Of a stretch of DNA of 64,000 bases, positions 1 to 64,000 are shown piece after piece. Every line of letters starts with the position of its first letter. Position 1 is the first letter of the stretch. Origin of the DNA: Macrostomum lignano. Lineage: Eukaryota. The stretch spans positions 98,517 through 162,516 of the forward strand of contig NIVC01001909.1 in NCBI GenBank assembly GCA_002269645.1, given 5' to 3'. The notes beneath the pieces are model-generated. The model saw only the letters and a list, made by a program, of their open reading frames with translations. It was not told the DNA's origin and ran no database searches. Both the position numbers and the translations under genes were made by a program.

Positions 1-132
1 AGCTCCTCGGTCATTGCGCCGGACTCGGCAGCGTGGGCAGCCTCCCGCTGAGCCAGCTTTTCGGCCAGCGCGGCTTCTCGAGAGGCACCTTCGGCACGCA
101 AATTCTCGTGCGCTTCAACGAGCTCGGCGTAC
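1..132 (-). CDS. Coiled-coil protein, internal exon (continues off window)
   Basis: Acceptor tctgtcag|G at 133/132. Phase 2 from exon 1856-3048 gives R-YAELVEAHENLRAEGASREAALAEKLAQRE, open to the window edge. Confidence 0.8.
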
Positions 133-140
133 CTGACAGA

Positions 141-1790
141 TGCGAGGCATGTGACAGGTGACGGATCTGACAGTTGACGGATCTGACAGTTGATGGATCT
201 GACAGGTGATGGATCTGACAGTTGACGGATCTGACAGTTGATGGATCTGACAGGTGATGGATCTAACAGTTGACGGATCTGACAGTTGATGGATCTGACA
301 GGTGATGGATCTGACAGTTGATGGATCTGACAGGTTATATGGATCTGACAGGTGATGGATCTGACAGTTGATGGATCTGACAGGTGATGGATCTGACAGT
401 TGATGGATCTGACAGGTTATATGGATCTGAAAGGTGATGGATCTGACAGGTGATGGATCTGACATGTGATGGATCTGACAGGTTATATGGATCTGACAGG
501 TTATATGGATCTGACAGGTGATGGATCTGACAGTTGATGGATCTGACAGGTGATGGATCTGACAGTTGATGGATCTGACAGGTTATATGGATCTGAAAGG
601 TGATGGATCTGACAGGTGATGGATCTGACAGGTGATGGATCTGACAGGTTATATGGATCTGACAGGTTATATGGATCTGACAGGTGATGGATCTGACAGT
701 TGATGGATCTGACAGGTGATGGATCTGACAGTTGATGGATCTGACAGGTTATATGGATCTGAAAGGTGATGGATCTGACAGGTGATGGATCTGACAGGTT
801 ATATGGATCTGACAGGTGATGGATCTGACAGGTGATGGATCTGACAGGTTATATGGATCTGACAGGTGATGGATCTGACAGGTGATGGATCTGACAGGTG
901 ATGGATCTGACATGTGATGGATCTGACAGGTTATATGGATCTGACAGGTGATGGATCTGACAGGCTATATGGATCTGAAAGGTGATGGATCTGACAGGTG
1001 ATGGATCTGACAGGTGATGGATCTGACAGTTGATGGATCTGACAGGTTATATGGATCTGAAAGGTGATGGATCTGACAGGTGATGGATCTGACAGGTGAT
1101 GGATCTGACAGGTTATATGGATCTGACAGGTTATATGGATCTGACAGGTGATGGATCTGACAGTTGATGGATCTGACAGGTGATGGATCTGACAGTTGAT
1201 GGATCTGACAGGTTATATGGATCTGAAAGGTGATGGATCTGACAGGTGATGGATCTGACAGGTTATATGGATCTGACAGGTGATGGATCTGACAGGTGAT
1301 GGATCTGACAGGTTATATGGATCTGACAGGTGATGGATCTGACAGGTGATGGATCTGACAGGTGATGGATCTGACAGGTGATGGATCTGACATGTGATGG
1401 ATCTGACAGGTTATATGGATCTGACAGGTGATGGATCTGACAGGCTATATGGATCTGAAAGGTGATGGATCTGACAGGTGATGGATCTGACAGGTGATGG
1501 ATCTGACAGGTGATGGATCTGACAGGTTATATGGATCTGACAGGTGATGGATCTGACAGGTGATGGATCTGACAGGTGATGGATCTGACAGGTGATGGAT
1601 CTGACATGTGATGGATCTGACAGGTTATATGGATCTGACAGGTGATGGATCTGACAGGTGATGGATCTGACAGGTGATGGACCTGACAGGTTAGATGGAC
1701 CTGACAGGTGATGGATCTGACAGGTGATGGATCTGACAGGTGATGGACCTGACAGGTTAGATGGATCTGACAGTTGATTTATCCGACAGG
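141..1790. repeat. Intronic minisatellite, 16/18-bp units (GATGGATCTGACAGGT / TATATGGATCTGACAGGT)
   Basis: About 100 tandem units read directly, filling the intron 133-1855. Confidence 0.97.
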
Positions 1791-1855
1791 TTAGAAATTT
1801 GAGACTGGCACTAACTCGAAGATCTGCCAACAGAGACAACCAGAGCCACACTCAC

Positions 1856-3048
1856 CGATCCTGCACAGTGCTGAGCTCCGCAATCTGGCGCCTGGCATCC
1901 GACAGTGCAGTTTTCAATTCGCCAACCTCTGCTTGACTTTGCATGGCGCTCAATTCGGCCGCTTCCAATTTGGCGCGCAGATTGGCCAAATCGGCGCGCA
2001 ACCCTGCGCTCTCTTCGGCTAGCGCGGCCAGCTGAGCGCGCGCCTCGTCGCGTTCTGTCACCGCGGCGGTTAGCGCCGCTTCCTGTTGCGCCAAATTATC
2101 GCGCGCTAGCGCCAATTCGTTAGCTAAATCGGCGCGCAACGATTCGGCGTGAGCCAATTCGGCTGCGCGCGCTGTCAGGTCGGCGCGCATCTTAGAGAAA
2201 TTCTCTTGAACCCAGCCCATGTTGTCGCGCAATTCGTTAATTCGCGCGTCCAATGCGCGCTTCTCCTCTCGACTAGCGGCTAACTGGACCTCAGCTTCGG
2301 CTAGCTCAGCTTGAGTAGTTTCTAATTCTGCGCCACGCGCGGCGCCGTCAAAGCGCGCCGAATCTAATTGGCGCGCAGATTCGGCTAGTTCAGCTCGAGC
2401 CGCCTCCAATTCAACAGCTGCCGCGGCCGCCTGACCATCCAGATGGGCGACTCGGGCGCCGAGAGTGGCGCGCTCTGTCTCGGCGGCCTCGAGAGCGGCC
2501 TCGCGCTCAGCCAGTGCGGCAGCTTGACGTTCGGCTTCCAGTTCGGCTTCGCGCAGAGCGTCGGCCAGCTTGTCGAAAGCCTGCCGCTCCCTGGCCAGCT
2601 GGTCGGTCTTGAAGTCCAGAGCCTCCTGCAGCGCGGCCCGCTCGGTCATGGAGGCCTCTAGCAGGGCCTCGCGTTCAACAATCTCGGCTTTGATGCGCTC
2701 CAATTTATCCAGCCAATACTGCCGCTCCGACAGCATCTGGGCCTCCAGTTCGGCCAGACGAACCCGAAGATGATCGCTCTCGCCGCCCATCTGCTCAGCC
2801 TGAGCAGCCAGCACAGTCTGCAGCCGGGACAGCTCATCCTGCATTGTCTGCCTGGCATCTTGAGCCGCTCGCAGCTGCTCAGCGTAAAACTCTTTGGCTC
2901 GGCGCAATGCCGCCGCCTCGGCTGCCAAATCTCGGCTGGAAGCTTCGCTGGCTTCGCGTGCCTGACGTCCGGATTCGAGGTCAACGTAGAGCTCGGCTAG
3001 GCGGGACTTCAGCGATTGCACCGTCTCTTGGCGGGCGTCCAGGCAGTC
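1856..3048 (-). CDS. Long coiled-coil protein, 1193-bp internal exon
   Basis: Acceptor cccttccag at 3049, donor GTGAG at 1855. Ala/Glu/Leu/Arg-rich heptad sequence (DCLDARQETVQSLKSRLAELY...). Phase 0 in, phase 2 out, matching its neighbours. Confidence 0.88.
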
Positions 3049-3072
3049 CTGGAAGGGATTGACAAATACGGA

Positions 3073-4560
3073 TAGACAGGGTGACATGATTCTAGACAGG
3101 GTGACATGATTCTAGACAGGGCGAAATGATTCTAGACAGGGTGACATGATTCTAAACAGGGTGACATGATTCTAGACAGGGCGAAATGATTCTAGACAGG
3201 GTGACATGATTCTAGACAGAGCGAAATGATTCTAGACAGGGCGAAATGATTCTAGACAGGGTGACATGATTCTAGACAGGGTGACATGATTTAGACAGGG
3301 CGAAATGATTCTAGACAGGGTGACATGATTCTAGACAGGGTGACATGATTCTAGACAGGGCGAAATGATTCTAGACAGGGTGACATGATTCTAGACAGGG
3401 TGACATGATTCTAGACAGGGCGAAATGATTCTAGACAGGGTGACATGATTCTAGACAGGGTGACATGATTCTAGACAGGGCGAAATGATTCTAGACAGGG
3501 TGACATGATTCTAGACAGGGTGACATGATTCTAGACAGGGTGACATGATTCTAGACAGGGCGAAATGATTCTAGACAGGGTGACATGATTCTAGACAGGG
3601 TGACATGATTCTAGACAGGGTGACATGATTCTAGACAGGGTGACATGATTCTAGACAGGGTGACATGATTCTAGACAGGGCGAAATGATTCTAGACAGGG
3701 TGACATGATTCTAGACAGGGTGACATGATTCTAGACAGGGTGACATGATTCTAGACAGGGTGACACGATTCTAGACAGGGTGACATGATTCTAGACAGGG
3801 TGACATGATTCTAGACAGGGTGACATGATTCTAGACAGAGCGAAATGATTCTAGACAGGGTGACATGATTCTAGACAGGGCGAAATGATTCTAGACAGGG
3901 TGACATGATTCTAGACAGGGTGACATGATTCTAGACAGGGCGAAATGATTCTAGACAGGGTGACATGATTCTAGACAGGGTGACATGATTCTAGACAGGG
4001 TGACATGATTCTAGACAGGGTGACATGATTCTAGACAGGGTGACATGATTCTAGACAGGGTGACATGATTCTAGACAGGGTGACATGATTCTAGACAGGG
4101 CGAAATGATTCTAGACAGGGTGACATGATTCTAGACAGAGCGAAATGATTCTAGACAGGGTGACATGATTCTAGACAGGGCGAAATGATTCTAGACAGGG
4201 TGACATGACATTAGACAGAGTGACATGACATTAGACAGAGCGAATTGACATTAGACAGAGTGACATGACATTAGACAGAGTGACGTGACATTAGACAGAG
4301 CGAATTGACATTAGACAGAGTGACATGACATTAGACAGACCAACATGATATTAGACAGAGCGACATGATTTGAGACATAGTGACATGATATTAGATTGAG
4401 CAACACGATTTTAGACAGAGTGACATGGTTTTAGATATTTTTATTAACATAATTTTAGTTATTAGTGAGAACATTTTAGAAACAGTGCATGATTCTAGAC
4501 ATTAGTGACATGATTCTACACGGATTGACATGATTTTAGATAATAGTGGCATTGTTTTAG
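3073..4560. repeat. Intronic minisatellite, 20-bp unit (GACAGGGTGACATGATTCTA)
   Basis: Homogeneous array that degenerates toward 4200-4630. Confidence 0.96.
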
Positions 4561-4663
4561 ACAAATTGGCATACAATAGTAGACATGACTTACGGACAAA
4601 TTTCCAAGCACATGATTCAAAAGACAGAGTGACATGAGCTGGGGACAAGCGGTCGCAACTCAC

Positions 4664-5007
4664 CTGCAGTCCAACAACCTGCTGTCTGAGATCGGCGCTA
4701 GCCCGATTAGCGGCCTCCAATTCGGCGCTAAGCGCCCGCGCCTCAGCGGCGCGATCCTCCAGCGCCAGTCTCAGCCGAGCCCGCTCGGTCTGAGCGGCGT
4801 CCAGCTCGCGGCGAGTCTCCGGACCGCCCGCGGCGAGGCTGCGCAGCCGCTCGCATTCGGCTGCCAGTTCGGCCCGCTGACGGAGTGCCGTCTCCGCTTC
4901 GGCTGACAGAACCTCCAGCTGGCCGAGCAGCTTGGCCCGTTCCAGACTCTCGGCTTCATCGTCGAAGTCGGATACGCCGGCTGTTGACTCCATATAGAGC
5001 GATTGGT
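4664..5007 (-). CDS. Coiled-coil protein, internal exon
   Basis: Acceptor ccctaag at 5008, donor GTGAG at 4663. Reads D-QSLYMESTAGVSDFDDEAESLERAKLL...VVGLQ. Phase 1 in, phase 0 out. Confidence 0.85.
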
Positions 5008-5069
5008 CTTAGGGAAGGGTTAATTATGCGATTAATTGTGTCAGTGTTAATTACAGTGAATGTAGGGCA

Positions 5070-5320
5070 GCGATAATTAACGATAATTAGTTAACAAAAG
5101 CAACGATAATTATCGATAACTAGTGAACAAAAGCAGCTATATTTATCGATAATTAGTAAACAAAAGCAACCATTATTATCGGCAATTACTGAATAAAAAG
5201 CGGTGATAATTATCGATAATTATAGTAAACAAAAAGCAGCTATAATTATCGATAATTGGTGAACAAAGGGATGCTATAAATATCGATAATTAGTAAATTA
5301 AAGACACCGATCATTATTGT
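5070..5320. repeat. Degenerate AT-rich tandem repeat (CGATAATTAGT..AACAAAAG core)
   Basis: Several imperfect units inside intron 5008-5397. Confidence 0.75.
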
Positions 5321-5397
5321 ACAAAAATTAGACACAATAAAACTAGTAAAACTATTGAATAATTAGTGGAGCAGCGGTGAACCACAATAGAACTCAC

Positions 5398-5901
5398 CAT
5401 CTCCCATAGTTGCAGCCTTCTTACTATCGACATCTGCAGCTTCCTGCTCTTCTTCCTGACCAGCAGCTTCCTCCACCCTCAGCCCGTCCAATCCCGGATC
5501 TCGAGTCGGCGGCGACTGGGTGCCTCTGGCCGGCGACAAGCCTTCGACACCGCCGCCGGCACCCGCTCCTCCTCCGCCTCCTCCGGAAGGCAACGACCGC
5601 TGCAACTGGCCCAAACTGAGCACAAGTGGCACGGGATGATACTCGAATGTCATATCCGGGATGCCGGAATCGCGAGACACTCTCGACACGCCAGACGCTT
5701 GAGACAGTCGACTGCTGCCGCCCGGCGGTCTCGGCGGCGACCGGTGGACGCCGACTTCGCGCCACAGGGCGCCACCACCGACAGCGCCTCTTAGCGGGTT
5801 GTTCACATCGTCTTCTTCAACTTCAGCGCGCGCTGCTGCAGGTCTCTGTTGTTGCTGCTGCTGCTGCTGCGACTGAGGCTGCTGCAGAATTGCTGAACCC
5901 T
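5398..5901 (-). CDS. Coiled-coil protein, upstream low-complexity exon (polyQ, Gly/Ser-rich)
   Basis: Acceptor tttattag at 5902, donor GTGAG at 5397. 504 nt, phase 1 to 1, reading QPQSQQQQQQQQQRPAAARAEVEEDDVNNPLRG...KKAATMGD. The first exon of the gene was not located. Confidence 0.75.
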
Positions 5902-5937
5902 CTAATAAATTTACGTATATAATTTTATGTAGAAAGT

Positions 5938-6159
5938 ATTACGCGGCGCATCTGAAGGCTGCATACGGCTGTTCAGTCCAAGGACTGGGTCGCCACGACA
6001 CACCCTCAATTACCCCAGCTAATACTGGAACCCATTTTACAGCTGGGTGAACTGAAGACAAGTGTATCTTGCTCAAGGACACAAATTGCTCCAGTGGGAT
6101 CAGGAATCGAACTCCCGACCTTCAAGTCGTGAGTCCGATGCTCTAACGAGAAGGCTACA
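5938..6159 (-). mobile_element. tRNA-derived SINE with CORE-like central domain
   Basis: The minus strand begins with a tRNA-like head (TAGCCTTCTCGTTAG A-box-like, AGTTCGATTCC B-box). It continues GTGTCCTTGAGCAAGA...CAGCTGTAAAATGGG, resembling the MIR/CORE domain (GTGACCTTGGGCAAG...CATCTGTAAAATGGG). No TSD found. Confidence 0.7.
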
Positions 6160-8688
6160 ACCCTAGGGATTACAAACTGGGGTTTTGAACAGAGCTTGGC
6201 CTACAACCTGGAGTTAATTTGTTAAGATAAGATAATTAATTTAGACTCTTACCTGTCTCATCAGAATTGGATGCAGATTGCACATCAGAACTGATTGGCT
6301 CCTTCTGCTTCTGTTTAGTCTTTGAATCATCAATGCTTGATGGCTTCTTGTGGGATGACATTGCAGCTGGGCTAAAAGTGGAAATACATTTTTGAACTTT
6401 TTGAATAAATTGTCATTTGATTTTGAGTAATAGTGTTGTATAAAATATTTCATAAGAAAACATTTATAAATTTTAAACTATAAAAACTATAGCTAATCAG
6501 TAAAATTGATCTAATTTACTATTTCATAAGCATAGCAATACATATTTTCTAAATAAACATCTAGTATATTTTATACAACATCTATAAAATATACTAGATC
6601 TGACTAATATACTAGATCTAGATATACTAGATCTACTAACACTGACACTGAAACTATAAAATATACTATACTATTAACAACATCATACTAGATCTATACA
6701 TCTAGTATAGATGTTTATTATGGTATTACTATGGAATGATAAGGTAAGACTGAGGTTTTAACTTTTGGCAAGATTTTGGGACCTTATATTTAGTTTCTAT
6801 AGGCCTAGCATACACCCTTTAGTAAACAAACTATAGGCTCTATAGTATATTTACTAAAGGGTGATAAATAATAGATTTAGGTTGAATTGATTGCTTTACA
6901 AAATTGAATTTCTATTTTTTTTCCTTACTTGGCCTTGCCCAATACATGCTATATAGAAGCTTTACTTTACTGCTTGCTCAATGCATGTTATATATATTAA
7001 CATTGTAATATGCCTAGACTATCTCTTTACTTTTTGCAACTTTTTGTATAGGCAGTACAGCCTCTTTGATAGCTAACATGGCAGCTTAGTAGCTAGCTTA
7101 ATAGCTACTTCTATTGGGGTGCTACCAAATTTGTTAACTTTATTAATAAATTGGGTTACCTAACTATATGTTTGACTATTATTTATTATACACTAAAAAT
7201 TGAAATACAGAGCCTATTAAGAAGATACATATATATTTAAGATAATAAAGGCATATTGTTTATATTTGGTATTTATTTTTACATGCTATTAAAGCTTGCA
7301 AATTTAAAATTCATTGAATTTCAATCTAGGATGCAGGAATGCAGGATGCAGGAATTTTAATGCGGGATATACCTTGATATTTTGCATGCATTTTGAAATC
7401 TGAAATCATACTTAAATAGCCATTCTGTTTCTTATATATGGTGACCATATAAATAACAGCTGGCTCATTCCATATAAGATGGACATATTTGGAAAATAGA
7501 AAAAAGTCAATATTTTTGCTTGCCATTGCCTAATTAGCCTATTTTTTTACCAAATGTTTATATTGTGCAATATATACAATCTAAGAATAAAGGAATGGTA
7601 AAATGTTGGATTAGTATGTTATCAATTGACAAAAAGTCATTTTTGTAAAAATTTGGACATTTTTCGAAGCAAAAGACATCATTAAGATTTTGTACCTTTT
7701 AAAAACAAATAGAAAGCTTTTGAAGGTTGAAACAAACTATAGATAAAAGTATAGTACTTGCATCATCAGATAAAAGCATTGGTGACCAAATAATCTATTA
7801 TATTTTTAATGTATTAGTACCTCAAAGTTACTGAATTGACAGAAAAAAATATGTTACGACCATAATGTTACGACCATAAGGCTGCCTTTTCTTTTGTATC
7901 TTTGTTGCCTTTTGAGTTTATATATTCTAATAAAATAGTATGATTTCTAAAGATGTTCTTAGTCAAATTTTAAAAATGTATTGCAAAATATCAAAAATGA
8001 AAAATGTTATAAGACTTTTACCTTTTAGTTTCTATATGTCAAAAATCCTGTCGTTACGACCATAAGTGTCATTTAAGGTTTAATAGCATCTATACTAATG
8101 ATGATATCTATATGAAACTCTATAAATATATTCTAGACAAAATAATCTTTCATTTAAAATATTGGTTTAGTATATTCTATTATTAGATTTAATTTTATAA
8201 GTAAAAAAAGTCTGTCATGTTACGACCATGCTTATATGGAATGAGCCAGCTTTGTTATTTATACAGTTAAAATCTTATGCAAGCATATTAGTTTTATGCA
8301 TTCACTATAAAAATAACCATTTCACTATTTATAAAGCCGTAACAATAACAACTGCCTACAAAAAATTATCATTTGACACAATGTATCTGCTATCATGTAT
8401 GTATGTGCCTTGGGGATATACCTTGATATATCCTGAAAAAGGGTAAGACCCATCATCCTTATTGTATGCTAGAAAATCCTGGCATACATGTTGCCTTCCA
8501 AACTATAGGCTAGGTCCAACTTCCACTAGAAAAACTAGGCCCCCCCTAATAGTAAGTTAAAATTCTGTAAGCTATAGATTCCATGTCAGTCAGGCTCATA
8601 GTTACTAAAATAACTAGATGGGCCACTCAGGCATATATAATTAGGCCTACTAAAACAGCTTTCTACTTTCAGTTCACCAAACTACTTG

Positions 8689-9107
8689 AGGGTCATTTCA
8701 CAAACCCTAATTTTCACAACATCGAAACCAGAACCTTTCATAAGACCTATATTGAAATCATAAACCCTAATTTTCACAACATCAAAAATAAGCAATGCAG
8801 CAGATTTCACAAGGCCTAAATTTCACAAGCCCTAAATTTCATAACACCTAAAAGGCATGCACAGAATTTCAAAAGCCCTAAATTTCACAAACCCTAAATA
8901 TCACAACGTCAAAAATTAAATTTGCTTTTATTTTCAGAAGCTCTAAATTTCACAATGTCTAAAAGCACGTCTGAAAGATTGTATCTCCATAATGTTTTAG
9001 GCATTGTGAAATTCAGTGCTTGTGAAATTTAGAGCTTGTGAAATTTAGAGCTTATGAAAGTTGGTGTCTTGCAACGTTGTGAAATTTAGGGCTTGTGAAA
9101 GCGACCT
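8689..9107. mobile_element. MITE / foldback non-autonomous DNA transposon
   Basis: Imperfect ~35-bp TIRs (GGTCATTTCACAAACCCTAATTTTCACAAC vs reverse complement of the right end). Internal AAATTTCACAA motifs switch orientation. 8-bp flanking repeat ACTACTTG (8681-8688, 9108-9115). Confidence 0.75.
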
Positions 9108-9299
9108 ACTACTTGCTGTCTGTCACCAAATAATAGCTTGCACCTCATAGACCTATCTGGGGAAATAGTAGTAGGCTCAATAACATTGTTATATCAATAT
9201 AAGGCTCAAAGTTTCAACAGTCTAGCCTCCAACAATAGGCAATCTTCAAGTTTCATTCGTTAAATTATTTTTTCAATGATTTCTGAACTATCTTGCTCT

Positions 9300-9854
9300 C
9301 CACAGCCAGGAAGACGGTAGAATCCTCGGAATTTTCCGGCGCAAATCAGCAATTTGCCGGCGCACGGCGCACACTTCACTGCGCCGCGCGCATGGGCTCG
9401 GCGCATCGGCGCATGGCTCGGTGCATCGGTGCATGGCTCGGCGCATGGCGCACAAGGTACGTCAGTATACGTGACAATATAATAATGAATAATAAAAAAA
9501 CGTATATTAAATGTCAATCAATCAATAAAATAAACGATAGTCGATACGATGGTCGTTATTTCCAATGTTGTTTCTATTTCAAATTTCATTAATCGACTTA
9601 ACAAATTTGCGCCTTTTGCGGCTTTTGTTGCGTCTTTTTGCTTATATTTTGCAAATAGAAGCCATGATTGAACTGCTTGAACTTCCATTGATATTGATTC
9701 AATTTAGATACTTAATACTTGATGGTGCTTTTTCAAGTGTATTTTTCTCGGCGCATGGCGCACAAGTAATTTTTTTTTCTCGGCGCACGCGGCGCACAAC
9801 AAAAATTTTGATGGATGTTATTCCGGCGCACACGCTGCACCTTCCTGACCATGG
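9300..9854. mobile_element. hAT-like MITE
   Basis: 14-bp imperfect TIR (CCACAGCCAGGAAG / CCATGGTCAGGAAG), perfect 8-bp TSD CTTGCTCT (9292-9299, 9855-9862), many subterminal GGCGCA motifs. Confidence 0.85.
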
Positions 9855-10265
9855 CTTGCTCTGAGATGATTATTTTCGAGCTCTCCAGTGTACCCAGCCC
9901 TTTCCTAGTTGAGAAAGTAGCAGTTTTGTTAATATTATCTGTCTAATGTACCGTAAAGCCGTTGGTAGGCTGCGTAGCCGTAGGCAAAGGAATATCTATG
10001 GCCCATATTACGGTAACATAATGATGACGTGGCTTTCACTGACATGGCATTTTAGCAAAGAACGTCTATGGGGAATAAAGATGCTACTGTACATAGCTTT
10101 AGGAGTGGCATGGAGTAATATCATAAGCAGTTAATAGACAAGCAGCTAATACACTATAAGACTAATACACTATGGCAGGATGACCAGCGGCACCCACTTT
10201 TATTGTACCAGTAGCACAAGTGCAACCAGCTGCAGCTTTGTGTGACAAGTGACATCACCTTGACA

Positions 10266-10784
10266 ATGCGAGAACTGGCTGTGATTACGGCAACAACAAG
10301 GGATACCATGAATTGGATGGCCAAATACCATCTAATTGCCAACTAGCAAGTGTGTGCCAATTGTCCGGCCACTCAACTTCGGCTGCAGCTCCGTCAAGGT
10401 GACCACTTTATTGACGGCTATGCTTGGGCTTGCACCAACTGCCATGCCCTAGTTGCTATGCCCAACAGGACAGCTGCCACACTACTGCCAATCATCCAGC
10501 AGTATGTGCTTCCTAGTACACGGATTATTACCGATGGCTGGCAGGCTTATGGCCAACTGCAGAACCATGTGGTGGTGAACCACCAATTGGCCTTTGTGAA
10601 CCCTCTAGACCCAACTGTACATACAAACCTAATCAAGGGCACCTGGGCACATTGCAAGGCCAAGCTAAGGGCAATGCACGGTACATCACAGGCCCTGTTT
10701 GAAACCTACCTGGATGAGTTCATATGGCGCCGTCTGCACCCTGTCAATCCATTTGGGAACATCCTATACTGGATCGCACATTGA
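10266..10784 (+). pseudogene. Decayed Merlin / ISXO2 (IS1595-like) transposase
   Basis: N-terminal Cys-rich part (MNWMAKYHLIAN*QVCANC...YAWACTNCH, in-frame TAG) is joined directly to the C-terminal part with IITDGWQAY, VNH..FVNP, HTNLIKGTW and YLDEFIWRR motifs. The intervening first-Asp region is missing. TIRs not found. Confidence 0.8.
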
Positions 10785-12767
10785 ACTCATTGAAAAAATA
10801 ATTTAACGAACGAAACTTGAAGATTGCCCAACAACTTTATGCAGGACATGGTGATACTTCTAATGTAAGTATAATTTAATTACGACACACAGGTTATAGG
10901 CCCTCCCTAGCTAATGTTAAAGTTAGAAAATCTAACAGTCTAACACTAACACTACTATCTATCTATTCTATAGCTACTCAGATTAATAGATTAATAGATT
11001 AATAGATCTTTAATACAGATTATAGATTAGATATAGATTATAGATTATTTAATATAGATTATTATACTGAGGCCTACGCATAGAAATGCTAGATATATCA
11101 GTTCGTACGCACTACTAAGAACTTAGTACTTAGTAACTCCGGCCCCAAACAATATCGAAAAATATATGCAAACGTCACAGTTCTGACAGACAGTTCTGAC
11201 ATGATCTAGTTTAAAAATCATGAGTGATACATTCCAAGAAACATTCTTTTGTTACAAAAAATATTCATGAATTTTACATAATTTAAAGAATATTTTTTAA
11301 AAACCTTTTCGAAAAAATTATGCGAAATAGAGTGCGGCTTTTAGCTTATTTGAAAATCGAAAATCTGTTTTACTGAATCACGGCTCGAAAATTAAAAGAC
11401 TTTTTAATTATCGTCTGGCCAGGATGGATCGGCCCGATCGCACAATTTATATCATAAAGTTAAAAAATCACCTTTATTTATCTTCAACTTCTATTTATGC
11501 AAAAGTATATCAGGGACAACTAAAACACAATGTTTTAGAACATTGTTTACGTTTTAGAATGTTTAAACACAATGTTTTAGTTTGTCTGAGCATTTGTCTA
11601 ACAAAAATTGCGAATTATGAATCTTTATATTTTCCCCAAAGTTAGTATCGAAGGCTATTTGAGTCTGTTCCTGATGTCTACGTGTTGATTCAGGGATAAT
11701 AATCGCGGCTTACTTAGAATATACTGTACTTTAACTGCTACTTCAAAACTATTTGACGTCGCTTAAACTCTAGAATGCTCATTTCCATCTCCGTAAAAAA
11801 AACGCATATATTTCTCAGTCTCAAGTGTCCTGGGAGGGCATGATCTGCATTTTGAAGCATTGCGTGTACATGTAACAGTACAACATGTACATTATGCGTA
11901 CATAACACAAGGACGACTATAACATAACATTGACATAACATTACATGTACTCCGATCTTACGTGCAAATTAAATGCACACTTGTGATGAACGCCACTAGT
12001 CGAAGGGAAACTATTTGAAAGAAATTTCGCGCCCAATTCACCACAGAGCCCTAGCGTCTTGCTGCTTGCAGATGTTCATGTAGTACTCGCATCAATAATA
12101 CAGTAATCAATGCAGTAAAATATAACTGCATCTTTTATTTAATGACTATCTGAGTCGTTTATTTTTAGTAGAGAAGCGAACGCAAAATTTCACCCACACT
12201 TTTCTGAGGGAGAACAAAAGAGAAAAAAGTACGCCAAATCTGACCACAATTGAATTTGACTATTCAAATACTCAGGTAAATACCCCACTGTACGAATTAT
12301 GATGATAAAAATTAGGGTGCACTGCTCATTACGACAGTTTGCAAACACACAGTCATGAGTCTGTCGGTAATAAAACTCTAGCTTTATTGTCGCGAAGGAG
12401 CAATAGAAAAATGGCTGCAGAGTTACTAGCTACTCGACGCCAAATTAAAAATACGGTCTTGCAGTTTGGCGTCGTTAGCATTTATACGCTCGTTTCTTCA
12501 ACTTTTTTTTCGAAATGCTTTGGTTGTTTAGAGCCAGTACTAGCAATCAGCGCCCCCCGTTGGGGAGCCAAAAAAAATGCAGTACAAGTTTTTTATAATA
12601 AACTACATGTAAGCATCTCTTTGCATTATACCTCAGCAACCGCTTGCAAGCCTTGACATGTTAGCAATTCCCCCCACCCCCCACAAGCCTTGGCATATCA
12701 ACCCCCCTTGACATCTCAGCAATGCCCCCATAAGCATTGAAATCTTAAAAAATCTGTCAACCTTCTA

Positions 12768-12850
12768 GCCCTAGCTCAACCCCTAGCCCTAGCCCTAACC
12801 CTAACCCTAGCCCTAACCCTAACCCTAACCTTAACCCTAACCTAACCCTA
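12768..12850. repeat. Interstitial telomere-like (CCCTAA/CCCTAG)n tract
   Basis: About a dozen imperfect hexamers, inside the putative Helitron. Confidence 0.8.
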
Positions 12851-12904
12851 AAGCATTGATATTTCAGTAATTCTCTCCAACAGTCATTATAGCACTACAG
12901 CAAT

Positions 12905-13800
12905 TATAGCGATTCCCTGCAAGCCTCGACATCGTAGGGATTCCCAAATGAATCTCTTAACTTCGACATGAAGCTTCTTTTATTTTTTACATTACGCTTT
13001 TTTTATCAGCGATCCCTCCCCTGAGGAGGCATCAAATAATGTAATAAAAAGTTTTCAATAAACTACATGTAGCTTCTGAATTTAGCCTTGACATCTTAGT
13101 TATTCCCCCGTAAGCCTTGACATGTCAGCGATGCCCCCCATAAACCTTGATATCTGAAAAATCCCCTGTTAACCTTGAAACCCGCTAAAATCTAACCCTC
13201 AACCCAAACCTGACCTAAACCTAACTTTAACCCAGCCTAAAGACTTGAAATCTCAGCAATTCTTCTCCCCTAAGCCTTGACAATTTAGTAATTCCTTTTT
13301 CAAGAATCACAGCACTATAGCGATTCCCTCCAAGCCTTGACATCGTAGCAATTCCCAAATGAATCTCTTAACTTCGACATGAAGCTTCTTTTATTTTTTA
13401 CATTACGCTTTTTTTATCAGCGATCCCTCCCCTGAGGAGGCATCAAATAATGTAATAAAAAGTTTTCAATAAACTACATGTAGCTTCTGAATTTAGCCTT
13501 GACATCTTAGTTATTCCCCCGTAAGCCTTGACATGTCAGCGATGCCCCCCATAAACCTTGATATCTGAAAAATCCCCTGTTAACCTTGAAACCCGCTAAA
13601 ATCTAACCCTCAACCCAAACCTGACCTAAACCTAACTTTAACCCAGCCTAAAGACTTGAAATCTCAGCAATTCTTCTCCCCTAAGCCTTGACAATTTAGT
13701 AATTCCTTTTTCAAGAATCACAGCACTATAGCGATTCCCTCCAAGCCTTGACATCGTAGCAATTCCCAAATGAATCTTTTAACTTCGACATGACTCTTCT
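12905..13800. repeat. 411-bp tandem duplication (2 full copies plus a partial)
   Basis: TTCCCAAATGAATCT recurs at 12941, 13352 and 13763 with near-identical intervening sequence. Confidence 0.9.
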
Positions 13801-14019
13801 TTTATGTATACATTGTGCTTCATTTCTTTTTTACATGACTCTTCTTCTATCAGTGCCCCCCGTGGGGAGTCAACAAAGAATGTAATAAAAAATCGAGTAA
13901 ACTACATGCAGCTCGTACTTTGAAGTAGCTTCTGACTTTCGCTTTGACATCTCAGAAACCCCCCCCCCCGTAATCTCAGTTATTCTCCGTGAGCCTTGAC
14001 ATCTCAGTAATTCTCCACA

Positions 14020-14570
14020 GCACAGCACAATAGCTTCATTTAATTTTTACATGACACTTCTTTCATGTCTGACATGACGCGCACAATAGCTTCATTTAAT
14101 TTTTACATGACACTTCTTTCATGTCTGACATGACGCGCACAATAGCTTCATTTAATTTTTACATGACACTTCTTTCATGTCTGACATGGCACTTCTTTTG
14201 ATTTTTACATGACGCTTCTTTTATTCTTCCATGATGCTTCTATGATTTCTCAAATGACACTTCCATTAGTTTTTATATGAGACTCCTATGATCTTTTGAT
14301 GATGCTTCTATGATTGTTTACATGACGCTTTTATGATTGTTTACATGACGCTTCTATGATTGTTTACATGACGCTTCTATGATTGTTTACATGACGCTTA
14401 TTATGATTGTTTACATGACGCTTCTATGATTGTTTACATGACGCTTCTATGATTGTTTACATGACGCTTATTATGATTGTTTACATGACGCTTATTATGA
14501 TTGTTTACATGACGCTTCTATAATTTTTTACATGACGCTTCTATGATTGTTTACGTGACGCTTCTATGTA
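14020..14570. repeat. Short tandem arrays (~58-bp x3, then 23-bp ATGATTGTTTACATGACGCTTCT)
   Basis: Read directly. Confidence 0.85.
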
Positions 14571-14709
14571 TAGAAGTCTATTTGTACTTATCTATCGTCC
14601 TACAGCATTTGACACAGTGCCTCCATAGCAATTAGCACTCGACACAGCATAGCTGAAGCAGACAGACAAGAGTAAGAGAATCTAACACAGATGGGATTAA
14701 AGTAGCTGA

Positions 14710-15387
<678 letters not shown>

Positions 15388-16231
15388 ATAGCTGACAATT
15401 TCTCCGCCTATATCTGGATATCAAAGCTCGTTAAAATCATATGCGGAAAGAATTTCAAGTCATGCAAAGGCTCATAGTTAATTCACTCAGGTTAGACAAT
15501 ATGTCAGTTTTGTGCATTAAATGAACTATAATTACACAGTATCATGTCAAACGGACACAGTCGTATTGCAACTAAATACACATTACATGATTTAGTGTTT
15601 CACATGGCTAAATTTCATTAAATTCGTGTAGCATGATTCTTTTTTTCAAACAAAATTTCGATTGAACCATCCTACAAGAGTCCTTTTGATGTGAGCATCT
15701 GAGCGCTATACATACGCATACGTGACTAAAGCTGTTTATGCCGATAGCTACCACAATAGGCAGAGATGGACAGAAAATGCACTGAGAAAGAGAGAGAGCC
15801 AGTTTACACAATAGGAGGGGGCCACGGCCTGCTTGCGGCTTGACAACTCCTCCCTCAAAATTTTTCTTCTTTTTTGGCCTGGCTTTTTTCCGCAGTTTTG
15901 TGCCGTTTCTTTGCCCTGACCTGCCCCCCCCCCAACTCGCCTCCTCCGTCCTGTCTTCTTCTCGCTACTAGCAAAGACTGCGCCCAATATATGAAGCTCA
16001 ATTTTGGCCAATTCAATTCAAATTTAATTTTTCTCTGCCTCCACTGTCTCTTTGCCGAGGGCCAACCACCCACACCGTGGCTGGCGCTTCAACTACGAGT
16101 AGGATAACATTCAAGTGGTCAGAGACCTCTCTCAGATATATTAAAGTTTTTTTAGCAAGGCGAGCATCTGCCAGAGTGAAAGAATTTGGTGCTGCTTCTG
16201 CTGTTGCAAAAACAATTGGCTCAGCTAAGTC

Positions 16232-16367
16232 ATGTGGGCAAGCAGTTTACCGCAGTACTGCTCAGGCCCTGTTGACGGCAACCTGTACGCCATCGTGAAG
16301 AAAACTGCTGATGGAGACTGGATTGAAGAGTCCTCAGCAGGAGAAGATTCCGGATGCGGTGCCAGCT
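16232..16367 (+). CDS. TNS: Tensin-like protein, first identified coding exon
   Basis: Encodes MWASSLPQYCSGPVDGNLYAIVKK, matching the tensin motif GPLDGSLYAxVKK. Donor GTGAGT at 16368. Start is either the ATG at 16232 (in-frame TAA just upstream) or an acceptor at 16255. Confidence 0.7.
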
Positions 16368-16399
16368 GTGAGTAACTGACAGATCCTAGCTGTTGCGTC

Positions 16400-17210
16400 T
16401 TAGCGTTGGTGTCTTTAGAGTGACGAAAATGGATGTCTTTGGAGTGATGAAAATGATTGTCTTTAGAGTGACGAAAATGAGTGTCTTTAGAGTGACGAAA
16501 ATAGGTGACTTTAAAGTGACGAAAAGGGGTGTCTTTAGAGTGACGAAAATGGATGTCTTTGGAGTGATGAAAATGATTGTCTTTAGAGTGACGAAAATGA
16601 TTGCCTTTAGAGTGACGAAATTGAGTGTCTTTAGAGTGACGAACGTAGGTGTCTTTAGAGTGACGAAAATGATTGTCTTTAGAGTGACGAACTTAGGTGT
16701 CTTTAGAGTGACGAAAAATAGGTGACTTTAAAGTGACGAAAAAGGGTGTCTTTAGAGTGACGAAATTGGGTGTCTTTGGAGTGATGAAAATGATTGTCTT
16801 TAGAGTGACGAAATTGGGTGTCTTTAGAGTGACGAAAATGATTGTCTTTAGAGTGACGAAAATAAGTGACTTTAAAGTGACGAAAAGGAGTGTCTTTAGG
16901 GTGACGAAAATGAGTGTCTTTAGAGTGACGAAAATAGGTGACTTTAAAATGACGAAGAGGGGTGTCTTTAGAGTGACGAAAATGATTGTCTTTAGAGTGA
17001 CGAAAATTAGTGTCTTTAGAGTGACGAAAATAGGTGACTTTAAAATGACGAAGAGGGGTGTCTTTAGAGTGACGAAAATGATTGTCTTTAGAGTGACGAA
17101 AATGAGTGTCTTTAGAGTGACGAAAATGAGTGTCCTTAGAGTGACGAAAATGAGTGTCTTTAGAGTGACGAAAATAGGTGACTTTAAAGTGACGAAGAGG
17201 GGTGTCTTTA
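16400..17210. repeat. Intronic 21-bp minisatellite (GTCTTTAGAGTGACGAAAATG..)
   Basis: Tandem units starting just after the donor at 16368. Confidence 0.95.
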
Positions 17211-17620
17211 GAAAATTTTTGTCTTTCGTGTACAGACATTTGTGTCTTAGTGACAATGTGTCAATTGTGTCTGTAGCTATCGGATACAAAGAGAAGCCTC
17301 TAGGCTTTCCTTCGCTAGCAAAAGTCAAAATAAAATTGAAAATGGCAAATTGCGCCATTTTGTCGGCTTCACTGAAGGTTGAAGGCAAAATTCGTGGCCG
17401 CTACAAACTAACAGCAACAGCTGACAGCAGCAACAGCTGGTCCCCTGGCCTCGTTTTAGGCTGATAGGCTGCGTTTGATGGGAAAATATCCAATAAATAC
17501 TTCCGCCTGTGTGCAGTTGTGCAGGATTTGCGGCTTTGCGACTTGCGACTTGCGGGGTTGGGAAGTGGGGAGTGACAATTGGAAACAAGAACTTTCTGGA
17601 CTATATTTGACTACTACTAA

Positions 17621-18362
<742 letters not shown>

Positions 18363-18999
18363 CCAGACTACCAGGATTGAAAATTCTGGATGCGAAGATA
18401 ACCTTTAGAAATCTTCTCGCTTGTCTTTGAAAGTGCGTCACCAACCGCGCGGAGTTGGCCCGTAGCCAAAAAATTCAAAAGAAAAACAGCCCATGCTGAT
18501 ACGTAATCTTCGCTGCCATCTTCAGCAAATGTAGGTAGGAGTGTTAAAAACCGGACCCCCCCCTACATGCGCGAAAGTTCAGAAATCCTTCACGGGGAAG
18601 ACATTGAAAAAATCCTCCGTAGAAGGGTCGCACAGATGTTATCGATTGCCAATCCAGCCACTCCTTCATCAACAACTGCAGTCATTGGCCTGTCCCCAGG
18701 TGGATGGTTAATTATAAAGATATGGCCGAAGGCGATTCCTCCTTCCTTTGTAAAATACGGTTTTTAAAAAACATCAGAATGGAAAGGAAGAATCGCAGCA
18801 ACGATGCTGGATCGGTTCTGCATTATCCAGGCAACAGGAACTCAGGGCCCAGAGGGCTATCTCACAGGCTTGATTGTGAGTTCTCCGTGAAGTCTCTATG
18901 CTGTCTCAGATGCCAATAGCATCGCTTGGTGTCACAGAATAGTTTGGCTTACAAATACTTCATTACTCAATGATTAATTAGACTATATAGGGAAAATCT

Positions 19000-19620
19000 C
19001 AGATCTGGCAATGTATCCATAGAGGAATTTCTCAGTTTTGAAATATAAATCCATAGGGTAATTTCTGAGTTCTGAAATTTGAATCCACAGGGGAATTTCT
19101 CAGTTCTGCCATGAATCCATAGGGGAATTTCTCAGTACTGCCATGAATCCATAGGGGAATTTCTCAGTACTGCCATGAATCCATAGGGGAATTTCTCAGT
19201 ACTGCCATGGATCCATAGGGGAATTTCTCAGTTCTGCCATGAATCCATAAGGGAATTTCTCAGTTCTGCCATGAATCCATAGGGGAATTTCTCAGTACTG
19301 CCATGAATCCATAAGGGAATTTCTCAGTTCTGAAATATGAATTCACAGGGGAAATTCTCAGTTCTGAAATATGAATTCACAGGGGAATTTCTCAGTTCTG
19401 CCATGAATCCATAGGGGAATTTCTCAGTTCTGCCATGAATCCATAGGGGAATTTCTCAGTTCTGCCATGAATCCATAGGGGAATTTCTCAGTTCTGCCAT
19501 GAATCCATAGGAGAATTTCTCAGTTCTGAAATATGAATCTGGCACATGCATCCATCGGGGAACTTCTAACTTCTCTAATCTCGCAATGACTCCACAGGGG
19601 AATTTCTCAGGTGGTCAAGG
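19000..19620. repeat. Intronic 32-bp minisatellite (AGGGGAATTTCTCAGTTCTGCCATGAATCCAT)
   Basis: 32-bp period measured between 19121 and 19153. Confidence 0.93.
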
Positions 19621-19753
19621 ACTCACCAGGGGAGTTGATCAAATTGCCCGTGCCGTGACTATTCACAATGCGAATTTCTCAGATGACCAATCATAAAAAG
19701 CAGCAATAGCCAAGCCAACTTCATTGCTTTTTTTCCTTTCGCCTTCGCCGCAG

Positions 19754-20560
19754 CAAACATCGGCTACAAGCCGGACGCATCCACGGGCAGCAGCGGTCAG
19801 CCTCAGCAGCAGCAGCCGCCGCCGACGCCGCCGCTGCGAAGCACCTCCTCGGTTCCGCCTGCCGACCCCGCCAAGAATCTCGACGACGGCTTCAACAGCC
19901 TGCTCGAAGGACTGCTTAAAGTCGGCAGCACGCCAGCTGCAGCGCCGGCTGCTGAGACTGACCGGGAAGAGGATTTTCATCCCAGCGTCGAGCTGGAGAC
20001 CGAACTCGAGCGCCAGCTGGCTGCCGAGCTGGCTCGAACTCGACGGCAAATTGAGCGTCGGATGCGGCGACTGCTTCGACCGTCGAAGTCGAATGGGCGA
20101 CGGCGAAAAATCAGCGACTGCGACCACGATGACGAGGACGAGGAGGCGTGCTTCGAAGGCGGAGCTCTCGAGCGGCCCAAGAAACCTGTGACCTCCTGTT
20201 CGGACAGGGGAGCCTCAACGTTACCGGCGTCTCGCAGTCACAGCGAAAGCTGGCAGCGGCAGAGCAGCTACCAGAGAGGCAACGAGATCGGGCACCGGCA
20301 CGAGTCATTTCATCGGGAGGAGCGCGGGCATCATGGACATCGGGAGCAGCATGAGCATCATGAGCACCATGAGCATCATGAGCACCATAAGCATCATGAG
20401 CATCATGAACATCGTCATGAACAACATCAGCATCAGGAGCAAAAACAGCTGCAAGTTCACCCAAGCCAGTGCAGCAGCTCAGCTCAGCCATGCAGCGCGA
20501 ATCTGCCTGCCTCTGGGAATTGTGCGAATTCTCTTAAGTCTGTGTACTCCACTCCTGACG
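19754..20560 (+). CDS. TNS: Tensin-like protein, exon 2 (low-complexity, His/Glu-rich)
   Basis: Acceptor ttcgccgcag, donor GTGCGT at 20561. 807 nt open, phase 1 to 1. Includes NLDDGFNSLLEGL and an HHE repeat tract. Confidence 0.75.
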
Positions 20561-20584
20561 GTGCGTGTCTCAGCCAGGGTTATC

Positions 20585-21145
20585 TGGGAGGCTGGCCCAG
20601 GAACTGGGGATCTGGGAGGCTGGCCCAGCAACTGAGGATCTGGGAGACTGGTCTAGCAACTAAGGATTTGGGAGGCTGGCCCAGCAACTAAGAATCTGGG
20701 AGGCTGGCCCAAAAACTGAGGATCTGGGAGACTGGCCCAGCAACTGAGGATTTGGAAGGCTGGCCCAGCAACTGAGAATCTGGGAGGCTGGCCCAAAAAC
20801 TGAGGATCTGGGAGACTGGCCCAGCAACTGAGGATTTGGGAGGCTGGCCCGGCAACTGAGGATCTGGAAGGCTGGCCCAGCAACTGAGGATTTGGGAGGC
20901 TGGCCCAGCAACTGGGATCTGGAAGGCTGGCCCAGCAACTGGGGATCTGGGAGGCTGGCCCAGCAACTGAGGATTTGGGAGGCTGGCCCGGCAACTGGGG
21001 ATCTGGAAGGCTGGCCCAGCAACTGGGGATCTGGGAGGCTGGCCCAGCAACTGAGGATTTGGGAGGCTGGCCCGGCAACTGGGATCTGGAAGGTTGGCCC
21101 AGCAACTGGGGATCTGGGAGGCTGGCCCAGCAACTGAGGCCCTGG
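20585..21145. repeat. Intronic ~28-bp minisatellite (TGGGAGGCTGGCCCAGCAACTGAGGATC)
   Basis: Tandem units filling most of intron 20561-21420. Confidence 0.95.
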
Positions 21146-21420
21146 AAGGGTGGCTGCCCAAGATCATTATTTTTTGATCCGCATACAAGCAATAAAACAC
21201 CCCAAGACCTATTAGTGCCTACAAACTTCTGCTGCAGTCAGGACGGCATTTTGCTGCTAATAGTGCAGCCCAGCAAACCCGCTCCTCCCTCACTTATCGG
21301 GCCCTCATCAATAGCGTCTCCGCTGCTGCCCCCTAAAGCACCAGTCTGATCTCGCTAAAAGCGGAGAAAGCTTTGCACTTTTATAAGTTGTTTCGCATTC
21401 CAAACGAATTCACTCTGCAG

Positions 21421-21615
21421 GTGACATTCAGATCCAGCTGGGCGAGTCGGCAAACCAGTTCGGAGCGGGTCTGTTCAGTCGGGCGCCACTCTGGGAGCGG
21501 CAGTTCCGGCATCCGCAGTTGAACAGCCTGCCGAGGCCCGCCAAGGAGAGGCCGGCGCCTCCGCCTGCGGCCTGCACCCTCCGGCCGCCTCAGCACCGCC
21601 GGAGCGAGCGATTTG
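21421..21615 (+). CDS. TNS: Tensin-like protein, exon 3
   Basis: Acceptor cactctgcag, donor GTAAG at 21616. 195 nt open, phase 1 to 1. Confidence 0.72.
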
Positions 21616-21627
21616 GTAAGACAGACA

Positions 21628-22269
<642 letters not shown>

Positions 22270-22442
22270 ATAATTTCAACAGTGTTTTCAGATGTCAGGG
22301 GGAGCATTCAGTATGTTTTGATAAGAATTTACAAGGGTTTTATTTATGTTACTGTCAGTAGTGTATTGTAAAATTCTTAGACACAACTAGACACAACAAC
22401 AGACACAACATAATTCACGCTTGCCTCGTCGCGTTTCTACAG

Positions 22443-22618
22443 ACGATCCGGCGGAGCTTGCCAAGTCACGTGACCTGCTGGAGTTGCGCCTTCAAGAACT
22501 GCAAGCGCAAATGTGCGCCACGAGAGACCGGACGCAGCAGCGACAGCAACAGCCGCAGCCGACCAGCAAGCCTTGCTGCGGAACTCAGCCTCGTCAAGAT
22601 GATAGACAGGTGACAGCG
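22443..22618 (+). CDS. TNS: Tensin-like protein, exon 4
   Basis: Acceptor tttctacag, donor GTGAGT at 22619. DDPAELAKSRDLLELRLQELQAQ. Phase 1 to 0. Confidence 0.72.
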
Positions 22619-22659
22619 GTGAGTGACACTGAGAGTTTTGGATATTTTTAATGGGAGGA

Positions 22660-23130
22660 GGCTGAGATCTGATAGGGTGAGATCTGATAGGGCGAGATCT
22701 GATAGAGTGAGATCTGATAGAGTGAGATCTGATAGGGTGAGATCTGATAGGGTGAGATTTGATAGGGTGAGATCTGATAGGGTGAGATCTGATAGGGTGA
22801 GATCTGATAGGGTGAGATCTGATAGGGTGAGATCTGATAGGGTGAGATCTGATAGAGTGAGATCTGATAGAGTGAGATCTGATAGAGTGAGATCTGATAG
22901 GGTGAGATCTGATAGGGTGAGATCTGATAGGGTGAGATCTGATAGGGTGAGATCTGAGAGGGTGAGATCTGATAGGGTGAGATCTGATAGAGTGAGGTCT
23001 GATAGGGTGAGATCTGATAGGGTGAGATCTGATAGGGTGAGATCTGATAGAGTGAGATCTGAGAGGGTGAGATCTGAGAGGGTGAGATCTGAGAGGGTGA
23101 GAATGAGATCATATAGGGTGAGATCTGTGA
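22660..23130. repeat. Intronic 15-bp minisatellite (GATAGGGTGAGATCT)
   Basis: About 30 units. Confidence 0.96.
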
Positions 23131-23464
23131 GACAGTAATATCATCTGGTAACAAACTTCACTTTTGACTAATTGCTTTTACACAATCGGAATCGCCATTG
23201 AAAGTCGTAAGTAATTGAACTGTATAAAGTGTTTTATTTATATTTTGTAGGCTAGCAATATTATTACAGTAGCGCTTTTCTGCCTGACTCCTACTATTTT
23301 GGCGTACTTTGGCGTATTAGCATGTACTGTTATAACCAACCAGCCCAAATAGAACTAGATCACTGACCGTTTCCTGGAAAGGTTTCATAGCTCACTTTTC
23401 TATAGAAACACGATGACCTCTACTTAATTACTTCTTTGGTAAAATCTGTCTCAAGGCCAGGTGT

Positions 23465-23965
23465 CTTTCTTGGTTAACGCCCTGTCTCTTGGATGGGCGC
23501 CCCTGTCTCTTATATGGGGCGCCCCTGTCTCTTGTTTGGCGCCCCTGTCTCTTGGTTGGCGCCCCTGTCTCTTGGTGATCGCCCCTGTCTCTTGGTGATC
23601 GCCCCTGTCTCTTGGTGATCGCCCCTGTCTCTTGGGTGGGCGCCCCTGTCTCTTGGGTGGGCACCTCTGTCTCTTGGGTGGGCGCCCCTGTCTCTTGGTG
23701 GGCGCCCCTGTCTCTTGGTTGGCGCCCCTGGCTTATGGTGATCGCCCCTGTCTCTTGGTGGGCGCCCCTGTCTCTTGGTGGGCGCCCCTGTCTCTTGGTG
23801 GGCGCCCCTGTCTCTTGGTGGGCGCCCCTGTCTCTTGGTGGGCGCCCCTGTCTCTTGGTGGGCGCCCCTGTCTCTTGATGGGCGCCCCTGTCTCTTGGTG
23901 GGCGCCCCTGTCTCTTGGTGGGCGCCCCTGTCTCTTGGTGGGCGCCCCTGTCTCTTGGTGGGCGC
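23465..23965. repeat. Intronic 20-bp minisatellite (GGCGCCCCTGTCTCTTGGTG)
   Basis: About 24 units ending just before the acceptor at 23983. Confidence 0.96.
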
Positions 23966-23983
23966 ACCATATTGAATATTCAG

Positions 23984-24263
23984 TACAGTGGATTTTCACT
24001 TCCATCCCTGCGCCCGCGCCAGACAATCCAACAGCGAGTCCTGGCCCAGGAACCGCCGCCGCCGTCGCCGAAAACCTACCAGGAGGTGGAGATGATCACC
24101 ATGCAGCCGATCGGGCGGGGCATCCACGATCTCGGCACTTATTCAGGCTCGAATTTGCGAGGGAAGTGCGAAGGCGAGCAGCAACAGCAGCAGCCTTCGA
24201 CTGCTGAGAGCACACCGCGCAGGCCCATCATCGGCGAGAGGGACCGGACTAGCCATGGGATTG
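23984..24263 (+). CDS. TNS: Tensin-like protein, exon 5
   Basis: Acceptor atattcag, donor GTGAGT at 24264. YSGFSLPSLRPRQ...TSHGI. Phase 0 to 1. Confidence 0.72.
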
Positions 24264-24275
24264 GTGAGTGCAGAT

Positions 24276-24426
24276 AGCAATCAATCGATCAATCTATCAA
24301 TCAATTAATCAGTTAATCAATCAATCAATCAACAAAAATATCAGTCAGTCAGTCAATCAATCAATCAATCAATCAATTAATCAGTCAATCAATCAATCCA
24401 TCCGACAATCAATTAATCACTCAATT

Positions 24427-24473
<47 letters not shown>

Positions 24474-24522
24474 TAATCAGTCAATCAATCAATCCATCAG
24501 ACAATCAATTAATCACTCAATT

Positions 24523-24554
<32 letters not shown>

Positions 24555-24555
24555 A
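24276..24555. repeat. Imperfect (ATCA)n microsatellite
   Basis: Fills intron 24264-24656. Confidence 0.93.
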
Positions 24556-24656
24556 ATAAATGAAGCCGAATATCTATCTATCTTTCTATCAAGCAGCAAT
24601 AATCGTGGTCTATGGTTTAAAAACTTCATCATAATTTATACTTGCCTTCTGAACAG

Positions 24657-24839
24657 CCAGCGTCAGCAATCAATCATGCGACGGATCGTCCACAACGCCG
24701 AGGGCCTCGGGCACACCGCAGCGCCAGCAGCCAATCAAAATCGACTGGAGTCAACCGTCACGTGACGCGGGTTCCAATGGGCACGGAAGCCAGGAGACAA
24801 TGCCTTTGTGGTACCGACCAGCCATATCTAGGGAAGAAA
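24657..24839 (+). CDS. TNS: Tensin-like protein, exon 6 (start of SH2 domain)
   Basis: Acceptor tctgaacag, donor GTAAGC at 24840. Ends MPLWYRPAISREE, the tensin SH2 N-terminal WYxPxISRE motif. Confidence 0.85.
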
Positions 24840-24984
24840 GTAAGCTTGTATCAGTAAATAATAATTACAAACTATTCTTTAGTAATATTAGAAAGTAAAT
24901 ATGAATGTATCAGACAGTTATGCCATTCAATTATTTATGGGAGCATGACATCTGGAGATCATTTATTAAAAAGTTTTTGTAACT

Positions 24985-26443
24985 GGGAATCAGCGTTATG
25001 GGATGAAAAATATGGTATGATTTTTTGGGATAATCAGAGCATCTGGGATAGTCATTTTTGGATCACCCAATGTGGGAAAATCATTTCGGGATTATAGAAT
25101 TTGTTAATATTCATTTTAGGATCTCAGAATTTGTGATAATCATTCGGGATCACATAGCATCTGGGATAATCATTTTGGGATCACATAGCATCTGGGATAA
25201 GCATTTTGGGATCATAGCATCTGGGAAAATCATTTGAATTTGGAATTTGGAATTTGGAATTTGGGATAAGCATTTTGGGATCATAGCATCTGTAATAATC
25301 ATTTTGGGATCATAGCATCTGGAATAATCATTTTGGGATCATAGCATCTGGAATAATCATTTTGGGATCATAGCATCTGGAATAAGTATTTTGGGATCAC
25401 ATAGCATCTGGAATAAGCATTTTGGGATCATAGCATCTGGAATAAGTATTTTGGGATCATAGCATCTGGAATAAGCATTTTGAGATCACATAGCATCTGG
25501 GATAATCATTTTGAGATCACATAGCATATGGGATAAGCATTTTGGGATCATAGCATCTGGGATAATCCTTTTTGGGATCATAGCATCTGGAATAAGCATT
25601 TTGGGATCACATAGCATCTGGGATAAGCATTTTGGGATCATAGCATCTGGAATAAGCATTTTGGGATCACATAGCATCTGGGATAATCATTTTGGGATCA
25701 CATAGCATCTGGGATAAGCATTTTGGGATCATAGCATCTGGAATAAGCATTTTGGGATCACATATCATCTGGGATAAGCATTTTGGGATCATAGCATCTG
25801 GAATAAGCATTTTGGGATCACATAGCATCTGGGATAAGCATTTTGGGATCATAGCATCTGGAATAAGCATTTTGGGATCACATATCATCTGGGATAATCA
25901 TTTTGGGATCACATAGCATCTGGGATAAGCATTTTGGGATCATAGCATCTGGGATAATCATTTTGGGATCACATAGCATCTGGGATAGGGATTTTGGGAT
26001 CATAGCATCTGGGATAATCATTTTTGGGATCATAGCATCTGGGATAATCATTTGAATTTGGAATTGGGAATTAGGAATTTGGGATAAGCATTTTGGGATC
26101 AATGATTATCAGCATCTGGAATAATCATTTTGGGATCATAGTATCTGGAATAAGCATTTTGGGATCATAGCATCTGGGATAATCATTTGAATTTGGAATT
26201 GGGAATTAGGAATTTGAGATAAGCATTTTGGGATCATAAAATTTTGGATAATCATTTTGGGATCAAAACATTTGGAATAATCATTTTGGGATCATAGCAT
26301 CTGGAATAAGCATCTTGGGATCATAGCATCTGGGATAAGCATTTTGGGATCATAGCATCTGGAATAAGCATTTTGGGATCATAGCATCTGGGATAATCAT
26401 TTTGGGATCATAGCATCTGGAATAAGCATTTTGGGATCATAGC
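24985..26443. repeat. 29/31-bp minisatellite (TTTTGGGATCATAGCATCTGGAATAAGCA), left part
   Basis: The array is interrupted at 26443 by the LINE and resumes at 38728-38790. A related array occurs at 39270-39595. Confidence 0.95.
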
Positions 26444-26554
26444 TTGACTTACTTGACTTAGCTGCAGGGTGGTCCGTAGACACAGCGGGGAGGCGAGGGT
26501 CGCCCATTCCGCTAGCCCCTGAAGGCCCGCAGACAGGCAGAGGCGTGGGGCCGG

Positions 26555-27151
26555 TCAGGGTGGTCCGCCAGTCCGTCCTGCAGCGTGATCTTCCGTTGGG
26601 AAGAAACTGGCTCGTCTAGTCGCCCGAAGGAACTGGATGAGCCGTGGGATGCTGTCGGGCTGGCAGACCTCGTCAATGGACGGGTTCGGCCCGAGGTAGC
26701 GTAGCCGGTCTCTGTTAAAGAAAGGGCAGTGACAGACAAAGTGCTGAGCATCTTCATTGTCGCACTCGCAAAAGGGGCAAATTTCGCTCTCGAGGTCGCC
26801 TCGGAGGAAGCAGTGCCTGGCGAGGTAGCCATGGCCGGTAAGGGTCATGACAAGGGCTCGAATATCCTTCCGATTCTGGTTCAGAAGGATGTTTCTGAGC
26901 CTGTGAGACGGGCAAGGAACCGCGGCACGAGATTGCCGGCAGTTTTGGGTGCCCGCCCATCTGTCCCTGTGGAGGGAGTCAGCCCAGTCGTCGATCTGAC
27001 GATTGATGACTGTCAAGGGCATAGGGACCAGGGGGGCAGGGCCGAAGAAAGAGCCAGAGCCGCCCCTCTTGGCGAGGGTGTCTGCCAGCTCGTTCCCCGG
27101 AAACCCTGCGTGCCCTGGGATCCACTTCAGCCTGACAGTATTGCTTCTGGC
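26555..27151 (-). CDS. Host LINE ORF2 segment 3: end of RNase H and C-terminal CCHC domain
   Basis: ARSNTVRLKWIPGHAGFPGNELAD...LTGHGYL...CPFCECDNEDAQHFVCHCP, in frame with segment 2 once the second LINE is removed. Confidence 0.9.
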   Translation of the reverse strand, partial: ARSNTVRLKWIPGHAGFPGNELADTLAKRGGSGSFFGPAPLVPMPLTVINRQIDDWADSLHRDRWAGTQNCRQSRAAVPCPSHRLRNILLNQNRKDIRALVMTLTGHGYLARHCFLRGDLESEICPFCECDNEDAQHFVCHCPFFNRDRLRYLGPNPSIDEVCQPDSIPRLIQFLRATRRASFFPTEDHAAGRTGGPP

Positions 27152-27166
27152 CAGGAGGTTGAGCTG

Positions 27167-29693
27167 TTGTTGTTGTTAATTCCCGGCCGGGTTAATATCC
27201 GGGGGGCGGGTTTGCGCCCCTACCGCCTGGAGGAAGTGCAGTGCGCGCGGGCCGTCGTCGTGGAGGATGGCCAGCGTCGGGTTCTCGCCCAGAATTTGTC
27301 GTCTGGTCTCGGTCGTGGCGCGACATTCCAGGAGCAGGTGTTTGAGGTCCTCCGGGGCCTCCCCGCAGGCCGGGCAGGTGGCCTCCGGTTCCAGCCCGAT
27401 GCGGTGCCGATACTGTCGGAGTATCGGGCAGTGGCCAGAGCGTAGTTGGGCTAGCAGGACTCTGTCCTTACGGTTCATGGAGGTTTGCTGTTTGGGTCGT
27501 CGGCCGTTGATGCAGGTGCGGTGGGTGCTGCAGTGCTCGTTTGTCTCATACGATCGGATGAAGTCGTTGTGGGCCGTCGCCAGAATGGCAGAGCGTGTGC
27601 TGCGGTGATCCAGGGGTGCGTTGGTCTGATCAAGGGTGGCAGCAGCGCGGGCAGTGGCATCGGCTAGATCGTTGCGACGAAGGTCGCAGTGGCCCGGGAT
27701 CCATTGCAGGGTCACGTGATGGCCAGGCGGGAGGCGTCCCAAGATGCGCAGTATGTCGCGGCAGCAAGGGGAGAGCCGCGGGCTTGGGCCGCCTTTGAGG
27801 CAGAGGAGCAGGGCCTGGGAGTCGGTCGCGCAGCGCAGCTCGCGGTTTCCCGGCCACGGCAGTGCGTCAAAAGCTGCTTGGAGGCCGAGCCCAAACGCGC
27901 ATTCTTCCGCACGGAAGGACGAGGTCAGGCTCCCCGCCGGAGCTCTCAGAAAGCGCGTCGACGAACCGCGAATAGCTCCTGCTCCGCCGTTGGTGGTACC
28001 CCCTGCTGCCGACCCGTCCGTCCAGAGTTCCGGGTCAGCGGGGGGGGGAGCGACGTTAGGGTCTCCAGCGCCGCGGCCCTGCGAACATGCGGTGGGTCGT
28101 CGCGTGAGCACTTAACTATGAGGGCGTCTTGGATGTGAAAGCTGGTCGAGGATGACCACGGAGGCACCAGCTCGTTGTCGGTTTCGATTTGGAGCTCAGC
28201 TAGTCCGGCTCTGTGGGTCAGCTCTCTGGCACACCTGCGCCAACATCTGCGGAAGTTGCCGTTTCCGCCGTGAGCGCGGATGCGAGGAGTGACTTCTCTG
28301 TCGGCGATGTTGCGGAGCGGGGTGGCTTGGCGTTGGCGGAGCGTAGCGTCGCTGCCGCGGCCGCCGCACTGTGAGCCAGGGGTTGGAGTCCGGCTTCGAT
28401 AAGGAGCGCGGCTGTTGGCGTAGATTTGCAGCATCCTGAGATGACACGGGCAGCCTCGTTGTGGGCAGATTCCACCAGTTGTCTGCAGGCGTCCGACGCG
28501 AAGTTTAACCAGGCTGCCGCGCCGTGAAGAGCAGCCGACTCAGCGTAGGTTCTGTAGAGTTGCGACAGGAGCCCAGGGTCCTGGCCCCAGTCACGCCCGG
28601 CTAGGCAGCGGAGAGCGTTGGTCCTCTTTTGGAGGTTTTGTTTTTGTACCGACGCATGGTGCCGGAACGTGAGCTGGGAGTCGAGGTGCACGCCCAGGAG
28701 TCTTGGGTGAGGTTCGAACGGGGCCTGGACGTCGCCGAGCCTGATATTCGGTCTCGCTTTGCCATTTACCTCACGGGGATCGAGGGAGAAGAAGGAAACG
28801 ACCGACTTGGACTTGTTGAGGTCCACCTTCCAGGTTTGGGACCAGGTAACAAGCCAATCGGCCGCTCTCTGCAGTCTCGACTCGCACTCTTTGAGGTTGT
28901 GGCCTTGGGCGCCGAAGGTGGTGTCGTCGGCGTAACCGACCGCCAGGACGTCTTCGGGGGCGTCGTCGAGCAGGTCGTTGATGTACACGTCCCAGAGCGT
29001 CGGGGCGAGAACGGATCCTTGCGGTAGGCCCTCGGTGAAGATTCGGACGCGGCTGCGGACCCCGTCCCAGGGGACGAGGGCACGGCGGTCGTTGATGAAG
29101 TTTTTAATCCACCGGTTCATACACGTGGGCGTCCCTTTTCTGTTTAGCTTGGCAATTTGGGCTTTACGCCACACGCGCTCGTACGCTCTGGAGAAGTCAG
29201 CTAAGAGTAGGGCGGTCCGCTTCGCTGGTTTCTGAGCTTGGAAGCCGTCGAAGATGTATTGGGTGACCGCCGTAATCTGCTCCTCAGTGGAGCGGTTCCG
29301 GCGGAATCCAGCTTGGGCTGCATTTAGCAGTTTATTCTCTTCCAGATGAAAGGCGAGGCGTTCGTTAACGAGCCGCTCGGCGATTTTAGCAGTACAAGAG
29401 AGAAGGCAGATAGGGCGGAAACTCGCCGTGATGCTGTGATCTTTTCCGGGTTTGGGGATCGGTCGAATGTCGCCCAGACGCCACGCAGCCGGGACTTCAG
29501 CGGTACGCCAGGAGATGTTGATGGCAAGCAGCATCAGCTCCAGGCCTTGGGTTGGCAGATTTTTGGTGGTGGTGGGGCAACCCACTACCGGGCGCGCCTG
29601 GCGCGCCTCCCAATGCTGCCACCTTCTCGTGGTGGGACCGACTGGGCGCCCGCCCAGCAAAGTGCAGCAACACCCCGGACCCTGGGAAGAGTG
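27167..29693 (-). mobile_element. Second non-LTR retrotransposon (I/Ingi-like, RT-RNase H-CCHC), 5'-truncated
   Basis: Perfect 15-bp TSD CAGGAGGTTGAGCTG (27152-27166, 29694-29708). RT (GLPQGSVLAP, YADD), RNase H (WTDGS, SSFRAE, TDSQA, WIPGHC..NDLAD), CPACG..EDLKHLL. Stop TAA runs straight into a (CAA)3 tail. Two frameshifts (~28330 and a G8 run at ~28041). Clade assignment tentative. Confidence 0.88.
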
Positions 29694-31358
29694 CAGGAGG
29701 TTGAGCTGCCGGGCGCAGTCGGCGACTGTCCGGGAGTTCGTTGTGGTGTGGCAAAGGGCCTGTAAGGCCGCTTGGCTGTCGGAGTGGATGACAATAGTCT
29801 TTCCTCTCGTAACCTTGGCGTTCAGCTCTGCAGCGCAAGAGCTGATGGCAAGGACTTCGTTCTGGAAGACTGTGGAGAGTCTACCAGTGTGCTGGGCATG
29901 CGTGGCAATTACGCGGCCGTTGATGATGATGCAGACCCCAAAGCCGGCGCGACCGTCTTTGATGGATCCGTCCGTGTAGCAATGGACCTCCTGGAAATTC
30001 CAGTGGTCATTGGCAGCATCCCTAGAGGGGATGGTGACCTTGTAGCGCTGAAAGAGGTTGAGAGTGCGGGGTTCGCCGTCAGACAGGACGTGGAGCCCGC
30101 CGCTGTCTCTCAAGTCCTTGAGGCAGAGGTCAGCGTGGGGCAGAAGCTTGCGCTTAGCCATGGCCCTATGGGGCTGGATTCGAATGCCAGCGTCAGCTAG
30201 ACGGCGGGCAGTCTTAGCCGCTTCCCTGCGGACAAAGATTTCCAGCGGAGGAATGTTGAGGAAGGCGTTGAGGCCATCGTAAGGAGCAGACGGAGGGGCG
30301 CTCATGATCGTGCGACAAGCGCGCCCTTGCGCTCTCCTGAGAGCCTCTAGACAGGTCTTTATCTGCAGGGCGCTAGCCCAGATCAAGCCGCCATACGAGA
30401 TAGCGGGCCTAACCATTGCAGTGTAGATCCACCAGAGGCGCTTGGGGGTGAGCCCCCAGGTGGTGCCGACAGCCCTGCGCAATTGCGCGAGGACTGCGAA
30501 GGCCTTTTTGGCTTTTGTTTGAACGTGGGGTGACCAGTTCAGCCTGTGGTCCAGGGTAATACCCAGACATTTAGTCTGTTTGCAGAAGGGGATTTCCCTT
30601 CCGTAAAGCGTAAGCGGCCGAATCTGCCACTTGGTCCTGCTGGTGAACATGATCGCTGCGGTCTTAGTCTCAGAGAGCCTTAAACCACAGCGGTCCGCCC
30701 ATTGCTCAGCGGCGTAGATAAAGTTCTGAAGAAGGTCCCTGAGGGTATCAGGGGACGGACCAGATGCCACCGCGGTGACATCGTCCGCATATCCAACTTT
30801 CAGAATGGGGTAAGGCCGAACATCCCGGAGGAGCTCATCGATGACCATATTCCAGAGAACTGGAGACAGCACCCCACCTTGCGGGCTACCTTTGCAGACG
30901 GGGACCGTCCTCTGGTAGCCCAGCAGACTGGCGGTGGCCGTGCGATGGCTGATCATGTACATGATCCATCTGGTGAGATGTGAGTGCGTTTGCCTCTCAC
31001 AAAGAGCTCTTCGGAACGCCTCAAAGAGGACGTTATCGAAGGCGCCAATGATGTCCAGGAAGATCCCCAGAGCAAAGCCATTACCAAGCACGGCCTTCTC
31101 GAGTTTATCGACCAGGACGTGCAGCGCGCTTTCAGTGTAGCGACCCGCCCGAAAAGCGTGCTGGTTCTCGCTGAGAGGTTTGTTCTTCAGCTCAACAGAG
31201 AGAAGGCGCCAAAGCACCAGTCTCTCCATCAGCTTGACCAGGGAGGAGGTCAAGCTGATCGGTCTGAAGGATTTGATAGAATGGTAGTCCGGGCGGCCTG
31301 GCTTAGGGATAAAGATCACCTTTGCCTCGGTCCATGCCTGTGGGACATAACCAAGCGT
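29694..31358 (-). CDS. Host LINE ORF2 segment 2: reverse transcriptase and most of RNase H
   Basis: 555 open codons (TLGYVPQAWTEAKVIFIPKPG...YADD...YTDGS...QLNLL). Confidence 0.92.
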
Positions 31359-31666
31359 GATGCTGTTGTGTCGTGACTAGGAGCCCGTAAAAGGGCCGTT
31401 CGTCTAACTAACCTTTTCTTACTTTTTCTTACTACTCTACTTTAAGTAGTGCAGTTAATAAATTATTCGTATATTGTATTGTGAAACGTATTTTTAATCA
31501 CGTGACATTTTGGCGGTTGAATTTATCGATCGTGTAACAATTTACTGCTAAATATCAAATATAAGCGCGGGTTGCCCTAAGTGGAGCTCGTACCCTTTTT
31601 TTCCGGCAAAAAGTCTTACCTGCCACGTACTCGTGTTTCCTGTGTTAGTCTGTTGAGACACCACAT

Positions 31667-31680
31667 TGGCGACGAGGATG
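31667..31680 (+). promoter_or_regulatory. Primer-binding site TGGCGACGAGGATG
   Basis: 1 nt after the 5' LTR. Complementary to the 3' end of animal tRNA-Ser(GCU) as I recall it (...CATCCTCGTCGCCA). Its last 3 nt are the gag ATG. Confidence 0.75.
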
Positions 31681-34600
31681 AGCGGACCCAGCCTTCCAGC
31701 ACCAGCGCCTTTCCTTCCCGTGAGCGGCCAACCGGCAGTACCGTGGCCAAGATGGCTGGACGCGTTCGAATTCTTCTACACGGCATCCCAGTTTCGGGAG
31801 CCGGAGGGGCAATCCGAGGCAGAACCCACAAAGAGGAATGTGCTACTCCACCTGCTCGGATTCGAAGGCCAGCGCATTGCCAAGGCGAGGCAAGCACTCA
31901 CGGAGGGAGATTCCTTCAAGGAGACGAAGGCAAAGCTGGACGGGATCTTCGGAGAGAAGCCCAACGTGATGGTGGCTCGCTTCCGATTCCGCCAACGACA
32001 CCAGCTGCCCGGCGAAGACGCGGAGTCGTTCGTGGCCGCGCTCAGGGAGCTGGCCGAGCCCTGCGAGTACGGAAATCTCCGAGACCAGCTCATCAGAGAC
32101 CAACTGGCAGAGAAGACTGGCAGCGCTCGCATCCGGGAGCGACTGCTGAGGGAAGACGCGGCTACTCTCACGCTGGAGAGGGCCCTCGCCATCGCCGTCA
32201 CCATCGAGAAGGCGTCAAAGGGCTGTCAGGCTCTGATGGGCACAGCGGAGCCCGTGCACGCGGTCCGGCAGGCGCAGAAGCCAAAGGCGAAGTGGAGTGG
32301 CGCGGCGAAGCCAGCTAAGAAAGGCCAGCAAAGTCGACCCGCCGCCAAGGCCTGCTCTCGCTGCGGACGCAGTCACGGCGACGGCAACTGCCCAGCGAAG
32401 GGGCAGTCCTGCAACAACTGCGGCAAGATGAACCATTTCAGCCGTTGCTGCCGGAGCAAGGCGCTCCAAGTGACCGGCCAGGCTCAGGACGGCCCGGACG
32501 AGGCGGTCACTATATACGCCGTGCAGGGAGACGGTGAGATCCGTGCGCAGCTGCGGCTCGGACAAGCAGAGGTGCCGGTCAATACTCTAATCGACTGCGG
32601 CGCCAAGGTGTCACTGTTGAACGCCGACACGGCCGCGCTCCTGACCGACGTGCTACCTCAGCCGACAACGATGAAGCTGCGCGCATACGGCGGCAAGCTG
32701 ATCGATCTCGTGGGCCAAGCGGCGGTTCCCGTTAAGCACAACAACCGGTCGCTACAACACCTATTCTACATCGCGAAGCACGGCGACAACATCGCAGGTC
32801 GAGACCTCATGGATAAGCTCGGTTTCCATGTGAGCCTCTCTGAGGACGTCAGCGAGGTGAACAGCGTCGCGGAGCAGCTGGAGGCGCGGTTCCCAGCGGC
32901 CTTTAGCGAGCAGATCGGCTGCTGCAGCGGAGCCGTGCACAAGCCCGTCATCGACCCCTCCGTGCCGCCAGTGCGCCAGCCTCTGCGTCGTCTACCGCTG
33001 GCCAAGCAGCAGCTGGTGGAGGCTGAGCTCGACAAACTGGAGGCGGCTGGCATCATCGAGCGAGTCGACTCGAGTCGCTGGGTGTCAAACCTGGTGACCA
33101 CCACCAAAAAGGACGGCAGCATCAGGGTCTGCGTCGATTTCCGGGAGCCCAACAAGGCGGTGATATGCGACCAACACCCGATGCCCCAGCTGGACGACAT
33201 CGCTGCCAAGATCAAGGGGGCCAAAGGACAGATCTTCAGCAAGGTGGACCTGAAGGCCGGCTACATGCAGATGGAGCTGCATGAGTCTTCGCGCGACCTG
33301 ACAGCCTTCATCACGCACAAGGGCCTATACAGGTACTGCCGAGTGCCGTTCGGTTTGACGTCAGCGCCTGCGGCGTTCCAGCGCATGCTCGACGATCTGG
33401 TGGCCGACCTGGACGGCGTGGAGCACATCCTCGACGATTTCATCATCTTCGGTGCCACCACGACGGAGCACGACCGCTGTTTGGAGGCTCTACTGCGGCG
33501 ACTCAGTGACAGGGGCTTGACAGTGAACAAGCAGAAATGTGAGTTCCGACAGCCGCAGATAGAATTCTTCGGCTTCCTAGTTTCCGGCGACGGGTTCCGT
33601 GTTGGCGATTCGCGTACGCGTGCTTTCGAAGAGATCCGGGCTCCGACCTCCCAGAAGGAGCTGCAGTCGTTCCTGGGCGCCGCCAACTTCCTCAGGCGTT
33701 TCATCCCGCACTTCTCGGACATCACGGAGCCGCTGCGCAAGCTGCTTAAGGCCGACGCGGAGTTCAGCTGGTCCGAAGAGTGCCAGCAGTCTTTCGACGC
33801 GCTGAAGCAGGCGGTCAGCAGCCCGCCAGTTTTGGCTTTGTTCGACCCCGCAGCCGTCACGATTGTCACTACGGACGCCAGCTCAGTCGCCCTGGGCGCC
33901 CAGCTGTCCCAGCTGCAGGACGGCGTCGAGCGGCCGATCGCCTTCGCCGCCCGAGCGCTCACAGAGACCGAGCGGCGCTACGCAGCCAACGAACGAGAAG
34001 CCCTGGCGTGTCTCTGGGCCATGGAAAAGTGGCATTTCTTCCTGTACGGGAGGCACTTTGAGCTCAGAACGGATCATCAGTCTCTGCGGCAGCTGCTGAT
34101 GGGACCCAGCGGCACCGGGCACCGGCCGCTCCGCATCCACAGGTGGTGCGACAGGTTCCAACAGTATGACTTCCACGTCCGCTATCTACCCGGCGAGAGC
34201 AACTGCATGGCCGACCTCCTGTCCCGGTGGAGCAACGGCTCCGACATGAACTTCGTCCAGCTGCCCGACACCGCGATGCCCAGGGTGCCCGCGTTGTCAC
34301 TGTCCGAGCTGGCGGAGGCGACGACCAAGGACGAGACGCTGCGACGGGTGCGGCAACACGTATTGAACGGCGACTGGCCCAGGCGCACCGCGGACTCTGA
34401 ACTCAAGCCGTACCTGCTGGCGCGACAACACCTAAGCGTCTGGCACGACGCTTCCTGCCTGGCGTTTCAGGAGCGAGCCGTCATTCCGGCGGAGCTGAGG
34501 CGCGGCGTCTTGGAACAGGCGCACACCGGACACCCAGGCGTGGTGCGCACAAAACAGATCCTGCGAGAGTCCGTCTGGTGGCCGCGACTCGACGCTGATG

Positions 34601-35634
34601 TCGAAACCTTCATCAGGGGCTGCGGCGCGTGTGAGACGGCGGAGAAGAACTTCAAGCTGCACCCAGCGCCGCTGCAGCCGATCGAGTGGCCCGCGGGTCC
34701 GTGGGAGGAGATCGCCGTCGACATCGTCGGTGAACTGCACGAAGCGCCGCAATCGTCCCGGTTCCTGCTGGTGGTTACGGACCTGCATAGCAAGTGGCCG
34801 GAGGTCTTCGCCACGGCTAGCATCACAACCGAAACCGTCTGCAAGGTGATGCGGTCCCTGTTCGCTCGCTGGGGTCTCTGCAAGAAGGTCATCAGCGACA
34901 ACGGCCCGCAGTTCGGCGCGGCCTTCACAGAGTTCCTGCGAGCTCGGGGTATCCAACACCGCAAGAGCAGCCTCTACCACCCGAGCACGAACGGCCAGAC
35001 TGAGCGGCTCAACCGGACGCTGCTTTCCAGCATTCGTGCGGCCAAGGCAGACTGCACGCCGCTGTCCGACGCCATCACCCAGTTCCTGGAGGTCTACAGG
35101 AGCACGCCGCACAGCCTGACGGGCAGGAGCCCCGCCGAGCTCATGCTAGGGCGATCGATGCGGACGATGCTGACTGCCCTGGCGCCGCCCAAAGACATCA
35201 ATGAGACGGACGAGGGACGGCGACTGCGCGAGACCATCTACGACCGGCAACAGCGGACAAAGCGCTACACGGACCTACGCCGCCGGGCGCGAGTCAGCGA
35301 CCTCCGACCAGGCGATTGGGTCCGAGTGCGGCGGCCCATCAAGAAGGGCAAGCTGGCCACGAGACTGTCCGGCCCGCTACAGATCATGACCAAGGCCGGC
35401 GCCGCGTACCGGCTGAGCGACGGCACAACCTGGAATCAACAGGCGTTGGTCCCCACAAGCGCTAGGGCCTACGGCGACCAGGACGCCGAGCTCGACCCGC
35501 TGGTGCATGGCGAACTCGGCGGTGACAGCGATGCGGCGGCGACGGCGCAGCCGGCGGGGCTTCCCGGCGAAGTTCGACCAAGGCGCTCGGCCAGGGCCCG
35601 ACGACCTCCGGAGCGGTACCAAGCGGGACTGTGA
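31678..35634 (+). CDS. Gypsy gag-pol polyprotein (gag, 2 Zn knuckles, protease, RT, RNase H, integrase)
   Basis: Single uninterrupted ORF: CSRCGRSH..C and CNNCGKMNH..C knuckles, LIDCGA protease, RVCVDFR/VPFGL/ILDD RT, TDAS RNase H, H..H..C..C and DDE integrase (SDNGPQF, GQTERLN). Confidence 0.95.
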   Translation: MSGPSLPAPAPFLPVSGQPAVPWPRWLDAFEFFYTASQFREPEGQSEAEPTKRNVLLHLLGFEGQRIAKARQALTEGDSFKETKAKLDGIFGEKPNVMVARFRFRQRHQLPGEDAESFVAALRELAEPCEYGNLRDQLIRDQLAEKTGSARIRERLLREDAATLTLERALAIAVTIEKASKGCQALMGTAEPVHAVRQAQKPKAKWSGAAKPAKKGQQSRPAAKACSRCGRSHGDGNCPAKGQSCNNCGKMNHFSRCCRSKALQVTGQAQDGPDEAVTIYAVQGDGEIRAQLRLGQAEVPVNTLIDCGAKVSLLNADTAALLTDVLPQPTTMKLRAYGGKLIDLVGQAAVPVKHNNRSLQHLFYIAKHGDNIAGRDLMDKLGFHVSLSEDVSEVNSVAEQLEARFPAAFSEQIGCCSGAVHKPVIDPSVPPVRQPLRRLPLAKQQLVEAELDKLEAAGIIERVDSSRWVSNLVTTTKKDGSIRVCVDFREPNKAVICDQHPMPQLDDIAAKIKGAKGQIFSKVDLKAGYMQMELHESSRDLTAFITHKGLYRYCRVPFGLTSAPAAFQRMLDDLVADLDGVEHILDDFIIFGATTTEHDRCLEALLRRLSDRGLTVNKQKCEFRQPQIEFFGFLVSGDGFRVGDSRTRAFEEIRAPTSQKELQSFLGAANFLRRFIPHFSDITEPLRKLLKADAEFSWSEECQQSFDALKQAVSSPPVLALFDPAAVTIVTTDASSVALGAQLSQLQDGVERPIAFAARALTETERRYAANEREALACLWAMEKWHFFLYGRHFELRTDHQSLRQLLMGPSGTGHRPLRIHRWCDRFQQYDFHVRYLPGESNCMADLLSRWSNGSDMNFVQLPDTAMPRVPALSLSELAEATTKDETLRRVRQHVLNGDWPRRTADSELKPYLLARQHLSVWHDASCLAFQERAVIPAELRRGVLEQAHTGHPGVVRTKQILRESVWWPRLDADVETFIRGCGACETAEKNFKLHPAPLQPIEWPAGPWEEIAVDIVGELHEAPQSSRFLLVVTDLHSKWPEVFATASITTETVCKVMRSLFARWGLCKKVISDNGPQFGAAFTEFLRARGIQHRKSSLYHPSTNGQTERLNRTLLSSIRAAKADCTPLSDAITQFLEVYRSTPHSLTGRSPAELMLGRSMRTMLTALAPPKDINETDEGRRLRETIYDRQQRTKRYTDLRRRARVSDLRPGDWVRVRRPIKKGKLATRLSGPLQIMTKAGAAYRLSDGTTWNQQALVPTSARAYGDQDAELDPLVHGELGGDSDAAATAQPAGLPGEVRPRRSARARRPPERYQAGL

Positions 35635-35962
35635 TGTCCGTGCTCTCGGGAGGGGGGAAAATGTTGTGTCGTGACTAGGAGCCCGTAAAAGGGCCGTTCG
35701 TCTAACTAACCTTTTCTTACTTTTTCTTACTACTCTACTTTAAGTAGTGCAGTTAATAAATTATTCGTATATTGTATTGTGAAACGTATTTTTAATCACG
35801 TGACATTTTGGCGGTTGAATTTATCGATCGTGTAACAATTTACTGTTAAATATCAAATATAAGCGCGGGTTGCCCTAAGTGGAGCTCGTACCCTTTTTTC
35901 CGGCAAAAAGTCTTACCTGCCACGTACTCGTGTTTCCTGTGTTAGTCTGTTGAGACACCACA

Positions 35963-37408
35963 GATGCATGCCCGAAGAAGGCTGCAAAGTTTGCGCAGGA
36001 AGCCTGGGCATTTAACCGCCTCTCTTAGGAGGGCCGGTACAATGCCGTCGGGTCCTGGGGCTTTGAAAGGCTTGAAGGAATTTGCCGCTTTCACAATGCG
36101 GTCCTCCGTGATGATAGAGGCAGCCAGCGCGTGACCTCCCTCCGAGTGATCCGGAGTGGTCTGGTTAGCTGGCTCGTTGGGGAAAAACGCAGTGAGCATT
36201 ACATCAAGCGTTTCTCCTGGGTTGTCCGTGGACGTACCGTCGGTGCGTTTGACCGAGGAGAGCTTAGACATTTTGTCCAGCGTGAGCGCTTTCACAACTC
36301 TGGAGGTGGGGCGTGAGCTCTCTAGCTCCTCACAGTATTGTCGCCATTTTTGAGCCTTTGCATTCCTAACCTGCCTTTTAAACTCATGGATTGCTTCATG
36401 ATAGGCGGTTTGGTCTGCAGGGCTCTTAGTTTTAGTTGCTCTGCGGTGGAGTCTCTTAGCCCTGCGACGGAGGTTGCCGAGCTCGGGATTCCACCACGGC
36501 GCCGATTTTTTCCCTTTATAGGCTTTTAAAGGGCAGGACGCCTCAAAGGCGGCGGTTAGCGTCTCTGTCAAAACAGTCGCGCACTCATCCGCCTCTCGGC
36601 ACGACGTGATCGTGGATGGTTGGCCAGGAGACCGATGGAATTCCTTCAGGGCGAGCCCGAAGGTTTCCCAATCAGTATTTCTGGCGTTCCGTCTCCATGT
36701 AACACGAGTTGCGCTACGCGCGGCCATTAGGTTGAAGGAGATGAACTTGTGATCCGAGAGTGAGGACACTGGAAGCACCCGCCACGCCCCAATACTCTGG
36801 TAGAGTCTGGGCGTTGCGAGCGTAGCGTCGATCACCTCCGACCACCGTCCGTTGTCAAAGGTAGGGGTGGACCCAGAGTTGCAGAACTCGAGGGTCGTAG
36901 AGGCAACGTAGGCTAGGAGGTCTTCGCCTCTCTGATTAATGCCAGTGCTGCCCCAGTGAGTGTGGTGGGCGTTGATGTCGCCGGCAACCATGAGCTCGTA
37001 GTTTTTGGCAGAGCAGAGCTCTACCAGCGTAGCGAGGGCTCTGGGGACGACCGCAGCATCGCCTGGTAGGTAAACCGAGGCAATGAGGGTGGTCTTCCCA
37101 GGAAGAAGGTCCTCGGATTGGATGACGCAGATGTCCCTGGTGGACAGGTCCGATCTGAGCCACGCACTGAGCGTTTTGCTCGCAAAGATGCAAGCTCTGG
37201 GAGGCTGGTTGGCCTCGCGAGGGTAAGTATAAAAACAATTGTAGCCAGCAGGGGCGTTTTGAGGCGGCTTACCTCTGAGAGTCCAGGGTTCCTGGACGAG
37301 GATGAGCCCCGGCTTGTCGAGCTCGGCGTAACGCATTAGGTTGACCGAGGCTGCGACGCAGTGCTGCAGATTAATCTGCAGGCAATGGATTCCCTGGTTG
37401 CTGATCAT
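35963..37408 (-). CDS. Host LINE ORF2 segment 1: AP endonuclease and pre-RT linker
   Basis: 482 codons. APE motifs (LVQEPW, AGDINAHH..WGS, TPTF, SDHKFI) and KAPGPDGI. Broken by the gypsy element at RACI|TLGYVP. Confidence 0.9.
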
Positions 37409-37410
37409 TA

Positions 37411-38727
37411 TCACGCAGTTGGGGAATCGTTGAGCAGGTCATCCTCCTCCTTTTCAGTGGTGGGTGACCCGCAGACCTCCATGGGAGTTTCAGCGTCCTC
37501 AGCAGTTAGGGTGGCTGTGGAGTCCTCCGCGGACGTGAGCCCAGCGTGGACGTTATCGCCGCCTCCCCTGCGTGCTTCGGTGCTGTCACTACCCGTCCCC
37601 TCTGCCTCGTCGGTCAGGTCGATGCGGGTGGCGCCAGCCTCCTGGTGAGTCACAGACTCGAACCAGTCGGTCGGAGCCTCCCCGCTTAGAGTCTGGCCTT
37701 CTGGCTGTTGGGGTGGAGCGCGAGAAGCGCGGGCCCGCTCACGATGCGCACGAAGGTTTTTGGCCTGGTCCAGCGCGCGCTGGATCAGGCCGGACCTCCG
37801 GGTGCTCCTGGCGGGTCTGCGATTGCGATTTCCGGTTTCAGCAGCGCGAACTGCCTTACCGGGCATAGGATCGGCCGTTTGCCTCGGCTTCTTTGCCGGA
37901 GGAGCCTGGGCCCCAGTTTCGGTTTCGGAAGCTTAGGCATTCTTGGCTTCATCAGCTTTCCGCTCCTCGCAACGGAGGATGGTCAGCTGAGTCAGACCAA
38001 TATGAATTGTGGACTTAGGCGGCAAGCGCTTAGCCCAGTCATCAGAGAGCCCTAGGATCACCGTAGCCCCCTTCTCCTTGCGGGAAGTGGCGTGGTGAAG
38101 GAGCCCGTTGACCTCAAGGTCGGGGTGCAGCTTTAGCAATATTTGCCTAAGCTGATCTCCGGACTTAATGGCACTGCCGGCCGGGATCCAGACGCGAAAG
38201 CGCTGGGTCTTTTGTCGTTCGCCCTCGCTGGCGAAGACGAGCTTGCCGAGCTTCTTGGGCCAGTTCAGCTTTGGCAGAAGCTCGCGTAGATTGCGGCTGC
38301 TCTCCTCCGAGCTGCACCAGATGAAGATGCAGCCGTCGGTCTTGGCAGACTTGACCACGCTCCCAGGGCGGCCCGCCAGGAGCTGGTCGATGAGCGCAGC
38401 ATCGATGGTGCGCCAGGCACTGTCGAGCTCGTCGGCCGTGAGGTCCTGCTCTTCCCCGAAGACGATGACCGCCGGTTGGAGCTTGACCTTTGAGGCGTAG
38501 TTGGTGGCGGCGGTTCCCGAAGGCCCAGCCGCGCTTGTAGCAGGTATACTGGGTGGCTCACCAGCGGGGGTTGTATCCTGGGGGGCAGGGGTTGCTGTGG
38601 TTCCTTTCGGCCCAACAGCGGCCTCGCCCTCCCTAGGTTCCCCCTCCGCCGGTGGCCGGCCCGCAGTACCCCGTAGTCGCCGTCGCCGCTCGTTGCGGCG
38701 TTGGTTGCGGGTGCGTCGGGCCTCAGC
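37411..38727 (-). pseudogene. LINE ORF1 (gag-like), 5'-truncated, with in-frame TAA at 37933-37935
   Basis: Track ORFs 37933..38751 and 37411..37866 are in the same frame, separated by one TAA plus 22 open codons. TGA ends 2 nt before the ORF2 ATG at 37408. Confidence 0.75.
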
Positions 38728-38845
38728 GATCATAGCATCTGGGATAAGCATTTTGGGATCATAGCATCTGGGATAATCATTTTGGGATCACAAAAAATTC
38801 CAAATGCTCACCTCGCCGCCGCCCACTTCCCCGACCCCCCAAAAG

Positions 38846-39259
38846 CCGTCAATTTGCTCCGCTCGGCGCCGCCTGGCAGCTTTCTCATCCGCGACTCGAC
38901 CAGCTTCCCCGGCGCATTCGGCTTAGCGGTGAAAACCGACGCAGGCAGCGGCGGAGCCGACGCGGTGCGACACTTCCTGCTGGAGCCGGCGGCGGGCGGG
39001 GTGCGACTTCGGGGCAGCCCGTCGGAACCCGCCTTCGCCGGCCTGGCAGCCTTCGTAGAGCAGCACGCGGTGGACCGCCTTGCGCTGCCGTGCCGCCTGC
39101 GGCTGCCCGACCCGCCGGGACGCCGGTCGACAAGCAACGAAGCCGACGGCCTTGGTCAGGGGATGTACGACAATCCCGACCAAATTGTAGCGGCCGCGTC
39201 GGCGTCGGGGTCTTTGCCGTCGGTGAACAGCCTGCAACAGGGTGGCGTCGGCAACAGTG
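38846..39259 (+). CDS. TNS: Tensin-like protein, exon 7 (rest of SH2 domain)
   Basis: Acceptor ccccaaaag. Splicing to exon 6 gives [35 protein letters not shown]...VRHFLLE...LALPCRLRLP, a tensin-type SH2. Donor GTGACT at 39260. Confidence 0.88.
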
Positions 39260-39269
39260 GTGACTCAGT

Positions 39270-39595
39270 TTGATAATCATTTGGGGATCACATGGCATTT
39301 GGGATAATCATTTGGGGATCACATGGCATTTGGGATAATCATTTGGGGATCACATAGCATCTGGGATAATCATTTGAGGATCACATGGCATTTGGGATAA
39401 TCATTTGGGGATCACATAGCATCTGGGATAATCATTTGGGGATTACATAACATCTGGGATAATCATTTGGGGATCACATAGCATCTGGGATAATCATTTG
39501 AGGATCACATAGCATCAGGGATAATCATTTGGGATTTTAGCATCAGGTAGAATCATTTGAGGATCACATAGCATCTGGGATAACCATTTGGGGGA
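39270..39595. repeat. ~31-bp minisatellite related to the 24985-26443 array
   Basis: GATAATCATTTGGGGATCACATAGCATCTGG units in the next intron. Confidence 0.9.
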
Positions 39596-39780
39596 TTGAA
39601 ACATTACAAACCCTTTGAGCCGTTAACGACATTAATCCGTGAATTTCATGGGAAATCAAATTTACTATCAGCTTGATAAATCTAACCGACATTTGACTAG
39701 GCTAAATTAACTACCAAAGTACATCTTCAATCGATTCAATTAATAAGACAAAACTCAACAAAACTTCAAAACATTTCCAG

Positions 39781-40024
39781 TCTACCCAGTCTCCTTCCTC
39801 GGCAGCGTCAGCGTGGAATCCCTCGTTGGCAGCGAAGCCGTCACCAGAGCTGTCAGCTTGTTGCTGGGAGCGGGGATCGACCCCAGTCTGAACTCGGCTG
39901 ACTGTCAGCTAAGAGTCGAACCTGAAGCTCTGATCCTCACCGACCAACAGCGGAAGCAATTCTTCCGCAAGCACTTTCCTTTGTCAGCGATTCTGCACTG
40001 CGGATTTGACGGCTTGAATAGAAG
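39781..40024 (+). CDS. TNS: Tensin-like protein, exon 8 (PTB domain, first part)
   Basis: Acceptor atttccag, donor GTGAGA at 40025. FLGSVSVESLVGSEAVTRA...LILTDQQRKQFFRKHFP matches the tensin PTB (ESLTGPQA...ITLTDNQRKLFFRRHYP). Confidence 0.9.
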
Positions 40025-40044
40025 GTGAGAAGGTCTGCTTTGCA

Positions 40045-41700
40045 AAGTTAGTGTCCATTTGGCGCCAAAGTTAGTGTCCAGTTGGCGCCAAAGTTAGTGT
40101 CCAGTTGGCGCTAAAGCTAGTATCCAGTTGGCGCTAAAGTTAGTGTCCAGTCGGCGCCAAAGTTAGTGTCCAGTCGGCGCCAAAGTTAGTGTCCAGTTGG
40201 CGCTAAAGCTAGTATCCAGTTGGCGCTAAAGTTAGTGTCCAGTCGGCGCCAAAGTTAGTGTCCAGTCGGCGCCAAAGTTAGTGTCCAGTTGGCGCCAAAG
40301 TTAGTGTCCAGTTGGCGCCAAAGTTAGTGTCCAGTCGGCGCCAAAGTTAGTGTCCAGTCGGCGCCAAAGTTAGTGTCCAGTTGGCGCTAAAGTTAGTGTC
40401 CAGTCGGCGCCAAAGTTAGTGTCCAGTTGGCGCCAAAGTTAGTGTCCAGTTGGCGCCAAAGTTAGTGTCCAGTTGGCGCTAAAGCTAGTATCCAGTTGGC
40501 GCTAAAGTTAGTGTCCAGTCGGCGCCAAAGTTAGTGTCCAGTCGGCGCCAAAGTTAGTGTCCAGTTGGCGCTAAAGCTAGTATCCAGTTGGCGCTAAAGT
40601 TAGTGTCCAGTCGGCGCCAAAGTTAGTGTCCAGTCGGCGCCAAAGTTAGTGTCCAGTTGGCGCCAAAGTTAGTGTCCAGTTGGCGCCAAAGTTAGTGTCC
40701 AGTCGGCGCCAAAGTTAGTGTCCAGTCGGCGCCAAAGTTAGTGTCCAGTTGGCGCTAAAGTTAGTGTCCAGTCGGCGCCAAAGTTAGTGTCCAGTTGGCG
40801 CCAAAGTTAGTGTCCAGTTGGCGCCAAAGTTAGTGTCCAGTTGGCGCTAAAGCTAGTATCCAGTTGGCGCTAAAGTTAGTGTCCAGTCGGCGCCAAAGTT
40901 AGTGTCCAGTCGGCGCCAAAGTTAGTGTCCAGTTGGCGCTAAAGCTAGTATCCAGTTGGCGCTAAAGTTAGTGTCCAGTCGGCGCCAAAGTTAGTGTCCA
41001 GTCGGCGCCAAAGTTAGTGTCCAGTTGGCGCCAAAGTTAGTGTCCAGTTGGCGCCAAAGTTAGTGTCCAGTCGGCGCCAAAGTTAGTGTCCAGTCGGCGC
41101 CAAAGTTAGTGTCCAGTTGGCGCTAAAGTTAGTGTCCAGTCGGCGCCAAAGTTAGTGTCCAGTTGGCGCCAAAGTTAGTGTCCAGTTGGCGCCAAAGTTA
41201 GTGTCCAGTTGGCGCTAAAGTTAGTGTCCAGTCGGCGCCAAAGTTAGTGTCCAGTTGGCGCTAAAGCTAGTATCCAGTTGGCGCTAAAGTTAGTGTCCAG
41301 CTGGCGCCAAAGTTAGTGTCCAGTTGGCGCCAAAGTTAGTGTCCAGCTGGCGCTAAAGTTAGTGTCCAGCTGGCGCTAAAGTTAGTATCCAGTTGGCGCT
41401 AAAGTTAGTGTCCAGTTGGCGCCAAAGTTAGTGTCCAGTCGGCGCCAAAGTTAGTGTCCAGTTGGCGCCAAAGTTAGTGTCCAGTTGGCGCCAAAGTTAG
41501 TGTCCAGTTGGCGCTAAAGTTAGTGTCCAGTTGGCGCTAAAGTTAGTGTCCAGTTGGCGCTAAAGTTAGTGTCCAGTTGGCGCTTAAGTTAGTGTCCAGT
41601 TGGCGCCAAAGTTAGTGTCCAGTTGGCCCTTAAGTTAGTGTCCAGTTGGCGCTAAATTTAGTGTCCAGTTGGCGCTAAAGTTAGTGTCCAGTTGGCGCCA
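40045..41700. repeat. Intronic 23-bp minisatellite (GTTAGTGTCCAGTTGGCGCCAAA)
   Basis: About 70 units with higher-order variant blocks, filling intron 40025-41741. Confidence 0.97.
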
Positions 41701-41741
41701 GTTAATCCAGCTCAACTCCATATAATCCAACACAACCGCAG

Positions 41742-41937
41742 GCTTGGCAACCGCAGCCTATACGGCCTGGTAGTTCGGGCTGGTGCTCGAGCTGATAACT
41801 TATGCGTGGTTCTCAGCGACGTTGAACCTGGAGCGCCCAGTCAGAGTGCCTGGCAACAACAGCCAACTGCTCAGCTGGTGATAGCGGTTGTTAACCAAGC
41901 TCTACTAGGAGCAACTGCCAACGGTAGGATGCGATGA
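41742..41937 (+). CDS. TNS: Tensin-like protein, last coding exon (PTB C-terminus)
   Basis: Acceptor caaccgcag. LYGLVVRAGARADNLCVVLSDVEP corresponds to tensin LFGFVARK..TDNxCHLFAELDP. Ends at TGA. Confidence 0.85.
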
Positions 41938-43699
41938 GCATGCACTTATAGTAACTGGATTGGACATCTAACCTTGCATACTACTAATAGTAAAGCTTGG
42001 TTCCTACCTCTGAATTAACTAATCATGCCGACATTGAAATGATAACCAAAAACAATATTCACAAGGCTAAACCTGTGTGTTTATCGTGCTCATTTCATCC
42101 AATAAGTTTATTTAAAAGCAGCCAACAAATTTTGTTTTAATTAAGTCACTTGTTCTTATTCATTAATTACAATAATTACGACCAAAGTTTGCATAAACCT
42201 TTTATAGAATAACTATAAAATATAATTGTATAATACTTTGTAAGAAAAGATATGAAAAGCAGGAAAATATAAAATATTATAGATAAAAATACTAGAATAA
42301 ATAAATTTTAGAGAAAATATTTCTTTATTTTTTGCACTAAATAGCTATAAGGTTTATACAATCTTTGATTCTTACTAAAGTTTTAGTCCGCAAAAAAATT
42401 TAAATATCAAATCAGGGTTGTACAGGACAGAATAAAAATAGAAAAACCTACTTGTAAGCTGTTTTGTTATTTCTAATTGACGATTTAAAAAGTAAAACAA
42501 AATAAACCGTTTCCTTTATCATTACTCGCGCACTGGTGTAATGGACCGTTTAAGTGCTTATTTTTGCGCTATGCAAAAAGTGAAGTAATTGTTGCTAAAA
42601 ATAAACAATTTCTCTGAGACAATTTCCGTAGACAATAATTTTGTTTCACTTTTTTCTCGACAAGAAGCTCAATAAGTACTTATCCTGCAGGTGGGAAGTA
42701 GTGATTTCACTCAGTGCTAAAAGAACCGAAAACTTCCAATCTCGCGAATTATTTTTCGATCTCTGTTTTAGAATGATTAATTGTCCACAAGTTTTGCGCA
42801 TAAATTGATCAGCGCGGTATAAGAAATTTTGGAGCATTAGATAAACATTTGATTCTGTCCACTTAAAGCGCATCATTCCTTGGCTAATCAATACAAGGGA
42901 TCTGAACCAATCCTACATTTGATTTGAGCAATTTTGCTCGCATTTGTAGGCTGTAACTAATAAGTGTAAATTTGTCTTTAGTTTATCTTGTACAACCCAG
43001 ACGAGACGGTCAAACATTAAAATTTTTAGTCTTCATTTTAAAAACTGTCGCATGGATCAAGCCTACTGGCAATGTTTCTAATTGCTACACGCAGATAACG
43101 ATTAGGCCCAAATCCCGGGATCACCCTTGTCCGGGATTCGAAAATCCCGGGATTGACAATCGGGATCTCGATCCCGGTTTGCAATAATTCAATCATTCAT
43201 TCTCGAGTAGTACTTGTAGTATCTGCAGCTGAGCTACTTGTCAGGTGAAAATCGTAACCCAGTTGTCCTGCTTCGATTTATTAATCTTTTAAGCATGCAG
43301 GCTAGTGAGACTGAGAAGGCTGGGGCTGCAGGGATACAAAACTGAAGCTGTTGGCAGATCGTAAGGAGATTTCAGGTGTAATAATGTACGTGCAACTGTA
43401 TGCATACGGTACTCGCAGACTAATGTAATTATTATTCTAAAATCTGTACACAGAGCCTAAAGCAATAGAAGCCAATCTCTCATTGTTTCCGATCACAGAG
43501 CTATACATGTAGCTCGCCAGACGGGAGTCAAATAATTGTGAATTTGAACTCTCCCTCTATCTCAAACCCAGCTAAAATCAAGGGGTCTCGACCTTGCGCA
43601 GATCAGAAGCCCCCTATGCGAAAGACATCATTCTCAGCACTGTCAGTCCATACCTTCAAAACTCCTTGGCCGTAGTAGGGATTAGAACAGTGGGACCTG

Positions 43700-44735
43700 G
43701 CTATCGGACCACAACCCAAGCTACCAGTTCTCCATCTGGGGCGGGTGCTATCGGAACACAACCCAAGCTACCAGTTCTCCATCTAGGGCGGGTGCTATCG
43801 GACCACAACCCAAGCTACCAGTTCTCCATCTAGGGCGGGTGCTATCGGACCACAACCCAAGCTACCAGTTCTCCATCTAGGGCGGGTGCTATCGGACCAC
43901 AACCCAAGCTACCAGTTCTCCATCTAGGGCAGGTGCTATCGGACCACAACCCAAGCTACCAATTCTCCATCTAGGGCGGGTGCTATCGGACCAAAACCCA
44001 AGCTACCAGTTCTCCATCTAGGGCAGGTGCTATCGGACCACAACCCAAGCTACCAGTTCTCCATCTAGGGCGGGTGCTATCGGACCGCAACCCAAGCTAC
44101 CAGTTCTCCATCTAGGGCGGGCGCTATCGGACCGCAACCCAAGCTACCAGTTCTCCATCTAGGGCGGGTGCTATCGGACCACAACCCAAGCTACCAGTTC
44201 TCCATCTAGGGCGGGCGCTATCGGACCGCAACCCAAGCTACCAGTTCTCCATCTAGGGCGGGTGCTATTGGACCACAACCTAAGCTACCAGTTCTCCATC
44301 TAGGGCGGGTGCTATCGGAACACAACCCAAGCTACCAGTTCTCCAGCTAGGGCAGGTGCTATCGGACCACAACCCAAGCTACCAGTTCTCCATCTAGGGC
44401 GGGTGCTATCGGACCACAACCCAAGCTACCAGTTCTCCATCTAGGGCAGGTGCTATCGGACCACAACCCAAGCTACCAGTTCTCCATCTAGGGCGGGTGC
44501 TATCGGACCGCAACCCAAGCTACCAGTTCTCCATCTAGGGCGGGTGCTATCGGACCACAACCCAAGCTACCAGTTCTCCATCTGGGGCGGGTGCTATCGG
44601 ACCACAACCCAAGCTACCAGTTCTCCATCTAGGGCGGGCGCTATCGGACCGCAACCCAAGCAACCAGTTCTCCATCTAGGGCGGGTGCAATCGGACCACA
44701 ACCCAAGCTACCAGTTCTCCATCTGGGGCGGGTGC
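43700..44735. repeat. 47-bp minisatellite inside the composite repeat
   Basis: GGGCGGGTGCTATCGGACCACAACCCAAGCTACCAGTTCTCCATCTA, about 22 units. Single copy at ~58475-58515 in the sister element. Confidence 0.96.
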
Positions 44736-44851
44736 CTTTGGGAGGCTGAGGTCTGATCCCCTTCTACCCTGGTATCAGTATCTCGGGCCATAGCTCTAAG
44801 CATGGATACATCACATCACAATCAAGTGTGATTTTCTTGAGCTGATACTGA

Positions 44852-45133
44852 TGTTGGGCCTGGTGCGTGGGGGTTGGGCGTGCGCTTTTACTCCGTGTGT
44901 CGTTTGTGATTTTAACTCTGTGCGTGTGCCCTGGCTGGGCTCACGCTCTTTGCACGTCTTGCTCTACGGCTCGTATCGTGACTTTAATGTACACTGTTGG
45001 TGTTTTAGTTCTTGGGTTGGGGTTGGGCTGCTATTGAACCTCGCTTAAATAAATCGTATCGTTGTTTGTCAGTGCGCTTGGCACTTTTGTCTCGCCTCGC
45101 AAACTCTTTGCTCTCGACTTGCTCTGTTTAACA
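44852..45133 (+). mobile_element. Solo LTR (282 bp)
   Basis: TGTT...AACA termini, AATAAA at ~45048, 5-bp TSD ACTGA/ACTGG. The sister repeat at 58830-58872 shows the empty site. Confidence 0.8.
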
Positions 45134-45419
45134 ACTGGCATTTAAAAAAAGCACGTCTATTACGCCAGTCCGTACATCACACTCCGATTCAGAGCTCACT
45201 GTCAGTTTCTTGTTTGCAAAACATTTTATTCTGTTCTACTACATTATTATTGAAAGCGCTTTAAAATCAGATTAGATGGCTTCGTAAATCAAAATTGCAC
45301 TAACAAAGATTAGAAACTTTTTATAATTCCTGGATTGGCAAAGTCCGGGATATTATGATCCCGAGAATCCCGGGATTGGCAAAACTCGGGATTTTGAATC
45401 CCCAGTACCGCCTAAGCCT

Positions 45420-45788
45420 GGGGGGCCGTAGCCCAGCGGTAGCGCAGCTGCTCTGGTGTGCCGCGACCCAGGCTCGATTCCAAGTGCAGCCACATTAATT
45501 TGGGGCTGGATTGGAATCTTGGCTTGGCTCGCTTGTGCAATTAACGGCCTTGAGAGCCAACCCCCCAAGGCGCAGTGAAGTGTACATGCCTAACAATTGA
45601 TAAAGTTAGGGCCGCTGTACACTCCTGTGTGAGTGTGTGCCTGCGTAACGTATCCGCGCGCTTGTATGCCTGCTCACGGGAGTCGGCGGAATGGGAAGTA
45701 ATGCCTCTCGCCGGTTGTGTGCCAATGACGCTTAAATTGCGCCAGGGTGCACACAAACCCCCTGCCTCTAATAAAAAAAAATAAATAA
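45420..45788 (+). mobile_element. tRNA-derived SINE, second family
   Basis: A box TAGCCCAGCGG, B box GGCTCGATTCC, A-rich tail AATAAAAAAAAATAAATAA, perfect 13-bp TSD ACCGCCTAAGCCT (45407-45419, 45789-45801). Confidence 0.9.
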
Positions 45789-47418
45789 ACCGCCTAAGCC
45801 TTGAAAGTCGGGATTTGCGCTGCAGAATTCATGCTCGTTGATGATGTTGACCTCGCGCTTGATTGCGTAATTGGAAAAATGCTGCATGAATTCCGGCCCT
45901 GATACAGACGAGGCTTGACGCGGAGTACAAGCAATACTCAAAAACCATATGTTGTATATGGTTTCTTAGGGGTGGTTTTGGTGTAGGTCTTCAGTAAATC
46001 ACACCGCTGCCACCAATGTTGTAGCTTTACTTTCCGAGCTGCGTGAGTACAGTTGACCAATTGATGTCCTTCGTTTGCACCTCGAAGTAGAAAGCCTTCT
46101 CTAGTTGCGTAGATAGTGCTGCCACCAGTCCCTTCGGGTCTCAGTCTTCAGGTGAGGATCCCGTCGGAATGAACACAGCACTTCAGGTAGATTTGCTATT
46201 TCACACGACTAGTCAGAAAATCCTGTCGGGCTCCGTCGGGCGACTGGGAAGGTGGTATTAGCCTCAGAGCAGACTCAGTGGTCCGGATTTAAGATGAGAA
46301 CTGATTTAGGACAATGGTAGCTTCGCAATCTACCATTGTCCTGGCAACCTACCAATGGCAATTTCAGACACTCGTTGGGAACAGAGAATAATCTCAGAAG
46401 AGAAAGGAGAGCTGTGACGGAAACAGGGCTAAGGAGGTCCGCACTTATAGTCTGGAGAACCCCATTGCGCTAGAGCTTAAGAGCACGCAAGATATCGCGT
46501 GACGTGGTATCTATTTTTAGCAACTGACGTCAATGCCTGCGTTACAGAAGGTAATTGGGTCTCGGGCACAGGGGTTCCGTCATAAGCATAAAGGTGCTTA
46601 TTGTACTTTGGACTGCGAGAAAACAGAGCTTGTTTTGTGACTGGTTCACATGCCAAGTTGAATGGCGGGCCACTAGTGAAACCACCGGTTGACCACTGGA
46701 CGCAGAACGCACAACAAAGAGCAGGCCCAGTAGCTGCAGTCAGAGAACAAAGCGCAGGCAGGGAGCAGGCAGACCGAAAAAGGCGGAGCTGCGCCCAGCG
46801 GCAGATGACAGCTCAAGATCGAGCGAGGGCGGGGATGCTGCTGGCTAGAGTGAGACACCTAACCATTAATCCAGTGGCTCACTACACATGGAGACAAGTT
46901 ATCATTGCTAATACGTCCCCAATAGTATAGCCATTCGCTTGAAGGAGAAGTGGCTCCAGTCGCCAATAGTCGGCTCTGAAAGAGGTCATTTTAAAAGCCA
47001 CAAAATACGCAACTCAACAACCAAGCTACGAGCGAGCTAGTATAGAAACCGGCAATCTTTGCTCCCCGGTTTGGGAAAAAGGAGAGGACATCCACCTGCC
47101 AGTGTAGTGTACATTTCCCTCGCGGGGCACGCGGGGAGAGGAAATGCTTCCGAGGATAGCTCGAATTGTACTTTTATTCTCTCTCTCCCAAGACTGACTG
47201 TACAGCCACGCTAAAGATATTTCTTGGAAAGACCGAGAACCTCTAGACTCTAGAATGAATAGAAAAGCCGAAACCGAAAACAAGGTGTGGTAAAGAGCTC
47301 AGTTAAGTCAAGACTAAAAGACTAAAAAGACAGGTGCTTTGCTTGTCCCGCTTAACTGTTTATTTAGAGCCTAAAGAATACTGCAGGGTAAGCTGCTTAC
47401 CAGCTATACGAAAAGCTG

Positions 47419-48759
47419 ATGGCAGGTGCCGGTAATTGGCCTCGAGGTCAAGAAGTTCGCCACCAACAATTTGAGGTCGGTCAGGGCCGCAGGTTCTCTG
47501 ATTGCAGAGGACGATACGATTCTAGCGGCCGCGGCAGAGGTCGAGGAGGCGACGGAAGGACGTCAGCACCACGGGAGAACATGAAAAATCAGAAGGCAAA
47601 CTGGAATTTTAGTACTCTACTGTGCGGCCCTGCCGACTCGCAGATTGTGTTTACTGAATACCAAGGCTTTTGCTATCAGAAGGCTAAAGAACTTCGCGAT
47701 AAAGGTCATATTCATGTGCCCCTTTTTCGGACGACGACTGACGAAGAAGTGTGTCAGAATTTTCGAGAAAAGCTACGTTCGATCACAGCATCCATGACCG
47801 AATGCAAAGATTTGCTCAATGAAAATTGCCAATTGAGAGCTTTTATCCGGGTCGGAGATCTGTACTTCAATCACAGAAGCTTCCGGTTTGACAGCCGTCC
47901 TGGACCTCAGCTTAGAGACTTCGGCGATCTACTAGAGTCAGACAAGTTCGAAGAAGCGTCACAACGATTGGACAGATTTTTCAATCCCGACAAAGAAGGA
48001 TTCTACCGGCGGCGTCCAATTACCTCAACATTCGTGACTGATAAAACCGTGGCGAATCATGCCCTGCTGGAGGTGTTTCTCAGCATGCGAGACTTTGAGG
48101 AAGTCAGGGACGACAGCGAAAAAGACGCGATTCTCACCGTTACATTGAACAAAGATCAGAAAAAATTTGAGCTCATCTACGACGCGAAAAATCTGGTATT
48201 GGACTCTGTGATGCTGATCACTAGCAAATGGAATCTAAACATGGTCACAGCAAAGGGTACCAATTACCAGGGCTCATTTAACGAGGTCGCCGACTTCAGA
48301 CTGCAGTTCGAAGCTTCATTTCCCAGCGACACGGAGGAGGTCAATGAGAGCTTGGCTGCCGAAGGATTCAACAAAGAAGACCTGCAGCAGTTGTTCGAAA
48401 GGATCGGCGAGGCACCGCCTGCCTCAGATTTGTTGTCGGATGGCTCCGAGAGGCACTATCGGCTGAAAAGTCTGCCGCAATTGGCAGAGAAGCTGGAATA
48501 TCTTCGCGAGCAGTCTAATAAAACCTTTGTGCGGCATCACGACCGATGGCCACTTCATGTGCGGCTTCGGCAGTTCAAATTCTACAAGCTAGTAAATCCC
48601 GTGGCTGGCGTGTTACATCCGCTGCCCGGGGTCGAGCTGCGGGTCAGCGCTGAGCTGGGCTGCTCCTTGGACACGGAGGTCCTTGGCGATCGGGAGTTCG
48701 CGAGCTACATGTGGGAGTGCTGCCAGCTGATGCAGGACCTGGTGGCCGCTTCGCTGTAG
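47419..48759 (+). CDS. Uncharacterised intronless protein, short paralog (446 aa; RG tract plus ~390-aa globular region)
   Basis: Long open ORF. The core is near-identical to 60798-62747 and the 5' and 3' flanks are also duplicated (~47040-49022 vs ~60480-63007). No domain recognised. Confidence 0.85.
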   Translation: MAGAGNWPRGQEVRHQQFEVGQGRRFSDCRGRYDSSGRGRGRGGDGRTSAPRENMKNQKANWNFSTLLCGPADSQIVFTEYQGFCYQKAKELRDKGHIHVPLFRTTTDEEVCQNFREKLRSITASMTECKDLLNENCQLRAFIRVGDLYFNHRSFRFDSRPGPQLRDFGDLLESDKFEEASQRLDRFFNPDKEGFYRRRPITSTFVTDKTVANHALLEVFLSMRDFEEVRDDSEKDAILTVTLNKDQKKFELIYDAKNLVLDSVMLITSKWNLNMVTAKGTNYQGSFNEVADFRLQFEASFPSDTEEVNESLAAEGFNKEDLQQLFERIGEAPPASDLLSDGSERHYRLKSLPQLAEKLEYLREQSNKTFVRHHDRWPLHVRLRQFKFYKLVNPVAGVLHPLPGVELRVSAELGCSLDTEVLGDREFASYMWECCQLMQDLVAASL

Positions 48760-49029
48760 GCTTGACTCGTTTGTTGAGAGTCGGCCGGACTATTGAAGAA
48801 GTTCGATGTTTGTTTTCAATGTGTTTTCGACGATTATCTATCTTTCTATAAAATCTATGTTCTACAAATTTATTGAAAGCCACAGCGTCATGTCGTTTTT
48901 ATTTGAAGCAGTCTGCTCCTTGAACGCTATGCTCATAAATGCATATGGAATATTGGCGTATATGAGAACGTCCATTATTGAAGCATAGCACAAATTTTAA
49001 CTCTGCTTTACAACTTAGTTTTGTTAAGA

Positions 49030-49225
49030 GCTAGTGAACCCCGTGGCTGCCGTGTTACAGCCGCTGCCCGGGGTTGAGCTGCGAGTCAGCACTGCATGAT
49101 CTGGGCTGCTCCTTGGACCCGGAGGTCCTTGGCGATCCGGAGTTCGCGAGTTACATGTAGGAGTGCTGCCAGCTGATGCAGGCTCTGTGGTGATGCGACT
49201 CTCAACTCGTTCGTTGAGAGTCGGT
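49030..49225 (+). pseudogene. Degenerate tandem fragment of the 3' end of the same gene
   Basis: Aligns to 48588-48790, with indels and TGA/TAG stops. Confidence 0.8.
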
Positions 49226-49889
49226 CGAACTATTTTCACTAAATTTGACCTACTCCTCATCCTGTTTTTTAATCTTCTCGTTTTCCTTCAATATTCTGAG
49301 GTAACGTTCTTTATTGTCTATTTTAATTGTTCTCATCTTAATTCCGTAAACTAACAAATCACTGCACGGTGTTTTCAGATTTTACAGTTTATTTCTGGTG
49401 TATACGAGTAAGCCGGTTTTACGCTCGTGTAATTCTATCATTCCATGTGTCCGAATGTTTATCTTTACTTCTGCCATAATCCACTTAACATCCGTTTGAA
49501 GCCGACGAAAGTAAAATGGTAGAAAAAAATTTACCTACATTTTCCTATACTTCTCCTATGCCTAATTAGCCCGTAATGTGCGATTTTTTAGCAGTTAATA
49601 TCGGAGCGTGAAGAGGAGGGGTTGAATTTATTTGTTATGTGTTATTTCTGTTTTAAAATTGCTATTTAGAGGGCAGTTGTAGGCATGGCAGGGTTCAGAA
49701 ATTAGCTCGTACGAGAATATTACGCGCATAGTTCGCGTGAGCTCGATGTGGATTATTCACCTGCAGCTGATAAATTTGTTTTAATTCAAATAAACTTGTG
49801 TGCATATTTATCAAGTAAAATAACTCCGTCTCACAGTGCGCAACCAGAATTTTTATGAGGGGCGCTGGGGCGGGAGGACAGGAGGATCG

Positions 49890-50135
49890 GCTCAACGGCC
49901 GCGTAGAACAGGTTCTGAATTGAAGACGCTCTTGAGAAGGTAAGTGGCACGCCAGGCCTGGTTTCTCCATGGCCTTTCTCCATGACAATGGCAGCGGGGG
50001 TTCATCAGCAGGGCGACGAGGTACCGGAAGTCCTCACACACCGCGATGCTGTCTCCATTGGGCAGCGTGAGAGTTGTGTGACGGTGTTTGTGCCCACATT
50101 TTGAGACTGTTCGAGCTAAGAATTCATGCCTCTGG
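49890..50135 (-). pseudogene. Decayed non-LTR RT C-terminal fragment (RTE-like)
   Basis: LTLPNGDSIAVCEDFRYL...QAWRATYLLKSVF resembles the post-YADD V.DFKYLGS...AW thumb region. Deletions present. Confidence 0.55.
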
Positions 50136-51404
50136 TCTTTATGACTTGGGTGGGGCGACGGAAGAGAGGAAGCATGCCTTAAGGCTTCAATTTTTGTGCG
50201 CTTCGAAACCAACTCTCTTAATTAATTAAAAGGTAAAGGGAACTAAGCTGTGCATACAGGTGTGACGAATAAAGGCGGGTTTTGTGTAGCGGGTAATTAG
50301 ATAGTTCACGATTTAGTTTAGCAGATCGGCAGGCCGCTTCCAGTGTTGCTTACTTATAGTGTTGCTTAAGACAGCTTAGATTTAGATATATAGAAAAATT
50401 GCTAGGATCGGGATCAGATGATTAAATAATTGGGCCGAGGTAGGCGGCGGAAGAGTTGAGGCAAGGAGGCCGGATAACTAAGGGGTTCGCGAGCCTAGAG
50501 CGAGAAGCGAAGCAAAGAGGGAGGGTAGGGCGAGAGCGGCCGCTGACTGTAGTGTAAGCATATATTTTAATTGCTAGGTAAACAGATAACAAAATCACCC
50601 CCCAATCCGAAACTCAGACAAACCCCCCACGCGCAATGTACATGTACAAATTAATCGATAAAATATATCGTGCAAGAATATCATAACGTCAGTGCATGTA
50701 CATAGATAGAACTACTTTACGAGAAATAATAACGATATGAATGAAATACAAATAATAGAATGAATACATACGAGGCTACAAAAAATAAGGCACTTAACAG
50801 TAACGGAAGCGCGATAATAATACGTATGGAATATTGTTAAAATAAATGAAAGAATACAGTAGTAGTACGGTATGCAAGTGAGATAAAGAAATACGATACA
50901 GATGCTTCTACGAAATTACGAATTACACTTTCACACAGGGATTCTAGGGATTTCGGAGTACATTTCCTATTCATATTTACGACCTCGATCTTATTTAGGG
51001 AGAAATTGGCAAGAATCGATATATGAAGTAGGTTTCCTGCAATCTCAATCTACCTTTTATAATAGTGCTTAATGCTCCGTAAGATATTACTTTTAGTAGT
51101 TGGTTTTGTATACTAATCCCACAGCCAATCCCCGAATTTCTATGCTTTTGTTTGAATGTTACCTTATTGTTTTAATTTTTGGTTTGTTATAGGTCCCGGT
51201 ATATTTTGTTTAATTGTGCTGCTCCCATCAATAGCCAGCCCACCTATGATCCCTCGAAAAATTCCATATAAAGGCGCTAGCTGAAGCCGAAATAGACCAG
51301 AACTCTTTAAACTCTCTCGGTGAGCTCGAGTGATTTATCTACCAATTTGATTAGCTTTAAGAAAAATTCTGCTAAAGGCTTACCTGTCAGTTCTTTATTA
51401 GGGA

Positions 51405-52042
51405 AATACCGAGGTCTTGGAGACCCAGAGTAGGAATCTGGAATAGGGAGTTATCGAGGTCGTAGAGACCCAGAGTAGGGATCTGGAATAGGGAGTTATC
51501 GAGGTCGTAGAGACTCAGAGTAGGGATCTGGAATAGGGAGTTATCGAGGTCGTAGAGACCCAGAGTAGGGATCTGGAATAGGGAGTTGTCGAGGTCGTAG
51601 AGACCCAGAGTAGGGATCTGGAATAGGGAGTTATCGAGGTCGTAGAGACCCAGAGTAGGGATCTGGAATAGGGAGTTGTCGAGGTCGTAGAGACCCAGAG
51701 TAGGGATCTGGAATAGGGAGTTATCGAGATCGTAGAGACTCAGAGTAGGGATCTGGAATAGGGAGTTATCGAGGTCGTAGAAACCTCGGAATAGGGAGTT
51801 ATCGAGGTCGTAGAGACTCAGAATAGGAATCTGGAATAGGGAGTTATCGAGGTCGTAGAGACCTCGAAATAGGGAGTTATCGAGGTCGTAGAGACTCAGA
51901 ATAGGAATCTGGAATAGGGAGTTATCGAGGTCGTAGAGACTCAGAATAGGAATCTGGAATAGGGAGTTATCGAGGTCGTAGAGACTCAGAATAGGGATCT
52001 GAAATGGGGAGTTATCGAGGTCGTAGAGACTCAGAATAGGGA
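51405..52042. repeat. 45-bp minisatellite (GAGTTATCGAGGTCGTAGAGACCCAGAGTAGGGATCTGGAATAGG)
   Basis: About 14 units. Confidence 0.95.
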
Positions 52043-52543
52043 GCAAAAAGCCGTAGAGGCGAAAGAAGCCGTGAAGCTAGGCTCGGTAGGACTAAGTAGC
52101 GATCGTATTACTCGTAGGCATTAGGATCAGGCAGTAGGATTAAGTGTTAAAAGAAATAATTAAGCGTTAAGTGCAAAGGAGAACAAAGCGTAGTTGACAT
52201 GTAGCCTATTGCAGGACACCCTTGGTCCCAGGAGACGCCATTACTTTCAGGATTTTAATCAGAAAAACAGTGTCTTACTGCCCGGGAACTAACCGCTATC
52301 GTAGACTTTCTACGATATCAAGTAAGTATCAACGGTGCTCATATCAACAAGTTCTAAGTATCAACGGTGAAATTCTTAAGTGAGAACAATCAGACCTAGA
52401 ACAACTTGGTGGCATTTCGTGAGATCTATCAGAAGGAAGAATTAGATCTGTTGTTGCGTAGGCTTAGTATTTATTGTTTTTGTTGGTTATAGTTAATACA
52501 GTTATAGGTCATTTCCGTATATCGAGATATGATACGTCCCCGG

Positions 52544-55113
52544 TGTTATGCCAACCATTATCCTAGGCAGAAAAGTATTCGGCTGAATAACTTTAGATGC
52601 GTTATTTTATCTGGGCCCAGATTGAATACGGCACGACATAAGTCGTGCCAAGCGCACTCCTAGGCTGATTTCTCTCTGGGGTTTACGAGATTAAAAACCT
52701 GTGAATAATCAGTTTAAGCTGTGGTTGGATATCACCTACGTCTACATGAACACTGTCAAAGTTTTTATAGCCGCGCATTCTCGTCTGCAAGTCTGTTGAC
52801 AAGATTTTAAAGTCCTCTGACTTTCAGTACACCGAAATCTATGCAGTATACGTACAATTGTACATGTTGTTACGCAATACGTTGCCTATAAATAACTGAA
52901 AGTTTAAATATCAACTACACTGGACTTCGTGCACTTGGCTTCCTTATTTTGAGATACTAATACATAAACATGTCTGTTGCGTATTCCGACATAAAACTTT
53001 ATTTGCTTAGTGGCGCATACGACGTCCCTGTGTCTTTAACAACAACTAAGGAGAAGAATAATTTCAAAAGAAAGGTTCGGCAAAAGGCGCGCAAGTTCAA
53101 GTACGAGGGCCAGCAGCTGTTCTATCAGCTCTCAGCTCGGGATGATAGTCAGAAGAAGCGCCATCGGTCAAGGGAGCGTCGCCTGGAGGTTGAAGAACAA
53201 GAAGAACGGAGTCGATTAATTCAAGAGTATCACACCTCTGCGACTGGAGGAGCTCATCAGGGGATAAAGTCCACCCTATCGAAGCTGCAGGGACGATTTC
53301 ATTGGGACGGCATGACGAAATCTGTGCAAGATTACGTTCAGAAGTGCGCCGTCTGCCAGCGCAACAACAAGAGGGCCGTGGCGAACGAACCCCAGTTGAC
53401 GCCAATTTTGATTCCTTCGATGGCCGAACGAGTATTCGGTTTTGTCTGCGTTGACTACGTCAGGTTCGAGCCATCTTCGAAAGGTGATTGTTTAATCGAT
53501 TAATAGCTTTTGTGGCCACGTGTATCAAATCTAAGTAGCATACTCTCATTCATTTTAATGTAAACTTAACAACACAATGCTCCACAGGGAATCAATACCT
53601 GCTGACGATTTGCTGCAAATTTACCAAATTTGCCCTGGCGTCAGCGCACAGCAGGAACGATGCACTTACAGCCGCAGAACAGCTGTACAAGGCCTTCTGC
53701 GTCTTCTCCTGGCCCGACATCTTGTTGACCGATCAGGGACGAGAGTTCAACAACAATCTGATAAGCTACCTGTCTGAGATGATTGACAAGAGACGAACCT
53801 CTGCTTATCACCCCCAGGTTAGTAAAGTTAATATTTTTTGCCTTCCATGCTCTCAGTAATAAGTCTTAATTCGAATAAGTTCATATTCGATATTAAAGAA
53901 CTGACAATGCTCTTTCAGACCAACGGTCAGTGCGAGCGCCTCAACCAGAGCTTAGTCGCAGCTCTGCGCAAAATGTGCGACCAGGACTCTGACTCTGCGG
54001 CATGGGACGATTATGTCGATGGCGCAGTTCTGGCGTACAACAGTCGCGTGCACTCGACAACTGGCGTCTCGCCTTACAAGGCCGTGTTCGGCAACGAACC
54101 ACGACTTCCCCATGACAGCATCGGACCAGCAGACGCTGCCATGGTCGGTGACGTCACGATTCGTCATGTAGAGAGAAAGTCCGAAGCACGTGGGCGGACC
54201 ATTGAGTTGATGCGTCGACGCATCCGTCGGGCGCAGCAAGCTATGCAGCAGTACCATCAGCAGCGTCTGGCGTCTGCCAGCAGCCTCAGCTTCAAAGTCA
54301 AGGTGCGGCAGACAAGGTGCTGCTGCGGAACTTCGTCCGTGACGATCGGAAAGGCGGCAAATTGAAGACACCATGGTGCGCCAAGGTTTACACGGTCGAA
54401 CGTGTCCTAAGCAACAACCTGTACCGACTCGAGGGGAGATCTACATCGATCAATGGCCGCCACCTGAAAAAATACCACGAATAGGTGATTTACAGAATTT
54501 GAATTTCTAATATTTGAAAGTAGCTTTAGGCTCCTAATTAAAATAATCGTTGCACAAGATCAAAATGCTTGATATGAACGAAAGACTTGACTCAGTAGAA
54601 ACTTTGAGCTTTAAAGCAATGTACACTTAATGGAAGATCTAGAAAGTAGGACTTAAACGATAAGGAAGTTTGATAATTCAACATATGCTCGTAATTTCTT
54701 TGCGCATATTTGAAAATGTGCAGGATTTATTTTAAGGACTGTCTAAATTAGCAATTTACGGATAAATTATTTTTCATAATTCATAACCTTTCATATTTTT
54801 CATATTTCATAGCCTTACAATACGAGCGTATTATAAAGTTTTATAATTTACATAATTTATTTAGTTTTGGATTGCTCTTGTCTTTTTTGTAGCAATATGC
54901 ACTTTACAGTAATAATTTATTGTCTACTTGCAAAGTTGTCGGAATATTTTAAGACGAATAAAATAAGGCATACGATAGTTTCTGCTCAGTGAGTGAGAGA
55001 ATTCAAGATGGTCGAATGAGTTTGGATAAATGAAAAGTATTTGGCCAAATACGTCTGTCGTCTTATTTCATTCAGCCGAATAAAACAACGCAGAAATTTT
55101 TTAAGACGTGACA
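52544..55113 (+). mobile_element. Ginger1-type (gypsy-integrase-related) DNA transposon
   Basis: Termini TGTTA...TGACA, 4-bp CCGG on both sides (52540-52543, 55114-55117). Inverted 13-mer TATTCGGCTGAAT about 32 bp inside each end. Encloses a GIN1-like integrase gene and has no RT or LTRs. Confidence 0.8.
52970..54484 (+). CDS. Ginger transposase/integrase, 3 exons (52970-53483, 53588-53817, 53919-54365/54484), late frameshift
   Basis: GIN1-like N-terminus (KRKVRQKARKFKYEGQQLFY), HHCC (YH..GAHQG...CAVC), DDE (CVDY, LTDQGREF, GQCERLN). GT-AG introns of 104 and 101 bp restore KGNQYLL and SAYHPQTNG. A frameshift near 54300 separates the last ~55 codons (DKVLLRN...INGRHLKKY). Confidence 0.88.
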
Positions 55114-58067
55114 CCGGGGCCCTGCCTCCCATTGTCGCTTAGTGTACATGCAATCTCAGCCCCACCCCAATCTTTTGTGTGTCATTTAGAAATTAAATAT
55201 AAAAGGCTCGATGGCTTGAGTTAGTTTTTTTGAGTGCCCGTTGTTGGCAATGGTCAAAACCTGCCGAGAGTTTGGGCAAAAATCTTTGTCTTGAGAACAC
55301 AAATCTGGTAGCAGAGCGTGGTTCTGAGTTCTAATGTCGTTCGGACTTTCAATTTCAAGTTTTTCTTTTTACTCGAGTAAAATGAACGGCATAAAACTAC
55401 TGTATGCGAAACTTCAAACCAATCCGAGACACTGAAACAGCATGTCATCGGAAAATAGGTTTGTATTGGTTCTTTTTCAACTGCAGACGATAGTATGGAA
55501 ATCCGTCCTAAAAGAATGACTTCAACGCGGAAATTCCGTGTACTGGCCACTCGCAGCAGATTAAAATCAAGCCATTAAAGACCATATGGAGGACACCGAA
55601 TGAGAGCTGGGCTGTGGAAACTGTGTCAGATCTTGAGGTAAGTCAAGCCAGCAGGCGTCCGTTAATCGTACTCAACAACTTCTGAGCAGAGCGACAGTGG
55701 AGACCAGCGGCTCTGACGCTCCTCGTCTTCGAACGCCAGTCAGCCGCTTCATCAATGAAGCTGTGGAAGCTGGGAACTCCCGAGTCAAGCATGATGGCAG
55801 ACAAGAGAGTAGCCCGACCTACAGATTCGCCCCCAGCAACGCTTCATGATCATACGTCCGCAGCTCAAAACATTTCGGCAAGCTACACAGCAGGAATATT
55901 CATAAATTTTTTTGTTCAGAAAATGAGGGTTCTATGTTAATAATGCATATTCTACGTACCATTGTACATGTCCTGTGCCTAAAAATCATTAAAATGGCAC
56001 GGCTTGGCTGATTGGTTTTGAGAATCTATTTAGTCACTCTTAACCGACTGTGTACGGGTAACTATATGTGTGACAGAGATGATAAAATAAATGCATAAAA
56101 CCAGAGATTCGAGCTGTGCCATGCATTTTAATGATTTTTAGGAACAGGAAATGTGCGTAGAATAAAAAAATTACCATAGAATCCTAATTTTCTGAACAAA
56201 GAGCTTTGTGAATATCAATAGAGCTATAAGAAAGGCACAACATATCAAAAGATGAACATAGTGCCTGCTTTATATCGAAAGCAGTAGCAATTTTTGTGCT
56301 GAAAAAATGAAAAAATTTTATCTCCGTAGTGTTTTTTTCGGCGAAAAATGGCCTTGAAAACTTTTCCCATGAAACGTGAGTGTCTCATCCTGCATATACG
56401 TTGCTTTAGTTGTCCTTGGAACTTCCAGGCCAGGGGACGCAGGATTAATCACGCATTTTGAAACTGCTCTACATGACGTATTAATGGGTATATTTGATTA
56501 TTGCAGTTCAAATTGAGTAAAGAAAATTCTCGAGGCTACGGCTATAGGCTAGATAAGACGGGCGCTAGTCAGTCAGATGATGTACATTTGTCTCAATTGT
56601 CTCAAATCTGCTCGCACTATGAATACCTACAACTGATGTGTTCCTTACTACCAAGACTTTCTTAGTAATCAAGGAACAGCTAGGCAACCCAGTACGTCAA
56701 CAGAAGGTATTCAATTACCTTTGAGTCCTTAAATGAGAGCTCTCGTAATAATCCTCGTCCGTAGTATCGCGATCAGTAACTTTCCTGTCCTTCAGGAAGT
56801 TTAGGCGCCTGGTAACAGTTGATCTGGTCCGTTATCTCCTTTGTCCTCTTGACTTCTTGCCGGCCGGTATCTGTAGTTCGGACCAATCGGAAGCTTCCAA
56901 ATTAACAATGGGGATCCCTGCGCCAAACTGCGGTCTTAATTAAGCCTCCTTCTTCTAGCAGTGCCTCTATGCACTCTAGGAATAGCTCCGGAGACCACTG
57001 ATAGTCTTCTAAGATCTATCAGGGGCAGTCCTTCTGGAGACTGCAACCAGGAGAGTCTAAGCAGACTCAGGAGTCTCAACAGACTCACAATAAACTCAAG
57101 TCACTCTTGACTTGAGCAAGACGTCTCTAACAACAACGGCGCAAATAAAGAAGGCTTACCGCAACGACTCGACCGAGTCTTAGTCCAGGAAGTCCGACTA
57201 TGGCTTCCTCTTCGGAGCTCTTCTCCTGCCGGAGGAAATCTGTGGCTCCGGGTCCGTTCCGGACCACTTGTGTTTATAGGCAAATGGACCCCCATGAGGT
57301 CACGTGGGTCCAACTCTTCAACTGTCAAAAAGGTCACGGTTTGGTTGCTGTCAAATATGGCAGGGTAGAAAGTTACTCCATTGGTTTTGTGTAAAAGCGC
57401 GTGATTGGTTATCGCATTCGAGTTATTTTTAGTTACATTTGATTGGGTCACGTGCGCACGGTTGAATGATGCATCTTTCCTGGGGTTTGCGTTTGACAAG
57501 TACAGGTTACACGTGATTGGGTGATTTCTAAATTTAGCATGCTCAAGGTCTCTCTCTCTTCCTATTGGTTAGTCAGAATATACTTATAATTCAAAGCATA
57601 ACTTTATTCAGGCTCTTCAACTTACTACTGAATAAAATGTGTGAGTAGTACGTTAACACTTTTATGTTTTCTTTACCGGAGGTAGAACACTACACAACCA
57701 CGAAAATGGACTGTGTGTGGTGTCGTGCATTATCGTGTAAAAGCTCGCTACCATTATCAGATGTCACTATCCAGGAAGAGTTCGAGAAAGGAGCCAGTCG
57801 AGGGCAACAGAAGAGGCCTTCGATCGTCTGCACGCTTGTATCACTGCCGTCAAAATTGTCTGCGCTCAAAATCGTGTCACTGCCGCGTTTGCGCGCTTCT
57901 GCCAGTGCTTAGTATGCACCCAGGCCCTCGCATTACAGGGCTTGGAGCAGGCTTCTGACTAGATTCCCTGAAAGTTGTGAATAGGAAAGCTACAATAATT
58001 TAGAGACAGCATTAAGATGCGATCATAATTGAAGACACCGCTGCAATGGGCAGGCAGCTCAGCCGCG

Positions 58068-58140
58068 GCTATTCCACGGCGCATCTGAGGGCTGCGTATG
58101 GCTGCTCAGTCCAAGGACTCAGGGTCGCCACACATCCTCA
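58068..58140 (-). mobile_element. 3' fragment of the 5938-6159 SINE family (head fragment at ~58873-58905)
   Basis: CGGCGCATCTGAGGGCTGCGTATGGCTGCTCAGTCCAAGGACT matches 5944-5990. GTCGTGAGTCCGACGCTTTAAC matches 6125-6147. Confidence 0.75.
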
Positions 58141-58872
58141 ATAGGGAATATAATCGCGGGATCCCAGGATTAGGCCCTAAATCCTAGATCCATTAGGCCT
58201 AAATCCCGGGATACAGATTGTCCGCGATCCCGTTTTGCAATAATTCAATCATTCATTCTGGAGTAGTAGTATCTGCAGCTGAGCTACTTGTAAGTTTAAA
58301 ATCATAACCCAGTTGTCGAGCTTTGATTTATTAATCTTTTAAGCATGCAGACTAGTGAGAAGGCTAAGGCTGGAGGGATTCAAAACTGAAGCTGTTGGCA
58401 GATCGTAAGGAGATTTAATTTGTAATAATGCAGAACTACTTTAAGCAGTCCATACCTTCAAAATTCTTTGGTGGAACCTCAACCCAAGCTACCAGTTCCC
58501 ATCCAGGGCGGGTGCTCCTGGGAGGGTGATGTCTGATCCATTTCTTCCCTTGCATCAGTACCTCGGGCCATAGCTCTGTAAGCTATCACTCCCCAGAAGG
58601 GAATACAAAATCCCGAGTTTTGCCAATCCTGGGATTTTCGGGATCGGGATATCCCGGAGGACTTTGCCAATCCCGAGATCCTGGGATTAAAAAAGTTTCT
58701 AATCTTTTTTGGTGCAATTTTCAATCTGTTTCAATAACAAAGTAGAACAGAATAAAATATTTTGCTAACAAGAAACTGACAGTGAGCTCTGAATTAGAGT
58801 GTGATGTACGGTATGATATGCTGGCGCAATAGATGTGCTTTTTTACATGCCACTATCAGCTCAGGAGAATCA
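58140..58872. mobile_element. Composite non-autonomous repeat, sister of 43085-45405, lying between the two SINE fragments
   Basis: Shared AATAATTCAATCATTCATTCT...GCCATAGCTC block, and a shared CCCGGGA-rich block in opposite orientation. Confidence 0.65.
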
Positions 58873-58995
58873 CCTTTCAGTCGTGAGTCCGACGCTTTAA
58901 CCACTAGTCTGAGACTCGGACTCAATGCTAAATTAGCTATAATGGACTTAAACCAAAGATAATCTATTATGTTATCAATCGGCTAGGTACGCTAT

Positions 58996-59019
58996 TCTAT
59001 ATATCTAAATCTAAGCTGT

Positions 59020-59101
<82 letters not shown>

Positions 59102-60305
59102 GCGATAGATAATAGAAAAAAACGGCTCAACCGATTTTCACTAAACTTGCACCATTCGATCAGAAATTCTCCATGACGGTACATGGCTCGTGACTAAAAA
59201 ATTGCTCAATGCTAAAGGGATTCAATAGTCGAAAAACATGCATTTTTGCAAAGGTCAAGTAAAGTTTTCGACTTGAAATGCATTGTAAGAATGCTAGAAA
59301 AAAATGACAGACTGAAATTTGATTCTGATAAAGATTACATCACAACAAACTTTTTACTTATTGTCGTTTTTTTACATGCATGGCTGAATGTTCACACTGA
59401 CTTGAATTGCACAAGGGACGCAAGGCTTACAGCTGAGGGAATTTCTGGAATCTCAAGGCTCATTGGGGAATTGCTCAGATGTCCTGGCTTACTGTGGAAT
59501 TGCTGGGATGTCGAAGCTTATGGGGAATTGCTGGAATGTCAAGGCTTACAACTGGGGGAATTGCTGGGATGTCAAGGCTTGCAGCTGGGGGAATTGCTGA
59601 GATGTCAAAGCTTATGGGGAATTGCTGGGATGTCCAGGCTTACAGCTGGGGGAATCGCTGGGATGTCAAGGCTTACAACTGGGGGAATTGCTGAGATGTC
59701 CAGGCTTACTGGGGAATTGCTGGGATGTCAAAGCGTATGGGAATTGCTGGGATGTCAAGGCATATGGGGAATTGCTGAGATGTCAAGGCTTACAGCTGGG
59801 GAAATTGCTGAGATGTCCAGGCTTACTGGGGAATTGCTGGGATGTCAAGGCTTACAGCTAGGGAAATTGCTGAGATGTCAAGGCTTACAACTGGGGAAAT
59901 TGCTGAGATGTCCAGGCTTATTGGGAAATTGCTGGCATGTCAAGGCTTATGGGGAATTGCTGGGATGTCAAGGCTTACAGCTGGGGGAATTGCTGAGATG
60001 TCAAGGCTTGCAGCTAAGGGAATTGCTGAGATGTCAAGGCTTGGTGGGGAAATTTTTTAGACTTCAAGGCTTAGCTGGGGGAATTGCTGAGATGTCCAGG
60101 CTTACAGCTGAGGGAATTGCTGAGATGGCTAGGCTTACTGGGGAATTGCTGGGTTGTCAAAGCTTATGGGAATTGCTGGGATGTCAAGGCTTACTGGGAA
60201 ATTGCTGAGATGTCAAGGCTTAGTGGAAGCATGGCTCTATTCTTTAATATTTTAGCAATATTTTCATTTACCTTTTTGCACTCCCCGAACGGGCTGGATT
60301 GCTAG
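58996..60305 (+). mobile_element. Probable non-autonomous Helitron with (GTCT)n and ~27-bp satellite
   Basis: 5' TCTATATATCTAAA followed by (GTCT)n (59017-59101). 3' CCCGAACGGG hairpin, then GGATTGCTAG|T. Internal array GGGAATTGCTGAGATGTCAAGGCTTA (59430-60230). Confidence 0.65.
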
Positions 60306-60797
60306 TATACACTAAAAGATTGAGACATGGTGTTGCTAATTAATTAGTCATTCGCTAGCAGATCCAATAGCCCCGTTCGCCACTAGTCTGCCAAGAAAAA
60401 CAGTCATTTAGAAAAGACAAAAAATAGGCCACCACACAACAAAAAAACTTGATGTATATAGTATTCATCATCAAAAACGAGTCTTGCAACTGTTCCAGTG
60501 TATCTCGTACAACTCCACCCGCCAGTGTACGAGCGTACATTTCCCTCGCGAGGCAAACGGGGGGGAGGAAGAAGTGCTTGCTGGACTAGTGTACTTTTTA
60601 TTCTCTCTCCAGATTGACTGTACGGGTCACGCTAAAATATTTCTTGGAAATACCCAGTGCCTCCCAAATGAATAGAAAAAGCCGAAAACGAAAACTATCG
60701 GCTCTTTAAGTCAGGACCTCAATTAATGTAAGACTGAAAAGTTTATTTAGAGCCTAAAAATCCTGGTTAAGCAGCTTACTACCGATACGAAAAGCTT

Positions 60798-62747
60798 ATG
60801 GCAGGTGCAGGTAATTCGTTCGATTCCGACGACGAAGGCGAGTGGCACACGGTCTGGAAGGGCAGTAAGAAGAAGCGCCAGGCCGAATCTGAGACGGTCG
60901 AAAATTGGGCTCGAGGTCAAGGAGTTCGCGACCGACAATTTGAGGACGGTCGGGATAGCAGTGTGAGTACCAAATCTTGGCGCCAAATACAGATCAGCTG
61001 CGATGAGCAACATCAGATTCGTCCCGGGTCCAAATTTTTTCAGCGTGGTAATAGCGAGAGAGGCTCCAGCAGAGGCGGAAGTCGTGTCGGAGCTCGAGGC
61101 GGATGGGCCAACCGCGACAACGACAATGGAAGCTCCAGAGATGACTACAGAAGCAGTGGCGGTCGTGGAGGTCGTGGCCGATGGGTCAACCGCGACGGAG
61201 ATAGTGGGAGTGCCAGAGACGACTCCAGGAGCGGTGGTGGTCGAAGAGGTCACGGGGGATGGGCCAACCGCGACGGAGATAGTGGCAACGCCAGAGAAAC
61301 CTTCAGAAGCGGTGGCGGTCCTGGAGGTCGTGGCCGATGGACCAACTTTGACTGTGACAATGGGAGCTTCAGAGACGACTTCAGAAGCGGTAGCAGTCGT
61401 GGCGGTCGTGGCTCGTGGCTCAACCGCGGCGGCGAAAATCGAAGAGCCAGAGCCAACTTCAGAAACGATTGCGGCAGCATTGAGTATAGAGGTAGACACG
61501 ATTCCAGAGGCCGCGGCAGAGGTCGAGGAGGCGACGGAAGGACGTCAGCACCACGGGAGAACATGAAAAATCAGAAAGCAAACTGGAATTTTAGTACTCT
61601 ACTGTGCGGCCCTGCCGACTCGCAGATTGTGTTTACTGAATACCAAGGCTTTTGCAATCAGAAGGCTAAAGAACTTCGCGATAAAGGTCACATTCATGTG
61701 CCCCTTTTTCGGACAACGACTGACGAAGAAGTGTGTCAGAATTTTCGAGAAAAGCTACGTTCGATCACAGCATCCATAACCGAATGCAAAGATTTGCTCA
61801 ATGAAAATTGCCAATTGAGAGCTTTTATCCGGGTCGGAGATCTGTACTTCAATCACAGAAGTTTCCGGTTTGACAGCCGTCCTGGACCTCAGCTTAGAGA
61901 CTTCGGCGATCTGATGGAGTCAGACAAGTTCGAAGAAGCGTCACAACGATTGGACAGATTTTTCAATCCCGACGAAGAAGGATTCTACCGGCGGCGCCCA
62001 ATTACCTCAACATTCGTGACTGAGAAAACCGTGGCGAATCATGCCCTGCTGGAGGTGTTTCTCAGCATGCGAGACTTTGAGGAAGTCAGGGACGACAGCG
62101 AAAAAGTCGCGATTCTCACCGTTACATTGAACGGAGAGCAAAGAAAATTTGAGCTCACCTACAACGCGAACAATCTGGTATTGGACTCTGTGATGCTGAT
62201 CACTAGCAAATGGAATCTAAACATGGTCACAGCAAAGGGTACCAATTACCAGGGCTCATTTAACGAGGTCGCCGACTTCAGACTGCAGTTCGAAGCTTCA
62301 TTTCCCAGCGACACGGAGGAGGTCAATGAGAGCTTGGCTGCCGAAGGATTCAACAAAGAAGACCTGCAGCAGTTGTTCGAAAGGATCGGCGAGGCACCGC
62401 CTGCCTCAGATTTGTTGTCGGATGGCTCCGAGAGGCACTATCGGCTGAAAAGTCTGCCGCAATTGGCAGAGAAGCTGGAATATCTTCGCGAGCAGTCTAA
62501 TAAAACCTTTGTGCGGCATCACGACCGATGGCCACTTCATGTGCGGCTTCGGCAGTTCAAATTCTACAAGCTAGTAAATCCCGTGGCTGGCGTGTTACAG
62601 CCGCTGCCCGGGGTCGAGCTGCGGGTCAGCGCTGAGCTGGGCTGCTCCTTGGACACGGAGGTCCTTGGCGATCCGGAGTTCGCGAGCTACATGTGGGAGT
62701 GCTGCCAGCTGATGCAGGACCTGGTGGCCGCTTCGCTGGAGGATTGA
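60798..62747 (+). CDS. Uncharacterised intronless protein, long paralog (649 aa; 26-aa RG/Trp repeats plus conserved globular region)
   Basis: Long open ORF. 78-bp repeats with Trp codons at 61104, 61182, 61260, 61338 and 61416. C-terminal ~390 aa shared with the short paralog. Confidence 0.87.
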   Translation: MAGAGNSFDSDDEGEWHTVWKGSKKKRQAESETVENWARGQGVRDRQFEDGRDSSVSTKSWRQIQISCDEQHQIRPGSKFFQRGNSERGSSRGGSRVGARGGWANRDNDNGSSRDDYRSSGGRGGRGRWVNRDGDSGSARDDSRSGGGRRGHGGWANRDGDSGNARETFRSGGGPGGRGRWTNFDCDNGSFRDDFRSGSSRGGRGSWLNRGGENRRARANFRNDCGSIEYRGRHDSRGRGRGRGGDGRTSAPRENMKNQKANWNFSTLLCGPADSQIVFTEYQGFCNQKAKELRDKGHIHVPLFRTTTDEEVCQNFREKLRSITASITECKDLLNENCQLRAFIRVGDLYFNHRSFRFDSRPGPQLRDFGDLMESDKFEEASQRLDRFFNPDEEGFYRRRPITSTFVTEKTVANHALLEVFLSMRDFEEVRDDSEKVAILTVTLNGEQRKFELTYNANNLVLDSVMLITSKWNLNMVTAKGTNYQGSFNEVADFRLQFEASFPSDTEEVNESLAAEGFNKEDLQQLFERIGEAPPASDLLSDGSERHYRLKSLPQLAEKLEYLREQSNKTFVRHHDRWPLHVRLRQFKFYKLVNPVAGVLQPLPGVELRVSAELGCSLDTEVLGDPEFASYMWECCQLMQDLVAASLED

Positions 62748-64000
62748 CTCGTTTGTTGAGAGTCGGCCGGACTATTGAAGAAGTTCGATGTTGTTTTCAA
62801 TGTGTTTTCGACGATTATCTATCTTTCTATAAAATCTATGTTCTACAAATTTATTGAAAGCCACAGCGTCACGTCGTTTTTATTTGAAGCAGTCTGCTCC
62901 TTGAACGCTATGCTCGTAAATGCATATGGAATATTGGTGTATATGAGAACGTCCATTATTGAAGCATAGCACAAATTTTAACTCTGCTTTACAACTTAGT
63001 TTTGTTACTTTGATTAATATTTTGGCTCTCATTTAATAAAATCGAGCAGTTTTCAGCCTGTTGTTTTTATTGTCTGTTCAAATTGTATATTGTTTGATTA
63101 TTGTATCATTATTATTACGATAGTATGAGCATAAGAGTTCCTCTTATACTCCTTTGAACTGTGTTTCAGCCGTATTTCGTGTAGATAAGCCGGTTTAATA
63201 TCCATGTAATTTAATTAAGTTTTCTTTCTGTCATTAATCGATGTTTATTAACAGTATAGACTATAGTGTCTACAAATACAGTTCATTTGAAAAAACTTTT
63301 TCGGAAATATACTTACAGCATTATAGTTCTGACTTTGTAGTTTATAGCTATGTTTCGATTGATAACTTGAGTTTTTTCAGTTTCAGATGTGCGCTCTTCT
63401 ACCGTAAAACAGCCAGCGATACATATAAAGTGCTGTTTACAGTTTTGCTGTAATTTTAGCTAAGCTAATACACCATTTTACCCTCGATTTTGAACGAGGA
63501 GAACTTCGAAACCGACAAACTCCTCTTCAATATTGACACTCTATGGTCGGGCACTCAAAATCTACAATCAATATTGACAGATCAAGCTTCAATTTTGACA
63601 AACTCTGGTTCAATTTTGACAATACACATTTAGTCAACTTCTCCCTGGGAAAAATCGATAACAAAGTAATCCAATGAAAGCCTGAACGGGCGAAAGTTAT
63701 CTGTGCAAATCAGCTCATTCTGACCTTGCTTTTGGGATCTACAAGTATTGATAAAAAAATTTTCTCCATCCTCTTACACACAGAGACTAAAATAGCCTGA
63801 CTGTTGGGCGCAAAATCCGATTCTATTTTGACAGAGTTGCTTCAAAACTGACACTCTATGGTTTGTGTACCCCGAAAGTCCGCTTCATTTTTGACAACTC
63901 CTAATCAATATTGAACAGTTTACAATCAGTTTTGACTGCTACCTTATTACATCTGTTCTTGTTGTGTATGTTTCAGAAAAAGCCGTAAACAAGTAGCATT

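What the first reader, a model, noticed from the sequence alone, without database searches (positions are those of the whole stretch)
60798..62747. Unknown intronless gene family with RG/RGG plus Gly-flanked Trp repeats: candidate small-RNA or germ-granule factor
The N-terminus has 4.5 copies of a 26-aa repeat, each with one Trp in a Gly-rich context (GGW, GRW, GGW, GRW, GSW) and RGG/GRG motifs. It is followed by a ~390-aa region I cannot assign. RG tracts are established methyl-arginine/Tudor ligands (PIWI, Vasa) and Gly-Trp repeats are established Argonaute hooks (GW182), so a role in RNA silencing or condensates is a testable hypothesis. The gene is intronless and repeat-free, unlike the other host genes here, and recently duplicated amid transposons.
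Basis: partly seen in the sequence, partly recalled or inferred. Interest (0 to 1): 0.72.

Follow-up and report, generated by a model that had tools for sequence, protein, structure and literature searches.

The report
Flatworm orphan gene with RG/Trp repeats
This is a real, transcribed gene found only in Macrostomum flatworms, encoding a protein with an arginine-glycine-tryptophan repeat tail and a conserved domain of unknown fold; the proposed small-RNA or germ-granule role could be neither supported nor excluded.

Summary
The ORF at 60798-62747 (+) is real. It is Macrostomum lignano BOX15_Mlig022533g2; the window is the last 64 kb of contig NIVC01001909.1. The 78-bp/26-aa repeat is confirmed: five units, Trp exactly every 26 residues. 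Arg2, Trp13, Asn15 and Arg24 are invariant across all 11 units of this gene and its homeolog. The gene is not intronless. An 81-nt in-frame GTGAGT...TTTTTTCAG intron (60963-61043) is spliced out in the transcript-derived GenBank models, so the product is 622 aa. Those models also show the gene is transcribed.

The 403-aa C-terminal domain is under purifying selection (dN/dS 0.17-0.28). It has no detectable relative outside Macrostomum (profile HMMER against 1.84 billion representatives, Pfam, PDB). Two AlphaFold attempts failed (pLDDT 33 and 44), and Foldseek returned noise. CYTH and GTF2I-repeat leads were rejected.

A second copy (47419-48759) lacks all Trp repeats but keeps an (RG)4 tract.

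The Argonaute-hook idea rests on composition only. The published WG/GW score does not separate this region from Trp-free RGG controls, and Arg content (18-22%) is far above that of true GW domains (4.4%).

Most likely this is an RNP-type protein with an RG-rich disordered arm and a lineage-specific domain. Its function is untested. About 35-45% of M. lignano genes are lineage-specific, so orphan status alone is ordinary.

The parts
60461..60797 (+). Conserved 5' flank / putative promoter and 5'UTR, including a polypyrimidine-AG (ttctctctccAG, 60601-60612) that could be a cis- or SL trans-splice acceptor
   Evidence: 94.6-97.8% identical to the homeologous locus L002. Blocks are also conserved in the old W2 copy. 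The splice-acceptor role is inference only.
60798..60962 (+). Coding exon 1: acidic 55-aa leader MAGAGNSFDSDDEGEWHTVWKGSKKKRQ..., with a KKKR basic patch (60867-60878) that resembles a monopartite NLS
   Evidence: The same N-terminus is annotated in P0001, P0003 and P0005. The NLS reading is inference from the K-K/R-X-K/R consensus.
60963..61043 (+). 81-nt intron, GTGAGT...TTTTTTCAG, in frame and stop-free (could also be retained)
   Evidence: The 27 codons are absent from the transcript-derived protein models of this locus and of the homeolog. It is 93.8% identical between homeologs.
61044..62747 (+). Coding exon 2 through the TGA stop (62745-62747). The spliced product is 622 aa.
61068..61457 (+). 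Five tandem 78-bp / 26-aa units, consensus SRSGGGRGGRGGWANRDGDNGSSRDD; strongly basic disordered region (pI 11.6, 26% Gly, 22% Arg)
   Evidence: TRF 61089-61464; the repeat finder 61059-61448. Unit analysis: R2, W13, N15 and R24 are invariant in 11/11 units of W1 plus the homeolog. Units are 65-80% identical within the array and 81-96% identical between orthologous units. pN/pS is 0.5-0.7.
61506..61529 (+). (RG)4 tract RGRGRGRG immediately before the C-domain
   Evidence: It is retained in the repeat-less W2 copy and in the homeolog. A Gly/Arg-rich stretch is also seen upstream of the domain in the other-species contig L001.
61536..62744 (+). 403-aa acidic (pI 5.2) C-terminal domain of unassigned family; low-confidence models suggest a helical first half and a beta-sheet plus long terminal helix in the second
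   Evidence: dN/dS 0.17 against L001 and 0.28 against the homeolog. About 60% identity to P0002 with long invariant blocks. No Pfam, PDB or HMMER relatives. AF2 pLDDT 33 and 44. Foldseek gave noise.
63035..63040 (+). AATAAA polyadenylation signal about 290 nt after the stop
   Evidence: Sequence read. Function inferred from the canonical consensus.
47419..48759 (+). Paralog W2: 446-codon open frame lacking the leader's basic patch and all five Trp units, but keeping the (RG)4 tract and the full C-domain; not annotated as a gene
   Evidence: The 3' part has dS 0.03 against W1, while the 5' 45 codons have dS of about 0.9. This suggests gene conversion or a chimeric origin. The exact sequence is not in the protein collection.
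49029..49234 (+). Dead fragment of the gene's last ~55 codons plus the start of the 3'UTR, with TGG->TAG
59421..60226 (.). 33/94-bp satellite directly upstream of the gene, also present (longer) at the homeologous locus

Best explanation
Shown: this is a genuine, transcribed protein-coding gene restricted, as far as current data can detect, to Macrostomum. It is BOX15_Mlig022533g2, and the GenBank model is wrongly truncated. It has two coding exons split by an 81-nt intron and encodes a 622-aa bipartite protein.

Inferred mechanism: the N-terminal ~220 residues are an intrinsically disordered arm with three parts: an acidic leader with a KKKR nuclear-import-like patch, five 26-aa Arg/Gly/Asp units each presenting one invariant Trp, and an (RG)4 tract. 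This arm would provide multivalent, probably arginine-methylation-tunable contacts with RNA and/or RNP proteins. The acidic 403-aa C-terminal domain, which is the part under clear purifying selection, would supply the specific and still unknown activity or partner binding. In short, it most likely works like an RGG/GAR-type RNP protein, in which a disordered RG arm delivers a folded module to RNA-protein assemblies. Which assembly (nucleolar, nuclear or cytoplasmic granule) is not determined.
For: Gene reality. The ORF and coordinates are confirmed. There is identity to NIVC01001909.1. Transcript-derived models exist at three loci. The intron is canonical. An AATAAA signal follows the stop. 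The 5' flank is conserved.

Selection. C-domain dN/dS is 0.17-0.28, against 0.54 for the N-terminal part. There is a ~60%-identical homolog in another sample, with long invariant blocks.

RG arm. It is 26% Gly and 22% Arg with pI 11.6, 17 RG dipeptides, 5 tri-RG motifs and an (RG)4 tract. R, W, N and R are invariant in 11/11 old, diverged units. The frame is preserved with no indels across 376 bp.

Background knowledge. RG/RGG regions are established RNA-binding and PRMT-substrate modules (FET proteins, fibrillarin, nucleolin, Sm tails, Vasa/PIWI N-termini).
Against: No experiment or expression profile was available. The gene IDs were absent from every held supplement I could search, and one key table was truncated on storage. 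The repeat number is labile: 5 here, 6 in the homeolog and 0 in W2. The array as a whole is only weakly constrained (pN/pS 0.5-0.7). Strict RGG triplets are few and there is no di- or tri-RGG motif. The C-domain has no known RNA-related fold because no fold could be obtained. RG-rich composition alone is a weak predictor of function.
Confidence: 0.5

Rival explanations
1. The Gly-flanked Trp act as Argonaute/PIWI 'hooks', and the RG tracts, once symmetrically dimethylated, act as Tudor ligands. The protein would then be a small-RNA-pathway or germ-granule (chromatoid-body) adaptor.
For: Trp is invariant in all 11 units, sits in a disordered Gly/Ser/Asn/Asp-rich context, and is spaced 26 residues apart. 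From general knowledge of GW182-Ago structures, that spacing is compatible with two-pocket binding. The (RG)4/GRG tract is conserved in all copies and resembles sDMA-type Sm and PIWI tails. Lineage-specific genes are over-represented among M. lignano germline-enriched genes, 48.5% against 35% overall (PMC5816591).
Against: The evidence is compositional only. The published WG/GW score cannot tell this region from Trp-free RGG controls. Arg is 18-22% against 4.4% in true WG/GW domains, and Trp is 3-4% against 6.3%. Only 2 of 5 Trp are GW dipeptides. There are no GW182-family domains (UBA, PAM2, RRM). The same published scan flags many unrelated glycine-rich proteins. The W2 copy has dropped all Trp units while keeping an open frame. 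No germline or neoblast expression evidence was found.
Confidence: 0.15
2. The Trp/RG repeat is a largely neutral coding minisatellite expansion in a disordered linker, in a genome that expands minisatellites everywhere. On this view all the function lies in the C-terminal domain and perhaps the (RG)4 tract.
For: The window holds more than 20 minisatellite arrays, including one directly upstream. Copy number differs between homeologs, 5 against 6, and three homeolog units are 96-99% identical recent duplicates. W2 lacks the array yet keeps an open frame. pN/pS among units is 0.5-0.7, and N-terminal dN/dS is 0.54 against 0.28 for the C-domain.
Against: The units are old (65-80% identical), yet no indel or stop has broken the frame over 376 bp. 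Four positions, including Trp (a single-codon residue), are invariant in 11/11 units. Orthologous units are individually conserved between homeologs at 81-96%. W2 is unannotated and may simply be a non-functional copy.
Confidence: 0.25
3. The gene belongs to, or was recently captured from, a mobile element or endogenous virus. The grounds are that it is nearly intronless, multicopy, surrounded by transposons and lineage-restricted.
For: It has a single tiny intron, against about 5 per average M. lignano gene. It has several full or partial copies. LINE, Gypsy and integrase sequences are nearby.
Against: Neither copy is flanked by terminal inverted or long direct repeats. There are no transposase, RT, integrase or capsid domains. 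No viral structural match was found, although the model was weak. Upstream synteny with the homeologous locus is conserved over about 9 kb. The GenBank 'coregenes' set excludes repeat-overlapping transcripts. The copy number matches polyploidy plus one local duplication.
Confidence: 0.05

Closest known systems
RGG/RG (GAR) disordered regions of RNP proteins (fibrillarin, GAR1, nucleolin, FET proteins, Sm D1/D3 (GR)n tails, Vasa/DDX4 and PIWI N-termini)
   Same: A Gly/Arg-dominated, disordered, strongly basic segment with clustered RG dipeptides. It has 17 RG, five tri-RG motifs and an RGRGRGRG tract, attached to a folded domain. It is a plausible PRMT substrate and RNA or Tudor contact surface (general knowledge).
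   Different: The aromatic residue is a strictly periodic Trp rather than Phe or Tyr. Each unit also carries an acidic half (NRDGDNGSSRDD), which makes it a polyampholyte. There is no di- or tri-RGG motif. The attached domain is not a methyltransferase, RRM, helicase, Sm or PIWI module. This is similarity of composition, not homology.
WG/GW Argonaute-binding platforms (GW182/TNRC6, plant NRPE1 and SPT5L/KTF1)
   Same: Repeated Trp in a disordered Gly/Ser/Asn/Asp-rich context, with little else conserved. It has a positive 'dos' score (89-137 half-bits) on the Karlowski 2010 matrix.
   Different: Arg is 18-22% against 4.4%, and Trp density is about half. Only 2 of the 5 repeat-unit Trp (4 of 6 in the homeolog) are GW dipeptides, and no WG occurs. 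The score is matched or beaten by Trp-free controls. There are no UBA, PAM2 or RRM domains, and no polymerase or SPT5 body. Argonaute binding is untested.
DRYG-rich region of eIF4B (Asp/Arg/Tyr/Gly self-association and RNA/eIF3-binding region)
   Same: From my own knowledge: a low-complexity polyampholyte of Asp, Arg, Gly and an aromatic residue (for example ...RDDYR...). Plant eIF4B proteins are themselves picked up by the WG/GW compositional scan.
   Different: There is no RRM and no sequence homology. The repeat here is a regular 26-aa unit with Trp. This is a recalled resemblance only and was not tested.
Macrostomum-specific orphan genes (e.g. the class discussed with Mlig-sperm1 and the Mlig-stylet genes)
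   Same: It has no homolog in human, Schmidtea or Schistosoma. It belongs to the 35-45% of M. lignano genes classed as lineage-specific (PMC5816591).
   Different: Mlig-sperm1 (Mlig020950) is conserved in other free-living flatworms and is a different gene. No phenotype or expression pattern is known for Mlig022533 or Mlig021245.

Membership tests
WG/GW Argonaute-hook platform (GW182/TNRC6, NRPE1, SPT5L) | Multiple GW/WG dipeptides in a disordered region | tested here: inconclusive
   There are five periodic Trp, but only 2 are GW (4 of 6 in the homeolog); the rest are RW or SW, and no WG occurs.
WG/GW Argonaute-hook platform (GW182/TNRC6, NRPE1, SPT5L) | Characteristic composition: W, G, N and S enriched; R, E, aromatic and aliphatic residues depleted (Karlowski 2010, Table 1) | tested here: not met
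   G, S, N and D fit. R is 18-22% against 4.4%, and W is 3-4% against 6.3%. The dos score of 89-137 does not discriminate: (RGG)n scores 195 and the Trp-to-Ala consensus scores 150.
WG/GW Argonaute-hook platform (GW182/TNRC6, NRPE1, SPT5L) | Trp-dependent physical binding to the Argonaute PIWI-domain pockets | not testable with these tools
   This needs pull-down or ITC with wild-type and Trp-to-Ala repeat peptides.
GW182/TNRC6 family proper | UBA, Q-rich, PAM2 and RRM silencing-domain architecture | tested here: not met
   No Pfam domain at E<=1 on the full protein or at E<=10 on four family members.
RGG/RG-motif (GAR) proteins | Clustered RGG or RG repeats (tri-/di-RGG, or tri-/di-RG with spacers of 0-4 residues) | tested here: met
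   Five tri-RG motifs including RGRGRGRG, and 17 RG dipeptides. Di- and tri-RGG motifs are absent.
RGG/RG-motif (GAR) proteins | Arginine methylation and RNA or Tudor binding through the tract | not testable with these tools
   This needs methyl-arginine mass spectrometry or antibodies, CLIP, and Tudor pull-downs.
   CYTH is absent from the hmmscan lists at E<=1 and at E<=10 for four members. There is no PDB hit by sequence or profile. The low-confidence models are largely helical in the first half. The fold itself could not be tested (pLDDT 33-44).
GTF2I-like repeat | Profile-level similarity to GTF2I repeats | tested here: not met
   The PDB profile hit 2eje_A has only E=1.6. hhalign of the family alignment against five GTF2I repeats gives probability 0.7%.
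Transposon- or virus-encoded protein | Terminal repeats, mobile-element enzymatic or capsid domains, high dispersed copy number | tested here: not met
   No TIR or LTR around either copy. No such Pfam domains. No BFVD match at E<=0.001 (with a weak model). Only 3 annotated loci plus 1 local copy were seen. A whole-genome copy count was not possible.

The most novel reading that the evidence does not exclude
The periodic Arg/Trp unit (invariant R-W-x-N-R frame every 26 residues) plus the (RG)4 tract could be a new kind of dual 'hook' that recruits both Tudor-domain and PIWI/Argonaute proteins. The conserved 403-aa domain could be a new fold that carries out a Macrostomum-specific step in germline or neoblast RNP biology, for example in chromatoid bodies.
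Probability: 0.1. Interest if true: 0.65.

Novelty: new variant of a known kind. Interest (0 to 1): 0.3.

Why it matters
If the RG/Trp arm really engages Argonaute/PIWI or Tudor proteins, this would be a lineage-specific adaptor in a transgenesis-capable flatworm model for stem-cell and germline biology. It would also be an example of a silencing or condensate component arising de novo through minisatellite expansion. Its C-domain would be a new protein family.

As the evidence stands, it is one of many thousands of Macrostomum-specific genes with an RG-rich disordered region. Three practical results hold regardless. First, the GenBank models for Mlig022533.g1 and .g2 are truncated, and the true product is about 622 aa. 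Second, the gene has an intron. Third, composition-based 'GW hook' calls are unreliable in Arg/Gly-rich sequence.

Tried and rejected
1. CYTH/tunnel fold: no Pfam or PDB support.

2. GTF2I-repeat lead, from the only PDB profile hit (E=1.6): hhalign probability 0.7%.

3. AlphaFold2 on the 403-aa domain and on its last 219 aa, with the only four sequences available: pLDDT 33 and 44, unusable. Foldseek against PDB and BFVD gave no hit at E<=0.001. The best match was SecB at TM 0.19-0.29 and RMSD 9-17 A, which I treat as noise.

4. Exhaustive profile HMMER over 1.84 billion representatives: only the family itself, plus P0004 (E=8e-4). P0004 is a repetitive secreted-type protein matching one ~40-aa helical motif through its own repeats, so I judged it chance.

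5. Search with the N-terminal module: only self.

6. Internal duplication of the C-domain: none.

7. Karlowski WG/GW 'dos' score: computed, but shown non-discriminating by Trp-free controls.

8. Expression class: the IDs Mlig022533 and Mlig021245 were not found in the main text of any held paper. They were not found in the held supplements of PMC5816591 (table truncated), PMC7336406, PMC5730564, PMC12896417 or PMC5946080. PMC8629364 and PMC12801592 have no supplements held. SRR28338164 is not mentioned anywhere.

9. Mobile-element origin: no terminal repeats.

10. The 187-aa alternative-frame and 250-aa antisense ORFs over the repeat: by-products of a stop-poor GGN/CGN/GAC repeat, not genes. 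Only the annotated frame continues into the conserved domain.

11. The bacterial promoter/terminator scan is irrelevant for a eukaryote and was ignored.
Full report
**What is there**

The window's ORF at 60798-62747 (+), 649 codons, exists exactly as described. The last 13.2 kb of the window are 100% identical to the end of Macrostomum lignano contig NIVC01001909.1 (assembly GCA_002269645.1, Mlig_3_7). The gene is therefore BOX15_Mlig022533g2 / PAA62700.1. A near-identical locus, g1 on NIVC01001096.1, is 99.86% identical over 13.2 kb and differs by 4 nt in the gene. A homeologous locus, Mlig021245g1 on NIVC01000732.1, is 88-98% identical from the 5' flank through the CDS and has the same upstream satellite. 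All are annotated only as 'hypothetical protein'.

**Gene structure**

The gene is not intronless. The annotated proteins of this locus (P0003, P0005) and of the homeolog (P0001) all lack the 27 residues VSTKSW...SKFFQ. In the DNA these are the 81 nt at 60963-61043, which begin GTGAGT and end TTTTTTCAG. The segment is in frame and stop-free in both homeologs, which explains why a reader of raw sequence saw one uninterrupted ORF.

The GenBank models of Mlig_3_7 are derived exclusively from RNA evidence: a de novo transcriptome plus RNA-seq, with repeat-overlapping transcripts removed (Wudarski 2017, PMC5730564). The models therefore show both transcription and splicing. One tiny intron is still few compared with the ~5 introns of the average M. 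lignano gene.

The spliced product is 622 aa. The 373-aa GenBank proteins for g1 and g2 result from an extra 19-nt gap without GT/AG ends after ...FFNPDEE. The genomic frame is open to the end in all loci, so those models are truncated artefacts.

A polypyrimidine-AG at 60601-60612 is conserved in all three copies and may be a splice or trans-splice acceptor; this is inference. AATAAA lies at 63035-63040.

**The N-terminal arm**

TRF reports a 78-bp period, 4.8 copies, 74% matches and no indels at 61089-61464. In register there are five 26-aa units (61068-61457) with Trp at spliced residues 76, 102, 128, 154 and 180. The homeolog has six units.

The units are old, at 65-80% nucleotide identity within the array. 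Orthologous units pair up between homeologs at 81-96%. Three homeolog units are recent duplicates at 96-99%. Arg2, Trp13, Asn15 and Arg24 are invariant in 11/11 units, while pN/pS across units is 0.5-0.7. This amounts to position-specific constraint within a weakly constrained array.

The segment is 26% Gly and 22% Arg, with pI 11.6. It has 17 RG dipeptides, 6 RGG triplets, five tri-RG motifs and no di- or tri-RGG motif. An RGRGRGRG tract lies at 61506-61529. The 55-aa leader is acidic and contains KKKR.

**The C-terminal domain**

Residues 220-622 (61536-62744) are acidic, with pI 5.2. The domain is about 60% identical to P0002, a protein from a 1.2-kb Logan contig of run SRR28338164, and shares long invariant blocks with it. 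Nei-Gojobori dN/dS is 0.17 against that contig (dS is saturated at ~1.8) and 0.28 between homeologs. The N-terminal part gives 0.54.

Pfam gives nothing at E<=1, and no weak family is shared by more than one of four members at E<=10. PDB sequence and profile searches give nothing significant. A profile HMMER search of 1.84 billion cluster representatives finds only the family itself and one chance hit. There is no internal duplication.

AlphaFold2 with the four available sequences failed on both the whole domain and its last 219 aa (pLDDT 33 and 44). Foldseek returned only TM<0.3 matches. The CYTH guess and a GTF2I-repeat lead were both rejected. The domain remains an unassigned, selectively constrained family.

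**Copies and context**

A second open frame, W2 (47419-48759, 446 codons), is 97.8% identical to the gene over 1521 nt, including 260 nt of 3'UTR. It lacks codons 7-35 of the leader and the whole repeat array, and keeps only the (RG)4 tract and the C-domain. Its first 45 codons are highly diverged (dS ~0.9) while the rest is nearly identical (dS 0.03). That pattern suggests gene conversion or a chimeric origin. W2 is not in the protein collection.

A dead 3' fragment with TGG->TAG follows at 49029-49234. An integrase remnant lies between the copies. Further upstream, a Gypsy element with 98%-identical LTRs is nested inside a LINE ORF2. Neither gene copy has terminal repeats. The window is packed with minisatellites.

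No expression class could be retrieved for these IDs.

I applied the published compositional matrix for WG/GW Argonaute-binding domains (Karlowski 2010, PMC2910046). The best segment scores 88.6 half-bits here and 137.4 in the homeolog. A Trp-free (RGG)55 control scores 195 and a Trp-to-Ala consensus scores 150. Glycine therefore drives the score, and the test cannot discriminate. Arg (18-22% against 4.4%) and Trp (3-4% against 6.3%) depart from genuine platforms. Only 2 of 5 Trp are GW dipeptides. That paper's own scan also flags many unrelated glycine-rich proteins.

The (RG)4/GRG tract, conserved in every copy, is the feature most like known sDMA/Tudor ligands. This remains a resemblance only.

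**Interpretation**

Shown:
- The gene is real, expressed, spliced and lineage-restricted.
- It encodes a constrained orphan domain and a periodic RG/Trp disordered arm.

Inferred, with confidence about 0.5: it acts as an RNP-type protein whose RG arm contacts RNA or RNP partners and whose C-domain provides specificity.

Rivals:
- A specific Ago/PIWI-Tudor germ-granule adaptor (0.15).
- A functionally neutral coding minisatellite, with all function in the C-domain (0.25).
- A mobile-element origin (0.05).

Between 35% and 45% of M. lignano genes are lineage-specific (PMC5816591), so orphan status alone is not remarkable.

**Verdict**

The interpretation remains an untested hypothesis supported only by weak compositional evidence. 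Interest is modest (0.3). The decisive work is RNA-seq mapping, an orthologue census across Macrostomum transcriptomes to enable structure prediction, and standard in situ hybridisation, RNAi, transgene and pull-down experiments in laboratory M. lignano lines.

Noticed in passing
window 61981-61999 (approx.), GenBank models PAA62700.1 / PAA72380.1: The annotated CDS of Mlig022533.g1 and .g2 is truncated to 373 aa by a 19-nt gap (GGATTCTACCGGCGGCGCC) that lacks GT/AG ends. The genome encodes the full 622-aa spliced protein. This is probably a transcript-mapping artefact or a deletion-bearing transcript from another copy.
   Followed up: partly
window 28218-37414 (LINE, minus strand) and 31364-35909 (LTR element): A Gypsy-type LTR retrotransposon is inserted inside a LINE ORF2 and separates the LINE's endonuclease (35942-37414) from its RT (28218-31319). 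The Gypsy element has 248-bp LTRs at 31364-31611 and 35662-35909 (98% identical) and an RT-RNaseH-integrase ORF at 31666-35634. This is a young nested insertion.
   Followed up: partly
window 59421-60226; L002 ~7600-9436: A 33/94-bp satellite lies directly upstream of the gene. It is conserved in position, but about twice as long, at the homeologous locus. It yields a spurious 320-aa ORF (59246-60208).
   Followed up: partly
window 60461-60797 versus L002; window 62748-63040: The 5' flank and 5'UTR are 94.6-97.8% identical between homeologs, which is higher than the CDS. Similarity ends about 30 nt after the stop codon, and the 3'UTRs are unrelated. In contrast, W1 and W2 share the 3'UTR up to 63007.
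   Followed up: partly
window 47419-47553 versus 47554-48759: The W2 paralog is mosaic. Its first ~45 codons are very diverged from both W1 and the homeolog (dS ~0.8-0.9), while the remainder is almost identical to W1 (dS 0.03). This suggests gene conversion of an older copy, or that W2 preserves a pre-expansion, repeat-less form.
   Followed up: partly
window 49029-49234: This is a fragment of the gene's last ~55 codons plus the start of the 3'UTR, 84-92% identical, with an in-frame TGG->TAG. It is a dead partial third copy immediately after W2.
   Followed up: yes
window 52970-54365: A degraded retrotransposon integrase (H2C2 zinc finger and rve-core motifs spread over two ORFs) lies between the two gene copies.
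   Followed up: no
window 1-26500, 39272-44735, 51399-52042: Minisatellite and microsatellite density is extreme, with more than 20 arrays. Examples are a 16-bp unit x99 (152-1791), a 20-bp unit x68 (3073-4435), (ACAG)169, (ACT)251, (ATAG)160, a 23-bp unit x72 (40043-41700) and a 47-bp unit x22 (43700-44735). Several of them generate long spurious ORFs.
   Followed up: no
L001 1-165: In the other-species Logan contig, the frame upstream of the conserved domain contains two in-frame stops (RG*GGGGGMRGRRGGGRN*SWNF...). The cause could be an assembly error, an intron, or a truncated or decaying N-terminus in that species; this is unresolved.
   Followed up: no
window 1852-3087 (minus strand): A 411-aa ATG-initiated ORF lies between two satellite arrays and has no Pfam match. 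Its nature (host exon, transposon or chance) was not examined.
   Followed up: no
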